Virus record (IMG/VR): IMGVR_UViG_3300028603_000021
Span: 96,001-160,000 of that record
Source: a virus
Taxonomy: Duplodnaviria; Caudoviricetes
Direction: 5' to 3' (one strand)
DNA: 64,000 nucleotides
A model generated the notes under the pieces. That model saw only the letters and a list, made by a program, of their open reading frames with translations. It made no database searches and was not told the origin of the DNA. Of this stretch, positions 1 through 64,000 are shown piece by piece. How positions within the stretch are numbered: the stretch's first letter is position 1; each line of letters opens with the position of its first letter. The position numbers were made by a program, and so were the translations under genes.

Positions 1-209
1 ATCATATCTTTAGACGGTAGGGAAGAAGAAGTAGTACGGATGTCGCCCTCTCCCAGCATCATGAGGTCTGTGCGAAAAATCCTTCTCCTCGCGTCCGAGG
101 CAGACAGCCTAGATATCTGCTCTTCTATATCACCTATCAGCTCAGAGTTAGCAAAGGTAACATTCATGTTGTTGAAGGTTATAAGCCCCTTTGTACTGTT
201 GAAGTCCAC
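1..209 (-). CDS. Partial gene running off the window (probable baseplate-region protein)
   Basis: Open frame from GTG at 209 (VDFNSTKGLITFNNMNVTF...) to the window edge; TGGTAGAAT -10 element 6 nt upstream. Not in the ORF track. Confidence 0.55.
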   Translation of the reverse strand, partial: MDFNSTKGLITFNNMNVTFANSELIGDIEEQISRLSASDARRRIFRTDLMMLGEGDIRTTSSSLPSKDM

Positions 210-239
210 GAAGTTATTCTACCATACACAAGGTGATTA

Positions 240-773
240 TCACTCTTGCGCCTCTGCTGTGTACAATCCCTTGATGTATTCTCCGTTACCACCAATCTGA
301 TCGAAGAGCCTAGCGATCTTCTCTCCCGATGCAACTAAGCCCCCATCACCACCGACTATGATGATAGAAGCAGCAACAGCTTCATTTCCACCGTCAGGCT
401 GTTTGTCGGGTAGCCCCAAGTTAAACCCGTAAGACACCAGGTCAGAAGAAAACTCGTTCATCTTTCCGACATATTGGAAGTAGTAGATACCAGAATCCGC
501 AAGAGCGTTAGCTAGCTTGTTGGTAAGAGAAGTGGCTTCGTCGAGTATGCGCTGTGCGTCGTTAAGTATATCCGTAGCCGCGCCTAGTGCTTGTCCAGCG
601 CGGGTGACTTCTTCTTGTGCTGCGGCTGCCTTCTTCTGGAGCCAAGCTACACCGTCTTGTGCTTTTCCTATGGCCGCTGCGTTCTCGTTCGCCTTAGCAG
701 CGATTGCATCAGCCGCCTCAGAAAGCCCAGGAACTATGTCTGAGAAGGTTACTTTTCCTATATAGTATAACAT
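240..773 (-). CDS. Hypothetical Ala-rich coiled-coil protein, baseplate region
   Basis: 177-aa ORF with AGGAG RBS, co-oriented with baseplate genes. Confidence 0.6.
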   Translation of the reverse strand: MLYYIGKVTFSDIVPGLSEAADAIAAKANENAAAIGKAQDGVAWLQKKAAAAQEEVTRAGQALGAATDILNDAQRILDEATSLTNKLANALADSGIYYFQYVGKMNEFSSDLVSYGFNLGLPDKQPDGGNEAVAASIIIVGGDGGLVASGEKIARLFDQIGGNGEYIKGLYTAEAQE

Positions 774-783
774 CTATTCTCCT

Positions 784-1095
784 TTATGGTATAACGACAT
801 TCACAAACCCGTTTCCAGAAACCCCTGTGTGACTGCAAGTTGCACCACAGGCATCTAAAGCTACAACTTTACCGTTAACCTTGAAAAAGGACTGCCTGGT
901 CTCTGAAACAGTCACACCAGAGTGGATAGTTAGGCCGCCGTCTGCCATATGCGCAGCTATGATATCCCCGTGGACAACAACAGGATTCCCGTCTATCCTA
1001 ACATTAGTGTTAGATGGGGTAATCAACGAAGGATTAGGTGTAAACTCACCTACCCCAACGTTCAAGCCGTCACCGCCCACAACCACCTTAGGCAT
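784..1095 (-). CDS. PAAR-like spike tip protein (T4 gp5.4-like)
   Basis: 103 aa; repeated V.IDG.PVV..GD / KVNGKVVA motifs, His/Cys residues; directly downstream of the spike gene. Confidence 0.75.
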   Translation of the reverse strand: MPKVVVGGDGLNVGVGEFTPNPSLITPSNTNVRIDGNPVVVHGDIIAAHMADGGLTIHSGVTVSETRQSFFKVNGKVVALDACGATCSHTGVSGNGFVNVVIP

Positions 1096-3037
1096 TATCT
1101 ACGTCCACAGTAGTTCCTTTTATAGTTATTCCTTTTCCTGTTACAGCTATATCGGAATTTGCATCCCCCAAAGTAATAAGTCCACTACCACCGTCATCAC
1201 CTATAACTATCGGCAACGTCAACCCAGAAGCAAGCCGCTTAACAGATACTCCTGAAACATCCTGAGTAATGCTATGCAACGGGGCTCCTGCAAGGTTTAC
1301 TACAGTGGAAGACGACGGGATAGCGCTGTCTTCAGTGGTTATTATCTCGTTCAAGTTCTTTGCGAGCACGCTCTTAGTGACTTTAGCCGTGTTATCTATG
1401 GTTATATTTTCCGTGGTAGTTATCGTGTCACTCCCAACAAGCTCACCAACGCTGACCTTGTTGTACTCACTCCCTGAAGTAGATATAGTCTCTGTATAAG
1501 CATGAGGAGCACCAGGAGCAATGTGCTCTAAGTGAGTAGTCTGCACAGCTTCTGCGCCAGTCAGGGCTTGAGTCCATGTAGATGTTTCAACTACCCCGTT
1601 GTAGCCGCCGGTTTCTTGGGCTACAGAAGTTACCAAGACCTCATCTTTTGAGTACAAGGAGAAGGTCTGGTTAGTTGGGTTACCATCGGTGTTGTTCCTG
1701 AAGTATATACCAGGAGACATAGCTCCGTTAACCAAAGTATTCATCCCGGCAGACAGACGTGAGCCAAGCTCACCGATGATGTCTGGTGTACTCACCATCA
1801 AAACCTCTTGGTTCGGGACATCGTTCTTTGTAACGCCAGTCTTAGTACCGAAGGATGTCTGTGAGTCGCCAAAAGCACTTCCGTTGCGTATGTATGTGAA
1901 CTCTCCCTTGCCCTTCACACCACCCTGCTCTATAACCTGCTTGTTAGCTGTCCAAGACAAGACCCTCGGGGCTTCTGGGTCAGCATCCAGCAGCACTCCC
2001 TGACCTAAGTGATCTCGGACACGTATCTGACCCCTCTCTCCGTTGTGTACGATAGTAAACTGCTCGTCGTACTGGCTTTTGAGGGTTATGACCAGCTGTT
2101 CTCCGTCCCCGTACTGGTCTTGGATAAGGAGTTTGTTGTTTCCTCGCAAGGCTACCTGGTATTCCTCGGCAGCGGCTATCTCTCGCTCGAAGCTAACGGA
2201 ATCTAGGTATGGTTTGTCCATGACTGGCTGGTAAGCAAGGTAATTTTTGGTCTTCAAGGTGGTTTTATACGCCCTGGTAGGCGTCCTTGAGGTTTTGGGG
2301 GTCAAGTCGTAGTCATCAGGAGACAGAGGAGTATCGAGGGGTGTGTAGACGATGTTTCCATACATGTATGCCTCGTCTTTTTCCCTCTCCTTCGGAACAT
2401 TCAGGGGTTCCGGGTACTTACCCTTGTCAGTTTCTACACTTCCACCCTCGATAAGCGCAGACCCGGTGTTGATAAGGTACGGGCGGTTGTTTTCAGCTGG
2501 TTCTATGTCGAAAACAGCGTCTCCACGCACCACGAACTTTCCTTGCTCCAGGTTGCTCCTGTAGAAGCTCCTGAACCTATACCCAGTTATCGAGCGTATA
2601 AACTTGGTTCTGAAGTCGGCGTCTTCGGTTTTAGGGTCAAACTGGTCAGTATGGTCTCTGTGGCTGCGCAGGTGACCGTAGTCACCGTGCATAGACCCCC
2701 ATATCGGAGCTGGGTTGTCGTTTGAGTAGCTAGAGAATCTATAGATAGGGGTTTGGTCGTTGCTTCTCCTTGTTTCCTCGATCCAGACTACATCCCCGAT
2801 CTGAGGAAGCTTGAAAGAGCCGATAACCTCTTGAGGAACTAGAACATTGTAAGCTATCCCAGGGTTGTTCTGGGACATCTTAAAACCGCCGATGTGCATG
2901 TTCCTACCCGTCTGTGGGGAGATAGCTGCGATAGTGCCCTCTTGCTGCTCGTCTGCTATCGTAGAGTTATGGTCAACCCACGCGACGTACATCTTGAAAC
3001 GCTTATCATAGGTAGATATGAGAGGATTATAGCTCAC
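1088..3037 (-). CDS. Baseplate central spike (gp5/gpV/VgrG-C-like)
   Basis: N-terminal OB-fold-type motif LPQIGDVVWI, beta-rich C-terminus, lies between hub and PAAR genes. Confidence 0.65.
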   Translation of the reverse strand: MSYNPLISTYDKRFKMYVAWVDHNSTIADEQQEGTIAAISPQTGRNMHIGGFKMSQNNPGIAYNVLVPQEVIGSFKLPQIGDVVWIEETRRSNDQTPIYRFSSYSNDNPAPIWGSMHGDYGHLRSHRDHTDQFDPKTEDADFRTKFIRSITGYRFRSFYRSNLEQGKFVVRGDAVFDIEPAENNRPYLINTGSALIEGGSVETDKGKYPEPLNVPKEREKDEAYMYGNIVYTPLDTPLSPDDYDLTPKTSRTPTRAYKTTLKTKNYLAYQPVMDKPYLDSVSFEREIAAAEEYQVALRGNNKLLIQDQYGDGEQLVITLKSQYDEQFTIVHNGERGQIRVRDHLGQGVLLDADPEAPRVLSWTANKQVIEQGGVKGKGEFTYIRNGSAFGDSQTSFGTKTGVTKNDVPNQEVLMVSTPDIIGELGSRLSAGMNTLVNGAMSPGIYFRNNTDGNPTNQTFSLYSKDEVLVTSVAQETGGYNGVVETSTWTQALTGAEAVQTTHLEHIAPGAPHAYTETISTSGSEYNKVSVGELVGSDTITTTENITIDNTAKVTKSVLAKNLNEIITTEDSAIPSSSTVVNLAGAPLHSITQDVSGVSVKRLASGLTLPIVIGDDGGSGLITLGDANSDIAVTGKGITIKGTTVDVDNA

Positions 3038-6000
3038 TCTTCACTTTCCTCCGGTACTTTTTTCGTCTCATCCCACATCTTCTGATCAACCGCGCCAAAC
3101 AGGTTGCCGTAATCTCCGGGTTGAGGCGGCCTGTATATGCCAAGAGCATCCTTGTTTTCAAATGATGCTGGCAGATCCCGGTCAGGGAACGAAATTCCCT
3201 TGGCTTTTTTCATGAAGATTGCATCAGCTTTGTACTGCTGTACTACCTCATTCACACGTTCCATATCTGGTGTAGGTGATACAACCACCTCGTTGAAAAC
3301 TTCTTTGGTGGCTTCTTCAGTCGATGTAGTAGACTCTAGCCCCTCCATAAGAGCTATATCATACATGTAGTTGGATGTATTCCTGAAGCCCTGTGCATTG
3401 TAGAGGAAATTTCCTTTCTTGAAGAGCTGATCTTCTTTAAACTGCTCTACGAACATATTCTGCAACGGGCTCAGGACGCTAGCGCCTGGTGTGTCGCTGT
3501 AAGTTTCATACATCACATCACGCTGAATCTTAGACTCCCAGCCTATGCGCATCTTCTTCTCTAGAGAAAGGAAGCCTACAGGTAGAAAGTTTCTGGGTTC
3601 TAGCAAGATAAGGTTATCCTGGCCGAAGTTGAGGCTCAGTGCGGTTGTCGCCTCAGTATCCTGGGTAAATGTGTGTGACACCCTCTCTATCAGATACGAA
3701 GTTACTCTGAAGTCCTGGAACCGTATCGCATTCATAACTCCAGCCGCAGTTCTCTTCTGGTAGATGGCGTTCAGCGTGTCGGCAGCCCCTCTGTCCCCAG
3801 TCAAAGCAGAGCTTAGCAGTGCACTGTATGTATCCACGACATCGGACGGAAGAACTGCGTTTTCGTCCCAACCACGGAATGTTCCAGACCCATCAGGGGG
3901 GTCTCCCTGTGTAAAATACCAGTACGTAGTAGGAAAATACTCTGGGGTTATCACTGATACCCCAGGGGCTGAATTTTTTATGAAAAGCAAGGTGGATACT
4001 ATAGCTCTCCGTACAAAGTCCTTTGGGTCAGTACGAAACGCTGTAGACGAGACCCCAGGTATAGGCTCAAAACCAGTGGTTTTCTCATAGTATTCTGGGT
4101 GCAAAAGCCTCTCATCGACCCCTATATACATGTCCATAGAGTCTCTATCCATACCTTCGAGCCAGCTGATGAGCTTATCAATATCTACCGGAGTCCTAGC
4201 ACGATATTTACTGTTCTGTAGGGATACAAGCACTGTTTCTCCAGCCCGAAACGCTGGGTTCCCTCTGACTCTGAGGTTGGCTTGTTTCAGGGGCTTGCTA
4301 AAGAAATCCCGGTATATAATAGCTTTGCGCTGTGCCTCTCTTGGCTGGCTAGTATAGATGTCTTCTGTGCGTTGAGACCTCATGCCATAGCGAAAGAAAT
4401 CTGGGGCTATAGTCTCAGGAGGAGCTTCTGGTGGAAGATTTATAAGTGGGACTTCTCCCGCCTCAGGAACACTTCTACCCATAAAGGCAAGTCCCATCCT
4501 AGCGGTAGCTCCGTCACCGGTTAGTGGCCTGACATCTATCATGGTCTTAAGCTCCGCGTCAGACTGCTCGAAGGAAGCTCCCTCACCGAGCATGTCTATG
4601 TCTTGTATTATCGGAGTGTACAACGGCTGTGGAGTCCTATCCATACCTTCGAACGTGAGCCTGTATCTTATCCTACCGGTCTCATCAACAAAAACCTGGT
4701 AAAAAGCCCCAACTCCAACTACTCGCTTCAAGTTAGAGTAGATAGATTCACCCGGAGACAGCATTACACTAGTGTTTATCACTGCTTGTTGTTCCGGTAT
4801 AGTATACGATTTATCTAGCACCGAAATCATTTCTCTTATCCTGGTAGTATCTACGTAGTTAACCGGAGAAAATACCCGTAGTTTAGACTTATCAACTTCT
4901 CCCCTAGCCATGATAGCTTCAGACATGACTACATTACCACGGATAGGAACCTCTTCCTCTAAGTCAAGGTGGTCAACATCTATAGCTATGATACTTTCTT
5001 TGTTATCAGGAAGATCTTTGTACTTATACCCCTTAGACTGTACCCACAGCTTGTTAGCCGCGTCGATATAATAAGAGCTGGGTTTACCGAAGAGAATCTT
5101 CTTAGGTGCCCACCTGTTGACTATAGCCAGTATTGCTCTAGGCGGAGACATGTACACGAAAAAGCTCTTGTAGTCAGCTTGGAGCTTAGCCATGTAGTCA
5201 GCGGCATAGATAGACTCATAGAAAACCTCATGCTCGTTTATGATCTTCTCCATGCCACCACCAGAGATAGTTACAGTATATGCTCCCTGCGCAGATCCAA
5301 CTGCGGTTTTGACAGTACTTATCTGACCACGAAGCACTAGATACGGGGTCTCACCGTGCGTCGGTTTCTCTGCCCCAGAGGTTATGATAGTTCTGCCGTT
5401 AGAAAAATTCTGTCTTGTCTTTGTTACCAAATGCTTGCTTCTTCTACCCTCAGAATCTAAGTGAGTGTTAGATGCTCCAAGGTAGTCTGACAACTCCTTG
5501 TTCATCGACGCTACAAACAAGTTCAGCCCGTTAACAATAGTTGACGGCTGCCCAAGCAAGTCAAAAAACTCTAAGTACCCAGCAGTCCCCGTACCCATGG
5601 AGGCTGCTTCCATAACTGTTTGCTCGTCATCAGATAAAAGCAGCTCTCCGCTATCACTAACTTCAAGCTTGCTTATAAAGTAACGTAGCATCTCTTTCCT
5701 CTTTCGGTTAACTACCTCTATATTCCACCCATCTTTTACTTCATAGTCCTTAGAGGTCATGGGCTTCATCAGGAATTCATAGATAAAATGCCCAATGTCA
5801 TCACCAAACATCTGTTTGGTGTATTTCTCCATCCTACCTTCGATGTCATTTCCGTCGGTGTCTAGCTTGGAGGCTCTTTCTGTGAAACTGCTGCCAGCGA
5901 CAGACTCTTGCAGAAAGCTGTTGAAGATGTCAGCCAAGTTCTCCTTGGTAACCCCTTTCACACGAGTTTCTGGTAGGTCAGACAGAACAGCTTCCATAGT

Positions 6001-6792
6001 TGCTACGTTGTACTCACTTATCAGCCCTACTGCTCCAAGAACAGTCTCTTTGAAAGAGGGTACATCTACAGAGTACTGCCCCCTTCTGTCACCAGAACCA
6101 ATAACCCAAGAAAGGCCTTTGTTAACAGTAAGGTCGTCTTCGATAACATTACCGTCGTTGCCTATTTCTTGCTTACCGTCTTTGAAGTAAAAGTCCTTGG
6201 GATCATGGTAGAACCAGATAGTAACTGTGTCGTTGGGAGTCACAAGATCTTCTATGTTAAACCCTGAGTTAGGCCCAGATATCCTGAACCTAGCTACACC
6301 CAGGTCTTCGTCGGTGACTGCTTTTACTCCAGGATTACTTAGCAGCGATAGTGTATCTGGGAACTCCGGTAGGTCACCGTGGACAAGCTCTACTCTGTCC
6401 ATAGGCAGACCGGTAGCATTAGAGATAGCGTCCAAGTTATCTTTGTCAGTAACAAGAAGGAGGTCGTTAAGAGTGAACTTAACGTCAAATGAAGACTTGC
6501 TGTCAGCCCCGATCCCCGGCACCGTAGTCGTAGTTGACACAGACATGATGTTCAGCGGGAAAATCTTGTAGTATCCTTGGGACTTTTCGTACTCTCCCAC
6601 ACTGTTATACCCAGTAGAGAAAGATTTACGCGGGGCGCTTGCGTTTCCGCCTTCACTCCCCTCTCCCATACCTAACAACCCCAGGTCATAGGAATCAGGA
6701 GATAGCTCCCCACCTTCAGGATTAGGCCAGACGCTCTCTATAGCTACCAGGGCAAAGGCAGAGTAAAGTGGCGCATTCCCGTGGAACCTCAC
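3034..6792 (-). CDS. Baseplate hub protein (gp27/gp44/gpD-like) with large insertions
   Basis: Motifs ANLRVRGNPAFRAGETVLV and YLIERVSHTF...TALSL; position between tape measure and spike. Confidence 0.65.
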   Translation of the reverse strand: MRFHGNAPLYSAFALVAIESVWPNPEGGELSPDSYDLGLLGMGEGSEGGNASAPRKSFSTGYNSVGEYEKSQGYYKIFPLNIMSVSTTTTVPGIGADSKSSFDVKFTLNDLLLVTDKDNLDAISNATGLPMDRVELVHGDLPEFPDTLSLLSNPGVKAVTDEDLGVARFRISGPNSGFNIEDLVTPNDTVTIWFYHDPKDFYFKDGKQEIGNDGNVIEDDLTVNKGLSWVIGSGDRRGQYSVDVPSFKETVLGAVGLISEYNVATMEAVLSDLPETRVKGVTKENLADIFNSFLQESVAGSSFTERASKLDTDGNDIEGRMEKYTKQMFGDDIGHFIYEFLMKPMTSKDYEVKDGWNIEVVNRKRKEMLRYFISKLEVSDSGELLLSDDEQTVMEAASMGTGTAGYLEFFDLLGQPSTIVNGLNLFVASMNKELSDYLGASNTHLDSEGRRSKHLVTKTRQNFSNGRTIITSGAEKPTHGETPYLVLRGQISTVKTAVGSAQGAYTVTISGGGMEKIINEHEVFYESIYAADYMAKLQADYKSFFVYMSPPRAILAIVNRWAPKKILFGKPSSYYIDAANKLWVQSKGYKYKDLPDNKESIIAIDVDHLDLEEEVPIRGNVVMSEAIMARGEVDKSKLRVFSPVNYVDTTRIREMISVLDKSYTIPEQQAVINTSVMLSPGESIYSNLKRVVGVGAFYQVFVDETGRIRYRLTFEGMDRTPQPLYTPIIQDIDMLGEGASFEQSDAELKTMIDVRPLTGDGATARMGLAFMGRSVPEAGEVPLINLPPEAPPETIAPDFFRYGMRSQRTEDIYTSQPREAQRKAIIYRDFFSKPLKQANLRVRGNPAFRAGETVLVSLQNSKYRARTPVDIDKLISWLEGMDRDSMDMYIGVDERLLHPEYYEKTTGFEPIPGVSSTAFRTDPKDFVRRAIVSTLLFIKNSAPGVSVITPEYFPTTYWYFTQGDPPDGSGTFRGWDENAVLPSDVVDTYSALLSSALTGDRGAADTLNAIYQKRTAAGVMNAIRFQDFRVTSYLIERVSHTFTQDTEATTALSLNFGQDNLILLEPRNFLPVGFLSLEKKMRIGWESKIQRDVMYETYSDTPGASVLSPLQNMFVEQFKEDQLFKKGNFLYNAQGFRNTSNYMYDIALMEGLESTTSTEEATKEVFNEVVVSPTPDMERVNEVVQQYKADAIFMKKAKGISFPDRDLPASFENKDALGIYRPPQPGDYGNLFGAVDQKMWDETKKVPEESEE

Positions 6793-7421
6793 AGAGAACC
6801 CCAGACCTGTGATTTCTCCCCGAGCTTAGAGCTGTAGTCGTGCGATACAAACATCTGCAAGTCAGCGCTCACAGTAGTGTTGGTGTCTGCCCTGTACGAG
6901 AAGTCTAGTGAGTCAGTCACTACTTTATATCGTGCAGTAAGAGTAGTTTCACTGTCGAAGGTATCGTACCCTAGCAAGAAGGTACTGCCGAAGAACCTGC
7001 CTTGGTTAGATGACAGATAATGTATCGCCTTCAACCCGTCGTAGTAGTCTTTCCAGTTTTCCCCTGCTTTGATTATCTTGATCCTAAGACCTACTTTCTG
7101 TATACCTTGACCGAATGTTGTTACAGTGTTCCCACCCAGTGTGTTGTACTGTATGACTTTGTTCTTGACACCTGGAGCATACTCTTGCGCTAGTGCTACG
7201 CTAGTGTTGAACGGAAGTATGATTGTGGAGTTATACGCAAGCCGTAGAAGGTTGGCGAAGCGCATATCGCTGTGGGATACTGGGTATTCGTTAAGCGTAG
7301 AGTAGTCATCCCCAACCAGCTTCGTTTTCTCTCCAACGACATAAGTGCGCCTACCAGCCCCAGAAGTAAAGGACGGTCTCCATTGTAGCTGGTATCTCTG
7401 ATAGTTTCTGTTTACAGCCAT
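6789..7421 (-). CDS. Putative tail tube initiator / baseplate protein
   Basis: 210-aa beta-rich ORF right after the tape-measure genes; assignment mainly from synteny. Confidence 0.4.
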   Translation of the reverse strand: MAVNRNYQRYQLQWRPSFTSGAGRRTYVVGEKTKLVGDDYSTLNEYPVSHSDMRFANLLRLAYNSTIILPFNTSVALAQEYAPGVKNKVIQYNTLGGNTVTTFGQGIQKVGLRIKIIKAGENWKDYYDGLKAIHYLSSNQGRFFGSTFLLGYDTFDSETTLTARYKVVTDSLDFSYRADTNTTVSADLQMFVSHDYSSKLGEKSQVWGSL

Positions 7422-7422
7422 A

Positions 7423-10005
7423 TCATTGCGCTCCGTTAACTAACTGTTCTTGTATAAACCTTGCAAATGCTACCTTATCCGAGTAATCAAACTTTATATC
7501 TAGGAACAAAGAGGATATTTTTTCAGAAATAGCTAACTCCACATCGCGTCTGGTAAGGTTCTTCATTTCCCACTCAGTGCTCTGATCAACATTCAACCAT
7601 GCGTTAGCTCTCAATGCCTCTGGCCCGAAAAATGTTCCGTTAGCATCTACGAAACCTTCTTCACCCATCAGTACAAAATTGTCCGGCTTACCAACCGCAG
7701 CGGGGAATAGTACTGTAAGATATAAGTCAGTTAAGCTCATGCCGGGCTTTATGCCTTTTTTCTTGAAATACTTGACGACATACTCAAACTGTTCCTTATA
7801 ACTCATATCATACAATGCTTCTATTGATGTCCCTAAGTCTTCCTTAGCTACCTCGGGCATAAACTGTATCAAACCCGTGGCCTTGGTGTCTGGGTTACGC
7901 GCCTTAGTAGAAAACAACATACCGTCTGTATTGGTTTCTACAAACATTATTGACAGCAGGTCTATGGGACTGATGCCCAGTTCTTTAGAAGCCGCCATCA
8001 CTTCGTCAAGAAACTCATCACTCATCTTACCACGATACTGCGGAGCAGCTAGGATACGTAACATATCCCGACTCCAACCACCTAAGTTAAGAGCCCCGCG
8101 AAGGTTTTCAAGATTCTTTGCTTCAGCTTCAGATGAGGCGATACCCCCTGTGTGATACTGTGGCGAGGATATACCCCCTCCGTAAACACCGCTACCAGAG
8201 CGCCCACCGCTGTGGCTACCACGTTGGTACTGCATTCCCAACAAATCGGCAGTTTTCTTTGCAAACGTAAGACTCAGTTCTGTAATTCTAGTGCTATTGT
8301 ATACCACACTCATTATGTAGTCGTTCATGTCTAGCAGGTTATTGACATTGCTTCTTATCATGTCAGATAATGCCATTTCTTGATCTGCTATCAATGCTGC
8401 CCAAGTAGGCATTTTAGCTTTTCTAAAAGCCTGTGCTCTACTAGTGAGATTCTCGTTGGCTTCGTTATACGCCTTAACTACTTCTATACTGGATTTCCCA
8501 GATACTTGAGCTTCTAAAGCGATAACAATAGGCTGTATAGCTGATTTTTCAAGGTGTAACAGATCCATCAGATAAGGCACGAGCATGTTATAACCCTCTT
8601 CTGACAGATGCCCGTTAACAAATGACTGCTTCCCGATGCCAAGCTTACGACTTATACCTGTAAGCATCTTGGGTAGTAGAGTAGCATCCCCTGTAAGGCC
8701 GTGTATAGCTTCTTCAGGGGTTATACCTGACAACGCTAGCAGCTCGTTAGCTCTCGGATTATCTAACATTGCCCCCGCCATGAGCACTGAATCTAAATTC
8801 TGAACCAATGCTTGGACAGGAGCAACGGTCTGCAACCTTACGAGTTCTGTCCCAGAGAAAAACGCGGCTATCTTTGCTAGCTCTAGAGGTGAGCCAGTGT
8901 TGAACTTAGTTGCAAACCCGTAGGTGTTAGCGAAATCAGCGAGAGCATTCACCATATCTGTCTGAGATGTTATAAGGGAACCATCGCCAGATAAAGCACC
9001 GAAGAATGTTATAAACTGCTCAGATATATCGTCAACAGTCTGTTTAGGAACCAAGCTCAGAGACTGGAAGGCATTCTGTCCCTCTAAATTCCCTAGCAGC
9101 GTAGGATACACTGTGGAAGCAGCAAGAAATCCCCGGTCAGTTCCCATAGGAGTTGTGGGTGCGACAGACTTAAGCAGGGCACCTAGTGACTGGTATTCAT
9201 ACCCAAGCATGCGGGTATTAACACCCATAACATCATGACTAGCTACTCCTTGTAAAAAACCATACCCTCTATCACCGGCGAACCTAGAACCAGACAACAC
9301 CCCTAAGAAATTCTCAGACTCGCCAGTTATGCGTTGTTTATCATAGAGGTTTGCCGCAAAACTTTGAGCAGCTCTTCTGTAACTATAACTATCTGCTAAA
9401 AACTGCCCCAGCGGTCGCATACCGTATTCCCCAATGATGTATGCAGCAACATCACCAGCCACAGCTATAGCAAACGCTACTGGGTTGACTCTTGTGAATA
9501 ACTCAGCAAACCTAGCTCCCTCTCGAAGTCTTTTAATCCCACGGATAATGCTTGGTATGTCCTTGACTACCTTCATCAGACCATACCCACCAAGAAAAAT
9601 GTTTGACGCTACCTGCCCCCAGTGGAACTTTTGTTCCTCTGCGTCTTTTATAGCATCCCCAATCTTTCTAGATAACGAAGACCCTAAGTTAGACAACGTA
9701 GCCAACGCAGGTATTTTCTCGTAAGAGAACCTATCTTGTATCTTCCTACGGGAAAATACTAGAGCAGGAAGAGAAACAGCAGATATAAGAGATTTATACT
9801 CGGTTAAATCTTTCTCAAGCTCGTCAAAGTCAGGAATACCAGCTTTCCCACCCCCATTAATCTCTTGAAAAGAAAAGCGTATATTATCTCGAACTTTTTC
9901 TAGTTCTGCATCGTCAAAACCGTCGTTGATGAGGTCAAACATCTCTGGATCGATTCCCTCACCAAGTAGGTAAGATTTTACTTTAAGGGGTAATGTGTCC
10001 CACAT
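7423..10005 (-). CDS. Tape-measure-like protein 2 with C-terminal lytic transglycosylase (SLT) domain
   Basis: SLT motifs IMFVET and ATGLIQFMP; helical N-terminal part; likely start ATG 10005 just after the upstream stop (track uses GTG 10026). Confidence 0.75.
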   Translation of the reverse strand: MWDTLPLKVKSYLLGEGIDPEMFDLINDGFDDAELEKVRDNIRFSFQEINGGGKAGIPDFDELEKDLTEYKSLISAVSLPALVFSRRKIQDRFSYEKIPALATLSNLGSSLSRKIGDAIKDAEEQKFHWGQVASNIFLGGYGLMKVVKDIPSIIRGIKRLREGARFAELFTRVNPVAFAIAVAGDVAAYIIGEYGMRPLGQFLADSYSYRRAAQSFAANLYDKQRITGESENFLGVLSGSRFAGDRGYGFLQGVASHDVMGVNTRMLGYEYQSLGALLKSVAPTTPMGTDRGFLAASTVYPTLLGNLEGQNAFQSLSLVPKQTVDDISEQFITFFGALSGDGSLITSQTDMVNALADFANTYGFATKFNTGSPLELAKIAAFFSGTELVRLQTVAPVQALVQNLDSVLMAGAMLDNPRANELLALSGITPEEAIHGLTGDATLLPKMLTGISRKLGIGKQSFVNGHLSEEGYNMLVPYLMDLLHLEKSAIQPIVIALEAQVSGKSSIEVVKAYNEANENLTSRAQAFRKAKMPTWAALIADQEMALSDMIRSNVNNLLDMNDYIMSVVYNSTRITELSLTFAKKTADLLGMQYQRGSHSGGRSGSGVYGGGISSPQYHTGGIASSEAEAKNLENLRGALNLGGWSRDMLRILAAPQYRGKMSDEFLDEVMAASKELGISPIDLLSIMFVETNTDGMLFSTKARNPDTKATGLIQFMPEVAKEDLGTSIEALYDMSYKEQFEYVVKYFKKKGIKPGMSLTDLYLTVLFPAAVGKPDNFVLMGEEGFVDANGTFFGPEALRANAWLNVDQSTEWEMKNLTRRDVELAISEKISSLFLDIKFDYSDKVAFARFIQEQLVNGAQ

Positions 10006-10007
10006 AT

Positions 10008-13000
10008 TCACGCGCCGTAGTTCCACCGCTTGATATCACCAACATGTTCTATCGTTGCCACCATATTATCCAGCTCTTGCTCAAACCTTGTGCCCGTAAC
10101 AACTACTTCAAACCTAGCTGTCTCACCGGAATCCGTTATAGCAGATGACATAGCACTACGAGTCTGACCGATGCTCCCCGTGTTGGGTGTAACGGTAAAG
10201 TTTGGTGCTTTGGTTATAGAGTAACCTGGATCTACCGACGCCAGTGTGAACAAACTACCCATATTATTAAGACTACTCGACCCCGACGGCGGCGCTACAT
10301 CGTCTGTCGGTAACGAGGGGAGTGTTCCGGGTTTTGGAGGAATCGTAACTGGCTTAAGCCAACCTTCTTCATCTCTTTCGTTTATCCTGTCTAAATATCC
10401 CTTAGCCCCTTCTGAAGGAATTGAAAAAACTGCCCTGATTGTATCTATGATACTACCCACAAGGGTAGGTGGTGGATACAACAGCTTTCCAGCTTCCGCA
10501 TACAGAACATCTAACCCTTTTTGGGCATAAGCCATAAATTGACTAACATTGTCTTCACGGATAAACCTCATCATAAGCTGGTTTAACCCCATGTTAGTTT
10601 CCATAACTGCTTGCGATGCTGTAGTTAGAGCCGCCGTTTGCTCAGCCAAAGAAGCCACCAACCCACCCAGCTGGGATTCAACTATAGCGTCTATCCTATC
10701 GTGCTGGTCTTTCTGTGCTGCATCTAAAGCATCTTGAATTTCCTTCTTTGTTTTCTCGCTGTCTAAGTCACCGCCTTGCTGTACTGTTTTTATCAAGCTC
10801 ATCAAGACGTTGACATCATCTATGCCAGTTATCTTACGCATCTCTAGAAGAGCACCAACAGCATAGTTGCTGCTGAAAACAGATTTAGAATCACCAAAGT
10901 CTACACCTTGAAGCATAGCGTTATCTGTGAAGAAAGATATCCTGTTACTCATAACCGACATCTTACCGGTCACTATATCCTCAAGAGAAGACCCAAGAGA
11001 CAGGTCAAGAGCCATCATAGCGGGGTCATCCAGAGAACGCTTGATACCTCCCTGGATCATCTGCATAACCTGGTCAAAGACTTGAGGGTTAGTCTGTATT
11101 ATATCCCCGAGGGGAGTGCCACTTTTAACGAGATTAATGCGAAAACTCGCTACTTCTTTCTGTAGCTCGTCACTGTTACGAGCAAGGTTCTGCAACTTCA
11201 GAGACTGTGTAGTGTTCAGAAGAGCTTGAGTGACAGCATTTACAGTAAACGCGCTTATGTTGCCTTCTGCATCCGCTCCGGCTCCCACAAACAGATCCAT
11301 TGTCTTAGCTATATCTGTTGAGCCAAACCCCTGTGCAGTAGCCATCATACCAGTTATAGATTCTGGGTTGAGCCCATACGCCCCGCCTATCCTAGCAGAA
11401 AGAAGAGCCGCCCGGTCTATACCTATACCTCGACCAGCTAGCTGTGTAGCAGCAGTAGAAGTAAGGCCACCAAGCTCGTCTGAAGTTATACCCATGCTAT
11501 ACAGCCATGACCTGCCCTGGTCATCCCTGGTACTTGCCACCATTTCATCTAAAAATCTGTTACCAGTCCCTATGCCTAAACGTGCAGCAGCTTCGTCATC
11601 ATAGTAATATCCAAAATTACCTTTAGCAAACCCTGGACGTGATGCGGTCAGAGACATAAGGCCAGCTTGGCTGTTTTGCCAGTTACCAACCATTCTTTTA
11701 GGGTCTAAAAGTGTTTGGGCAATGTTCATACCCATAATTTCTTCTCTAGATTTTATAATTCCCATACCGCGTAACATTTCATCGCCACTACCGAATAAAC
11801 CGGTAGCACCAAGTATGCCACCAGCCGCAGCTAAAGCCAAGCCGGGGATAACTTTCTTCCCACCCGTTGCAGCCAAAGCAAAACCGGCACCAGTAATACC
11901 AAGACCAGTTCCGGCCACAGTCTGATTCCAGCCAAGCTCGAACTGCGCATTCTGTGCAAGAGCAGAACCTAAAACAGACCCAATCTCTCCCTGCTGACCT
12001 ATAGCGCTTAAGGTAGGCCTTGTAACATAAGTATACGGGTCTTGCAGCATGATACGAGATGCATTAGCACCTATAGATAACATGCCCATCAGACTTATTG
12101 TGCCTGAAAGAACCTTCTGCAACCCGGTTTTAGTCTCTTTGTTACTCTCCTTAAAGAGAGAATCCAGCTGTGAAAGTAGCTTATTCTTAGCACTCACCGC
12201 GCTGAGCATCTCAGTTCTCTCTAGCGGGTCACTGTCCCCCGTGAGCTTCTTGTAAAGATCTTGCAGCTCTTCTCTGGTGCTTATCTGCATCTCTTTGAGG
12301 ACGGCACGAGTCTCCTCAGGCACCTCAGCACCGAGGCTCTTACCGAGCCGTGCCACCTTGAGAAGCTCTAAGGCGTTTTCTTCCTCTGGAGTGTGGGAAT
12401 ATCCCGCTGTGTCACCCGTTGTTTTCCCTAAGAGAGTCCCAACCTGAGCCATGAGGTTAGACTTAGACGAGATAGCATAGCCTAGCCTCTGCCTAGCGTG
12501 CCCAGCAGGTGTGCCAGAATACTCACCATACAGGTTGGTTACATCGCCGGAGAGCATAGCATACGCTTCCTCAAGCTCTGCTCTCTGCTCCGGTGACATT
12601 GCGATACCAGTACGCTTACCACCCCTGATGGTGTTCAGTAGAGCATTGATATCAGCTTCTCTTTCTGTCCTGTGGTACTTAACATCCGTAGAAGAAACGC
12701 TGTGTTTTACTAACTTTTCTTGGAGTTTACGTACATCCGCTTCTGCCTTAGCAAAGATCAAATCAGACTTTGCCGGGATTGGCATAGCCAAACCAGCTTC
12801 TATCTTGGCTTTAAATTCAGGCCTCGTAAAAACACTCGTTAAAGCATCGGCTAAAACCCGAGCCGCTGTGTTACTTCTTTCGGCGTCAGCTGTCCTACCA
12901 CTTGCGGCTGCAAACTGGGATTGCTGGTGGAATAACCGCAGAGCGGCAACACCTGCGTCAGTATGAGCCTCACCAAACGCTAGACCCTTTGCATTATAAA

Positions 13001-13166
13001 ACGGATCATTTATGCCTGCTTCCCTAAAGATGTTGAACAACAATTTTATCTGATCGTCGTTAAGCAGCTTACGAACCTCTACCATGGAGGAGTCGTTTAG
13101 GTCAAGTCCAATCGGCTCGTTGGGCGGTGTCCCACCAGGTATGCGCGGTTTTTTAGGTATTGCCAT
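10008..13166 (-). CDS. Tape measure protein 1
   Basis: 1052 aa, Ala/Gly/Leu-rich and helical with hydrophobic segments; immediately downstream of the frameshifted chaperone pair. Confidence 0.75.
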   Translation of the reverse strand: MAIPKKPRIPGGTPPNEPIGLDLNDSSMVEVRKLLNDDQIKLLFNIFREAGINDPFYNAKGLAFGEAHTDAGVAALRLFHQQSQFAAASGRTADAERSNTAARVLADALTSVFTRPEFKAKIEAGLAMPIPAKSDLIFAKAEADVRKLQEKLVKHSVSSTDVKYHRTEREADINALLNTIRGGKRTGIAMSPEQRAELEEAYAMLSGDVTNLYGEYSGTPAGHARQRLGYAISSKSNLMAQVGTLLGKTTGDTAGYSHTPEEENALELLKVARLGKSLGAEVPEETRAVLKEMQISTREELQDLYKKLTGDSDPLERTEMLSAVSAKNKLLSQLDSLFKESNKETKTGLQKVLSGTISLMGMLSIGANASRIMLQDPYTYVTRPTLSAIGQQGEIGSVLGSALAQNAQFELGWNQTVAGTGLGITGAGFALAATGGKKVIPGLALAAAGGILGATGLFGSGDEMLRGMGIIKSREEIMGMNIAQTLLDPKRMVGNWQNSQAGLMSLTASRPGFAKGNFGYYYDDEAAARLGIGTGNRFLDEMVASTRDDQGRSWLYSMGITSDELGGLTSTAATQLAGRGIGIDRAALLSARIGGAYGLNPESITGMMATAQGFGSTDIAKTMDLFVGAGADAEGNISAFTVNAVTQALLNTTQSLKLQNLARNSDELQKEVASFRINLVKSGTPLGDIIQTNPQVFDQVMQMIQGGIKRSLDDPAMMALDLSLGSSLEDIVTGKMSVMSNRISFFTDNAMLQGVDFGDSKSVFSSNYAVGALLEMRKITGIDDVNVLMSLIKTVQQGGDLDSEKTKKEIQDALDAAQKDQHDRIDAIVESQLGGLVASLAEQTAALTTASQAVMETNMGLNQLMMRFIREDNVSQFMAYAQKGLDVLYAEAGKLLYPPPTLVGSIIDTIRAVFSIPSEGAKGYLDRINERDEEGWLKPVTIPPKPGTLPSLPTDDVAPPSGSSSLNNMGSLFTLASVDPGYSITKAPNFTVTPNTGSIGQTRSAMSSAITDSGETARFEVVVTGTRFEQELDNMVATIEHVGDIKRWNYGA

Positions 13167-13169
13167 TAA

Positions 13170-13505
13170 TTACTCACCTCTGCGACGTTGCTCAGCGTCT
13201 ATGACAGAAAACATATCGTCGTCTACATCTAGAGAATCTAGGTCGTCTCCTAGGTAGTCCTCAACCATGCTGAGCCAGTTCGGGTCTCCTTCTTCGATCA
13301 TCTGGTCAACGCGGCGAGCGATATCCATATCCTCTTGCTCTGCTTTTGTAACTTCCTTACGGTTACCCAAGAGAAGCTCCACGACGGTGTAGATGTTGTA
13401 GTGTTCTTCTGTCCACTCATCGACCTCCGGGGCGAAAGGTAAGTTACCGTCGTGTTTCTTTCTCCAGGCGTCGATTATGTTCGACCAGCGATAAGTGGCT
13501 AGGAG
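13170..13505 (-). CDS. Tail assembly chaperone, frameshift extension (lambda gpT-equivalent part)
   Basis: The -1 frame is open from the slippery site through the annotated 13170-13382 ORF (LLATYRWSNIIDAWRKKHDGNLPFAPEVDEW...). Confidence 0.8.
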   Translation of the reverse strand, partial: LLATYRWSNIIDAWRKKHDGNLPFAPEVDEWTEEHYNIYTVVELLLGNRKEVTKAEQEDMDIARRVDQMIEEGDPNWLSMVEDYLGDDLDSLDVDDDMFSVIDAEQRRRGE

Positions 13506-13954
13506 TTTTTTACTTCGTCATCCGAAAGCACAGTTTCATCCAGCCACTTAGCAAGGAGAACGATAACCACGCTCACGAACGAGTCTTCTGACTCGCCTTT
13601 GTTATAGACTTCTTCTACCGTGTACTTATCGAACACAGCGCTGTACTCAGTATCAACCTTGGGGTCGAACGGGTACTCCTTACCGTCTACCAGTATACGG
13701 TGCACGTATGCGTTAAGCTGACCCCAGTACTGAAGAACCAGGGTTCCAGAGTTTTCGTCGTCTGGGTCGTAGCCATATTCCTTTATCTTGCGGAACGACC
13801 AGGCCTTTCCCTTGTGCTTGCCAGCGATAGTCGGACGCTTGAATGTTACCTTGCAATCAAACCCAGGAACCTCGAAAGGCTCACTCTCTTCGTTGATCAA
13901 CAAGCCTACGAGTTTAGTCTCTGCTTCCATGTTATCTTGTCCTTTCTTTACCAT
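13499..13954 (-). CDS. Tail assembly chaperone (lambda gpG-equivalent)
   Basis: Between tube and tape measure; ends GTA AAA AAC TCC TAG. Start is ATG 13954 (leaderless) or ATG 13930 (AAGGA RBS). Confidence 0.75.
   Translation of the reverse strand: MVKKGQDNMEAETKLVGLLINEESEPFEVPGFDCKVTFKRPTIAGKHKGKAWSFRKIKEYGYDPDDENSGTLVLQYWGQLNAYVHRILVDGKEYPFDPKVDTEYSAVFDKYTVEEVYNKGESEDSFVSVVIVLLAKWLDETVLSDDEVKNS
13505..13511 (-). other. Programmed -1 ribosomal frameshift slippery heptamer A AAA AAC
   Basis: X XXY YYZ heptamer in frame, two codons before the stop; the -1 frame joins the next ORF. Confidence 0.8.
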
Positions 13955-13989
13955 AGTTTTTATTATATCACACAAGTGAAAATTCCAAG

Positions 13990-14015
13990 AAAAAACCCTC
14001 CTTTCTCAAGGAGGG
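13990..14015 (-). terminator. Intrinsic terminator after tube gene 2
   Basis: CCCTCCTT-GAGA-AAGGAGGG stem followed by TTTTTT on the minus strand. Confidence 0.8.
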
Positions 14016-14036
14016 CTGCTCTGCGTAGTAAAAACG

Positions 14037-14729
14037 CTAGCTTGAGTATCCCCACATAACGTCGTACAAGATCTCTGACATACCGACCTTGTTATCACCG
14101 TTGTTGTCTCTCAAGGCATCCTTCATGGCCTCGCTGAGCCAAGAGCCGCTTATCGGACGGGCTACTGCGTTCACGCTGTCCATGATAACAGCCTGGTTAG
14201 AAGACATGGAGATAGAAGCACTCTGCAAGACACAGACATACATGCCTATGCTGCTGCTTCTAGCTTTCACATCCCCAGGCTTAGCAGGTTGGTTGTCGAA
14301 GGTTATGTTTGATTTGTTGTAGCTGTCTGAAACTCTGTTCCTAGTAGCGAGGATGAACATAAAAGGAAACATCTGCTTGCCAGTCCTAGCATCTATAACC
14401 GCCGGAGATGCGTTTGTAAGGCTCACAGGGGACTCGTATGTTTTTCCTACGTGAGCCCACAGGGGGTTGAAGGCACCTAGGTTACGGAAATCCGCACCGT
14501 CTATCGTGGCCTTTTCTAGACGTATAGTAGTCTGCTGGAACCCAGACACAAGGACGGGCAGGGGAGTGCCGATAGTATTCTCTGCTCTACTCCCGAAATT
14601 GTCATCTACATTGATATTCTGTGCCATTCCAACGGTCTTAAGCCTGACACTGCTCGCAGTTGCAGCGGCTGGGGAATAGTCCTCAGGCGGAACGAGCACT
14701 TGGATTGTTGCGAAATGGGAAACTCTCAT
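14037..14729 (-). CDS. Tail tube protein paralogue 2
   Basis: KTVGMAQNINVDDNFGSRAENTIGTPLP resembles the SPO1/Twort-type tube motif (VGRAQS...YGT..VYEIGS..P); GGAGG RBS. Confidence 0.7.
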   Translation of the reverse strand: MRVSHFATIQVLVPPEDYSPAAATASSVRLKTVGMAQNINVDDNFGSRAENTIGTPLPVLVSGFQQTTIRLEKATIDGADFRNLGAFNPLWAHVGKTYESPVSLTNASPAVIDARTGKQMFPFMFILATRNRVSDSYNKSNITFDNQPAKPGDVKARSSSIGMYVCVLQSASISMSSNQAVIMDSVNAVARPISGSWLSEAMKDALRDNNGDNKVGMSEILYDVMWGYSS

Positions 14730-14792
14730 GTTTGTGTTTACCTCCGAGATAATCGGTTATAAAAGAAGCTAGATGGATTTATTATAGCATGG

Positions 14793-16208
14793 CTATATGG
14801 AAAGCTCCCACCTTACTGTTTTACATCCGAATACCTGATAAAACCCCTCTGCCGCAGCCATCTCTTTCTCAGAAGAATACTCCATCTCGGGGTTTCTCTT
14901 TTTAACGTTCTTGCGTTGAAACTGCCATCTGTCTGCCAAAACTCTGCCGTTTGTGTAGTATAAGCGTGGGGACGTGCTTACTGATTTCTCAGAAAAGCCG
15001 TTAGACCTGTATAATCCTCCGTCGCTGTATGCCATGTCTGAGTATGAAACTATCTTCTCTGGAGAGTAATGCTTAACGAAGTAAGACAGCAGCTTAGAAA
15101 AACCACCCACCACAAGTGTGTGCCTGAGAACTGCAAACCTTGACAGATACCACCCAGACTGGCTTTTCTTCATGCCCATAACCGCAACAAGACGTGAGGA
15201 GCTGTCAAACAAACCCAGGCGTATACGTGCGTCTACGCTTCCCTGAAGGTGGTTATGTGAAAGGAATTCCCTGTAGTCTTCGGTTGAAACATCAGAAACA
15301 GTGGTTTTCCTAGCGTATACCCGGTTAGTTTCTCTGCCGAGCTTGTTTTTCGCCCAAGACAGCACAAGATCAAAATCAGTCAGGCTGTCGTACCACACGT
15401 GGTACAGTTTTATCCCAGCTCTTGCAGCGGCCTCTGTTTTCTCTTGGTGATACATCCTGGGCTTGTGCAGAGAGCTGTGCCAGTATACTCCGTTTATCTC
15501 GAAAGCCACTTTCTCGTCAGAGAACCACAGATCCAGCTCTTGCCCGTTATCTAACAGGTCTTTCTTGTTAGCCTCTCCGCCTAAGTTATCAAGCAGGTGT
15601 TTGTGAAGCGGAGAAATCTGACACACCGGGCACCCGTAGCCCGATAGATGGTTGTTCGGTTGCTGCTTGAAGACATGTCCGTTAGGACAGACTATAGACA
15701 CTTTGTCTACAGCGGTGATGTAGTCAACCATTGAGTAATTATACTCAACATCCAGAGTACTTCTAGCCTTTTCGATGAATGTCTCTGTTGTTGCCCTTTT
15801 AGAGAGCCCCTTCTTTATGTTGCCGCAAGACGGGCATCCCTGCCCCCTCAGATGTGCGTCTGGGGTTTGGTAGAAAGCTCCGTGTTCTGGGCAGACTATC
15901 TCGACCTTTTCTCTAGCGTTAGTATAAGAAACCCGCGAGTAGTCGTAGATGTCGCCGTGAGCCTGCTTAGCTCTCTTTTCGAACTCCTCTGCTGTACTCC
16001 TAGCAGCTCGATCTCTAGCTGCACACATCATACACCCATGACCCTTAGCGTGGGAGTACGGAATCTGTGTGAACTCTCCGTGCTCCGGGCATATAAAAGT
16101 AGCAGGGCGCTCAGCGCCCCGATACTCGTATCTCTCGTAGCTGTATCTTCCGTCGTGGACGTTTGATAGGTTAGCGGGGGTGTATTTATCTGGTATAACC
16201 AAAATCAT
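14793..16208 (-). CDS. Zn-ribbon array (3 repeats) + Vsr/EDxHD-like endonuclease + GNAT-like domain; Hef-like free-standing homing endonuclease A
   Basis: CPxHGxFxQxPxxHxxGxGCxxC repeats; ELDLWF...AFEINGVYWH; C-terminal YAR...NHLQG...VVGGFSKL...SYSD...G.LY...GF. Confidence 0.75.
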   Translation of the reverse strand: MILVIPDKYTPANLSNVHDGRYSYERYEYRGAERPATFICPEHGEFTQIPYSHAKGHGCMMCAARDRAARSTAEEFEKRAKQAHGDIYDYSRVSYTNAREKVEIVCPEHGAFYQTPDAHLRGQGCPSCGNIKKGLSKRATTETFIEKARSTLDVEYNYSMVDYITAVDKVSIVCPNGHVFKQQPNNHLSGYGCPVCQISPLHKHLLDNLGGEANKKDLLDNGQELDLWFSDEKVAFEINGVYWHSSLHKPRMYHQEKTEAAARAGIKLYHVWYDSLTDFDLVLSWAKNKLGRETNRVYARKTTVSDVSTEDYREFLSHNHLQGSVDARIRLGLFDSSSRLVAVMGMKKSQSGWYLSRFAVLRHTLVVGGFSKLLSYFVKHYSPEKIVSYSDMAYSDGGLYRSNGFSEKSVSTSPRLYYTNGRVLADRWQFQRKNVKKRNPEMEYSSEKEMAAAEGFYQVFGCKTVRWELSI

Positions 16209-16251
16209 CCCTTCTTGCTAACTGTATCTTACCACAGCGGGAACAATGTGT

Positions 16252-16965
16252 CTAGTCTTGGCTTATCCTAGCTGAGGGGCTTCCGCCAATGGCACCAGTG
16301 CTACCACCACTACCCCCAGTTGGTAGGGGCACGTTGTTAGTCAGGTACTCGTTAACCATGTTGCTGGCGTCGAAGAACATTTCTTCGTAGGTGTATTTAT
16401 ACCCTGTCAGGCTCACGTTGTGCACAACCAGGACATCCCCAGACGAGACTGCGAACGAAGAACTTCTAGGCATCAGTGCGTATATATCATACCTGGTAGA
16501 GGTTGAGTCTTCTTTGCTTCTGAGAAAGAAGTAACTGTAGAGAAGAGCGTCGTCGATACCTATGTTCTTCTGAACCTCATCGGAGTACCAGAACTCTGGT
16601 GTGCTGAGGTAGTGGTATGCGTTCCTTCGATCTAGCTGGAGCCTGTCTACCGTGACGTTGACGGAGAAGTTGTTAGGTACCATGCGTGGGCGGGTAGGGG
16701 AACCGATTCCGTAGATGGCTTGTGTACCGTAGTCCTCGTCCACCCTGACCTGACGAGCGATACCGACAGTCTTGAAGATATCCTTGTTGGCCTGTAACGG
16801 CTTAGACCCATCCTTAAGGTGGGTACGAAGGTCGTCAATCGCCTCAAAGACAGCAGCCTCGTCGATCTCTCCCCCAGTGATAGTTCCTGAGGCCTTCTTG
16901 GTGTACAGCAGCGCAGCCAAAGATAAAACTTTGATTTCTGCTAGTGGACTAGTTCTTATTGCCAT
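16252..16965 (-). CDS. Tail tube protein paralogue 1
   Basis: KTVGIARQVRVDEDYGTQAIYGIGSPTRP motif; follows the sheath; AGGAG RBS. Confidence 0.7.
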   Translation of the reverse strand: MAIRTSPLAEIKVLSLAALLYTKKASGTITGGEIDEAAVFEAIDDLRTHLKDGSKPLQANKDIFKTVGIARQVRVDEDYGTQAIYGIGSPTRPRMVPNNFSVNVTVDRLQLDRRNAYHYLSTPEFWYSDEVQKNIGIDDALLYSYFFLRSKEDSTSTRYDIYALMPRSSSFAVSSGDVLVVHNVSLTGYKYTYEEMFFDASNMVNEYLTNNVPLPTGGSGGSTGAIGGSPSARISQD

Positions 16966-16997
16966 GTATTATCTCCTGGTGTAAAACTAATCTTATT

Positions 16998-18773
16998 CTA
17001 CGATGTTGATGGTGGATAGCACAACTCCCACTTCCTAGTACCAGGGCCGTATATGTAGTGCAGCCCGTTTTCGTTCAGTATCTCTTCCGCAGTTTTTTCC
17101 TCGGAGTACCCAGGGAAATTTACTAGGTATCTACGCTGGAATCTGCGCCTGCCGAATATATCAGTGTTGTTAGTTATAAAAAGTCTAGACCTAGTTTCTC
17201 TGACTTTTCTGAAGCCATGTCCATTATACACGTTACCTAAGGAATATCTGTTATCAGAGTACGTGACTACATGATCACGGTTGAAGCTCTTCAGAAGTTT
17301 GGAAAAGCCGCCGACGACGTTTGTGAACTTCAGCGAGCAGAATCTCTGGAGGGTATCGCCAGTGAACCCCATGACAGCTACTAGGCTACCGTTATATCTG
17401 AGGCCTTTCCTCTCTTTAGACATAACTCTACCGCCTTCTAGGTGATTATCCTTAAGAAAGGCGGAATACTCTGATTGTGATATGTCTTCTGTCACGCACT
17501 CTCTGGCGTATATCCTGGTCTTGCTTTTACCTATCAGATTCAGCAGAAAACTCTCTACCAGCTCGGGGTTATCTCTTATCTCTGAATCCCATATCTGCAC
17601 CAGCTGTATGCCAGCTGCTTCACACGCCTCAAACTTCTCCTGGTGATACATCTGTGGCATGAACTTATGGTAGTAAAGACCGTTTATCTCTATCCCTACC
17701 CTATACTCTGGGAGGTAGATATCTAGCTGTTTCGGTGGGATGATCTGATAGGTGTTTATCATCATCTCTTCGCCAACCAGCATATCTATAACAGCCTTAT
17801 GCGGAGCAGAAACAGTCTGACACTTTGGACAGCCGCCGTGATGGGCGCTTGCATGTACATGCCCGGTCACAGTAAAAGTCAGCCCGTGTTCCGCACACGT
17901 GACTGTGAGGGGGTCAAAATATCCAGAATAACCTTCGTACTTCCACCCAGGTCTTCCGTACTTGCTCAGATACGTTGAAAAATCCATCCCTTCTTTGCTG
18001 TCGTCGTAGCATTTTCTACACCCATGTCCTCCTAGATGGTCGTATGGTCGCTGTAAGAAATCTCCGTGCACAGGGCATGTAATCCTTGCCATAACCCCAA
18101 CGCGATCGGATATTTTATCGTAACCATACTTTTCCCCGTGCACCTGCTTAGAGGCATAGATAAAGTCCTCCTTAAGCAGAGTACGATTCGGGGCGCAGCT
18201 AGGACACCCCTGACCCTGTAGGTGCTTGTTTGGCGTTTGCAAGAAAGCTCCGTGAGTTGGACATAAGATAGTTACTTTAACTCCGTCACCACGGTAGTCT
18301 ACCTCAGAGTAGTCATAAGTATCTCCGTGTTTCTCTCTGCTCTGGAGTATAAACTCTTCCTGGCTTTTTGTTTTCTCTCTGCTGATCCTGTCGTAGCTAC
18401 ATTTTACGCACCCAGCCCCGTTCATATGGTTAGCCGGAGACTGAGAAAAATCTCCGTGAACAGGGCAACCGATCACTACTGGGGTTTTGGTTCCGTCTAA
18501 CACAACCTTATCGTATGAATACCTATTCCCGTGTACAGCTCTAGACCTGGTTATAAACTCATCTAGCGTTACTCTTCTCCCGGCTCTTGCATACCCGCAA
18601 GCAGGACACCCAGACTTGCTGTGTATATGGTTAGCTGGGCTTTGCCAGAAAGAACCGTGTATAGGACATGTTATATCAACCTTTGCCCGGTTATTTACGT
18701 AGTTAACATTTTCATACGTATAAAAACCACCATGAACTTTCAGCGCTCTTTCTACGAAGTCTTCTGTAGTCAT
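16998..18773 (-). CDS. Zn-ribbon array (5 repeats) + endonuclease + GNAT-like domain; Hef-like homing endonuclease B
   Basis: Same architecture as 14793-16208; QLDIYLPEYRVGIEINGLYYH. Confidence 0.75.
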   Translation of the reverse strand: MTTEDFVERALKVHGGFYTYENVNYVNNRAKVDITCPIHGSFWQSPANHIHSKSGCPACGYARAGRRVTLDEFITRSRAVHGNRYSYDKVVLDGTKTPVVIGCPVHGDFSQSPANHMNGAGCVKCSYDRISREKTKSQEEFILQSREKHGDTYDYSEVDYRGDGVKVTILCPTHGAFLQTPNKHLQGQGCPSCAPNRTLLKEDFIYASKQVHGEKYGYDKISDRVGVMARITCPVHGDFLQRPYDHLGGHGCRKCYDDSKEGMDFSTYLSKYGRPGWKYEGYSGYFDPLTVTCAEHGLTFTVTGHVHASAHHGGCPKCQTVSAPHKAVIDMLVGEEMMINTYQIIPPKQLDIYLPEYRVGIEINGLYYHKFMPQMYHQEKFEACEAAGIQLVQIWDSEIRDNPELVESFLLNLIGKSKTRIYARECVTEDISQSEYSAFLKDNHLEGGRVMSKERKGLRYNGSLVAVMGFTGDTLQRFCSLKFTNVVGGFSKLLKSFNRDHVVTYSDNRYSLGNVYNGHGFRKVRETRSRLFITNNTDIFGRRRFQRRYLVNFPGYSEEKTAEEILNENGLHYIYGPGTRKWELCYPPSTS

Positions 18774-18788
18774 GTCTTCCCTTCAGGT

Positions 18789-18823
18789 AAAAAAGTAGGA
18801 GCCTGCCAGTGTGGGCAAGCTCC
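18789..18823 (-). terminator. Intrinsic terminator after the sheath gene
   Basis: GGAGCTTGCC-CACACT-GGCAGGCTCC stem, then TACTTTTTT. Confidence 0.75.
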
Positions 18824-18826
18824 CTT

Positions 18827-18835
18827 ATTATAGCA
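18827..18835 (-). promoter_or_regulatory. Extended -10 element TGCTATAAT upstream of endonuclease B
   Basis: Perfect TGnTATAAT abutting the terminator stem. Confidence 0.6.
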
Positions 18836-18848
18836 CAGGTTGTTACTC

Positions 18849-20762
18849 TTATGCCAACGAGTATACCAAGCCGGTTGTAACCTTGAGGAAATCTATCTCG
18901 GATACTGGTTGATACACCAGGTCAACGTTGTATATCGTCTTGTCGTTAGGCTCTGCGTGAACTACTACATCTGCGTACTTCACGATGATTCCGTCAGTAA
19001 CCAGGTTGCTCAGGAGAGCACTCACGTAGCTAGCGATCTGCCCTTCGGTTTCTGCACCTAGAGACTTACGACCGATGAAGGTTTCTTCTAGGTTCTTGTA
19101 CAGGTAGCTGCTGACATAATCAACAATCCTACGAGTCATGAAGAGCTGCAAGCCACGACTAGGGGAACCAGTAAAGGTTGTGTAGTTGTGTGCAGCTATG
19201 TATTCTACTGCACCGGCAGAATTTCTGCGCTTCATAGCGAAGGCTAGGCCTCGCGTGTACAGCTCGTCTTTCTGTGCCTGTGACCAGTTGAACTCTAGAC
19301 CATCCGTAAAGATACCGGCAAGCCTAGCGAAGGTAAGGGTTACTGAAACTTCTCTGCCTGCGTGTGCTCCGACTGCGAACGACGCTAGCATGTCTGCTCC
19401 GTAGTTCTCCACAGCGGAGCTGAACGCACGGCTCTTGAAGCCACCTACCCAGCACTGGGTGCGGTCGTTGTTGAGAAGCCCAGAAAGCTCAGCAGTTGCG
19501 TCTAAGAAGTCAGCAGCCGTGCCGTTGACGGTCGTTCCAGACTTGTAGTAAGGTGTACCGAAGACAGTAGTCCTGTACCTGCGGTTAGGTATGTTAGACA
19601 TGGTGTTGACGTGTGCTAGGAACAGAGGTACTAGTGAGTTGAAGAACCCATAGCGCTTAGTCCACTCTACACCGTTACCACGTGCGTTGAACAGGTAGGC
19701 CGGTTGCACGAAGTTAACTTCTTCGTCTTCCATGGTTGCAAGGGCAGTTCCCCAAGAATCCGCCATAACGGTTGCGTTAGCTCTGTCGTAGGTCGTGTCG
19801 TAGTCGGTAGAACCACCGCTGGGGAACCCATAGAAGTTGGTACCGTCGTCTCCGTTGTTACCTCCGTCAAGTGCAACGTAAGGGTGCTCGATGAAGGTAT
19901 CTGCGTTCATCGGGTCGTATGTGAACCCAGGAAGCAGAACTTCTTCGATAGCAGGGTTGACGTTCTCCATCTCTACAAGCTCTGACGGGGCAAAACCAAG
20001 GCCACCGTTGTTGATAACGCTAGCGATAAGCGGAAGCGGGTAGATGTTAGTACCTGAGCCATACGGGAACACCAGGTAATCTTCATCGGTAGACTTCATG
20101 CTTGCAAGCTTGTCGTGGAAGGCGGTTTCGTCCAGGTTACCGTACTGCCAAGAGTCAGGGACTTCACGTATGACACCAGTAACTCTGTCCCTCAGTATGT
20201 AGTAGTTGGTTGTGTTCCCTGTGTAGAACTTTCCAGCTGGGTTGGGGATGTACCTAGGTACGATAAAGCTTTCTCTGATGTCGTTGCCTTGAGAGTCTGT
20301 GTAGCGTACACGTATAGTAAAGGTATCGTCTTCTGTGCCAACAGTATCCTTGTCGTTCATCGTGACAGAGACAGCTATGTTGTTGCCTAGAGCGCCCCTT
20401 TCCTTAGCTTTCCACACATACGACTCGTTATCCCCAGAGGTGTCTGTACCAGAGTTTATAGAGATAACCGCGAGGCTTGCCTGGTCGGGGTCTCCAGTCC
20501 TGATGCACACCATCGTGCTAGCCCCACCAACATAAGCAGCAAGGCCGTGACGAACCAACGGGCCGTCACCGAATGTCTGCACGAGCTGAGAGTAGCCATT
20601 GATCGTAACCGGGGTGTTGACAGGGCCTTTCTCTGCCAAGCCGATCATACCTATGATTCCGCTTCCTACGCCGTTTATGTCTGTAAGGCGGCTCAGGTCT
20701 AGCTTTATGTATGCCCCGAATGCTTTGATTAGATATCCGCCGAAATTGATCTGTCTAGCCAT
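18849..20762 (-). CDS. Contractile tail sheath protein
   Basis: IIGMIGLAEKGPVNTPV...LVQTFGDG N-terminus; RRIVDYV...FIGRK...YQPVSEIDFL C-terminus. Confidence 0.9.
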   Translation of the reverse strand: MARQINFGGYLIKAFGAYIKLDLSRLTDINGVGSGIIGMIGLAEKGPVNTPVTINGYSQLVQTFGDGPLVRHGLAAYVGGASTMVCIRTGDPDQASLAVISINSGTDTSGDNESYVWKAKERGALGNNIAVSVTMNDKDTVGTEDDTFTIRVRYTDSQGNDIRESFIVPRYIPNPAGKFYTGNTTNYYILRDRVTGVIREVPDSWQYGNLDETAFHDKLASMKSTDEDYLVFPYGSGTNIYPLPLIASVINNGGLGFAPSELVEMENVNPAIEEVLLPGFTYDPMNADTFIEHPYVALDGGNNGDDGTNFYGFPSGGSTDYDTTYDRANATVMADSWGTALATMEDEEVNFVQPAYLFNARGNGVEWTKRYGFFNSLVPLFLAHVNTMSNIPNRRYRTTVFGTPYYKSGTTVNGTAADFLDATAELSGLLNNDRTQCWVGGFKSRAFSSAVENYGADMLASFAVGAHAGREVSVTLTFARLAGIFTDGLEFNWSQAQKDELYTRGLAFAMKRRNSAGAVEYIAAHNYTTFTGSPSRGLQLFMTRRIVDYVSSYLYKNLEETFIGRKSLGAETEGQIASYVSALLSNLVTDGIIVKYADVVVHAEPNDKTIYNVDLVYQPVSEIDFLKVTTGLVYSLA

Positions 20763-20853
20763 GCTGGAAATCCTCCTGGGATTGTTCTGTGTTAGGGTTT
20801 AAGTAGTCGCAGTAGTACTCACATTGTACACTAGGTACTATGAAATAATCCAC

Positions 20854-21498
20854 CTAGCCGTTAACTTTAACGCTCGTACCAAAACCTATACACTCCTGAA
20901 TTCTTGTTTCTAGTGCGATCTTGTAAGATAGTAGGTCGTCTCTTTCTACCATGTTGAAAAATGTTGCTAGCATAGTATAGGTTAGTGTTCCTATATACAT
21001 AACACCGTTCTGAACGATGTCTTGGTTAGATTCTTCCTTAGAGCGTATATACCTTACTGCCTGTATACCATGAGTGTAGAAAAACGGGTCTGTGTCTATG
21101 TTATCCTGCTCTAGCTCAAGCATCCATATCTTGATAAGCTCCATGATGTTGTCTCTGTCGTCAGACGCTGTAGTCCATACAGATATCTCGATGGTTATGC
21201 TGTCTACCCATCCTTGGTATCTTTCTTCCGACCCATCGTATAGGTAGTCATTATCCGCAGCAGCCGTCATGCCGATAGCGTAGTTAGCTACGCTGCTGTC
21301 TAGGCGTCGAACAACTATCCTACGCTCTGCAACCTCGTCACCGTCTTTGTAGCGTACAAACGTTTCCTTAGACGGGTAGTCCATCGTGAAAACAAAGGGT
21401 ACACTAAGTTCGCCAAGAGAGGCAACCTTCTCACGTAACCCCTCTATGACGATCTCTTTGGGGTTTCTGCTGTCTACTAAGCTAAGGCGCTGTAACAT
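20854..21498 (-). CDS. Putative tail terminator / completion protein
   Basis: ITIEISVWT..DDRD motif; immediately upstream of the sheath. Confidence 0.55.
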   Translation of the reverse strand: MLQRLSLVDSRNPKEIVIEGLREKVASLGELSVPFVFTMDYPSKETFVRYKDGDEVAERRIVVRRLDSSVANYAIGMTAAADNDYLYDGSEERYQGWVDSITIEISVWTTASDDRDNIMELIKIWMLELEQDNIDTDPFFYTHGIQAVRYIRSKEESNQDIVQNGVMYIGTLTYTMLATFFNMVERDDLLSYKIALETRIQECIGFGTSVKVNG

Positions 21499-21998
21499 TA
21501 ATAATTATTCCAGACCTCTACGGTCATGAGAATGGTGTCATTGTGTATTGTAGGTCTAACAGGGTCGTGAAGAAGATAGAGAACTTCAGCAACAGGCCTC
21601 TGACCGTTATGGTCGCAGCACTTTCCTAGCAGCTCGAACTTATCCCTGAGAAGCCTGCGAGAATCGCCGTCTCTGTCCTTCAGGAGGCGGATGTCAAGAT
21701 GCCTGGGTAGAGTAAGTGATTTATTCCCCTTGATAACACCGCCAGCCCCGTCAGGAAACCACTGGTTGCTGTTGTCTGTGTAGACTCCCTTTATGGTTAT
21801 AGGCGAGGCGTACATCGTGCCTCGCCCACCACATACCGGGCATTCTTTCCAAGAAGAACCACGTGTCTCGTCGTAGCAAGGAGTACCGTCGTCTCTCACG
21901 TTAGGGCAGAACATAGCCTTGTGCCAGCGGATATCGCTACCCCCCAGCTGCAAAGCATGATCTGCTATCATGTTAGAAACGGTAGACAGGTCGAACAC
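21498..21998 (-). CDS. Putative neck / head-closure protein
   Basis: WHKAMFCP...CPVCGGRG Cys motif as in Twort/SPO1-type neck proteins; leaderless TAAAAT-6nt-GTG. Confidence 0.55.
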   Translation of the reverse strand: MFDLSTVSNMIADHALQLGGSDIRWHKAMFCPNVRDDGTPCYDETRGSSWKECPVCGGRGTMYASPITIKGVYTDNSNQWFPDGAGGVIKGNKSLTLPRHLDIRLLKDRDGDSRRLLRDKFELLGKCCDHNGQRPVAEVLYLLHDPVRPTIHNDTILMTVEVWNNY

Positions 21999-22098
21999 TA
22001 GGCTATTTTACCACGATACCTTCGGTTTAATCAACAACTAGAGAGACAACTCTGCCTCGCATCGTTGTATCAGCTTACGCATTAGTGTGCTTATAGCC

Positions 22099-23709
22099 TC
22101 ACCCTACAGGTGCAATCAACCTACGCCAGGTAGTAGTCCCGGCACCGTACAGAGCATAGATTCCGTTGCTCTTAAGTATCTCATCCGCTGATTTATCTGT
22201 GGAGACGCCTGTTAGTTTGTGTTTCTGAAATCTATTTCTGCTGTAGATATTTCTACCATCAGTATAATACAAAGTGAACGGGTATTCACTCTCCTTGCTA
22301 AACCCTGCTACGTCGTAGACATTCCCCTCTGAATACCTGTTGGCAGAGTGGGTTGTGATGTCACCCCCAAGGCGTGATAACAACCTAGAAAACCCCCCAG
22401 CTACATGAACAAAAGGCTTGACAGCAAACCTGTCTAGTACAACCCTGTTGTTGCGGATAGAAGTCCCAGCTGCACAGACAAGAACATCATCATAGTACAG
22501 CCCAAACTTGGTGCTTGAGTTCACAGCGCCCTGTAGGTGGCTGTCCGTTAAAAAACTCCTGTAGTCACCTGACGAGATTTCGCGTACTTCGCAGTTTCTT
22601 GCGTACACTTTATCAACCAGCATACCCATCTTGGAAAGTATCATGCTTTTAACTATATCCCACTTATCTATAACTTCGATATCCCAGAACTGCATAAGGT
22701 GGATTCCAGCCGCAGACGCCTCGTTTTGTTTATCTTGATGGTAATGCTTGCTCTTGAAGACAGAAGAATGCCAGTAGACACCATCTACCTCCACTCCTAA
22801 GCCAAACTCTGGCAAAAACACATCTATCTCGTAGGTGGGCATACCCCTGTACTCTGGTACGACCTTAACCCCCAAGGACACTAACCAGTCTATCACCTTC
22901 TTCTGCGGAGCAGATATATGCTTGACGCACCTAGGGCACCCTTGCCCCATCAGGTGTTTGTTTGGAGTCTGTTCGAACTCTCCGTGCCTTGGGCATAGTA
23001 TGAGAACCTTTTCTTGCGAAGAACTATACCTGACCAGCTCGTAGCTATAACTTTCACCGTGCAGTTCTACAGCTTTCCTGAGGAAAGTCGCCTCATCGTC
23101 CGTCTGCGCGTCTGTGGTTCTTTTCCTGCCACATTCTGGACACCCCGAGCCTGTTACATGGCTGTTGGGGGTCTGCTCAAAATCTCCGTGCTCACTACAG
23201 GTGATAGTAACACGACTGTTAGTACGTGTATAGTTTACCTTATCGTAGGTATATGTATCGCCGTGGATTTCTCTAGACTTATTTATAAAGTCTTCAGCAC
23301 TATAGGTGATACTATCTACAACACACTCCCTACACCCTACCTTGTCAGCTAAATGCTTTTTGGGGGAAACAAGGAAATCACCATGTACAGGACATGTAAC
23401 AGACAGCTTGGTCTTGTAATCTACGTACACAGCGTTGTCATACGTATACTTACCGCTATGTACTTGCGTAGCTCTTGTTTTGAATCTGCTCCTGGCGGCT
23501 TCATTCTTCTTTCTAGCAGATGCCTCATCCCCGCACTTACTACACCCCTGACCAGCCAGGTGGTTAGAGGGCGACTGCAAGAACTCCCCATGCAAAGGAC
23601 AAACTATTATAACCTTCTCTTTACTGGTGGTATAAGATGTTTTCTGATAGTCATACTGACTACCATGAACCAGTTTTGCCTTGGTTATAAATTCCTCTGT
23701 TGAACTCAT
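22099..23709 (-). CDS. Zn-ribbon array (4 repeats) + endonuclease + GNAT-like domain; Hef-like homing endonuclease C
   Basis: YEIDVFLPEFGLGVEVDGVYWH; own promoter TTGATT-17-TACAAT 7 nt before ATG. Confidence 0.75.
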   Translation of the reverse strand: MSSTEEFITKAKLVHGSQYDYQKTSYTTSKEKVIIVCPLHGEFLQSPSNHLAGQGCSKCGDEASARKKNEAARSRFKTRATQVHSGKYTYDNAVYVDYKTKLSVTCPVHGDFLVSPKKHLADKVGCRECVVDSITYSAEDFINKSREIHGDTYTYDKVNYTRTNSRVTITCSEHGDFEQTPNSHVTGSGCPECGRKRTTDAQTDDEATFLRKAVELHGESYSYELVRYSSSQEKVLILCPRHGEFEQTPNKHLMGQGCPRCVKHISAPQKKVIDWLVSLGVKVVPEYRGMPTYEIDVFLPEFGLGVEVDGVYWHSSVFKSKHYHQDKQNEASAAGIHLMQFWDIEVIDKWDIVKSMILSKMGMLVDKVYARNCEVREISSGDYRSFLTDSHLQGAVNSSTKFGLYYDDVLVCAAGTSIRNNRVVLDRFAVKPFVHVAGGFSRLLSRLGGDITTHSANRYSEGNVYDVAGFSKESEYPFTLYYTDGRNIYSRNRFQKHKLTGVSTDKSADEILKSNGIYALYGAGTTTWRRLIAPVG

Positions 23710-23803
23710 TCCTTACATTGTAGCATGCAACGACCATGAAATCAACGCCACCTAACAGTGACACACCCCTACATAGCAGTGAACTCAAGGTGTACCAGCC
23801 CAT

Positions 23804-24838
23804 CTACCAGGCTGTCATAACCGGCATGTAGTACGGCCCTAGAAGCTCTTCAGCTTCTTCCTTGTACCTTTGTATGGTCTTCATGTAGAGTCCTTCCCCG
23901 AAGGAAGCACTGAATCCGCTTACAGAGTAGCTCAGCATCCCCTTTGTGAACGCTACGTTAAGCATCTCAAATGCTTTCGATGCGGCTAACAGTGCGACAG
24001 CTTCTTGCAGTGCAGGAGGTATCCTCTCCATACCATGCTCATAGTCTACATGGATGAGCTGTGAAAAATACGGTACTCTCATACCATACCCAGCAAAACT
24101 CTGTAGTGCACCGTTACCTACTGCACTTATCTTAGCTTGTGCGGGGAAAAGCCTTACCGCTCCTTCTATCGGGTACAGGAAGTATTCACTAGGGTCGAAG
24201 GTTCTGTGCAGATAAGGAATGCCGAGCCCCATAGGGTCTTGTATAACCAGGGCAATCCTGTGTATCTTTATGATGTTCCTCTCGTAGAGCTTGATGTAGC
24301 TTCTTTCTCTACCGTCTATCCTCTCTTCGTTCTCGGTCTTGTTGGGAGCATAGAGGACACGTGATGCGAACTCCTTCATCTGTTCCGGGGTCAGCAAATC
24401 CCAAGGAAGAGTCCCGGGGGTATACAGGGTGGAGTCGTTGTTGTACATATCCATCTGTTCTGGTTCTAGGTTGCTCCACTGTGGATATTCTCGGTAAGAA
24501 ACATCTAAGAATGAATCTAGCGCCCCGGTAGAGTACTTAACTCTGTCTTCGTATACTTCTTGGGGGGTTCGTGCAAAGTTAGTCTTACGTCTCGGGTAGA
24601 GGGCAAGCTTTATACGGTTCTCCACCTGAGCCACGGCGTTGTTTATAGCCCGTATCAAGATAGAGCGGAAACCAGGGATAGGAGAATAACCACTAGAGTC
24701 ACACCTAGCAGACTCTGGTATGCCTCCGCCGCCAGGTATACCGCTAGCTGCCGGTGCTCCGATTATCTTGTCCTCGACCAGCTGTATCAGCAGGTTAAGC
24801 TCTTTACCTTGTACCCCGATCCCTCTGAAATACTCCAT
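23804..24838 (-). CDS. Head-tail connector / neck adaptor
   Basis: HVDYEHGMERIPPALQEAVALLAA...SYSVSGFS motif typical of gp6/gp15-like adaptors. Confidence 0.65.
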   Translation of the reverse strand: MEYFRGIGVQGKELNLLIQLVEDKIIGAPAASGIPGGGGIPESARCDSSGYSPIPGFRSILIRAINNAVAQVENRIKLALYPRRKTNFARTPQEVYEDRVKYSTGALDSFLDVSYREYPQWSNLEPEQMDMYNNDSTLYTPGTLPWDLLTPEQMKEFASRVLYAPNKTENEERIDGRERSYIKLYERNIIKIHRIALVIQDPMGLGIPYLHRTFDPSEYFLYPIEGAVRLFPAQAKISAVGNGALQSFAGYGMRVPYFSQLIHVDYEHGMERIPPALQEAVALLAASKAFEMLNVAFTKGMLSYSVSGFSASFGEGLYMKTIQRYKEEAEELLGPYYMPVMTAW

Positions 24839-24840
24839 GT

Positions 24841-26214
24841 TTATGCCGTCCTTGGTATAGCTAGCGTAAGGTAGCCAGAGTAAGCAGTAACAGTGAGCCT
24901 GAGTACATCGTTAGCCGCAAAAGACGTGCTACCCGTTGCAGAAGAAAAATTAGTCCCGTCAGTGGATTTAGCATATGCAAGCGTGCCAGTTCCCCTCTGG
25001 GTGACACTACCTAAGTTTAACGTGACAGATTCCGTGAAAACTATCTCGTAGCTTCCATTTCCGGGGGGATTGACATAGAAAGGATCAAACCCCATAGCTG
25101 CTTTAGCTTCCGCAGGGGTGCTCAACGTTACAGCACTCGTTCCGTTACCACGCAAGAAGCTTCCTGTGGTAATGGTGGCTAACCCCGTCCCGCCGTTTGC
25201 TACACCAAAAATTCCCGTGGTTATATCAGATGTAGGGTGGGTGTGCGCTGTAGCGGCTTTTGTGGCTAAACCATCATCCACGTATTTCTTACGTGTTGCT
25301 TCGTTATCTATAGTTGGGTCTGACGCAGGCAAGACAGGGACACTAGAGAACGTTTTAACTCCGCTTATGTACTGATCTCCACTAGTCTCTACTACACCTA
25401 TCGAGGATGCCGCCCCGATATCCGAAAGAACCTCAGCTGGGGTTTTAAACGTTACCGCACTGGTTCCTGCCCCGACTATGTAGCTACCGCTTGTGAGAGT
25501 TGCCGCCCCCGTGCCACCACGAGCGACGGCTAGTGTTCCAGCGTTTATGTCTGAAGCGTTGTGAGTGTGGCTGACATCTGCCTTACCAGCAAGAGCGCTG
25601 TTGAGGTCTCCTTGGTCGCTGAGTGTACCAGTGATACCACCCCACACAGTGCCGCCACCCATAGCCGCGTCGTCAACATATTTCTTTGTCGCGGCTTGCA
25701 TGTCCGTAGTGGGAGCGGGAACTATCGGAGACGACGTGAAGGTTTTAACCCCGCCAACAGACTGAGCACCAGTCAGCTTGACTACTGCGTTATCAGCGGC
25801 TGCCCCTATGTCTGAGAGCACTTGTGCAGCAGTTCTCTGCTCTAGCGCAGACGCGCCAGAAGCCCTCATATAATTTCCAGTAGTGAAAGAGCTTATCCCG
25901 GTGCCACCACGGTCAACGCCAAATGTTCCAGAAGTGATGTCTGCCGCTGAGTGGGTATGTACGGTGGCCGCCTTACCTGATAAAGCAGTGTCTAGGTCTC
26001 CCTGGTTTGACAGAGTACCTGTGATGTCGCCCCACGCTGGAGCGGCAGCAGAGCTTCCCCACGACATGTCGTAGTCTACGCTCGAATCTTTCTTGAGAAC
26101 CTGTCCTACTGTACCGCCGGGAGGAACGATAGTAACAGTGGCTACCAGGTCAGTACCAACCTTAGTAAAGGTTATACCTTCGTTCTGGGCGTTGTCGATG
26201 CGGATGTTAGCCAT
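24841..26214 (-). CDS. Fibre (collar/whisker or head fibre) with about 2.5 internal repeats
   Basis: Repeats of WG.ITGTLS.QGDL, HTH..DIT.G, RGGTG and ATKKYVDD; C-terminal domain shared with 50116-51843. Confidence 0.7.
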   Translation of the reverse strand: MANIRIDNAQNEGITFTKVGTDLVATVTIVPPGGTVGQVLKKDSSVDYDMSWGSSAAAPAWGDITGTLSNQGDLDTALSGKAATVHTHSAADITSGTFGVDRGGTGISSFTTGNYMRASGASALEQRTAAQVLSDIGAAADNAVVKLTGAQSVGGVKTFTSSPIVPAPTTDMQAATKKYVDDAAMGGGTVWGGITGTLSDQGDLNSALAGKADVSHTHNASDINAGTLAVARGGTGAATLTSGSYIVGAGTSAVTFKTPAEVLSDIGAASSIGVVETSGDQYISGVKTFSSVPVLPASDPTIDNEATRKKYVDDGLATKAATAHTHPTSDITTGIFGVANGGTGLATITTGSFLRGNGTSAVTLSTPAEAKAAMGFDPFYVNPPGNGSYEIVFTESVTLNLGSVTQRGTGTLAYAKSTDGTNFSSATGSTSFAANDVLRLTVTAYSGYLTLAIPRTA

Positions 26215-26306
26215 GTCTGACCTCGTTGTTTATTATACACAACATCTCATGAAGATAAACCTCCCAACCTTGCAGCCGGGAGGCCTGTCTATCTTATGGG
26301 CATGTG

Positions 26307-26735
26307 TCAGAGACCTTGTTCGTCTCTTAGCTTCCTGAGCGCCGCAGTTGTTATATCTAGGTGCTCTGCAACTGCTTTCCATGTTCCAAGCTCTTCGTAG
26401 AGAGCAGCAACATCTGGTGTTTCTTCCTCAGCCGGGATTTCCTCAGCGGGAACCTCCTCAGCCGGAGTTTCCTCAGCCGGGGTTTCCTCAGCCGGGGTTT
26501 CCTCAGCCGGGGTTTCCTCAGCCGGGGTTTCCTCAGCCGGGGTTTCCTCAAGCGGAACGCGCTCTTCAGCAACCGCCCCTACAAAAGGATACTTACCAGC
26601 CTGCATAGCTATATGAGAAACCACACCATAAGCAACACCGTCGTTGAAGACTACTACTCTTCCTCCGATGTTCTTGATCTGCCTGCCTTCAGTAGTGTAC
26701 TGGGGAGCTAGTCTTATGGTGTATGTCATGTTCAA
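26307..26735 (-). CDS. Hypothetical protein with EETPA repeat linker and short C-terminal helical domain
   Basis: 142-aa ORF in the structural operon. Confidence 0.65.
   Translation of the reverse strand: MNMTYTIRLAPQYTTEGRQIKNIGGRVVVFNDGVAYGVVSHIAMQAGKYPFVGAVAEERVPLEETPAEETPAEETPAEETPAEETPAEETPAEEVPAEEIPAEEETPDVAALYEELGTWKAVAEHLDITTAALRKLRDEQGL
26422..26549. repeat. 15-bp coding tandem repeat (GAGGAAACCCCGGCT on minus strand), about 8 copies, the last ones degenerate
   Basis: Directly visible tttcctcagccgggg array; encodes (EETPA)n. Confidence 0.9.
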
Positions 26736-27388
26736 GCTTCTAGAGTTACGGTAACTGTATCAGACTTAGATGGGTCTTCCACACTAGTTGCAGTTACTGT
26801 GGTGGTGTCGCTAACACTAGCCCCGGTCGCCACAGTAAGAAGGCCAGTTGTTTCATCTATAGTAGCGGTTCCGGGGGTGCCTACACTCCATGTGACGGCT
26901 TCAGAACCACCAGGAGCAACCGTAACGGTTGCAGCAAACTGGTGAGTCCCTGCCCCGATTGATACGTTAAGATCTCCGCCAGTGATAGCTACGCTACTCA
27001 CCGCATACGGAACACGTAGGGTGATGCTGTCAAACTCGTTGCTTTCTACGGTACTTGTGGCTGTGATGGTCACGTTACCTTGAGCTACCCCAGTGACTAA
27101 GCCATCATTGACTGTAGCGATAGCATTATCACTAGTTGCCCATGTAACAGTGTTAGCAGCACCGTGAGCGGTAACTACCGTAGCTGTAAGCTGTAACGTG
27201 CTACCTATGCTTACAAAATCAGCATCCCCAGCGGCAGACACCGTTACAGATACAACGTTAGGAGCAACGTTCCACGCCTTCATCTTCGTCTCTAGGTCTT
27301 TCAGGAAGACGACTACGGGGTTGTTCTGCTTAGCCTTGTTAGGCTCAGGGATACGAGTTGCGATAAAGTCTTCTGTACGTTTATCCAT
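26732..27388 (-). CDS. Ig-like (Big_2 x2) virion decoration protein
   Basis: VTWATSDNAIATVNDGLVTGVAQGNVTITATS and a second similar domain. Confidence 0.8.
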   Translation of the reverse strand: MDKRTEDFIATRIPEPNKAKQNNPVVVFLKDLETKMKAWNVAPNVVSVTVSAAGDADFVSIGSTLQLTATVVTAHGAANTVTWATSDNAIATVNDGLVTGVAQGNVTITATSTVESNEFDSITLRVPYAVSSVAITGGDLNVSIGAGTHQFAATVTVAPGGSEAVTWSVGTPGTATIDETTGLLTVATGASVSDTTTVTATSVEDPSKSDTVTVTLEA

Positions 27389-27390
27389 GG

Positions 27391-27516
27391 TTAGTCTTCT
27401 GGGATCAGTGCGAGAAGTTCTTCGAGGAACTTAACAAGGGGGTTCTCACCAACAGGTAGGTTTGGCTCAGGGACGTTAGTCTCGATAAGCTTCTTTACAT
27501 CGTCAGGAAGTTTCAT
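27391..27516 (-). CDS. Unannotated 41-aa protein homologous to the N-terminus of the Ig protein
   Basis: AGGAG RBS; MKLPDDVKKLIETNVPEPNLPVGENPLVKFLEELLALIPED. Confidence 0.75.
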   Translation of the reverse strand: MKLPDDVKKLIETNVPEPNLPVGENPLVKFLEELLALIPED

Positions 27517-27612
27517 TCTTTTTCTCTCCTAGGGGCGAAAAGCGTCGCCTCGGTATGTACGTTAGTTAGGATTATTCTACCACAAGAACATGAACAACCT
27601 TATGATACCACG

Positions 27613-29232
27613 TCAGTTGCTGAAAACCCAAGTTCTGGTACCAGCGTCGAAGAGCTGTTCTGCTCCTCTCATGGCAGCAAGCTCTATCTCAGACCTAGCG
27701 TCGTTATCTGGAAGCCCGAGAGCCTCCCTGCTCTTGTGCTTCATGAAGTTAGCTCGGTTGTAAAGTCGGCCATCCATGAAGTAGAACAACGAAACCTTGT
27801 TTTCCCTCGTCATATCAAAACCAAGATTACCGTAGAGGGCTCCGTTGCTGTACCTGTTGTAAGAATAAGAAGTTATCTTCCCGGGTGGTCGATGTTTGAA
27901 CAGCTTAGAAAACCCGCCAACAACCACCGTACTCATGAGAGAGCAGAACCTGTCTAGCTCGTAACCGTCGTTCCTGGTAGAGAACCCCATAACCGAAACC
28001 AGCATACCGTCGTGTTCTAGCCCCAGCTTGACCTTAGAGTTCTTAGCACCCTCTAAGTGGTTGATGTCTAGAAACTCCCGGTAAGCAGAAGGAGATACAT
28101 CTACTACCTTACACTCGCGTGCATAGAGTTTGTTCTGTACTAGTCCTAGTGCATTATATATCATACTTCTGACTAGTTCTGGCTTTTCGTCTATCTCATT
28201 ACCCCAGAACTGCAACAGCCTTATACCTTGCTCTTCGCACTCTATAAACTTCTTGTAGTGGTACTGACGGTCTTGCAGCATCCGGTGGGTATGGAAGTAC
28301 TCTCCGTTTATCTCTATAGCTAGCTTTTTCTCCGGGAAGTACAGATCTAGCTCTTTGCGGCCGATGATGCCCCTCTTGTTAACCTCGTAGCTTTCCCCGA
28401 TATCGTCTAACCATCCTATGATACGGTTATGCTGTGTAGATATATTGGAACTGCAACGTGGGCAACGGATACCAGCTAGATGAGAATAGAGATTCTGAGA
28501 GACTTCCCCGTGTTCTTTGCACCTATACGTCAGCGTGCCAGATTCCAAGCTGATATACTCATAGAGATCACCATGTACTTCCCTGGCTCTTTTTTCCGCC
28601 TCTTCTAAGGTAGTTCTGGGTCGTCGAGAGTTTACTTGGTAAGAGCAAGTCCTACATCCTTGTCCATTCAGGTGTTTATCGTAGGTCTGAGTAAAGACAC
28701 CGTGGATAGGACAGACAAACTTGCCCCTGGTGTAAGCCAGCCTAGAGATAGTTTCTGGTATGAGGTGGTATAGATATTTTTCTCCGTGAACTTCTCTAGC
28801 CTTCTCGACGAACTCTTCACGAGACATCTCTACCACAAGGGCTTCACTAGCACATTCCCTACAGCCATAGCCGTCTAAGTGAGATGAAGCTCTCTGTTTG
28901 AACTTACCGTGAACCGGGCAGATTATCGTTACCGGGTTTCTAGTTTCCGTGAAGTTGGCTTTCGAATAGTCGAACTTATCCCCGTGAACCTCTCTAGCAC
29001 GCTTCTCAAAGTCTTCCGGAGTCATGGATATGCTGGCGATATAGCAATCCCTACAACCCTGTCCCCTGTTGAGGTGGTTTCCCGGAGTCATATCGAAGTT
29101 ACCGTGCTCTGGGCAAATTATCGTTACCGGAACTTTACTACCTCGATAGTCCACCTTGTCATAAACATATCTATCACCGTGAATTTTGCGGGCTTTTCTG
29201 ACGAATTCTTCCTTATTACTTTTCTTAGCCAT
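27613..29232 (-). CDS. Zn-ribbon array (4 repeats) + endonuclease + GNAT-like domain; Hef-like homing endonuclease D
   Basis: KELDLYFPEKKLAIEINGEYFH; likely start ATG 29232, 5 nt after TATACT. Confidence 0.75.
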   Translation of the reverse strand: MAKKSNKEEFVRKARKIHGDRYVYDKVDYRGSKVPVTIICPEHGNFDMTPGNHLNRGQGCRDCYIASISMTPEDFEKRAREVHGDKFDYSKANFTETRNPVTIICPVHGKFKQRASSHLDGYGCRECASEALVVEMSREEFVEKAREVHGEKYLYHLIPETISRLAYTRGKFVCPIHGVFTQTYDKHLNGQGCRTCSYQVNSRRPRTTLEEAEKRAREVHGDLYEYISLESGTLTYRCKEHGEVSQNLYSHLAGIRCPRCSSNISTQHNRIIGWLDDIGESYEVNKRGIIGRKELDLYFPEKKLAIEINGEYFHTHRMLQDRQYHYKKFIECEEQGIRLLQFWGNEIDEKPELVRSMIYNALGLVQNKLYARECKVVDVSPSAYREFLDINHLEGAKNSKVKLGLEHDGMLVSVMGFSTRNDGYELDRFCSLMSTVVVGGFSKLFKHRPPGKITSYSYNRYSNGALYGNLGFDMTRENKVSLFYFMDGRLYNRANFMKHKSREALGLPDNDARSEIELAAMRGAEQLFDAGTRTWVFSN

Positions 29233-29237
29233 GATGT

Positions 29238-29267
29238 AGTATAACACATTGGATTCCTCTGAGTCAA
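29238..29267 (-). promoter_or_regulatory. Sigma70-type promoter TTGACT-18-TATACT (leaderless) for endonuclease D
   Basis: Near-consensus -35 and extended -10. Confidence 0.7.
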
Positions 29268-29353
29268 TACCCTACTCCAACACTAAGGAAAATACACGAT
29301 ACCCTTGACCCTTAGGGAGTAGTTACTGTTCTAATGGTATCCAATGAGGTCAC

Positions 29354-29385
29354 AAAAAGAACCGGGTAGGATGATTCCTACCCGG
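29354..29385 (-). terminator. Intrinsic terminator after the major capsid gene
   Basis: CCGGGTAGGA-ATCA-TCCTACCCGG then TTCTTTTT. Confidence 0.85.
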
Positions 29386-29411
29386 CTGGTTTATGGCTTA
29401 GAAACCCCGTC

Positions 29412-30806
29412 CTAGACGGCGTTACTTTGCCCGACGTTTACAATTGCGAAGTTGAATTCTGGTGCTCGGGCATACAGGCTAACCACGTGGCGGATAGCCA
29501 AATCTCTGTTCAGCACCTGTGGGAGTTGTACCTGCTCAAGTGGGATCCACTGTGCAAGTGCAGTAGTGCGGAAATCCACACCAACTACATTACCTGTACC
29601 AGGGATACGTTCGTAGGTAAAGCTACCATACCCAGAGGTCAAGGTCTGATGGCCGTTGTCGGTGAAAGAGAAGCTCGTCCCGTAGACAGGAACTTTAGTA
29701 AGGAACTTAAACTCACCGCCGTTATCAGAACGGAAGATGATAACCCACTTAGTAGAAGCATCCACAGTGGCTGAAAGATCCGCAGCGTAGTTAGTACTTC
29801 CATCGGGCGTTGCTGGCCCACTTCCTGGCACAGCAGCAGATTCTCCGTAGAAGTTTGCAGCCTTAATCTGGTAGGTGTAGCTACCGTTAGCAAGACGGGT
29901 TGTGGTAGCCGTAGTGTTGTTGCTTACGGTTAGGGTTCCAGGAGCAGGTGGACGAGCGAACTCCCCGCCGGTGTTACCGAAGCCGATGTCCGTGAACTTA
30001 TCCCAGTCTCCGAGGAAACGTGAGGTTACAAGCTCGCTTTCTCCGTATGCAGAGATGTAGCTCTGTGCATCGGCTCCCAGGAGGCCAGCAGCACGTTCAG
30101 TCTGGCTGGTACGTGCGATCTGGTAGAAGCTCTGCTGTAGGTTGATCTTGTCAACAGGTGACATGAAGACTACATCAGGACGAGCCATGCCTTGTGTCTG
30201 GTAGACTTTGTTCTCTGCAACCCAGAGGGCAGCAAGAGAAAGAGGAGCACCCTTGAGGTCAAGGATATTCTGTGGCGCACCGCGCTTGACCATCGTAGGA
30301 ACACCATCGAACTGAAGGTTTCCGGGGGAGTCGAACTCGGTCGAGCCGAAGGCGCGGTTCCCGTGGAACATCATCCATTCGGTTTCTTCCATCACGGCTA
30401 CCATCTTCTCGTTGCGTGCAGTCTGCTCAGCAGTCTGGATACCTTCGCGGGTAGTAGCAACGGCAAGCTCTGTGATGGTGATGCGGTGACCGATCAGGCT
30501 CGGGCGGGTACGACGACGAACTACGTCAGCGTCGATAGTACGGGGAATACCGCCGTCCTTGTACGCACCGTAGCCGATCTTGTCGTGACGTGAGGTCACG
30601 AGGCTGTACTCGTGCTCTAGAGCAGTTGCCTGTACCTTAGTAAGGCGCTCGTAGAACGGAGTTTCCAAGATGTTAAGGCGGGCAAGCTCGCCTTCAAGAT
30701 CCTGTCTTTCGAGGCCTTGTGCAACCTGGCTGGTGCCGTCGATTGCCTTGAGGACATCTGGGTGCAGGTGCTCTAGGTATTTCATGTGTTCTGGGTAGTA
30801 TGACAT
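29412..30806 (-). CDS. Major capsid protein (SPO1/Twort/A511-like)
   Basis: LERQDLE, TEWMMFHG...LQFDG motifs, FN3-like insertion; downstream of the protease; strong terminator. Confidence 0.85.
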   Translation of the reverse strand: MSYYPEHMKYLEHLHPDVLKAIDGTSQVAQGLERQDLEGELARLNILETPFYERLTKVQATALEHEYSLVTSRHDKIGYGAYKDGGIPRTIDADVVRRRTRPSLIGHRITITELAVATTREGIQTAEQTARNEKMVAVMEETEWMMFHGNRAFGSTEFDSPGNLQFDGVPTMVKRGAPQNILDLKGAPLSLAALWVAENKVYQTQGMARPDVVFMSPVDKINLQQSFYQIARTSQTERAAGLLGADAQSYISAYGESELVTSRFLGDWDKFTDIGFGNTGGEFARPPAPGTLTVSNNTTATTTRLANGSYTYQIKAANFYGESAAVPGSGPATPDGSTNYAADLSATVDASTKWVIIFRSDNGGEFKFLTKVPVYGTSFSFTDNGHQTLTSGYGSFTYERIPGTGNVVGVDFRTTALAQWIPLEQVQLPQVLNRDLAIRHVVSLYARAPEFNFAIVNVGQSNAV

Positions 30807-30838
30807 ATCTTACTTATATCCTCCTGGGGAATATGATA

Positions 30839-32482
30839 TCAAAGGTTGTTGTTCTCGTACTTGTTAACGTACTGATAGAACTTTGGTTGACTGATGCCTA
30901 GTAAATTCTCTGCCTTGCTGAGAACTCGTCCCCTCTTCTGTGAATGTGCTTGCGAGTATCCCTTGATTGCTACATACTCTGAGATAAACGACTTAAGTGT
31001 ATCCAACTGTTCGGGGTTAAGTTCACCTTCTTTAGAGTTTACCACACTTTTTTGAACAATTTCTGAAGTAGTCTCTGTACTACTGTCAACAGCTACTCCA
31101 GGCTTGACAACACGTGGTTCTGGACTCTTATTAACAACTGACTTAACTACCGTAGTTTCGTTGGTCAGTTTGTTTATGATCTTAGCTACAACACGGTCTT
31201 CCCAGCCTTCTAGGATTCCCTTTATAGCCGCGCCAAACTTTTCAGTTGACTCGTCAGAAAGCTCAACGACTGAAGACTTGATAACAGGAGGAGTTTCAGA
31301 AACCTGAGATTCACCTGGTACTTCGTCAGTAAGTTCGTCTTCTGTGCCGAACACTTCTTGTCCACCACCCCCGTCAACGATAGTCTGTAGGGCGTCTAGG
31401 ATGCTGTCAAGCTTGTCTAGGATCATAGACTGGGCTTCGTCTTCCTGTTGCTCTCCGCCAGAGTCGTCTCCAACCAGTGAGTCGAGAAGGTTATCGACTG
31501 CTTCGTCGCCTTCGTCGCCCATGGCGTCTTCCATGGGGTCGCCAAGACCTTCTACGTCTGAGTCCATGTCAGCAGCATCACCGGCAAGGTCGCCAGCGTC
31601 TGCGCCTAGCTCCGCTTCGTCTGACTGAAGCTCGCTTTCATCGGCTTGAAGCTCACCCTCATCCGCCCCAACGAGGGTGTCCTCGTCAAGCTCTGGGGTT
31701 GCTTTCAGCACTTTCTTTTTGTCTGCCATAAGATATTCTATATCCTCCTTGATGTTTATGTAGCTCTCGAACACGTGAACCTTTCCGGAATCTCCATGTA
31801 CGGTTGACTTGACTACTAGCTGGTTTTTGTTGCTGTCGAACAGAACACTGTCTGGTACTATCGTGTGATACGCTGTTTCTTGGTCGTCTGCGCTCGTGTC
31901 GTTAAGCATGCTCTTCATAGCGTATGCCCACGTGCGAGTCTTGGGGTTTACTGGTTCGGGGGTTACTGATACTTCGTAGAGAAGAAGCTCTGGAAGATAG
32001 GTTATGTACTTGCCACGTCCCATATCGTACTCTCTGCGTGGGGTACCTAAGTACTTAGCCCCTATAGAAAGACCCATGGTATCGGAAAAGTTCTGCTCCT
32101 TGTTCTGCATGAAGGAGTTCCATATCATGGGAGACAGCGGGTGAGATTTGTTGAGAGCTGCCTTGATGTACAGACCTTCATCTCTTATCTCTGCATCTAG
32201 CGGTCTTCCTATGGGAAGCTTGAGAGAAAGTATCTGTTCTTGAGTAAAGCCGTGGTCTTTCAGCCAGTCGGCGTTCTTCTGGGCGTACTCGTGGTTGAAG
32301 AAAATCTTGCCGTTAGTCTTGAAGAACTCGATAGAGTTGATAAAGCTATCTGGGTAGACTACCTCACCGTACAAGTCTTCGTCTGCTGTAGAAGCGATAC
32401 CTTCGAAGATCCAGTCGCCATCTTCCCCGGCGACAGACTTTACTGCATCTAAGTGTACAAATAAGTTAAAGTTCTTATGCAT
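30839..32482 (-). CDS. Prohead protease fused to an acidic scaffold-like region
   Basis: FEGIASTADEDLYGEVV, FFNH, GLSIG, LYEVSVTPEPVNP (HK97-type protease motifs). Confidence 0.85.
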   Translation of the reverse strand: MHKNFNLFVHLDAVKSVAGEDGDWIFEGIASTADEDLYGEVVYPDSFINSIEFFKTNGKIFFNHEYAQKNADWLKDHGFTQEQILSLKLPIGRPLDAEIRDEGLYIKAALNKSHPLSPMIWNSFMQNKEQNFSDTMGLSIGAKYLGTPRREYDMGRGKYITYLPELLLYEVSVTPEPVNPKTRTWAYAMKSMLNDTSADDQETAYHTIVPDSVLFDSNKNQLVVKSTVHGDSGKVHVFESYINIKEDIEYLMADKKKVLKATPELDEDTLVGADEGELQADESELQSDEAELGADAGDLAGDAADMDSDVEGLGDPMEDAMGDEGDEAVDNLLDSLVGDDSGGEQQEDEAQSMILDKLDSILDALQTIVDGGGGQEVFGTEDELTDEVPGESQVSETPPVIKSSVVELSDESTEKFGAAIKGILEGWEDRVVAKIINKLTNETTVVKSVVNKSPEPRVVKPGVAVDSSTETTSEIVQKSVVNSKEGELNPEQLDTLKSFISEYVAIKGYSQAHSQKRGRVLSKAENLLGISQPKFYQYVNKYENNNL

Positions 32483-32584
32483 AGTAGCCTATGTCTTCTC
32501 CAGTAACGTTCTGCACCATCATATCAAGTATGTTGGGAACATTGCAATCGAATAGTATGATTATACGGTATGGTTTGAGGATAA

Positions 32585-35500
32585 TCAAAGACCAGGTACA
32601 TAGTTCCAGGCGCTTCTAGTAGTGTCTATGCGTACTGACTTCTTAGTTTTCTTGGCCTGGTTTTCTTTCATGTTATCCCACAGAGTACCAAACATCTCTG
32701 CTTTGGTTTCCGGGTCGAGCACCCCGTCGTCGTTGAAGCTGTACCTGTAGCCTTTAACTGGGTTACCGTCTGCATCGTACAGAACCATCATCGACTCGCC
32801 GTCAGGGTCTCCCTCGACTAGGTTCTTCTTTCCTCCTAGCTCGTCAATCTGTGACCGATAGGTGCCAGCTGTAGTTCTGTACCCAGAAGAATGTTTGAAG
32901 CCTGGATTTTCTGGGTCGTCTGAGAGCGAAAAACCATAGGCATTTTCCTTCGTGTCGGTATCGTCTCCGTGTGTTACTTCTTCTTCTTCTTCTTCTGGTT
33001 CTCCTACACCAAGCTCTTCACCTATGTTCGCCTGGTCTACAAGCTCTGCCTCTTCGCGGAGGTCATCTATGTCGTCTTTTTCTTTCTTGCCTGTGGACTC
33101 TTTCCTCTTGACTACCTTCTCGTCAGATAAGGCACTTTCATCCTTCTCTTTCTCGCTGCGCAGCGCTGCTAAGTCTTCTTCTCTCTTCTTCTTGGCCGGA
33201 GACATCTTAGTCAACCCTTTTGCGCCAAACATAGCTCTCAGATCGTTAGATGTGAAACCTGTCTTCTTCTTAGCGTTGAACTTAGACTCCTCGCCAAGAG
33301 GTGTTATGGACAAGGCTCCATCCTTGCCAACTTTAACCCCAACCGAGTAGTCAGCGTCTCCTGGCTTCTGAAGAACCAAGTCGTAGCCCTCTACGTCTGG
33401 AGCCGGAACAGTCAAACCCTTAACCTCGTTAAGTGCAGATAGTGTCTTTCTACCCTCTGGGTTGAGTTTGTTAGCTGGTATCCTAGTGGCTATGGAGGCC
33501 TTACTTCTAGCTGGCGGTGCTATGTCTTCTTTAGGCTCTGGGGCGGGTTTAGTTGCAGCTGGTTTAGTCGCAGCTGGCTTAGGCGTAGCTGGCTTAGTGG
33601 GAGCAGCTGGTTTGGGTGTAGCTGGCTTTGGAGTTTTGGCTTTGGACTCCTTCTGCTCATCGTTCCAGAATTCCATGAATTCTTGCAAAGACTGTGCCGC
33701 TTGAGCGCCAGTACGTTCGCTCCTTACCGCCTCATCCCTAGACCTCTGCTCAGGAGGAATGTACGAAGGCATAGCCCACTCTGTGAGCTTTATATCTCCA
33801 TCGTCGATAGACAGATCGAAGATATCTCCGTTATCTCGGTAGAAAGAGATAGTATCACCTGACACTCTGACATCCCCAAGGTCTTTGTACTTAGACATCT
33901 CTTTAACAACCTTGTCGTAACGAGTCTTAGCAGCCCCCTCTAAGGCGCTACCGGCCTTCCCGAACTCAGTATTACCGACTTCTTCCACTATCTTCTTCGG
34001 AGAAAGTTTCTTCTGTGGTGCTTCAGCGGGGGCTGGCTTAGCGGGGGCTGGCTTAGCGGGGGCTGGCTTCTCTGGCACAGTTGTAGATGTTGCTTCGCTG
34101 ACCTCTGATGGCTGCTCTGCTGGTACGGTATCTCCAATCCCAGTGAATGGCTCTGCTTTCGGTGGCTCCCCTAGCAGTTTTGTAACCGCCTCTGGTGTTA
34201 TGTTCTTTTCGTGCATGACACGAAGAGTTTTACCGGATGGTATATCTGACACCTGTAGGCTAGTACCGCCGTTGCTGGTGTTAAGCCTTACCCTCTTGTC
34301 CCCTATGGTAGCCTCAAACCCGTTAGGAAATGTTCTGGTGTCTTTGACTGGATACTGTCTCAAGGTGTCTACTGTGTTATTTACTGTCTCTCCGTACGGC
34401 TTCTTGCTCAGTGTCTTCACCATACCAGCGGGGATAGCTACGTGTTCTAGCTTACCCTCTTTAGAACGTTTGTTTCTGTTGACCTTAGGCTGCTTGGTAG
34501 CAGCTCCGCCTGGTTCACTAGGAGCTGGTTTCGGTGTCTCGGTTGGTTTCTTAACCTTACGCTCTTCTTCAGTCTGTATAGGTATAGATTCTCCGGTGTT
34601 AAGATCAAAGATTGCTAGCTGTCCGTTTTCCTTAGCAATCCTCTTGGCTTCATCCAGGTCTTGCACGTTCTGGGAGACATCCAGATAATAGTTACCGTCT
34701 TTGTCGTTGTACCACGCCCCAAGGTAATCAGTGGGTAGCGTAGAGGCGTCAACGTGAGACTTCATGTACTCCCTTAGCTTCTCTGGAGTAAGCTCTGCCT
34801 CTGGAACTGTGACCTCCTTTCCTGCGTGAGAAACCATGAACCCAGTCTTAGCAGACTCTTGACCAGCGAACATAGGGATAGATCCACCACGCTCTCCCTT
34901 CTCGTTGGGGGTGGTTATGTCCTTGTAGGCAGACTCATAGCTAGAGTCATCCCACTCTGGGGCTTTCCCCTCTACGTATCCGGACTTAACGGGTGTTGGT
35001 GGTTCTTCTGGTGTCGGTGGTTCTTCTGGTTCCGGCTGGAACAACCCTTCCTGAACAGGGGTGTTAAGTTTAGTTAGAGCTTTATCTCTCTTCTTACGCC
35101 CGGTTTCCCCTGTTAGCCTTCCCCCTAACCCGGTAGTAGGTTCTGCCCTTACCGGAGCCTCCTCTGCGGTGGGTTCTTCCGCAGCAGTATCTTCCACGGG
35201 CTCAGCAGGTTCCTCTCCAGCTGGTTCTTCCTCTTCAGCGGGTTCTTCCACAGCTGGTTCTTCCTCGGTTGCTTCTCCCTCTTCAGAGGGTTCCTCTGCG
35301 TCAGGTATCTCGTCGTCGTCAGAGATAAGGTCTGCCTCGTTCTGGGTTTCCACACGCTCACGCACGGCGTCTTTTACTCTGTCAGAAACAGTCTCAGCTG
35401 GTTCGTACACAGCAGGAGAATTTTCGTTGGCACCGAGGGCTCTCAGGCTTTCAACTGCCTTATCTACTGCCTCGTCGCCCTCAAACCTGGTCTTGTTGAC

Positions 35501-37816
35501 GCTGTAGATATCTGCACCCAAAGACACTTCGCTGACAGAGAAACGCCCATCATCAGCAGATATATAGAGTATGTCCTTACCGTCGTTGCTCGTTACAACT
35601 ATAGAGTTCGAGTAAGTAACCCCGTCGTTACCGTTCATAAACACGCTCACGTCGTCTGGTGTATCGTCGAACAGGGACTTAGCATACGCAGCTACCGTAT
35701 CAAACCTTTCCTTGTCACCCAAAGTAAGTTTCTTGAGAGCAGATCCCATGGTTTGACCTAAAACCTCAGAGAATGCAGAGTCTTGCGGGTCTGGGTTCTC
35801 ATCTGCTTCCTTACGTTTTTCTTGTGCGGCCTTCATATCTCCCCACAAGAGAGCGTGCGCCTTGTTCAAGCTGTCTGGGTCATCTATGTTGTATGTAGCC
35901 GCGCTTATCGGCGTGCCGCTGCTGTCTCTGAGTATCTTTACCCGAGTGTCTTCGTCGTGGGGAACGACGTTATGGATAAGACCTTCATCTAACACGCTCA
36001 GAGCATCACCATACGTGTTAGACACTATATCGTAACCGGAAGCGTGCTGTCTAGCGTTTTCGTCCGTGATGGTAGAGAACCCGTAGTTGTTTTCTTCGTT
36101 ATCTTGGAAGTCCCCCGCCGTTTCATCTACTTCAGGTGTAGCTATCGGCTCTCGTGTTTGTTCTCTAGCAGAATACAACCTAGGATCGTTTATCTGAAGC
36201 TCGCTGTTGGTGAACATCTTGTCGCTGACATCATCACCCTTAGCGGTGAGTATCATCATCTGCTGTAGTTGAGCAGATGTCGGGTCTGTCTGGGAGGTAT
36301 ATCTGTTATCATGTTGACCAGAGGTAACGTCACCTTTAACCTCTAAAGCTCGGAGGCCGTCGATCTCACCTTGGTAAAACGCGATCTGCTTCATCGTTTC
36401 TGCTGCTTCGTGAGCAGACAAGTCACTCTTCGACAAGGCTCGTTCCGCAACAGTCACCATTTGGTCATACAAGTCCCTTGTGCTTAACCACCGTCTATCT
36501 GGGCGGTTATACACAGCTTTCCAACCCTCTCGGTGTAAACTATCGAGGTTTTCTCTGCCAGAGAGTTTGTCTCCAGGGTCGTTGAACCTTTCCAACATCC
36601 CAAGACCCTCACTCATAAGCTCAGGGCTAGCAGTCATAACTCTGTTGAGGAGGTGCCTTGACGCCTTCTTGCTGTTGGAATCAAACTTGGGGGCGTATGC
36701 ACCACTTTTGTCAAACAGCGTACTGCGGATCTTCTTTTCTTCCACCTTGCTGAACTTATCAGGTAACTCCGCAGGCGGCTCTCCACCAACTACAGCGTCT
36801 AGCGGTATCTCTTCCGGGGATTCCATCATAGACGGGGTTGTAGCAGGCTCACGCTCAGCAAAGCTCCTCTGCATAGCACCCTTTACGCGGTCGAAAAACT
36901 TGTTAAGCCTTTCAGCGTTTTCTCCACCGGCCTCTAGGTTAGCCTCTAGGCTGTCTATCGCGTGGTCTAACCCCATGTACAGTCCACTCAGACCGCCAGA
37001 GAAATCTTTACGGTACCTGTCTAAGTGGGTTCGGCGCGAAGCAGCATCTTTTTTCTCTTCACGCAGCGCATCCTCTAGAGTAACGCCGCTCAGGTCTTCG
37101 CCCTCTTTAGTTCTGTCTAGCATGCGCATGAGAACGATATCTAACCCCTTGAGCACAGGCCAGGTCTTCGAGTCCTTCGAAACCTTCTCGTCTGAGGTGA
37201 TAGACGCAAGCATATCTCCCCAGCCCTTGTCCTCTTCCTGCTCTAGATCTTTAGGCTCAGGAAGCTCACCAGTCTCAGGGTCTCTCATAGCCTCTAGACG
37301 GGCTTGTTTCTTCTGGTGTTCTTCTTCTGGGGTTGTTCCTTCTCGCTCTGCAAGGCGTTCAAGAAGTTTCTGGTACACGGCTCTCTTGGCAGCATCGTGA
37401 CGTGCTTGAAGTTCTTGTATGTAAGCTTTCTGCTGCGCTACGTTCTCGTTAAACTGTTCTTGAGACGCTTGTGCCAGGTCTGGGCGACCATCTTGGATGT
37501 ACCTCTGCCCACGTTCCAGCTCGTCCTGCACGCCCCACAGGTCATTCTGGTTAGCGGGGTCGATCGGTACGCCTTGGTTAACTAGGTATTCCGCTTGGTC
37601 TTCCGGGGTTGTCCTGATAGGAACATCTTTGCCGTTTATATGTCTGAAGGTGATGAATTTCCCTTCCTCATCGAGATACATGTCATCCCCAGCCATAACA
37701 GCCTTACGCGCTTCACGCATCGAAAGGATGTTATCCAGATCTACATCAGTAAAGGTTGACTTATGGCCAACCTCTACCAAGGAGGATGAATCAAGTATGA
37801 GGAAAGTATAGTCCAT
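32585..37816 (-). CDS. 1743-aa multidomain probable internal head/ejection protein (polyvalent-protein-like) with SAM-lyase-like domain
   Basis: FITFRHINGKDVPI motif, P/E/K-rich linkers, duplicated small domains, GAW...YLDVS...A...QLAIFDL domain. Confidence 0.6.
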   Translation of the reverse strand: MDYTFLILDSSSLVEVGHKSTFTDVDLDNILSMREARKAVMAGDDMYLDEEGKFITFRHINGKDVPIRTTPEDQAEYLVNQGVPIDPANQNDLWGVQDELERGQRYIQDGRPDLAQASQEQFNENVAQQKAYIQELQARHDAAKRAVYQKLLERLAEREGTTPEEEHQKKQARLEAMRDPETGELPEPKDLEQEEDKGWGDMLASITSDEKVSKDSKTWPVLKGLDIVLMRMLDRTKEGEDLSGVTLEDALREEKKDAASRRTHLDRYRKDFSGGLSGLYMGLDHAIDSLEANLEAGGENAERLNKFFDRVKGAMQRSFAEREPATTPSMMESPEEIPLDAVVGGEPPAELPDKFSKVEEKKIRSTLFDKSGAYAPKFDSNSKKASRHLLNRVMTASPELMSEGLGMLERFNDPGDKLSGRENLDSLHREGWKAVYNRPDRRWLSTRDLYDQMVTVAERALSKSDLSAHEAAETMKQIAFYQGEIDGLRALEVKGDVTSGQHDNRYTSQTDPTSAQLQQMMILTAKGDDVSDKMFTNSELQINDPRLYSAREQTREPIATPEVDETAGDFQDNEENNYGFSTITDENARQHASGYDIVSNTYGDALSVLDEGLIHNVVPHDEDTRVKILRDSSGTPISAATYNIDDPDSLNKAHALLWGDMKAAQEKRKEADENPDPQDSAFSEVLGQTMGSALKKLTLGDKERFDTVAAYAKSLFDDTPDDVSVFMNGNDGVTYSNSIVVTSNDGKDILYISADDGRFSVSEVSLGADIYSVNKTRFEGDEAVDKAVESLRALGANENSPAVYEPAETVSDRVKDAVRERVETQNEADLISDDDEIPDAEEPSEEGEATEEEPAVEEPAEEEEPAGEEPAEPVEDTAAEEPTAEEAPVRAEPTTGLGGRLTGETGRKKRDKALTKLNTPVQEGLFQPEPEEPPTPEEPPTPVKSGYVEGKAPEWDDSSYESAYKDITTPNEKGERGGSIPMFAGQESAKTGFMVSHAGKEVTVPEAELTPEKLREYMKSHVDASTLPTDYLGAWYNDKDGNYYLDVSQNVQDLDEAKRIAKENGQLAIFDLNTGESIPIQTEEERKVKKPTETPKPAPSEPGGAATKQPKVNRNKRSKEGKLEHVAIPAGMVKTLSKKPYGETVNNTVDTLRQYPVKDTRTFPNGFEATIGDKRVRLNTSNGGTSLQVSDIPSGKTLRVMHEKNITPEAVTKLLGEPPKAEPFTGIGDTVPAEQPSEVSEATSTTVPEKPAPAKPAPAKPAPAEAPQKKLSPKKIVEEVGNTEFGKAGSALEGAAKTRYDKVVKEMSKYKDLGDVRVSGDTISFYRDNGDIFDLSIDDGDIKLTEWAMPSYIPPEQRSRDEAVRSERTGAQAAQSLQEFMEFWNDEQKESKAKTPKPATPKPAAPTKPATPKPAATKPAATKPAPEPKEDIAPPARSKASIATRIPANKLNPEGRKTLSALNEVKGLTVPAPDVEGYDLVLQKPGDADYSVGVKVGKDGALSITPLGEESKFNAKKKTGFTSNDLRAMFGAKGLTKMSPAKKKREEDLAALRSEKEKDESALSDEKVVKRKESTGKKEKDDIDDLREEAELVDQANIGEELGVGEPEEEEEEVTHGDDTDTKENAYGFSLSDDPENPGFKHSSGYRTTAGTYRSQIDELGGKKNLVEGDPDGESMMVLYDADGNPVKGYRYSFNDDGVLDPETKAEMFGTLWDNMKENQAKKTKKSVRIDTTRSAWNYVPGL

Positions 37817-38100
37817 CAGAGAAATACCATCAGTGCCTTCCTAAGCTGAAGTCCGTACTTTTCGGCGCGGTCAACAATCTCCGTCGCCCACTCCTTGAGA
37901 GAGTCATCTTCGATGAGCCTCCAGTTAGCTTGTATGTAGTAAAAGTCGCGCACTATCTCGAAGTAATCTCTGAACTGCTCGTCATCTGGGTCGTCTTCGG
38001 CTTTAGGCATGTGGAACAACACTGGTTCAAGGTCTCTCGTGTCTACGAGCATAACCAGAGCACCCATGTTGTCTTCTCTTTCCGTGTTAGGAATTGCCAT
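37816..38100 (-). CDS. Hypothetical protein
   Basis: 94 aa, overlaps both neighbours (translational coupling). Confidence 0.6.
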   Translation of the reverse strand: MAIPNTEREDNMGALVMLVDTRDLEPVLFHMPKAEDDPDDEQFRDYFEIVRDFYYIQANWRLIEDDSLKEWATEIVDRAEKYGLQLRKALMVFL

Positions 38101-41100
38101 TTCTACGTCTCCATTCTTCGTACAAAGGATTTCTAGTCAAGGTTGGAACATCAAACAGCTTCTTATGAACAACGACTGATTTCTTAGCCCGAGTCTTTGG
38201 CTCTGTTTCTCGTGCAGCAACAGCAGCTGTAGGCTGCGGGGGGCTCTGTCTAACGGGCTTTTTCTTAGCCGCCCGTTTAGCTTGCTCGGCCAGCTGCTTT
38301 TCAAGCTTTTCTGCTGCGGCAATGATCCTGTCGCGCTCCTTGACCGGGCCGTATGCCTTCTCTTTCGCCTGACGCTGCCCCAGCTTAAACTCTTCTTTCT
38401 CTTGGGGTGTGAAGTCAGAGTGCTCTCTCTTAAGCTTATCTGTTTTCTTCGTTCTCAGATAGTCCATCAACCCGTCTACTTCTTCCATAGCCGCGTTTGG
38501 ACTGATAAGCCCTTCTTCGCTGTCGTTATCCTTGCTCAGCTCAGCAAGCACTTCTGCTATATCAATCGGCTTACCGTCCTCAACAGCTTTCAAGAATTCT
38601 TGTGAACCTATCATGCGGCTGATGAGAGTCCTGCGTGCCTCTGCTTTTTCTTCAGAAGAGGACTTCATGTACTCTGACGCCCCAGAAGAGAGAACTTCGG
38701 TTGATATATGAAGCTGGAACGGGTCTCTGTGGAAACGACCACTCATCTGCTCACCAGATGCTGGGTTCCACATCGGAGTCCTGTAGGAAACATCGGCTGG
38801 GAGAGAGAAACCGAACTTAGCCGCAGTAGTAACCAAGGTTATAACGTGCCTGTCTTTCTCTGCTTCGTGGGCTTTTTCTATTGCCCTAGCCTCTTTAGGG
38901 GTAGTATCCCCATTGATTACCTGCACCAAAACATTGTTACCGTACTTTGCCTTAAGCTCGTCGTGTAGCTTGTCTATAGCAACACGAGAGAATCCCGCGA
39001 CTCCGATCTTTTTGTTCTTACCGTTTGGTCTTACGCCGCCACCAAACTCTGATTCTATCGAGGTCTTTATGTAGTCTAGGGCAGGAACATGCCAAGAGCC
39101 AACAACATGGTTTAGGTCGCGCATCACGCGGCTTCCAAAGTGAGGTGTAGAGCTGTGCTTGTTAAGCTCCTCTATAAATATCTCGTCTCGGGTCTTGGTA
39201 TCCATCCCCATCCTGGGAAGGCGTACTTCTGACGGGCTACCACCGACAACATGAACCATCTCAGTAGTCCGTCGTAGGTAATCTCCTATCCCCGCTTGGA
39301 CTGCTTTGATCTCTTCCGCAGTGTATCCGTATTCTGGGCTGACTAGGCCAGAAATTAGCGAATCGTATCCTATGTCATAATCTAAAAGCCTAGGTGCACT
39401 CGTAGCACCGTAGCTCATGTTCATGAGGATAGAGACAAACGCCAAGGCACGAGCTTTAACTGTGTCGTTAGCCCTACCGGTTGCTTCCTTGTTGAAGATG
39501 TTGAGAAGCTTGGACACAGCGATGTCGTGCAGTTCTCCCCATGTAGCGCCCATGGGCTGAACTACTGGGTCGGTGTATACCATACCATACTTATCACCAG
39601 CAACGTACTTAGAGTCTATAGTTGTGATAGCAGACCCTATCCGCCTCACCAGCTTGGCAGGAGAAAAAGCATCTCTCCATACTCTAGGACTATTCCGTTT
39701 AGGCCTGATAGTAGGTCTCATAAGAACCGTGAGCGATTCTCTCAAGCCTTCTTGGTTCTGCCTCACACCTGCATCTATGAACGCTGCTTGTGAGATAGTG
39801 TCTGTTGCGCTGTTACCCATAGCGTCACCTGTAAGAGTAAGGGTCAGAGCATTGCTCATATACAAGTCGTCAAGTATCTCGTTAAATACTTCACGCCTGT
39901 TAGTCCCTACGTTAACATACTGGCCGCTCTCGTCTATCACCATACCACCAACGTGTTTTCCTTCAACTTTGTTACCAGCGTAAGATCCCCCGCGTATCAT
40001 AAGTTGCAGCATCTTGGCGTCGATAGCATACTCTCTGTCATCGCTGTTAACCTCCATCCTGTACAGAGAAGCTGGCAGTATAACAGCACCAGGCATTTCC
40101 CCCCTGTTAGCCATGTCTATGAGCTGCTTCCACTTCTCCAGCCGAGACTGCCGGTCACCAGTTATAACCATCGCAGATTGCTTCGTAAACTTTTTATATT
40201 CATCAGCAAAAGAGTCTGTATTCATCTTCGGAGCAACTACAAACATAGCCTGCTTACCGGGATCTATGAGCATCTTCTTGTCGTCTCGTGGATTTTTCTT
40301 CGAAGACATGATTGCATACCAAGCACACGACATCAACGTCTTACCTATACCGTAAGAGCCGTGCAAAAACGCACCGTGAACACCCCTAGGCCCGCCACCG
40401 ATCTCGTATGCTTTCAGGTCGGTGATCTGCGACAAGACATACCTCTGGTATTCTCTGCCTTTGAAGCTAGCAAATATACGCATACCCGACGGAGGCATCT
40501 TGTCGCCTGGGGTGTACAAGCCCTCTACATGGATAGCAGCCGCTTTCTCTGGAGAGTAAGTTGGTCTCTGGGTTATAGGGGAGGTTACCGTGATGTTACG
40601 TAGAGCTTCTCCACGCCCCGCAGAGATCTCATCACGTTTTGCTTGTTCTTGTGCATCCAGAACAGCTGGGAACGGAGGAACTGGGTCTCTAGGGTTCAGA
40701 GAAACCACATCGCCCTTTTCAACCAAGTCGATAGGGAGTGTGTACCAGTCCTCTTCGTACTCGTCTGGAACTATGACTCTTACCAGACCTTCAGTAGTGC
40801 CTTGTATATAAACGGGATTCGCTCTTTCGGAGTTAGTTGGGTTTTGCAGGGTTTTTTCTTCGTCAGTGAACGGCCTGCCCTTGGGGTTGGGTACTATGTG
40901 CCAATCAGCGTTGACAAAGTTAGGATAGGCTTTCTTAAGCTCAGCTACAGCCTCGTCGTAGATAGAAGTGTCAAACGCTAACCCGAGCCCTTTAGAAAAG
41001 ATAACACCAGACATAGGTTCCCCGTCTTCTCCTACTGGGGCGGGGTTTATCTTCGCCTCACGCGGATCTTCGCCGCCCTTCAGTTCTTTTACCTTATCTT

Positions 41101-41884
41101 CAAGAGCATCTTTCAGCTTCTCTTTGACGCCCTTAAACAGCTCTGACAGCTTTGTATGAGCAAACGAAGTGCGGTAAGAGTACTTCCCACCCTTGTCTGG
41201 AGCCATCTGTTGGGTACTGTAGTCTGCGCCCTCTTCGAATCGCTCTGGTGCGTATGCTTCTTCGTCTAGGCCTGGTGACCAGCGTGCTTCTCCCACCTTG
41301 TACATGAGACGCCGGGCTGCCCTGTCTTTCGCAACCCTGTCAAGCTCTTCTTGGTCTTGAGACTGGGCTTCATACGGGTTCTCTTCGATCACCCAGACGG
41401 CATCTTCTTTGTCTATGTTTGCGTTAAGCCACTGACCACCTATGCGATACGCACCGGTTTCGGTATTCACGGCTGTATACCCGTGCGGCACACGAGAAAC
41501 TATACGCTCACCCTTGTCGTTCAGCGTAACATAGTCGTCGAGCGAGCCGCCTCTCATGTCAGCCGCTTTCATAGTGTCTATCATAGATTTGTGCACCTCT
41601 TCATGTAGCTCGGTCTTATATCCTCTCCAGGCTAGTATGTCAGGTATAGCCATGAAATAGTATACACTGTCTCTAGGGATATACGTAACTCCGTCAGAGG
41701 AGTAACCCTTTGTGTTCTCACCAGGGGCAAGCATAAAAACACCGTCACCTAGTATCAAGTCTAGGTGCCTCTTAAGCTTGACGTTGTTAGAGGACACGAA
41801 GAATGTCTGCTCGCTCTGCACCCATATGATGTCAGCGGCGCTGGTATCCTCAGAGTCGTTGATAAGTGTTACTCTGTAGTACAT
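38087..41884 (-). CDS. SNF2/SF2 helicase-like protein with variant motif II
   Basis: GIGKT (I), VIDESG (II), LTGDAMGN (III), WNPASGEQMSGRFHR (VI). Confidence 0.8.
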   Translation of the reverse strand: MYYRVTLINDSEDTSAADIIWVQSEQTFFVSSNNVKLKRHLDLILGDGVFMLAPGENTKGYSSDGVTYIPRDSVYYFMAIPDILAWRGYKTELHEEVHKSMIDTMKAADMRGGSLDDYVTLNDKGERIVSRVPHGYTAVNTETGAYRIGGQWLNANIDKEDAVWVIEENPYEAQSQDQEELDRVAKDRAARRLMYKVGEARWSPGLDEEAYAPERFEEGADYSTQQMAPDKGGKYSYRTSFAHTKLSELFKGVKEKLKDALEDKVKELKGGEDPREAKINPAPVGEDGEPMSGVIFSKGLGLAFDTSIYDEAVAELKKAYPNFVNADWHIVPNPKGRPFTDEEKTLQNPTNSERANPVYIQGTTEGLVRVIVPDEYEEDWYTLPIDLVEKGDVVSLNPRDPVPPFPAVLDAQEQAKRDEISAGRGEALRNITVTSPITQRPTYSPEKAAAIHVEGLYTPGDKMPPSGMRIFASFKGREYQRYVLSQITDLKAYEIGGGPRGVHGAFLHGSYGIGKTLMSCAWYAIMSSKKNPRDDKKMLIDPGKQAMFVVAPKMNTDSFADEYKKFTKQSAMVITGDRQSRLEKWKQLIDMANRGEMPGAVILPASLYRMEVNSDDREYAIDAKMLQLMIRGGSYAGNKVEGKHVGGMVIDESGQYVNVGTNRREVFNEILDDLYMSNALTLTLTGDAMGNSATDTISQAAFIDAGVRQNQEGLRESLTVLMRPTIRPKRNSPRVWRDAFSPAKLVRRIGSAITTIDSKYVAGDKYGMVYTDPVVQPMGATWGELHDIAVSKLLNIFNKEATGRANDTVKARALAFVSILMNMSYGATSAPRLLDYDIGYDSLISGLVSPEYGYTAEEIKAVQAGIGDYLRRTTEMVHVVGGSPSEVRLPRMGMDTKTRDEIFIEELNKHSSTPHFGSRVMRDLNHVVGSWHVPALDYIKTSIESEFGGGVRPNGKNKKIGVAGFSRVAIDKLHDELKAKYGNNVLVQVINGDTTPKEARAIEKAHEAEKDRHVITLVTTAAKFGFSLPADVSYRTPMWNPASGEQMSGRFHRDPFQLHISTEVLSSGASEYMKSSSEEKAEARRTLISRMIGSQEFLKAVEDGKPIDIAEVLAELSKDNDSEEGLISPNAAMEEVDGLMDYLRTKKTDKLKREHSDFTPQEKEEFKLGQRQAKEKAYGPVKERDRIIAAAEKLEKQLAEQAKRAAKKKPVRQSPPQPTAAVAARETEPKTRAKKSVVVHKKLFDVPTLTRNPLYEEWRRRNGNS

Positions 41885-41885
41885 C

Positions 41886-42797
41886 TTATATCCCCATGTT
41901 ACTCATGATTATATTGGTCATAGCCCTGAACTTTTCTGGAAAAGCGGTTTCAAGGTAATCCGGGTTGTTAAACCGCAGAGCGAACGTCTCTGCGAAATCA
42001 TCGCTGGGAGACGCTTTGGCTAGCTGGCTTACCGGCGTAGCGTGGTTAGCCCTCTTCCATGTCCTGGATGTTGGCGTTCCCAAGTAGCTAGCCCAACCTC
42101 CGCTGCCCTTCTTGCTCCAGACATCCTTGCCCAGGACATCACCCAGCTGAGAAACTTGCCCGTCAGCAGAGAGCTTAGCGAAGAGCAAGTGCCCAACTGC
42201 GTGGAACACAGAATAAGTAGCAACACTGATACCGCTAGCCTTTCCTTCTACCTTGGGAAGAAGTGGAGTATGTATGTAGCGGAAGAAATCTGGGTATACC
42301 TCAAGCTCGCCCCTGAACTTACGCCCAGCAAACGAATACTTAGCTGCTATTATAGTATATCCGAACTTGTTGGTATCGTCTCTTGGAACGTTCCTTATGG
42401 CAGATAGTCCTGCGTTGACAGGCAGCCTGCCCATGTTCTTCAGAGCAGAAAGCAGTATCGCGCTAGAGTACTTGGGTATGTTGTAGATTTCGTACCCAGC
42501 TACTGCCAGATCCATCTCGGGGTTCCACTCGTGGAGCTTTTCGTTAGAGATATCGCCTTTTTCATCGTAGATGGGCAGGTCGCTCGGCAGTACTCCGGCT
42601 TCCTTGGCTCCGTGTAAGCTGTCTTGCGTGAGGGCGTCTATGCTTGGCGCAAACTGTCCAGCCTTGTACGGAATGGCATTAGTGGGGTTAAGGTCTCCTG
42701 GCATGACGGGAGACTCTGGGTCACCAACGCGAACATGCTGAGCACCGTCGTTCCAGTTCTCGTCGCTTGTCATTGAATCCCAGTCACTCATGTCCAA
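41886..42797 (-). CDS. Zincin metallopeptidase-like protein, probably inactive
   Basis: HAVGH in place of HExGH; SPSDDFAETF...P..LE..FPEK tail. Confidence 0.6.
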   Translation of the reverse strand: MDMSDWDSMTSDENWNDGAQHVRVGDPESPVMPGDLNPTNAIPYKAGQFAPSIDALTQDSLHGAKEAGVLPSDLPIYDEKGDISNEKLHEWNPEMDLAVAGYEIYNIPKYSSAILLSALKNMGRLPVNAGLSAIRNVPRDDTNKFGYTIIAAKYSFAGRKFRGELEVYPDFFRYIHTPLLPKVEGKASGISVATYSVFHAVGHLLFAKLSADGQVSQLGDVLGKDVWSKKGSGGWASYLGTPTSRTWKRANHATPVSQLAKASPSDDFAETFALRFNNPDYLETAFPEKFRAMTNIIMSNMGI

Positions 42798-43119
42798 ACC
42801 CCGATACCACGTCGAATATAACCTTCTCTTCGCGTGGTGTTATCTTTCCTATGTTGCGAAACTTATTACCTAGGTATGTAGCGAGCGAGTGGGCGTCGTC
42901 GTCGTCCCATGTTCTCATCTTGTTGAACCCCAACACCGGAAACGACACGTTGTTAGAGTTACTCTCTACCAAGCTGACTAGATCAACCGGGTAAGGCTGT
43001 TCTGAAAACGCAGTCTCCGGCGACAGGGCGTATGTAACCTCACCGTCAGACACTAAGACAGACTTCAGACGGAAGACGTTATCCTCGTCATAGTACGAAA
43101 GGGTGTTAACCCAAAGCAT
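42784..43119 (-). CDS. Hypothetical protein
   Basis: 111 aa, overlaps both neighbours. Confidence 0.6.
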   Translation of the reverse strand: MLWVNTLSYYDEDNVFRLKSVLVSDGEVTYALSPETAFSEQPYPVDLVSLVESNSNNVSFPVLGFNKMRTWDDDDAHSLATYLGNKFRNIGKITPREEKVIFDVVSGFGHE

Positions 43120-44584
43120 GAAGCACCTCGTCTCTGGCTTTCAAGAACGCCACGTGTACACTTTCCATCTCAAGACCATAGTTAGAAGAATCTAGAGCAA
43201 GCCCTGACAACCTGTCTCTGTAGCCAGCGCTGGTAAACTTTGCCAGAGCGCCTAAGTTCTTCTCTACGAAGCTCCGAGAAAATCCGTTTTTCATACACAG
43301 CTCGAAAAATTCCGCCGAGTTCTCTGGTATAGCGTCAGATGTAACCCTGCCTTGCTCCGTGAAGACATCAGAAGATGCATACACAAAGAACTTACCGCCT
43401 ACAGAATCAAACCCGAACGAAGCCAAAGTAAGGTTCCTCCCTAGAAGCATAACCTCTGTCAGAAGTATCTCAGCGAAAGAAGACCTTGCACTCTCGTAGT
43501 ACGATTTAGTCACAGAGCCGCTCCTGTAGGCAGAATCAACTCTCCTTAGTACATCGTAAAGCTCTGTGAAGCTCATTCTTACAGTGTCGGTAGTCCAGAA
43601 CTCGGTAGCTAGCGCGATAACGTAGCCAAGCTCCCCGACTTCTAGAACGACCTGCGGGATAACCTTACCCCTGTAGACCTTGGAGCGCAGGTCTGAAGCC
43701 ATCACACCAAGCAGGCTAGAGTTCACTAAGTGGGTTTCGTTCAGGTCAGATGCAACTGGAGTGAGAAGCATAGACTCGTTCTTGCTCTCGATGACGACCT
43801 TACTCAAGGTTGGGTAGAATATCTGGTTTCCAAGACGGAAGTCCTTGTCGTACAGGTCTTCTAGTGTCATACCAACGTCTAGAACCTTGTACTTACCAGA
43901 TTTTTTGAGGAGAAACCTGAAGGCGTTGTAGTTAAGCAGGTACCCAGCAAGGTCACGGCTGCTTGTCTCTCCCAAGAGTAAGTCCAGCTGCCCCATGCTC
44001 GCAAGAGAATCAGCATCGAAGCCAGCCTTCTTAGCTAGGGCTGATACCTTAGACGCTACGCCGTCCGATAAGAATAGATGAGCAGTAGCTGGGGTGAACA
44101 CCAAGGTGCTTGCTTCCTCAGAAATATCAGAGCTTCCTGTGACGTTCAGCAGCTTCTCAAAGGCATCGTTGAGGAGCCAGTACTCATCCCCCTCTTTGGC
44201 TACGTGCCAGCCGCGCATGAGATAGTTCTCAGCAGCGGATACCATCTCCCTGTCGGAGTGGAACATATCCCCAGACTTAACCCGGAGGAACTGAAAGATA
44301 CCTTGGTGCTCCTTGTTGCCGAAGATGGTATCAAAGATGTATTCCTTATATTTAGACGCCTCTGTCAGGGTCATATTGTTACGAACGACATAGACATGAA
44401 GGTACCTGTCTAGCCCGTCTCTGTATTTCTCCAGAAACTCATCGTTGACCTCTGTAGGGAGGTCAGCTAAACGTATCACGTCACCGAGAGCTAAGTTCTT
44501 CCCGGTTATTTTTTTCCTGCGGGGTTTCGGTGCAGGCGCTGGTTTCTTATCTCCCAGCAGTCTGTCAAAGTTTATGTTCAACAT
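43106..44584 (-). CDS. Protein with C-terminal HipA/PI3K-PI4K-like pseudokinase fold
   Basis: Hydrophobic pattern matches the kinase but catalytic K/E/D/N/D are absent; TGGTATAAT promoter upstream. Confidence 0.4.
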   Translation of the reverse strand: MLNINFDRLLGDKKPAPAPKPRRKKITGKNLALGDVIRLADLPTEVNDEFLEKYRDGLDRYLHVYVVRNNMTLTEASKYKEYIFDTIFGNKEHQGIFQFLRVKSGDMFHSDREMVSAAENYLMRGWHVAKEGDEYWLLNDAFEKLLNVTGSSDISEEASTLVFTPATAHLFLSDGVASKVSALAKKAGFDADSLASMGQLDLLLGETSSRDLAGYLLNYNAFRFLLKKSGKYKVLDVGMTLEDLYDKDFRLGNQIFYPTLSKVVIESKNESMLLTPVASDLNETHLVNSSLLGVMASDLRSKVYRGKVIPQVVLEVGELGYVIALATEFWTTDTVRMSFTELYDVLRRVDSAYRSGSVTKSYYESARSSFAEILLTEVMLLGRNLTLASFGFDSVGGKFFVYASSDVFTEQGRVTSDAIPENSAEFFELCMKNGFSRSFVEKNLGALAKFTSAGYRDRLSGLALDSSNYGLEMESVHVAFLKARDEVLHALG

Positions 44585-44621
44585 GTTCCTGCATTATACC
44601 ACACTCCAGAAAAAAGTGCTC

Positions 44622-44653
44622 AAAGAAAAACATCCGAACAGGCGTCCGGATGT
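44622..44653 (-). terminator. Intrinsic terminator
   Basis: ACATCCGGAC-GCCT-GTTCGGATGT then TTTTCTTT. Confidence 0.75.
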
Positions 44654-44671
44654 AATATTATGTCTGACAAG

Positions 44672-45529
44672 TTACCTACGTAGCTTGTTTCCGAAAGCTC
44701 CAACTGGGTCACTCTTGATCTTCTCGCGCACGATGTGCGTGTAACGCAGACCACGGTCTTTCTTCTCGTGGAATGTCATGGCATCTACATAGTATCTGCT
44801 TGGGTCGGGATTATCCCAGTTACGAGCCTCTCCGAGAGACTTGAAAACCTCGGGAAGATCTTCGTCGTCCTCTTCTTCGTCGTCTGTCTCTTCCTCGTCC
44901 TCTGTGGCTGCTTTCTTGGTCACAGTAGGGGATGATTCATCCCCCGCGACAACCTCAACCTTCTTGTCTTCAAGGTCTGCTTCCGGGGCGGATTCGTTCT
45001 GTTCTGCTGCCTCAGCCTCTTCGTCAGAGATAGCGACAGGGGTGCGCGGCTCTTCACCATGGGTGTTGTTCTCAGGCACGGATGGGATTCCAAGGGACTT
45101 CAGGATTCCGTTGAAAGATGACAAGAAGCTGTCTAGCTCAGGTGGTGCTTTGACCTTAGAAGTAGACTTGAAGGTTTCAAGACCACGCTCAAAGGCTTCC
45201 TTCATGAAGTCGTTGACACAGCTATGCCACTTATCGGTCAAGCAAAGCCCGTAGTTGTCAACCTCCACATACCCAGCCTTGATAAACTCAGAAACCAAGT
45301 CTCCAAACTCACCAGAAGAGATAGCCTCTATCACTGGAGTCAGGTCTTCTTGGATGACCACGTGGTTAGAAAAGCCCGTTGGGTCAACTGTATAGGCAAC
45401 ATCGGGGAATGTCTTGAGCACGTCAGTACCCATAACCTCTGCATCCGGGAACTGGTGCTTCATCGTTTTAAGCCAGTCGTTCGCTCCAGTCTTGGTGCGC
45501 AGGCTTTTAAGTACTGTTACTCTTACCAT
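44672..45529 (-). CDS. Acidic probable head/scaffold-associated protein rich in K[SA] motifs
   Basis: VLKSL, FIKAG, TFKST, ILKSL, VFKSL; AAGGAG RBS. Confidence 0.5.
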   Translation of the reverse strand: MVRVTVLKSLRTKTGANDWLKTMKHQFPDAEVMGTDVLKTFPDVAYTVDPTGFSNHVVIQEDLTPVIEAISSGEFGDLVSEFIKAGYVEVDNYGLCLTDKWHSCVNDFMKEAFERGLETFKSTSKVKAPPELDSFLSSFNGILKSLGIPSVPENNTHGEEPRTPVAISDEEAEAAEQNESAPEADLEDKKVEVVAGDESSPTVTKKAATEDEEETDDEEEDDEDLPEVFKSLGEARNWDNPDPSRYYVDAMTFHEKKDRGLRYTHIVREKIKSDPVGAFGNKLRR

Positions 45530-45549
45530 TTTTTCTCTCCTTAGTTAGT

Positions 45550-46116
45550 TTATGATGGTGAGGTGAGTGGCCACAGTGTGTTATGGTCTATGAGAAAACC
45601 ATCTATCAGAAACGTCCTAGCTTTAAGCGTTACAGTTGTGTTGCTTCCTGGTACCCCAGACAGTGTTACTGCAATCACATCTCCCGTTGTTTCGTTGTGA
45701 ACTATCTCGACTGACACAACCTCTACAGCGGCATCCCCTTGTGGGATATCCAAGGTCACCACTCTCTCCGGGAACTTTACCTTACCGTTGTCGTGGTTTA
45801 CCTTATACCACGTTAACGGAAGGTTGGGGTCTTGCTGGGCATCTCCTGGAACGAAGAACGTGACTACTGTAGCCACATCGTTAGCGGTGCTGATCATATC
45901 CTCATACGGTACTTCCCACTCAAGTACCTTAGCCCCAGACCCCGTTCTGAAGTAGTACTGCCCCGTTCTTCCATCCATTACGATAGCGTGGTCATAGCCC
46001 TCTGGCATAGTAGCCCACGTTAACGGCACGTTAAAAACACCGGTGTCTTCGTTATAGAACAAAACTTGTTCGGTGGCAGAGTCAAAACCAGTAGTCTTGG
46101 GTTCTATCAGAAACAT
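45550..46116 (-). CDS. Hypothetical beta-rich protein, probably virion
   Basis: 188-aa ORF in the structural region. Confidence 0.55.
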   Translation of the reverse strand: MFLIEPKTTGFDSATEQVLFYNEDTGVFNVPLTWATMPEGYDHAIVMDGRTGQYYFRTGSGAKVLEWEVPYEDMISTANDVATVVTFFVPGDAQQDPNLPLTWYKVNHDNGKVKFPERVVTLDIPQGDAAVEVVSVEIVHNETTGDVIAVTLSGVPGSNTTVTLKARTFLIDGFLIDHNTLWPLTSPS

Positions 46117-46118
46117 AC

Positions 46119-46838
46119 TTACTTCTCTCCCTGTAGGCGGTTATACGAGTTTCTGCCTACGGCGTATTCTCCGCCCCACTCGTAGCCGGTTTTAGGGCTC
46201 GCATGAGTAGTGGCGTATTCTGTCTTAGAAGTATACCCAGCAGAGAACAGCCCTTGTGGGTCTGAGGCGATAGCGACCTCCCCGTTGATGTCCTGGGTTT
46301 TTTTAGAGTACCCGTTGCTCACAGCGCGAGCATGAAGCTCTCCATCGTAGAATTCATTAGGATGTAGGTATGCTACCTTCTCGCCGTCTTCTACAAAGGT
46401 CTGTACCGGTTTAGTCTTACCGTCGCGGCTACCCCAGGAGTTTTTCTCCGCCCAGGCATCACCTACGACAGACCTAGCAAGGAAATCAGTATTATCGTCT
46501 GATTCCCCCATGGGGAAGGTAGATATCTCTTCCCCTACGTTGACATACTTCCAGAACTTTATGGCCTCTTGGAGTTTATACGCATTTTCTACAGAATATG
46601 CAGGCGCATTACCCGTACCGTAGTACTCGTTCCATGCATCCTTGTAAGTCCCGTTAGTATAATTTGCGAGCAGGTCATAAGCTTCTTTGCTGTTGACATC
46701 GAATTCCGCAACAGGGGTGTACTGGTCACGGTAGGCATTCGTCGATGTGTCCTGGGTTATCTCAGTATCCGGCCTAGGGCTGGGTACGTCTTCGCCAGAA
46801 TACCCGCTAGGGAATGGATATTTCAGTGGATCTGCCAT
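46119..46838 (-). CDS. Hypothetical protein, probably virion
   Basis: 239-aa ORF with AGGAG RBS and TGTATAAT upstream. Confidence 0.55.
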   Translation of the reverse strand: MADPLKYPFPSGYSGEDVPSPRPDTEITQDTSTNAYRDQYTPVAEFDVNSKEAYDLLANYTNGTYKDAWNEYYGTGNAPAYSVENAYKLQEAIKFWKYVNVGEEISTFPMGESDDNTDFLARSVVGDAWAEKNSWGSRDGKTKPVQTFVEDGEKVAYLHPNEFYDGELHARAVSNGYSKKTQDINGEVAIASDPQGLFSAGYTSKTEYATTHASPKTGYEWGGEYAVGRNSYNRLQGEK

Positions 46839-46889
46839 GTTAGTTTACTCCTGTGTTTGATTATACAAGGAAATGTCTGAAGAATACCG

Positions 46890-49520
46890 TCACTCTATGT
46901 CCGGGAGTGGTGCTGCATCTGTTCCAAGTCCCCTGTTAGGCACCCATATCTGGTTATGATTCCACCAACGCATGAGCAAGTTCAACGCTTCTTCACTAGC
47001 TCCAGGGTTGGTACCACCTGTTCCAGAACCGATAGCAGTGCTGCCCGGCAGTAGGCTGAAGTCGCCGCTAGAAGGGCTAGCAAACTTAACGCCGTTATAT
47101 GTCAGTCCAAGCTGCCACGAGTTGTTGCTCTGTACGTTCGGAGTCGCTTGTTGAGTGTCTCCCTCTCTGTTGTTCAGGGATATGTTGTTATACGCCTCTG
47201 CGGTGGCTTCCGTGAATCTGAAAGCAAATCCGATACGTGATAATACGGATGTGTTGTACCTAGTCACGGTGTTGGGGGCACCGTTGTAGTTTACACCATT
47301 GTTGAATGCGTGAACTGTTATCGAGCCAGCAAGTTCATTATAGCCCGGGGTTTCCCCACCAAGCTTGAAGCCGTTGCCGTCAGTACCTTGGTTTGATCCG
47401 TCATAGAAGTACCCGCTCGCAAGTGCGACACAATCTATTATGCGGCTGTTTCTAGCACGGTAGAAATCAATACCGTCGTCTACGCAGTTAGCGTTCATGC
47501 TCCTAACTATATCACAGTAAGTCGTTACCCTGCCAGTATTAGGTGCGGCAGTAACCACAATACCGTCTGGAGCATTAGTAGAGCCACCAACCCCAGGGGC
47601 TCCGAGCCACCAAGTAGCACAATCCTGGATGAGTATGCGGTTACCTTCATAGATCATGAAGCCTGTACCGTACTCATTTGTTGCGCTGTGATGAATCCAG
47701 ATGTCTTCTAGCTTCATGTCGTCACACCGGCTCAAGCGTAACCCATAGTCTGCTCCGTTGATTATCTCAAAGCCCTTTATGTGCAGATGAGCACTGTCTT
47801 CCATAAAAGCTGTTATATTCGACCCGCCTCCGTTCAGCAGTGGGCGTTCGGTACCATAGCCAAAGAGCTTCACGTCTGATGTCCACTTCTTGGACAGGTA
47901 AAATGCCGGATATGTCCCAGCACGCACAAGTATTGTCTGTCCGTTCTGGGCTACTGATAGCGCTTTTGTTATGGTTCTGAAAGGAGCAGAGAACGAACCC
48001 GCAGCGCTGTCGCTACCGTTCGTGGCTACATACCAATTTCCAGTTGTCACAGCTCCGGTTTTGGGAAAATTAACCCTGCTTGTACTCGCACTACCCACAC
48101 CAGCAATATATCTGGTTACTGGCTGTGGGCTCTCTTCTGCCACAGCTACATTGGCGTTAAGGCTGTTCCTTCCGTTCGCCCACAGACCAACATTAGCTAA
48201 ACGAACAGAGTATCTTATGTCCGATGCGAGGCTTGGAGCAGCATCCGGCATGGAGAGGTGCATAGCATAACTTCCAGAAGCCATGTCAGATGGTATTGTT
48301 GCTGTATAGTTCAGCTCTCTGGTTTCTCCTCCGAGAGGTAGATCCTTGCGTGCGTCGGCAGTCAATCGGATAGTACGGGTACTTGATCCTATAAACACAA
48401 TATCTATAGGTTGCTGCTTGTACATCTTACCAAAGCCGTCGTTACGTAAGTTCAGCTTGACAGAGAACGGTTGTCCTTTAGTCACAGAGTTTGGTAGGGT
48501 TGCATTGAGCAGAACAAAACGATATCCAAGCCTGCGAGAGATTTCATTGAAATGACCGCTGTTCCTCCACCCCTGTACAACAGTAGCACTATACTCGTAG
48601 TTGAGCACATCCCAATGGAACTGTTCCATCTCCGCAACTGATAACGCGCCAGCTATGCGGTTACCCTCTGTCCAGCTAGAATCACACGTTTCACCGCTGG
48701 TTGCGCTGTAGGCACTTACGTTCGCCCACCATGTTTTCTTAGCGTCGGCGTCTGTCCCGGCACCGTATGAGTAGTTAGGTGGCCAACGACTTTCGATATA
48801 TGTTCCAGAATCCGTGGCATTGGCAAGAAAACAGTCGTTAAGTATTCCAAGCCTTGCTGCTGCGGAACCACTGAAATAATCATTTGACCCAAGAACCAAT
48901 CTGCTTCCCAAGTACTGCTCCATAAGCTCAGGGTAACGCAAAAGAACAGGCACACTTTCTGGCATGTTTGACAGCAAAGCGCTTATGATGTTATTCCTTG
49001 CAGTAGGATCAAGGTTATCCACTAACCCGTTAGTGCCTCGGTTCCACTCTCCCCACGCTCCGACGAACCCTGCTTGTAACGCATCTATGACATCTGCGTT
49101 AGACTGCCAAACAGGAGCCAACTGCCCTATGTGTTGTATGATACGAGATTCGCTTGCATCTTGACCCGTTTCCGTGTAGTTGTACGCATAACGAAGCTGA
49201 AGTTTGATACCAGCAGACCTAGCCGCTGAAAACAACTCACCGTGAGAGTTCAACCAGCTAGTTGAAATAGCAGAGTTACGGAACTCATCTATACGGACAA
49301 GTGCGCGTGTAAGTGTGGCCGGGGTGGATGCGACTCGTACCCCGTTAAAATCTCCCGAGTATGACTTGGCAGCGTGCCACCCCCTGCTAGGATTCAAAAA
49401 ATCCGTCGTAGTGTCTGCGGTATATGCTACTGTTTGCACATCTCCAGAAGGTGGGGTGGGAACACTAGTCCCCACAAACTTAACGTGCCCTCTGCGCTTG
49501 TACGCTAGTAAGTTGCTCAT
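46890..49520 (-). CDS. Putative receptor-binding depolymerase: DUF4874/DUF4832 glycoside-hydrolase-like + PL9-like right-handed beta-helix
   Basis: NPSRGW, QAGFVGAWGEW, RLGYRF; then YVATNGSD...PFRTI, DDGIDFY, DGNGFKLGG. Confidence 0.7.
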   Translation of the reverse strand: MSNLLAYKRRGHVKFVGTSVPTPPSGDVQTVAYTADTTTDFLNPSRGWHAAKSYSGDFNGVRVASTPATLTRALVRIDEFRNSAISTSWLNSHGELFSAARSAGIKLQLRYAYNYTETGQDASESRIIQHIGQLAPVWQSNADVIDALQAGFVGAWGEWNRGTNGLVDNLDPTARNNIISALLSNMPESVPVLLRYPELMEQYLGSRLVLGSNDYFSGSAAARLGILNDCFLANATDSGTYIESRWPPNYSYGAGTDADAKKTWWANVSAYSATSGETCDSSWTEGNRIAGALSVAEMEQFHWDVLNYEYSATVVQGWRNSGHFNEISRRLGYRFVLLNATLPNSVTKGQPFSVKLNLRNDGFGKMYKQQPIDIVFIGSSTRTIRLTADARKDLPLGGETRELNYTATIPSDMASGSYAMHLSMPDAAPSLASDIRYSVRLANVGLWANGRNSLNANVAVAEESPQPVTRYIAGVGSASTSRVNFPKTGAVTTGNWYVATNGSDSAAGSFSAPFRTITKALSVAQNGQTILVRAGTYPAFYLSKKWTSDVKLFGYGTERPLLNGGGSNITAFMEDSAHLHIKGFEIINGADYGLRLSRCDDMKLEDIWIHHSATNEYGTGFMIYEGNRILIQDCATWWLGAPGVGGSTNAPDGIVVTAAPNTGRVTTYCDIVRSMNANCVDDGIDFYRARNSRIIDCVALASGYFYDGSNQGTDGNGFKLGGETPGYNELAGSITVHAFNNGVNYNGAPNTVTRYNTSVLSRIGFAFRFTEATAEAYNNISLNNREGDTQQATPNVQSNNSWQLGLTYNGVKFASPSSGDFSLLPGSTAIGSGTGGTNPGASEEALNLLMRWWNHNQIWVPNRGLGTDAAPLPDIE

Positions 49521-50116
49521 GCTATGTAGGTCACCTCTAAGAGCGGGATGTACTCGGAGCCGATATTATCACCATAGCTGTGGTAGTCAAGGTCAAAGTT
49601 GAGCGTTGTGTTACCTTCAGTGCTAGACTCACAGAAGAACTGGATAGCATTACCGCTAGACCAACCGGGGCGAGACACAACTTCTTGTACGATAGTTTTA
49701 AGCTCTGGACTTTGCATAGCCTCACCGGAAACTGTATTGCTAGCTAGCCATTTTATCTCAGTATTCACATTGCTCTTACGGCTCTGGTGAGCAGAATAAG
49801 ATGTTATCTGCGAGGAGTCGTCGGCTTGGTCTGTTCCTACCATCACATACACGTGAGAATCTACATCATATCGGTCACCACGCGAGTACACAGTAAGCTT
49901 AGCCGTCTGTATAGTAGCACCCTGTGGAATAGTAAGGTTCGTAAACCTAAGGTTGGTATTCATTGCATTTCCTGCTTTACTGAACCAGTACAACGGCTCC
50001 GCGCCGCTGCGCCATGTTGAGAACACCACAGCCGAGGCAGCGTCGTTGTTAGCAGCAACGCGGATAGACAGGTCGATTGGCGTAGCAGCAGACCCTAATC
50101 CTAGTAAGACTGGCAT
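49517..50116 (-). CDS. Putative carbohydrate-binding (DNRLRE-like) virion protein
   Basis: LRFTNLTIPQGATIQTAKL...SPELKTIVQEVVSRPGW; likely start ATG 50116 overlapping the upstream TAA. Confidence 0.55.
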   Translation of the reverse strand: MPVLLGLGSAATPIDLSIRVAANNDAASAVVFSTWRSGAEPLYWFSKAGNAMNTNLRFTNLTIPQGATIQTAKLTVYSRGDRYDVDSHVYVMVGTDQADDSSQITSYSAHQSRKSNVNTEIKWLASNTVSGEAMQSPELKTIVQEVVSRPGWSSGNAIQFFCESSTEGNTTLNFDLDYHSYGDNIGSEYIPLLEVTYIA

Positions 50117-51843
50117 TATGCTGTCCTCGGGATAGTAAGAGCAAGCCATTCGCTGAACCCAGCAACAGTCACCCTGAGGACATCGTTCGCGTTAAAAGTC
50201 TGAGAACCAGTTACGTTGGCTCCGAATGCACCGTCTAGGTTGTTCATACGGGCATAAGTTAACGTAGGTGTGCCAGAAGCAACACGATACCACGCACTAC
50301 TCAGATCCAGCGTAACAGAGTAAGGGAAGACGATGTAATAGTTACCGTTTCCACTTGGGTTCAGGTAGAAAGCTTCGTACTGGTTGGGTCTAGCATCAGC
50401 CACAGCTGCTACCCACGTAGACCCCCCGTTAGTTGTAACGAGAGTAACGATGCTTGTGCTGTTAGCTGTGGTGTTAACCGCTCCGGTGCCGCCGTTAAGG
50501 TGTGTGGTATTTCCTGGATATGTCAGGCTGTAGCCACCAGTGCTGTTCTGCGTTAGTGACATAGTAACTATGACAAACCCAGTTGAGGGGACGTTAGTCA
50601 TAGACAGAGTAGTATTTCCCGTCAGCGTACCATATGCATTTACTGATTTATTACTGGTTAGATCCACAACCTTTGTTCCGCTGGTGTTGCCTAGATTTAT
50701 CTCGTAGATGCTGGCTCCACCACCGCCACCGACCGGGAGATTATCTGTGTAGAATTTGCGGTTAACAAGGTCGGTATCGTCGCCGCTAGCTGGGGTGGGA
50801 GCACGCAGTGCGACTGGAGATACGATAGCAGAAGACGATTTTAATGCTAATGGAACTGCTGAGTCACCGATATCAATGGTGTTAGACGGATTCATGTTAA
50901 CCGCAGCGCGACTAGTTCCACCGGTTTCCTTAACGTAGTAAGGGGCGTTGTTGACAATACTTATAGGCGCAGTAAAGTTTGCACCGTTAAGCCCAGCTTT
51001 ATTACTAAGCTCACCGGCCAGTCCTGTGATAGCACTTATAGGGTGAACGTGGTTAGCGTCTGAAGGAAATGTGGCTGGTTTATTGGTGACGTTACCCCAG
51101 GTTACGCTGTCGGCTAACGCAGCTCTGTCGATGATGCCATCACCGTCGCTGTCGTATGTGGCTTTGAACATGTCGCCACCACCAGGAGCGTTTCCTGGTT
51201 GCCACTTACCAAGGCTGTTGTTAAACATAAGTACTTGGCCGTTTGTGGGGGTGCCATACGTATCGGAGAGCTGAGCTAGGGTGTTAGGCGTAGCCGCCCA
51301 CTTCTGGTCAGAAGTACGGAAGGTCAGGGAATACCCGTCAGCGACGCCAGCTGTGTCTACGTCGGAGTTAGCTCCCAACCTTTGCCCTTGGAGTTCGTTG
51401 ACAAGTATTGCATCTGCTGTTGACGTAGCAACGAACACGACTCTAGTTACAGTCCCTGGTGTAGTTCCGAGACTACCGTCATCTTGCAGGTAGTAGGAGG
51501 CACCCGGTGTCAAGCCACTGAGAGTTATGACACTTCCAGTATATGCCATAACAAACGAGTTGGGTGTAGGAACTTCAGTTACGATACCTAGTATGACTGA
51601 GCTCTCTGTGGTTTGCGCTGTAGATTTAACATAACTGATGCCGTTGTGTCTTACTACTGTGCCGGGGGTGAATCCGTGAGCATTCTGAACTACTGTATCT
51701 GTAGAGCCAGAACCCACACCAAGGCTTTCGAGCCCGTTTACAAAGTTCCTTACAAACTCAAAGTTATCGTTTATCTTCACACGACCCGCATCTAACAGGT
51801 CGTTGACCTCTACAATTTTGATATCAGTTGGATTGATCGGCAT
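50116..51843 (-). CDS. Tail fibre / adaptor protein
   Basis: GRVKINDNF N-terminus, GDMFKATYD.DGDG, HVHPIS.ITGL fibre motifs; C-terminus shared with 24841-26214. Confidence 0.7.
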   Translation of the reverse strand: MPINPTDIKIVEVNDLLDAGRVKINDNFEFVRNFVNGLESLGVGSGSTDTVVQNAHGFTPGTVVRHNGISYVKSTAQTTESSVILGIVTEVPTPNSFVMAYTGSVITLSGLTPGASYYLQDDGSLGTTPGTVTRVVFVATSTADAILVNELQGQRLGANSDVDTAGVADGYSLTFRTSDQKWAATPNTLAQLSDTYGTPTNGQVLMFNNSLGKWQPGNAPGGGDMFKATYDSDGDGIIDRAALADSVTWGNVTNKPATFPSDANHVHPISAITGLAGELSNKAGLNGANFTAPISIVNNAPYYVKETGGTSRAAVNMNPSNTIDIGDSAVPLALKSSSAIVSPVALRAPTPASGDDTDLVNRKFYTDNLPVGGGGGASIYEINLGNTSGTKVVDLTSNKSVNAYGTLTGNTTLSMTNVPSTGFVIVTMSLTQNSTGGYSLTYPGNTTHLNGGTGAVNTTANSTSIVTLVTTNGGSTWVAAVADARPNQYEAFYLNPSGNGNYYIVFPYSVTLDLSSAWYRVASGTPTLTYARMNNLDGAFGANVTGSQTFNANDVLRVTVAGFSEWLALTIPRTA

Positions 51844-51865
51844 TTTATTCTCCCATTAATTATTA

Positions 51866-52201
51866 TCAGTACCCGAACTCTATCGGAGTACCAAACCTAA
51901 CCACATAGTCGCCCCATGTGACTGAACCTTCTTCTGGATTTGTAACATAAAACAACCTAGTGCTCTTATCTTTCTTAGAATAGAAGAACTGGTTGAACAC
52001 ATACGGATAGTATTCTGTGGGTTCGTAAACCATAGTGCCGCTAGGGTATGACGACAGGCCATCTGGTGAATGAAACACTTTATATTTGTTAGCATCAAAG
52101 TCTATCTCTACGAACTTAGGGAACATCCCGTTAGTAGCTACACTGAGTGTCAGCTCAACCTTACGCAACTTTATTCTTATGCCTTCGTTCTCTTTATCCA
52201 C
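51866..52201 (-). CDS. Hypothetical protein (leaderless)
   Basis: TGGTAGAAT 6 nt before GTG. Confidence 0.55.
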   Translation of the reverse strand: MDKENEGIRIKLRKVELTLSVATNGMFPKFVEIDFDANKYKVFHSPDGLSSYPSGTMVYEPTEYYPYVFNQFFYSKKDKSTRLFYVTNPEEGSVTWGDYVVRFGTPIEFGY

Positions 52202-52262
52202 AGACGTATTCTACCACAAACGTGAGGAAATAAAACCGAGCGATATATGGTAAACTAAGTGC

Positions 52263-52451
52263 ATGGTTGAGATCAAAACATTGTCATTCACAACACTACG
52301 CGCCTTAGACATCTGGACTAGATCGAACTACCCGTTTGTCAAGGTCATGTCGATCTCTGCATACGGTGACCCGGTTGCTTACGACGAGGGGTGGGTACTG
52401 ACCTTACCTAAGGTAACGGTGACTTACATAGAATTTCCGAGACCCGTTTAG
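52263..52451 (+). CDS. Small hypothetical protein (leaderless, divergent)
   Basis: TGGTAAACT 6 nt before ATG. Confidence 0.5.
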   Translation: MVEIKTLSFTTLRALDIWTRSNYPFVKVMSISAYGDPVAYDEGWVLTLPKVTVTYIEFPRPV

Positions 52452-52771
52452 TACTCTTCGCTTTCATACCTGGCTAGCTTTTCCCTCAGCCTAGCGACCT
52501 CTTCTTGTAGTGCATCTATCCTAGCACGAAGCTCACGGTTATCACCAGCCAGCTGGTAGTTCAGATCCCTCAGGTCTGAGTTAGCCTGTCTCAGCTCGCT
52601 CAAGCTTCCACGGACTTCCGAGAGCTGTGAATCAAATCCTTCTCTTTCTACTATCTTAAGCTTTGTAGCATCAGAACTTTTAGATATAAACAAGGACACA
52701 ATGTGCGCAACGAGCGCCACACCACCCCCTATCAACGCCACCATAACTGCATCAGTTAAGAGTGTATCCAT
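52448..52771 (-). CDS. Single-TM plus coiled-coil membrane protein (possibly lysis-related)
   Basis: N-terminal hydrophobic helix, heptad repeats; AAGGAG RBS. Confidence 0.55.
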   Translation of the reverse strand: MDTLLTDAVMVALIGGGVALVAHIVSLFISKSSDATKLKIVEREGFDSQLSEVRGSLSELRQANSDLRDLNYQLAGDNRELRARIDALQEEVARLREKLARYESEEY

Positions 52772-52812
52772 CTTTTACTTACTCCTTGGGTCGTTGCTGA
52801 TCCCCAGCTGGG

Positions 52813-53001
52813 TTAAGAATCATCGTTAACCAGCATATCTCCAGACACGTAAACCCCCGTGTATCCGTGCAACTTAAAATCCCACACGAGGGCTGCTATA
52901 CTAACATAGACCTTGTTGTAGTCTATACCAAGGGCAGGGATATAGGGCTTGGCTATGAAGCCATACCGGGTTACCTGTATAGCAAGCTCAAAGCTCCTCA
53001 C
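52813..53001 (-). CDS. Small hypothetical protein
   Basis: 62-aa ORF only. Confidence 0.3.
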   Translation of the reverse strand: MRSFELAIQVTRYGFIAKPYIPALGIDYNKVYVSIAALVWDFKLHGYTGVYVSGDMLVNDDS

Positions 53002-53176
53002 TGCTTACCGTGCTTGTAGAGTGCGTATAAGCTGCAACTGTCACGATTCATACAAACCACCCGATACAGAAAAGAGTCCTTAGGATATCAATCCTACCAT
53101 CGTGTATTTTAGCACTAACGGCTAGGAGGTATCAACCCTAGAGTGCTCTCATTTTCCTCACGTGAACTACCGCCCC

Positions 53177-54292
53177 CTAAAGCGGGGCAGCTTCTCGCTT
53201 CACTGAAAGGTGCGAGTTTTGGATGCCCGAAAGCACCCCGAACACGTCTGACCCCTTCTCCACGTCGGCCAGTTCCTGACCGAAGACAATCATATTACGT
53301 GCTGCGTGGGTATCTCTGTCCAAAGAATACCCACAGTCGCAGGTATACACCCGCGTTGCTAGAGAATGCTTGTTTAGGCACCCGCAATGTGGACATAGCT
53401 GGGTGGTCGGCAGGCTACGGTTCAACATTAGGTTGGCGGAGTTGTGTTGCAACTTCGCCTTTACTCTCCCTAGTATTGACCCATGAACTTGTCTGCCAAA
53501 CAACCCCTTCTGCCAGTTAGTAATCATCTCGTCTTGGAATATCACGCGAGTTCTGCTTAGTGCGCGAATAACCTTATTACTAGCGTCCTCTTTACGGTTT
53601 GCCATGCGCTCGTGTTCACGCTCTAGTTGGTGCTTGGCCTTGTACCAGTTGCTGCTGCCCCGCTGCTTGCGGCTTAATGCCTTGTTGAGACGGCGAAGCT
53701 TGGTCTGGTCTTGGCTGAAATTAACCTTAGTGCCGTCCGAAAACGTCAATGCGTCGGAGATGCCCATGTCCATACCAACCACCCCGGTAATTTGAGCTTC
53801 CTCTTCCGGCAATCTTACGCAGACGTGCAGGTAGAAACCACTAGGCTTCCACACCAAGTCTGCCTTGCGGATATCTGGGGAGTCGGGAAGTTGACTAAGA
53901 CCCCTGACCTTTAAGGGCGCACGCAGCTTCTGTAAGCGTACTCTACCGCCCGAGATATTGAACGTCTGGTTAGATAGTGGAATACTACGAAGAAACCGCT
54001 TGAACTTGAGCCTGCCCACCCGCCTGCCCCGCTTCTTACTTACGGACAATCCTTTGAGACTATCCCACAGCTGACGGTATAGCTGCTGCTTCATCTGCGA
54101 GGACAGCTTTTGCAACCTCACAGTTTCAAATTCCTCCCCGCGCTTAACCGTGATGTCATTTGATGTGGTGTCCACCACCCTAAAATCCTCGTGAGACAAC
54201 AACCAATTGTAGTACCATTTCGCTTCTATAAACAACTGGCGAAGATACTCGTTGTGACCTTTAAGTTTTAGTCTGAACACCTTGTGTCTCAC
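53177..54292 (-). CDS. tnpB: TnpB RNA-guided endonuclease
   Basis: RuvC-I GMDMG, RuvC-II region FQDE, CPHC...CDCG Zn finger, DRDTHAARN; likely start GTG 54292. Confidence 0.9.
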   Translation of the reverse strand: MRHKVFRLKLKGHNEYLRQLFIEAKWYYNWLLSHEDFRVVDTTSNDITVKRGEEFETVRLQKLSSQMKQQLYRQLWDSLKGLSVSKKRGRRVGRLKFKRFLRSIPLSNQTFNISGGRVRLQKLRAPLKVRGLSQLPDSPDIRKADLVWKPSGFYLHVCVRLPEEEAQITGVVGMDMGISDALTFSDGTKVNFSQDQTKLRRLNKALSRKQRGSSNWYKAKHQLEREHERMANRKEDASNKVIRALSRTRVIFQDEMITNWQKGLFGRQVHGSILGRVKAKLQHNSANLMLNRSLPTTQLCPHCGCLNKHSLATRVYTCDCGYSLDRDTHAARNMIVFGQELADVEKGSDVFGVLSGIQNSHLSVKREAAPL

Positions 54293-54334
54293 AATTGACA
54301 CTATATCACCATCCGTGGTATTATGTCAACTGTG
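54290..54334. promoter_or_regulatory. Symmetric overlapping divergent promoters for tnpA and tnpB
   Basis: + strand TTGACA-18-TATTAT-7-GTG; - strand TTGACA-18-TATAGT-7-GTG. Confidence 0.75.
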
Positions 54335-54727
54335 ACCAGACTCAAGAGAAAACCACATGTTGTATATAACCTTAGCTACCACCTGGTGTGGTGCCCTAAG
54401 TATAGACGCCCCGTTCTTGTGGATGAAATTGCTACGCGGCTTGAGGAAATTCTGCTGGAAAAGGCCGAAGAGCTGGGCGTTACCGTAGAAAGTCTGTCTA
54501 TCCAACCAGACCACGTACACCTATTTACTAGGACAGAACCGCGACACGCCCCGCAGTTTGTAGTTAACCAGCTGAAAGGAATTTCCAGCCGACGACTAAG
54601 GGAAGAATTCCCGTCTCTGAAATCAAGGCTACCCACATTGTGGACACGTAGTTACTTCGTAGATTCTGTAGGAGTGTTAAACGAATTCACCGTCAGGAAG
54701 TACATCGAGAGTCAGAGGGGGAAATAG
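54323..54727 (+). CDS. tnpA: Y1 HUH transposase TnpA
   Basis: YHLVWCPKYRR, PDHVHLF (HUH), LWTRSYFV, conserved Tyr in KYIESQ; start could be GTG 54332. Confidence 0.95.
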   Translation: MSTVTRLKRKPHVVYNLSYHLVWCPKYRRPVLVDEIATRLEEILLEKAEELGVTVESLSIQPDHVHLFTRTEPRHAPQFVVNQLKGISSRRLREEFPSLKSRLPTLWTRSYFVDSVGVLNEFTVRKYIESQRGK

Positions 54728-54790
54728 ACGCTCTCATCCCCCGCATAAATACGGGGGCTTTCTCGCTAAGTGTCGTAAGGGCTCTTTCAG

Positions 54791-54974
54791 GGAAAAATAT
54801 TTCCTTAGGTTTTGATGAGAATTGTTAAGGAATCTTCATCCACGGAAAAATTTTTCTCGCGCTCTGGAAAAATTTTTCCAAATTCCGGAAACGGGAAAGT
54901 GCAGAAAATTCCGGTTAAAGCGCAACGAACTCAGATCAGCCGGTTACAGAGAATAGATAAGGTTAGAATAGATA
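54791..54974. repeat. Non-coding cluster of GGAAAAAT(A/T)TTT palindromes and short direct repeats; candidate origin or control region
   Basis: GGAAAAATATTTCC 54791, GGAAAAATTTTTCT 54844, TGGAAAAATTTTTCCA 54865-54880, AAATTCCGG x2, AGAATAGATA x2. Confidence 0.55.
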
Positions 54975-55026
54975 TAAAGATACCCACCACCTAACCGAAA
55001 AGTCACCAAACTAAACGGTGGGGCAG

Positions 55027-55056
55027 TTGACACGCTGGCCTCAACCGGGGTATACT
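55027..55056 (+). promoter_or_regulatory. Sigma70-type promoter TTGACA-18-TATACT, leaderless, for the replication operon
   Basis: Consensus hexamers; ATG 5 nt downstream. Confidence 0.8.
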
Positions 55057-55061
55057 AGCCC

Positions 55062-55469
55062 ATGGCTAGGAACAACGTCTTACTGTACGGTGACCGGCAC
55101 TTCAAGCCGACGAAGGAGATGGCCGCAAGGGTCGCGCAGGTTCTCAACGGCTTGTCACCCTCTTGCGTCATAACCGACTTCTCGCCCGGCTGGAATCAGT
55201 TCGTTTTAGCCCTAGCCCTAGACAACGGAATCCCCGTCGTCGGTGCTGCCCCGTTTCCGCGAGATTTCCGCGACACGGTGAAGACCAGGCTTACATCGTC
55301 TATCTTGTTTAACCAGACACTAGACGACTTTCTGACTAACCCGCAGACTTACTACGACTGGCTGGCAGAGAACGTAGACTCGGTGCTAGCTCACTACTCA
55401 CCCGACACTCACCGCCCGATGCTAAAATTGCATCAGAGGGTTAAGCTGTACAACTTAGGAGGCCGATGA
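55062..55469 (+). CDS. YspA/SLOG-like protein (divergent)
   Basis: LLYGDRHF...VITDFSPGWNQFVLALALDNGIPVVGAAPF. Confidence 0.5.
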   Translation: MARNNVLLYGDRHFKPTKEMAARVAQVLNGLSPSCVITDFSPGWNQFVLALALDNGIPVVGAAPFPRDFRDTVKTRLTSSILFNQTLDDFLTNPQTYYDWLAENVDSVLAHYSPDTHRPMLKLHQRVKLYNLGGR

Positions 55470-55810
55470 ACGCACTGGAGCACTTGAAGCAAGAGCTAGA
55501 ATCTATCTCCGCCGACGACATAGAAAACTTCGGCGTGACACTTGCTGTCGGAAGAGCATGGTATGTACGCTTCAGATGGCTGCCAAGGTATGAGAAACCT
55601 GACACACAGCCCATACACGACATGCTAGACAACAAACCAGAGCTGCTGCTGAACCTTATAAAGTCCACATCGTTCATGGAGTTTATAACCCGCCTACGAA
55701 GTGTTGACGACTGGATGAGGCCGCGTGGCTACGGAGTCATGGTGAGCGGGGCTAACATGTGGACTAACCTGAGACTCAGGCTACACAGCTGGACAGGCGG
55801 ATTTTCTTGA
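55466..55810 (+). CDS. Hypothetical protein
   Basis: 114 aa, AGGAGG RBS, overlaps both neighbours. Confidence 0.6.
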   Translation: MNALEHLKQELESISADDIENFGVTLAVGRAWYVRFRWLPRYEKPDTQPIHDMLDNKPELLLNLIKSTSFMEFITRLRSVDDWMRPRGYGVMVSGANMWTNLRLRLHSWTGGFS

Positions 55811-58562
55811 TCGACGGCGAAAAACTTGTAGCACTAGACATAGAAACATCCAACAGCCGAGGTAGCGGAGCACTAGACCCCACTGCCGAAGGGTCTGTTG
55901 TTGCGTTGATACAGCTAGCCTACGACGACGGCAGGATAGAACTCCACAGACCGACCCACGAAACTATCAGCCTGATAAAATCCCTGATAGACGAGGGGTA
56001 CAGGTTCGTCATACACAACGCGGCCTTCGAGCTTGACTGGTTCTACACCAAGTATAACCTAGTCATCCCTAAGCTGTGGTGTGCTATGATAGGTTCTCAG
56101 ATACTCAACGCAGGTAAAACAAACCTAGACCCCGCAACACTCATGTCTGGTAAGGTTGCTTCGAAGAGCTTGGCTCACTTGGGACTCTGGGAAGTACTCA
56201 TAGAAGAGGATGATGACTATCTCTCTAGCAAAACTAGAGGGCAGTTTTCGCATAACCTTCAAGCCGTCGTGTATAGGTATGCAGACAGGGCAGTGATACA
56301 GAAAGACCAAGGCACGTCGGACTGGTTGCAAGAGCCCCTTACACCAGAGCAGGTAAGATACGCCAAAGATGACGTGAGATATCTGATACAGGTAGCCAGA
56401 AACCAGTGGAAATTCTTGCAGAAGTTCGGGATGGAAGCTGTAGCAGAGCTAGAGATGGACGCGCTGGTGCCGTTTGCACTGATGCACGCTCACGGGATAA
56501 AGGTAGATGAGGACGGATGGAGAAAAGAAGCTTACGCGCATGGGGAGATAGCTAAGCAGCTAGAGGAAGAGCTGAACCCTAAGTTCGGAGAAGAGCTTGC
56601 TCGAAGAGAGGGGCAACCCTCGCTCTTCGGGTACTATGTGCCCAAATCTTTCAGCATTTCTTCCCCCAAACAGCTGGCCAACTTTTTCGGGCTAGAAAAC
56701 GCAGACGAGCGTGTCCTGAGAGAAGTTAAGCACCCACTCATACCGCAGCTGCTGAAATTCAAAGAAAGCCAGAAGATATCGAATACCTACGGAGATAAGT
56801 ACCTAGCTCATATCAAGAGCGACGGTAGGATACACTCAGACCTGAGACAAGCAGCCACTACGACCGGCAGGGTTTCGTCTTCGTCTCCGAACAACCAGAA
56901 CCTCCCGCCTAACATGCTGAAAACTCATATGCGTGCTGAAGAAGGTATGCTAGTGGTCTACTTTGACTACTCTTCAGTAGAGTCACGTATCCTTGCGTAT
57001 GCAGCTGACGATAAGAGCATGATTCGAAGCGTTAACTCTAGTGACGTTCACTGGGAGAACGCTAAAAAGATCTTTAAGCTACCACCTGGGGCGACCAGAG
57101 AGGGGGTGTTCAGTGTTAGTGGGAAAAGCCTCAGTGGTAATGAACTGAGGCGAATGTCGAAAGGAGTATCTTTCGGTTAGGTAAAAATAGCCGAAGTAAA
57201 ACCCGCTCAATTGCTGGGAACCCCACGTGGGCAATCAGCAGCCAGAGTTAGCCGAAAGGCTTTCAAATGGTTCAACGACTCAATCTACCCTAAACCACAG
57301 GTATGGGAAAAGATGGATGCGAAAGCATAACACGGCGGGTGTTGAAATAAAGAGTAACTTTTGCTATAATGTTCCAATGAAAAATAAAATATGTATAGAC
57401 TGTGGAACAAGTTACTCGCCTGATGGCCCAGCACAGAAATATTGCAGACCGTGCGGAATAATACGCAGAAAAAACAGAAGGTTCGAGAGTTCTCGAAGGC
57501 AAAGAGAAAAGCGCGGGGCAAAGGTTGGTGTTGGCAGTGGCGGAAACCAAGGTCGAGGTAAAACCCATCACTCTTACAAAAATGGAACTGGTTTATACAA
57601 GCCTATAGGTAAGAGAATGGCGATGGAACTAAAACACTGTGAGAGATGTAATCGTAAACTAGACTTAAATAACAGTTTTAAATGGGTTACACATCACAGA
57701 GACCATGACCGAACAAACAACTCAGTAGAGAACTTGGAAATACTCTGCAAAAGTTGCCACCAGAAAGAACATCAGGTTTACAAAAATTTCAACAAAGGTA
57801 TAGTCTAGCCCACTAGCAATAGTGGAACAGCTGATTCCCTACGGAATTTCTAAAGTCGGCCTTGTAAACAGAGGTTTTGCTGAAGACGAAGAAATCGGGC
57901 AAGCCCTCATAGATGCTTTCCTGGGTGAGTACACTGAGGTAGACAAGTTTCTTAAGCAGTCCATAGCAGAAGCACTGACCCGAGGGTATACACAAGACGC
58001 CTTAGGTAGGATACGGTGGTATGATATCCCGGAAAGCGGAGACCCCGAGGTTATAAAGCAAGCAAGGTCGTTTGCGGCTAGGCAGGCTCAGAACCATAAA
58101 ATCCAGGCTACATCAGCCGACATAACCAAGCGAGCTATAGTTGACACACATAACTACCTGGAGGAAACAGGCAGAGGCTACTTAGTCTTGACTGTTCACG
58201 ACTCCATCATAGCCGAGGTAAAGCTACAGACAGCAGGAGATACCATCAAGCATATGCTAGAGATCATGGAGTCAGCCGGGCCTAAGGTTTTCCCCGGCAT
58301 CGTCACCCCAGTAGACGCTGACGTGGGGTACAAGATCACCAAGACCTGTGAGCTGACTGGTCTAGCGTTCTCAGTTTTCTCACACAGCTACAGCGACGGT
58401 GTTGTTACAGAAAACACCGACAGATACGACCCAAGAGTAGCAAGCATTGTAAAGGGCGCAGCACCGGGAGAAGAACTTACCGTACTGCACGCATTTATCA
58501 CTTCTCAGGGCGAGGATTGGAAACACGCTAACCAAGACCTGGTAGACGCAGCATGGAAGTAA
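55807..58562 (+). CDS. polA: Family A DNA polymerase with 3'-5' exonuclease; exons 55807-57177 and 57834-58562 (about 699 aa spliced)
   Basis: ExoI LDIET, ExoIII YAKDD, TTTGRVSSSSPN, motif A DYSSVESR, motif B restored across the junction (SKGVSFG|IPYG), motif C TVHDS. Confidence 0.92.
57178..57833 (+). ncRNA. Group I self-splicing intron (IA2-like), 656 nt
   Basis: P1 TTCGGT/GCCGAA with U-G at the 5' splice site; P3 ACCCGC/GCGGGT; P4 TTGCTG/CAGCAG; P7 GACT/AGTC; P8 GTTGAAAT/ATTTCAAC; P9 CCACTA-GCAA-TAGTGG; terminal G 57833. Confidence 0.9.
57377..57808 (+). CDS. Intron-encoded HNH homing endonuclease (143 aa) in loop L8
   Basis: CxxC pairs; HHRDHDRTNNSVENLEILCKSCHQKEH; own promoter TTGAAA-17-TATAAT 6 nt before ATG 57377. 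Confidence 0.85.
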   Translation: MKNKICIDCGTSYSPDGPAQKYCRPCGIIRRKNRRFESSRRQREKRGAKVGVGSGGNQGRGKTHHSYKNGTGLYKPIGKRMAMELKHCERCNRKLDLNNSFKWVTHHRDHDRTNNSVENLEILCKSCHQKEHQVYKNFNKGIV

Positions 58563-58587
58563 CTTTTCATGATAAATATTACACCCT

Positions 58588-58608
58588 AGCGCCGTAAATG
58601 GCGCTTTT
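58588..58608 (+). terminator. Probable terminator after the polymerase
   Basis: AGCGCC-GTAAAT-GGCGCT-TTT. Confidence 0.55.
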
Positions 58609-58619
58609 ACTGTTCTTAC

Positions 58620-58648
58620 TGGACAAACCTTAGTCTATGTGCTAAACT
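58620..58648 (+). promoter_or_regulatory. Promoter TGGACA-17-TAAACT (extended -10) for the portal
   Basis: Hexamer match and spacing. Confidence 0.55.
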
Positions 58649-58670
58649 GTTGGGAATCAATAGGAGAAAA

Positions 58671-60896
58671 ATGGCCAGAACACCCTCTATAAAGATAACT
58701 GCTAAACCTAAGACACCTGGGGTAAGCTTAGCAGGTATAAACGCTGGAGAAAGCGCCCGTGCTAACAACGAGGGCGTTTTTATCTCCACCGAGTTCTACC
58801 GTAACGACATAGTAGGTAAGCCTTATCCTGGGTTCATAAACTACCAAACCCAGAGATACTTAGCATACAACAGTACCGTAGTAAGGTCGATAATCAGCTT
58901 GCGTACTCAGCAAGTAGCTATGTTGCCATATAACATAGTTCCTAGCAACGACCAAGAACCCACAAGAAAAGTCAGCGTGTTCGACTACAACATGTACGAG
59001 CTTCTATACCACCCAGTGTTCGACCAGCCTGAGAAAGACTTCCTGAAGAAGATGTACCTCAGGATAGACCCAGATGCCTACAAGATAAACAAGCAGTCTC
59101 TGTACGAAGAGTCCAAAGACCAGTTCAGTGCCGCAGAGATAGCTACTATAGATCACTTGCAAGAGAAACACGATTCTTTTTACAGAGATAGAGACGAAAG
59201 CATAGCCAAGATAAGGTCTATCCTCAACAACCCTGACCCGTGGTTCACAGGAACACAGTCGTGGAGCCAGATGATACAGGCTATCTTGTTCGACCTCATC
59301 GCCCTCGACAGGGGAGCACTTCTCAAGCTCAGAGACGAGGAAGGTGGGATTCGAGGCCTCATGCCGATGGATGGGGCCTCGATCCGGCCACTTATCAATG
59401 AATTTGGTTTCTACGACGACGATAAAGCTTTCGTTCAGGTCTCCGAGACAAGCGGAACGCCTAACGTCTACCTTAACCGTAGAGATGTCATCATAATGAG
59501 TATGCACCCAGTAACTGATATGCGTTACTTCGGCTATGGCGTGTCTCCGATGGAAACCTTGTTTACAGCCGCGCTTACCGATATCTACATAGACAAAGGA
59601 CAACTAGACTTCTACCGCAAAGGTGGGTCTATACCAGAGGGTGTACTTAACATCGAGCCACCGACCTCGCGTGACGGTATGGTGTCTCACATGAACCAGC
59701 AAACTCTAGAGTACATGCAGCGTAGCTTGCAGGCTATGATGGCTGGTGACTACACCCAGGTTCCGATCTTTTCTGGGGGGAAAGTCAGCTTCATCGACTT
59801 CAAAGGTAAAAGAAGGGACGGGCAGTACAAGGAGCTTGCTGAGTACGTAGCTAGGAAAACATGTGCCGTTTTACAAGTCTCCCCGCAAGACGTTGGCATA
59901 ACATCTGATGTAAACAGGTCTAGTGCCACCGTGCAGCAAGACCTCACTAAGAGCAAGGGACTTCTGCCGCTGATGAACACAGTAGCAGAGTATATCACTC
60001 GTGGAGTTGTAGACGAGCTACGCCCGGAAAGAGACCTCAAGCTTGCTTTCATCGACGACGACACAGAGAAGAACAAGAACGAGTGGACGATGAGCCAACA
60101 GCAGCTCGTCAGCGGAGTCATAACCGTGAACGAGTACCGCGTAGCACACGGTAAATCCCCAGTTCCCTGGGGTAACAGCCCCTTGCAGGGCTTGAGAAAC
60201 TGGCGCTCGCCGGAAGAAGAACAAGAGCAACAAGGCGGTGGCTTGGGCGGTCTTGGTGGTGCACCCGGGGGGTTGCCTCCCATGCCAGCTAGCGTAGCCA
60301 ACCCTGGCGGCCCTGTGGGTGGAGCAAACCCAGCCGCAGGACGCCCACCTGCTGGGGCACTGAAATCGTCAAGGTTCTTCTCACTCAACGCGAGAAGCGA
60401 AGACGAAGCAGAAGAGTTCATGGTAAAAGGTTTCTCGGAGATGTACGACGAGAACTCTAACTTCCACGAGATAGTTTCTTTGCATGATATCCATAACTAC
60501 CCAGGAGGAGAGTGGATGAGGACGCCTGTGGCATCCTACGAGCACTTCGTAGACACCCACCCGGCACTTGGGATAAAGGTGCAGATACCAGAAGATACAG
60601 ATACAAGGGATGTTCTGCTCCTCTCGATGTACACCGGAGACGAAATCATCGTAGAAAACGGAAATGTACCGCTTATAAAGGCTATGGCGACGGCTGCGTA
60701 CAACAACCTCAACGACTCTACCCGGAACAAGGTAGACGAGATCACCTTCAACAACGGTGAGGAAGCCTTTGAGAAGTACATCTACAACCGACTAGATGCC
60801 CCTCTGCAAGACGCTCTGTACAAAGACTACTACAGGTTTAAAAGTTTTGCCGTGAGTGACGCGCAGCTAGAGGAAGTAGAGCAATGTATAAGCTGA
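58671..60896 (+). CDS. Portal protein with C-terminal extension
   Basis: LMPMDGASIRP, YGVSPME, FYRKGGSIPEGVL, VSPQDVG, SKGLLPL, GVITVNEYR; AGGAG RBS before ATG 58671. Confidence 0.88.
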   Translation: MARTPSIKITAKPKTPGVSLAGINAGESARANNEGVFISTEFYRNDIVGKPYPGFINYQTQRYLAYNSTVVRSIISLRTQQVAMLPYNIVPSNDQEPTRKVSVFDYNMYELLYHPVFDQPEKDFLKKMYLRIDPDAYKINKQSLYEESKDQFSAAEIATIDHLQEKHDSFYRDRDESIAKIRSILNNPDPWFTGTQSWSQMIQAILFDLIALDRGALLKLRDEEGGIRGLMPMDGASIRPLINEFGFYDDDKAFVQVSETSGTPNVYLNRRDVIIMSMHPVTDMRYFGYGVSPMETLFTAALTDIYIDKGQLDFYRKGGSIPEGVLNIEPPTSRDGMVSHMNQQTLEYMQRSLQAMMAGDYTQVPIFSGGKVSFIDFKGKRRDGQYKELAEYVARKTCAVLQVSPQDVGITSDVNRSSATVQQDLTKSKGLLPLMNTVAEYITRGVVDELRPERDLKLAFIDDDTEKNKNEWTMSQQQLVSGVITVNEYRVAHGKSPVPWGNSPLQGLRNWRSPEEEQEQQGGGLGGLGGAPGGLPPMPASVANPGGPVGGANPAAGRPPAGALKSSRFFSLNARSEDEAEEFMVKGFSEMYDENSNFHEIVSLHDIHNYPGGEWMRTPVASYEHFVDTHPALGIKVQIPEDTDTRDVLLLSMYTGDEIIVENGNVPLIKAMATAAYNNLNDSTRNKVDEITFNNGEEAFEKYIYNRLDAPLQDALYKDYYRFKSFAVSDAQLEEVEQCIS

Positions 60897-63800
60897 CAAC
60901 CTACAAGAGTCTGGTTGTCCCAGAGGGCTTCACAACAGGGCAGTTAGACTTCTACAAGGCGTTCTCATACCTGACTTCTCTAGGCATGAACAACGAAGCT
61001 ATGGCTATGTTGTTTGCACTCAAGGCCGTAGTAGTCCCTGAGGGTAGTGCTGTGATCTATACACCCGAGGGTAAAAACCCCAGCAAGATACCAGCGGGGA
61101 GTGGTGTGCCTATCTACCTAGGTAGGGACAACACCACGTGGGAAGGGTTTGCTCAGTACGTAGCTGAAAACCCGGAGAACACTACCTGGCAGATTGTGAA
61201 CGAAGAAGACGCAGAGGACATAGAGTTCGACCAAGAATACTATGTAGCGCTCATGAGTCGGTTCAGAGAGTCTATGATCCAGTCGCTTGATGCCGGGGAT
61301 TACTACAACACCGTTACTCTGCTAGAATACCTTAACCGGCTAGCTGCACAACCAGAAAAATATCTCGAAGAGGCAAGAAAAGAAACCATAGTACAGGCAG
61401 GAGACAGCAAAGAGACCAGGGAAAAGAAGAAAGAGATGCGTGACGCAGCAGAGGAACGCTACAACAAAACTCGTCGTGTACAGGTAAGCGCCACTAGACT
61501 TGCAGAGCAGACGCACGCGGAGCTAGTCTATAGACATGTACTACAGAGTAAAAACATAACAGAGCTAGAGCGTCAGGTAGAGGAAGCATTTACCCCTAGG
61601 ATGGAATACCTGGCCGAGAGGCTTAAGGATGTTGACGGGACATGGAAGCTAGAGTACAGGCAAGCGGATACCACGTATTTCACTGCTACTAGGAACAACA
61701 ACGCTATCGAAGCAAAGCGGGGGTATGTTCCAGTGTTGGTGAGGTACGAGGGAGAGCGAGACCTGTCAGACTTGATGGCTGTGTTGGCGCTGAGCAACTA
61801 CAACGGGTTTACCACCGAAGAGCTTACCCCCGGCAGCGACTCGTCTTTGTTAGACAAAAACGGTGTTATGCACCTAGAAGATGTCGGTGTAGCAGCAGAA
61901 ACCTTGGTAGGTAAAGCGCCCATGGAAGTGTTGGACAAAGCAGTCGGACTGACATCAAGGCTGGCTACCCTTATAACACTCAGGGAGCTAGCCGGGCTAG
62001 AAAGACGAGAAAAGATAGCCAGCAGGCACGCGCTAGATGCCTTGGTTACAGACCCACGTAACCTTGAAAACACATATGTCAAGAAAGGTGACATAGACTC
62101 TCAAGAAGCTTTCTTCAACGCCATGGTGTTCACGGCTAGGATAGACCAGACCTTCGAGCAAGGAGTTGCTGTAAGTCAAGGCGTAAGTGCAGTAGACGAG
62201 AACTGGTCAGAACCAGTGCGAGAGGGAGCACACCTTCTGGTAGCTCGTAGCAGAGAGAAAGCATCAGAGTTCTTGTTTGGTAAAGACGGATGGGAACCTC
62301 TTGAAGACGCGCTTGGTATCAAGCTCAACGAAACACACAGAACGGGGTTATCCTCCGCGATCGAGAACATGAGTGCTGAGGAAATCAACAAGCTTATGAG
62401 TAAGAACAACGACGCCCTAGCTAAGGAAGTTATGTCAGCTATGGGGATAACACGCGGGAGAGTTTCTTCGTCGCAGGCCGAGCAGATATCTGACTCTGTA
62501 AGGAGCCTACAGAAGAGGATTCTAGCAAGGAAAGAGCTAGAGTATGCGTCATGGTCTGCAAGGTTAGGTGGTATGTACACTACTGACGGGCATTATTTCA
62601 GACGGGGGGTGTCTTGGGTAGTGAACCACGCACTAGCTGGGGAATCGGTTTCGTTCGATGAGTACTCTCAGTCGTTCGTTGGAGATGAAAGCGGTAGGAT
62701 AGTACCACTCGCATACCTAGACCTCATCGGTGGTCAAGCGATAGGGTTTAACACCGACACGAACGACATAGAACTTTCTCCTACACAAGAAGAGTATTTC
62801 AAGAGTCGATACAACATGACCGATATAAGCGGAGATAACCTGCTTGACCTGCTCTACGCGGCGTCTAAGGACGGAGGATACGCCCCTTCAGCAGTGTACT
62901 CGCAGAATATTATCAGCAGTAACGCAGATATAAAAAATCAGCTAGCGGAGAACAACGGCGGGAAAGAGTTCTCTCCTGATATGGTGGAGATAGATACAAA
63001 AGAAAACCCACGGCTCCAGTCTACAGTGCAAGACTTTGCAGGCCAGATCTTCGGTAGGATAGTAGATAACGACAACGACTACGACAACTCTACTGTCGAG
63101 CTAACAGATGCTCTTCTAGAGGCGGAAACACGGGCAGAGGTTGCACGTCTCATACCTCAGGTAGCAGAAAGCATAGCAAACAACGTAGTCACTACCTATA
63201 AGGAAACCTTTGGTGCTGGAGTTGACTCTCAGTGGGTTAAAGACCTTGTAACAAAAGATGTCAACGACAAGCTCACATCGTCACTGGGCAACAAAAAAGA
63301 GGTAGCAACTGGTAAAAGTATCCTATCCGGATCATACGGTGTGTACTTTGAAGGCGTTCAGTCGATAGCTGCCATGGTAGGGCTCGTTGGTAGGTCTGGG
63401 GCATCGGGTGCCACTGAGACCAAGCTTGGCTTCGAGTGGGAAGACCCCACCGGGGTAAGACACATATACTCTCGCAACCCGAAAAGCGGGGCGATAGATG
63501 CGATCTACACAACACTAGGAAAAGACGGAACACTCACTGTGGAACCGATAGAGTTTAAGCTCTCTGACACTCACGACGCGATAGCGCACCTTGGAACCAC
63601 AACTGATTTCTACGAACCTAAACTGCAAGAGCTTGTCAGAGATACACGTGCTAAAAAACTAGTAGTGAGCAGCACTAACAACTTCTCGCAGATAGTCAGC
63701 ACAAGCAGAAAGGGTGACCAGAAGAAAAAGCCAGCTGAGTTCAGAAAAAGGCTGAAGGGAATCGTAACCAGCGTCTTGTCGTTTAAGGTGCCCTTCTTCC

Positions 63801-63985
63801 AGTACAACAGAACAAAACCAGTCATAACTAACGAAGAGAAAGACCCAACACCAATCGGCCCAGCAGATAAGTCACGCGGAGCTAGTAACGTGTTCGCTAG
63901 CAGCCCGAACCTGATGGACACAAGCCGTGGCGGTGTTCGCAGACGCCAGGATGTACATCCGCTACCAAAGAAGAAGGGAAAATAG
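60884..63985 (+). CDS. 1033-aa probable head-associated protein with a possible C-terminal PD-(D/E)xK nuclease motif
   Basis: Coupled to the portal; N-terminal YKS, FYKA, ALKA motifs; GAIDAI...PIEFK. Confidence 0.45.
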   Translation: MYKLTTYKSLVVPEGFTTGQLDFYKAFSYLTSLGMNNEAMAMLFALKAVVVPEGSAVIYTPEGKNPSKIPAGSGVPIYLGRDNTTWEGFAQYVAENPENTTWQIVNEEDAEDIEFDQEYYVALMSRFRESMIQSLDAGDYYNTVTLLEYLNRLAAQPEKYLEEARKETIVQAGDSKETREKKKEMRDAAEERYNKTRRVQVSATRLAEQTHAELVYRHVLQSKNITELERQVEEAFTPRMEYLAERLKDVDGTWKLEYRQADTTYFTATRNNNAIEAKRGYVPVLVRYEGERDLSDLMAVLALSNYNGFTTEELTPGSDSSLLDKNGVMHLEDVGVAAETLVGKAPMEVLDKAVGLTSRLATLITLRELAGLERREKIASRHALDALVTDPRNLENTYVKKGDIDSQEAFFNAMVFTARIDQTFEQGVAVSQGVSAVDENWSEPVREGAHLLVARSREKASEFLFGKDGWEPLEDALGIKLNETHRTGLSSAIENMSAEEINKLMSKNNDALAKEVMSAMGITRGRVSSSQAEQISDSVRSLQKRILARKELEYASWSARLGGMYTTDGHYFRRGVSWVVNHALAGESVSFDEYSQSFVGDESGRIVPLAYLDLIGGQAIGFNTDTNDIELSPTQEEYFKSRYNMTDISGDNLLDLLYAASKDGGYAPSAVYSQNIISSNADIKNQLAENNGGKEFSPDMVEIDTKENPRLQSTVQDFAGQIFGRIVDNDNDYDNSTVELTDALLEAETRAEVARLIPQVAESIANNVVTTYKETFGAGVDSQWVKDLVTKDVNDKLTSSLGNKKEVATGKSILSGSYGVYFEGVQSIAAMVGLVGRSGASGATETKLGFEWEDPTGVRHIYSRNPKSGAIDAIYTTLGKDGTLTVEPIEFKLSDTHDAIAHLGTTTDFYEPKLQELVRDTRAKKLVVSSTNNFSQIVSTSRKGDQKKKPAEFRKRLKGIVTSVLSFKVPFFQYNRTKPVITNEEKDPTPIGPADKSRGASNVFASSPNLMDTSRGGVRRRQDVHPLPKKKGK

Positions 63986-64000
63986 ACTATGCTTATAAGC

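Follow-up and report, generated by a model that had tools for sequence, protein, structure and literature searches.

Enzymes of the Hef type have been placed in the Vsr-like/EDxHD nuclease family since 2011 (PMC3239194), and hef of the T-even phage U5 cleaves nrdB (PMC2988022). In I-Bth0305I, the intron-encoded prototype of the EDxHD homing endonucleases, it is the nuclease dimer rather than the N-terminal arm that provides most of the specificity (PMC3239194). Domains of the CapR type are DNA-binding and form modular arrays in the homing endonucleases of phages (bioRxiv 10.1101/2023.03.23.533998), and CapR/DUF723/DUF4379 zinc-finger arrays are found in T5orf172 homing endonucleases (Barth et al. 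2023; Netter et al. 2021). In group 2 jumbo phages, fusions of Mom with a nuclease have been read as restriction-modification units, with five copies in PA5oct (Iyer et al. 2021, PMC7824862). Mom of phage Mu (PDB 8bv8; PF25680) is a Gly-tRNA-dependent GNAT that modifies adenine at N6, and alanine mutants of its D149 or R151 cripple it (PMC13219725).

Here we describe genes that join relatives of all these parts in single polypeptides. Four paralogous ORFs (A–D) lie on the minus strand of the window, a stretch of 64,000 nucleotides, and the whole 190-kb genome holds six copies (A–F), so that a first-pass annotation of a family of four was right for the window and fell short for the genome. We conclude that A–F are very probably free-standing Hef/EDxHD (Vsr-like) homing endonuclease genes that colonise virion-module junctions of an uncultured, myovirus-like phage. 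The observed basis of this reading is the domain order, the folds, the nuclease cores and the variable occupancy of the insertion sites. Mechanistically, a CapR/DUF723-type array would bind an extended site, within or next to the neighbouring gene, in the DNA of a co-infecting relative without the insert, and the Vsr-like domain would cut the relative's DNA at that site; recombinational repair off the endonuclease-bearing genome would then copy the gene into the relative, probably together with flanking markers.

Six copies of a known architecture

Paralogues A–D align end to end at 38–40% mutual identity, and database proteins outside the phage's own record share less than 45% identity with the proteins of the window. 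Each of the four carries an N-terminal zinc-ribbon array, a Vsr/EDxHD-like nuclease and a Mom-like GNAT domain (Table 1). All four match phrog_559 (E-values from 1.2e-95 for A to 1.4e-119 for B, over profile positions ~120–600 of 607) and phrog_3339 (E 1e-68 to 1e-78). Judged by these profiles, the architecture is an ordinary and published one, that of the full-length PHROG 559/3339 family.

Table 1. Positions in the window of paralogues A–D, their domains and the adjoining genes
Feature	Position (nt)	Strand	Length	Repeats
Second tube-like gene	14037-14729			
Paralogue A	14793-16208	-	471 aa	3
A, Mom-like GNAT	14796-15332			
A, Vsr/EDxHD-like nuclease	15333-15617			
A, Zn-ribbon array	15618-16208			
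Tail tube gene	16252-16965			
Paralogue B	16998-18773	-	591 aa	5
B, Mom-like GNAT	17001-17540			
B, nuclease	17541-17816			
B, array	17817-18773			
Tail sheath gene	18849-20762		637 aa	
Virion gene	21498-21998		166 aa	
Paralogue C	22099-23709	-	536 aa	4
C, Mom-like GNAT	22102-22620			
C, nuclease	22621-22923			
C, array	22924-23709			
Head-tail adaptor-like gene	23804-24838			
Paralogue D	27613-29247	-	544 aa from GTG 29247; 539 aa from ATG 29232	4
D, Mom-like GNAT	27616-28140			
D, nuclease	28141-28449			
D, array	28450-29232			
Major capsid gene	29412-30806			

The described Hef-like enzymes (Hef of U5, Salmonella phage Mutine gp190, Pseudomonas phage Deifobo 0111 and Acinetobacter phage AB-Navy1 189) resemble the present proteins in matching the profile over its full length, in placing a DNA-binding N-terminus ahead of a Vsr-like nuclease and a conserved C-terminal domain, and in their location between or inside conserved phage genes; the equation with U5 Hef is made through PMC3239194 and annotation. 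The window phage differs in carrying six copies in one genome. Several copies per genome, and the joining of a restriction-fold nuclease to a Mom-family domain, are features shared with the jumbo-phage fusions, and a homologue in Wroclawvirus (PA5oct-like) is a direct tblastn match. In place of the restriction-modification reading given to those fusions, the present data show genes that are mobile and inserted at junctions, with a Mom catalytic set that is incomplete. With the T5orf172 enzymes they share the repeat family and its tandem arrays of variable number; here, however, an EDxHD nuclease and a GNAT replace the T5orf172 (GIY-YIG-like) nuclease, and two copies of the window phage have a zinc-free module.

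Insertion at gene junctions in related phages

The first-pass annotation had placed each gene directly downstream of a conserved structural gene, and this holds for all four: D lies just downstream of the major capsid gene, C downstream of the adaptor-like gene and before the 166-aa virion gene, B just downstream of the sheath gene and before the tube gene, and A just downstream of the tube gene and before the second tube-like gene (tube2). The 637-aa ORF within the same span is the tail sheath and not a paralogue.

These junctions are differently occupied in the window phage and its relatives L007, L010 and L012–L015, in the manner of free-standing homing endonuclease genes. The tube/tube2 junction, the site of A, is empty in L007, where the stop and start codons overlap as TAATG, and also in L012, L014 and L015. 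The sheath/tube junction, the site of B, carries an insert in L007 and L013 but none in L012, L014 and L015; at the site of C, the adaptor and 166-aa genes of L012 abut. In three relatives the entire block from adaptor to tube2 is free of inserts. Because the junctions are empty or differently occupied in relatives, the genes are mobile insertions, a new finding here. Such insertion at a junction would be compatible with the usual immunity based on insertion or polymorphism. Relatives with more than 90% DNA identity, sought for co-conversion tracts or target inference, were not found.

Homologues elsewhere occupy comparable positions: one splits the DNA polymerase gene of Deifobo, one lies between the tube and sheath genes of Mutine, one adjoins the capsid gene of AB-Navy1, and further homologues adjoin ribonucleotide reductase genes. 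In the window phage, copy E provides a further insertion. The genome pairs a stand-alone Mom gene (P0173; 49 bits against a Pfam cut-off of 27.1) with an Eco47II-like nuclease gene, and copy E is inserted exactly between these two; in a 185-kb relative, the two genes overlap directly. This precise splitting of the Mom/Eco47II-like pair is a new observation, as are the two extra genome copies, E and F, with repeats that lack zinc ligands.

The genes might instead be domesticated derivatives that no longer home and serve as regulators of the late structural operon, like CapR of the PLE satellite, or as factors that exclude co-infecting phages. CapR is indeed such a case, a regulator that arose from a homing endonuclease's DNA-binding domain (bioRxiv 10.1101/2023.03.23.533998), the virion gene module houses all copies, and promoter-like and terminator-like sites lie beside several of them. 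We consider this explanation very improbable, given that the nuclease core residues are intact throughout, that occupancy varies freely among relatives and that three of these have no copy in the module at all.

Nuclease domain and zinc-ribbon array

The nuclease motif (E/Q)LD...E-[IV]-[ND]-G-x-Y-x-H is present in A–D, and the proposed Vsr/EDxHD-like assignment was borne out by both profile and structure. The profile of A2 matches the catalytic domain of I-Bth0305I (3r3p) in the PDB at E 2.6e-9, and VIA-align superposes the domain on 3r3p with a Z-score of 11.6 and an rmsd of 2.4 Å over 92 residues at 24% identity. Pfam matches to Vsr, DUF559 and MTES_1575 are weak (for D, DUF559 at E 1.6e-4 and Vsr at E 0.014). 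None of the six copies has lost the core Asp, Glu, Asn/Asp or His, and all hold equivalents of I-Bth0305I D196, N208 and H213. The equivalent of E170, however, is His or Gln, and D222 aligns with the invariant His of the Y-H motif in a HMMER alignment that is possibly shifted; judged from these two positions, the active site may depart from the textbook EDxHD, a point against the homing-endonuclease reading. Fold and sequence family of the nuclease are common to I-Bth0305I and the present proteins, whereas in I-Bth0305I NUMOD/HTH arms take the place of the zinc-ribbon repeats and a GNAT is absent.

The array is built of repeat units of ~60–68 aa with the pattern C-P-x-H-G ... H ... G-C-x-x-C. 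A regular expression and an HMM reproduced the counts of 3, 5, 4 and 4 repeats given by the first-pass annotation, and all of the hexapeptides that it listed are present (QIPYSH, QTPDAH, QQPNNH, QSPANH, QTPNKH, QRPYDH, VSPKKH, MTPGNH, QRASSH and QTYDKH). The zinc ligands C..H...C..C are found in each of the 16 repeats of A–D; in E and F the module persists with none of these ligands. Pfam DUF723 is matched by A–D at 33–61 bits (cut-off 20.9), and DUF4379 by A, B and C at 30–40 bits, above its cut-off of 24.5, with D below it (15.9 bits). In an AF2 model of residues 1–265 of C (pLDDT 93.4), the module is regular and consists of a helix, a beta-hairpin, a short helix and a knuckle helix.

It had been proposed that the array is a ZF/TALE-like code, in which the variable residues in each module's short helix read a few base pairs and paralogues are retargeted to each neighbouring gene by module changes or swaps. 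Modularity of the array has already been published, in 2023, for CapR/DUF723 homing endonucleases, and modular diversification was proposed there for the T5orf172 enzymes (bioRxiv 10.1101/2023.03.23.533998). The regular module of the model, the range of 1–5 modules per protein among 57 homologues and the high variability of the x positions of F-x-Q-x-P-x-x-H-L-x-G-x-G (3.3–3.7 bits; n=196 repeats) would suit such a code. The claimed hypervariability of the helix is therefore real, but it is not particular to the helix, since loop positions 25–34 are equally variable (3.3–3.6 bits) in the same 196 repeats. Further, no rank-wise correspondence of repeats was found among the paralogues, nor when the copies that the window phage and L007 carry at a shared junction were compared. 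The dominance of the nuclease dimer in I-Bth0305I specificity (PMC3239194) and the retention of zinc-free modules in E and F also speak against a code, which we regard as clearly improbable for these proteins.

A Mom-like GNAT with a partial set of Mom residues

Four of the C-terminal motifs first described, NHL(Q/E)G, L-x-R-F, GGFS(K/R)L and G-x-x-Y-x-x-x-GF, are present in A–D, whereas S-Y-S-D is intact in A and B only. The proposed comparison with Mom by Foldseek returned a GNAT fold, with Mu Mom (8bv8) as the top match (E 6e-6). In the AF2 model of residues 268–536 of C (pLDDT 93.0), GNAT chains match the tail domain at Z-scores of ~12–13, by which ordinary N-acetyltransferases equal or better Mom. 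The domain has an insertion between its last two strands, as in Mom, and hhalign aligns it with Mu Mom at E 5.6e-4 with R111, D149, R151 and Y159 in register; a second profile-profile comparison with Mom gave E 0.086. The isolated C-terminal domains of A–D matched nothing in Pfam even at E 10, the Mom model PF25680 included, and a distant homologue, P0021, reached the Pfam Mom model at E 0.0043 at best. We read the tail domain as a GNAT that derives from Mom and is retained across the family.

Across 166 representatives, the equivalents of Mom H58, R111 and Y159 are invariant and that of S124 is kept in 88%, and this conservation suggests that ligand binding by the cleft has most likely been preserved. 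The other residues of Mom are less constant: R151 is matched in 78% of representatives, and the D149 position is Asp in 61%. Among the six genomic copies, only B holds all six of the residues checked (H58, R111, S124, D149, R151 and Y159). In A the R151 equivalent is missing (D-M-A-Y-S), the D149 equivalent is Ala in C and Tyr in D, and the Asp is also missing in E and F. The tail domain thus shares the fold of Mu Mom and its H58, R111, S124 and Y159 equivalents, but is fused to a nuclease and lacks a D149 or R151 equivalent in five of six copies, this last being another new observation.

These residues bear on the idea of a single-chain weapon akin to restriction-modification, in which the GNAT would modify the phage's own adenines at or around array sites and the nuclease would spare self and cut host or competitor DNA. 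For a single polypeptide this idea is already in print for the Mom-REase fusions (PMC7824862), and it would fit the Mom-like fold, the near-invariant cleft residues, the full residue set of B and the separate Mom/Eco47II-like pair, which suggests that adenine modification and a nuclease are paired in this lineage. We nevertheless think it unlikely. Five of the six copies lack a residue whose change to alanine cripples Mom (PMC13219725), the Asp is far from constant in the family, and the isolated domains miss the Pfam Mom model altogether. Moreover, presence and absence at junctions is the pattern of selfish homing and not of a conserved defence module, and for genome-wide modification the phage can already draw on a bona fide Mom. 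Neither self-protection by the GNAT nor the recognition code, both put forward in the first-pass annotation, is supported by the present data, although neither is refuted.

Our committed reading is that the GNAT is an accessory module that would face DNA or nucleotide and act in target engagement, regulation or base probing; we do not think that it is a general self-protecting modifier. I-Bth0305I works without a GNAT, so the domain is in principle not needed for cutting. Against an accessory role, the strong conservation of the cleft points to a specific function of the GNAT, which could be catalytic. Mom-type transfer, if it occurs, is most plausible for B, since this is the sole copy in the genome with every residue that Mom needs. 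One long shot is that in copies with the full set, here B, the array steers the GNAT to aminoacylate one adenine in the protein's own recognition site, and that copies without the Asp or Arg would only read the base, through the same pocket. Were this true, such a protein would be a homing endonuclease with its own site-specific immunity, a naturally programmable DNA adenine modifier.

For annotation, the value of homing endonuclease genes at this locus is routine: selfish endonuclease genes account for the mosaic breaks within the virion module of this large, uncultured phage. The genome is also a convenient test bed, with six paralogues that hold differing subsets of the essential Mom residues, two of them with zinc-free DNA-binding modules, a bona fide Mom gene apart from these, and relatives in which the empty target junctions are available. 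The wider question, which is not specific to this locus, is what role a Mom-derived GNAT has in this family, where the tail domain by itself counts over 13,000 representative clusters (13,185 were matched by the isolated GNAT domain of D).

Architecture of the six paralogues

We examined the four paralogues in the window (A to D) together with two further copies elsewhere in the same genome (E and F). A to D can be aligned end to end at 38–40% identity, and they contain what the first-pass annotation had described: arrays of three, five, four and four repeats, respectively, a nuclease motif, and a C-terminal domain bearing the sequence motifs it had named. The repeat module measures 60–68 aa, with C-P-x-H-G, a conserved His and G-C-x-x-C, and matches Pfam DUF723, DUF4379 and CapR; C-terminal of the array lie an (E/Q)LD ... 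E-[IV]-[ND]-G-x-Y-x-H segment and then a domain of 175–180 aa. In an AF2 model of the array (C residues 1–265; pLDDT 93.4), each module begins with a helix, followed by a beta-hairpin bearing the first knuckle and a short helix (P-x-x-H-L); the helix of the second knuckle then runs on as the linker. A Foldseek search of the PDB with this four-repeat model returned nothing at E <= 0.001; the module is therefore one without a solved relative visible to that search. NCBIfam and PADLOC searches yielded nothing useful.

Copies E and F each have four repeats in which the helix and hairpin motifs are kept and the zinc ligands are lost (D-P-E-F-G-E-F ... G-H-R-L-R-G), the first Cys surviving only in the fourth repeat of F. 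Neither protein has a Pfam match, and in both the nuclease core residues are intact.

Coordinates of the paralogues and associated features (window positions unless a locus is named; G000:C1 is the whole virus record, L004 and L005 are loci in it)
Feature	Coordinates	Strand	Remarks
A	14793-16208	minus	
B	16998-18773	minus	
C	22099-23709	minus	
D	27613-29247	minus	probable ATG 29232
E	G000:C1:47639-49240 (L004:4640-6241)	minus	533 aa; outside window
F	G000:C1:84336-85934 (L005:4337-5935)	minus	532 aa; outside window
Stand-alone Mom	L004:6238-7197	minus	PF25680, 49 bits; outside window
Eco47II-like nuclease (restriction-fold)	L004:4062-4658	minus	outside window
Mom-E-Eco47II-like block	G000:C1 about 47061-50196		
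Tail sheath	18849-20762		637-aa ORF
Tube-like gene	16252-16965		phrog_20157
Second tube-like gene	14037-14729		phrog_20157
E-T-P-A-E-repeat ORF	26307-26735	minus	142 aa
Terminator-like hairpin	29360-29387	minus	directly after capsid gene; consensus match only
Terminator-like hairpin	18797-18824	minus	directly after sheath gene; consensus match only
Terminator-like hairpin	13994-14017	minus	directly after second tube gene; consensus match only
Extended -10 promoter-like site	29267-29238	minus	just upstream of D; consensus match only
Extended -10 promoter-like site	23745-23717	minus	just upstream of C; consensus match only
Extended -10 promoter-like site	16254-16226	minus	just upstream of A; consensus match only

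It had been proposed that the array may act as a ZF/TALE-like recognition code. Across 196 repeats from 57 proteins (one to five modules per protein), variability is among the highest (3.3–3.7 bits) at the x positions of F-x-Q-x-P-x-x-H-L-x-G-x-G and equally high at loop positions 25–34 of the module. Repeats compared between paralogues showed no rank-wise orthology, and endonucleases at a junction occupied in both the window phage and L007, a related phage assembly, share no common pattern at the variable repeat positions. The DNA flanking these same-junction endonucleases is too diverged for targets to be inferred. A recognition code is neither supported nor excluded. In I-Bth0305I, the EDxHD prototype, the nuclease dimer gives most of the specificity (PMC3239194).

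An AF2 model of C residues 268–536 (pLDDT 93.0) divides into two domains. The first (model residues 1–96) superposes on the I-Bth0305I catalytic domain (3r3p; Z 11.6, rmsd 2.4 A, 24% identity), as well as on a DUF559 protein, and a sequence profile matches 3r3p at E 2.6e-9. The positions of I-Bth0305I D196, N208 and H213 (the 3r3p chain being the D196A/H213A mutant) align with an Asp, an Asn/Asp and a His conserved in all copies. The match to the EDxHD motif is incomplete, because His or Gln stands at the E170 position in these copies and an invariant His aligns with D222. A homodimer prediction for the nuclease-GNAT half scored 0.00, which weighs neither for nor against dimerisation.

A Mom-related C-terminal domain

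The second domain of the model (residues 104–269) has a GNAT fold, with Z 12–13 to many N-acetyltransferases. Its top Foldseek match is Mom of phage Mu (8bv8; E 6e-6), so that, with the 3r3p match, both folds had been recognised correctly from sequence at the outset. An hhalign comparison of a 166-sequence family alignment with Mu Mom (E 5.6e-4) brings R111, D149, R151 and Y159 into register. The register is unchanged when the target is instead an alignment of the Mom family to which this genome's own Mom belongs (E 0.086), and the Ser of G-G-x-S-K then falls on Mom S124. An Atlas feature search returned viral clusters labelled in part Acetyltransf_1 or Mom. None of the C-terminal domains of A to D, scanned in isolation against Pfam at E 10, had any match, the Mom model included, and by Z-score Mom is no better a structural match than ordinary GNATs; for these reasons the domain is Mom-related, rather than a member of the Mom family.

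In Mom, R111, S124 and R151 are essential, and the D149A, H58A and Y159A mutants show strong impairment (PMC13219725). Among the 166 family representatives, the equivalents of H58, R111 and Y159 are each 100% conserved, that of S124 88% and that of R151 78%, while the D149 equivalent is Asp in 61% and Asn in 19%. Only B, of the six copies in the genome, has all six equivalents: A has Ala at the R151 position, and the D149 position is Ala in C, E and F and Tyr in D. The suggestion that the GNAT protects self DNA, making each protein a one-polypeptide restriction-modification-like system, found no support.

Junction occupancy and gene layout in related phages

The virus record, of which the window is positions 96001–160000, is 190,018 bp and complete by CheckV. 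Among cultured phages, its sheath is closest to those of the Thermus phages phiYS40/TMA (34% identity); window positions 14000–30000 have no megablast match among cultured phages, and an IMG/VR scan for the sheath by exact peptide patterns gave no match. With neighbouring genes named by PHROG scans, the order of transcription is prohead protease, major capsid protein, D, Ig-domain protein, fibre-like protein, head-tail adaptor-like protein, C, two virion proteins, sheath, B, tube, A, a second tube-like gene and tape measure. The 637-aa ORF lying among A to D is the tail sheath and not a further paralogue.

The Logan assemblies L007/L008 have the virion module in common with the window phage at 60–73% protein identity and differ in endonuclease occupancy. 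We also compared more distant relatives, L012, L014 and L015 (sheath 59–61% identical) and L013 (sheath 66%).

Occupancy of four virion-gene junctions in the window phage and its relatives
Junction	Window phage	L007	L012	L014, L015	L013
Adaptor / 166-aa gene	C	four other genes	empty	not covered	not covered
214-aa gene / sheath	empty (91 bp)	endonuclease	empty	empty	not covered
Sheath / tube	B	endonuclease	empty	empty	endonuclease
Tube / tube2	A	empty (TAATG overlap)	empty	empty	not covered

L007 has, in addition, an opposite-strand copy upstream of the adaptor gene. Elsewhere, homologues interrupt a DNA polymerase gene, occur on the opposite strand between sheath and tube, or adjoin a capsid gene or ribonucleotide reductase. 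Variable occupancy together with these varied sites is how free-standing homing endonuclease genes behave, and this occupancy evidence for mobility is new in the present analysis. The endonuclease genes have marginally lower GC and GC3 than their neighbours, a difference too small to be informative.

Several features of the region deserve separate mention. The two tube-like genes are paralogues, adjoining in all relatives examined and parted only in the window phage, by A. Between the Ig-domain and fibre-like protein genes, a 142-aa ORF encodes a perfect tandem E-T-P-A-E repeat of about seven copies. The three terminator-like hairpins are strong, with stems of 10–12 bp and a T run after each; the region has no more promoter-like sites than shuffles do (18 vs 16.9).

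Copy E and the wider family

The insertion point of E is precise: a stand-alone Mom gene adjoins it on one side and an Eco47II-like nuclease gene on the other. A related 185-kb phage has these two genes in direct overlap (L010:6001-7481; GTGTGA), and both new junctions around E are again stop/start overlaps (ATGA, GTGA). The pair is a candidate two-gene adenine-modification/nuclease unit. The stand-alone Mom-type protein has about 2,400 relatives, each roughly 300 aa long.

A to D match PHROG 559, whose label 'HNH endonuclease' is a misnomer, and PHROG 3339, labelled 'homing endonuclease', over their full length, and relatives turn up by tblastn in 1,013 records of cultured phages. The GNAT domain alone retrieves 13,185 representative clusters at E <= 0.001, nearly always at the C terminus of proteins of 400–700 aa. 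Of 172 family members sampled, only 57 have DUF723-type repeats; five metagenome homologues (P0012, P0016-P0019) carry the nuclease and Mom-like module behind Pfam DUF7487 in place of a zinc-ribbon array.

Each piece of this architecture is already covered in the literature. The Vsr-like/EDxHD family includes Hef-type enzymes (PMC3239194), nrdB is the target of hef in phage U5 (PMC2988022), and repeated CapR/DUF723 zinc-finger arrays serve phage homing endonucleases as modular DNA-binding regions (bioRxiv 10.1101/2023.03.23.533998). Of the two speculative steps in the first-pass annotation, both unsupported, the one-polypeptide restriction-modification idea is already in print for Mom-REase fusions (PMC7824862). 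A to F are ordinary but well-displayed Hef/EDxHD homing endonucleases with an already published Mom-like tail, to which this genome adds useful extras: relatives with empty sites, Mom residues lost to differing degrees across six paralogues, zinc-free arrays, and a Mom/nuclease pair split by E.
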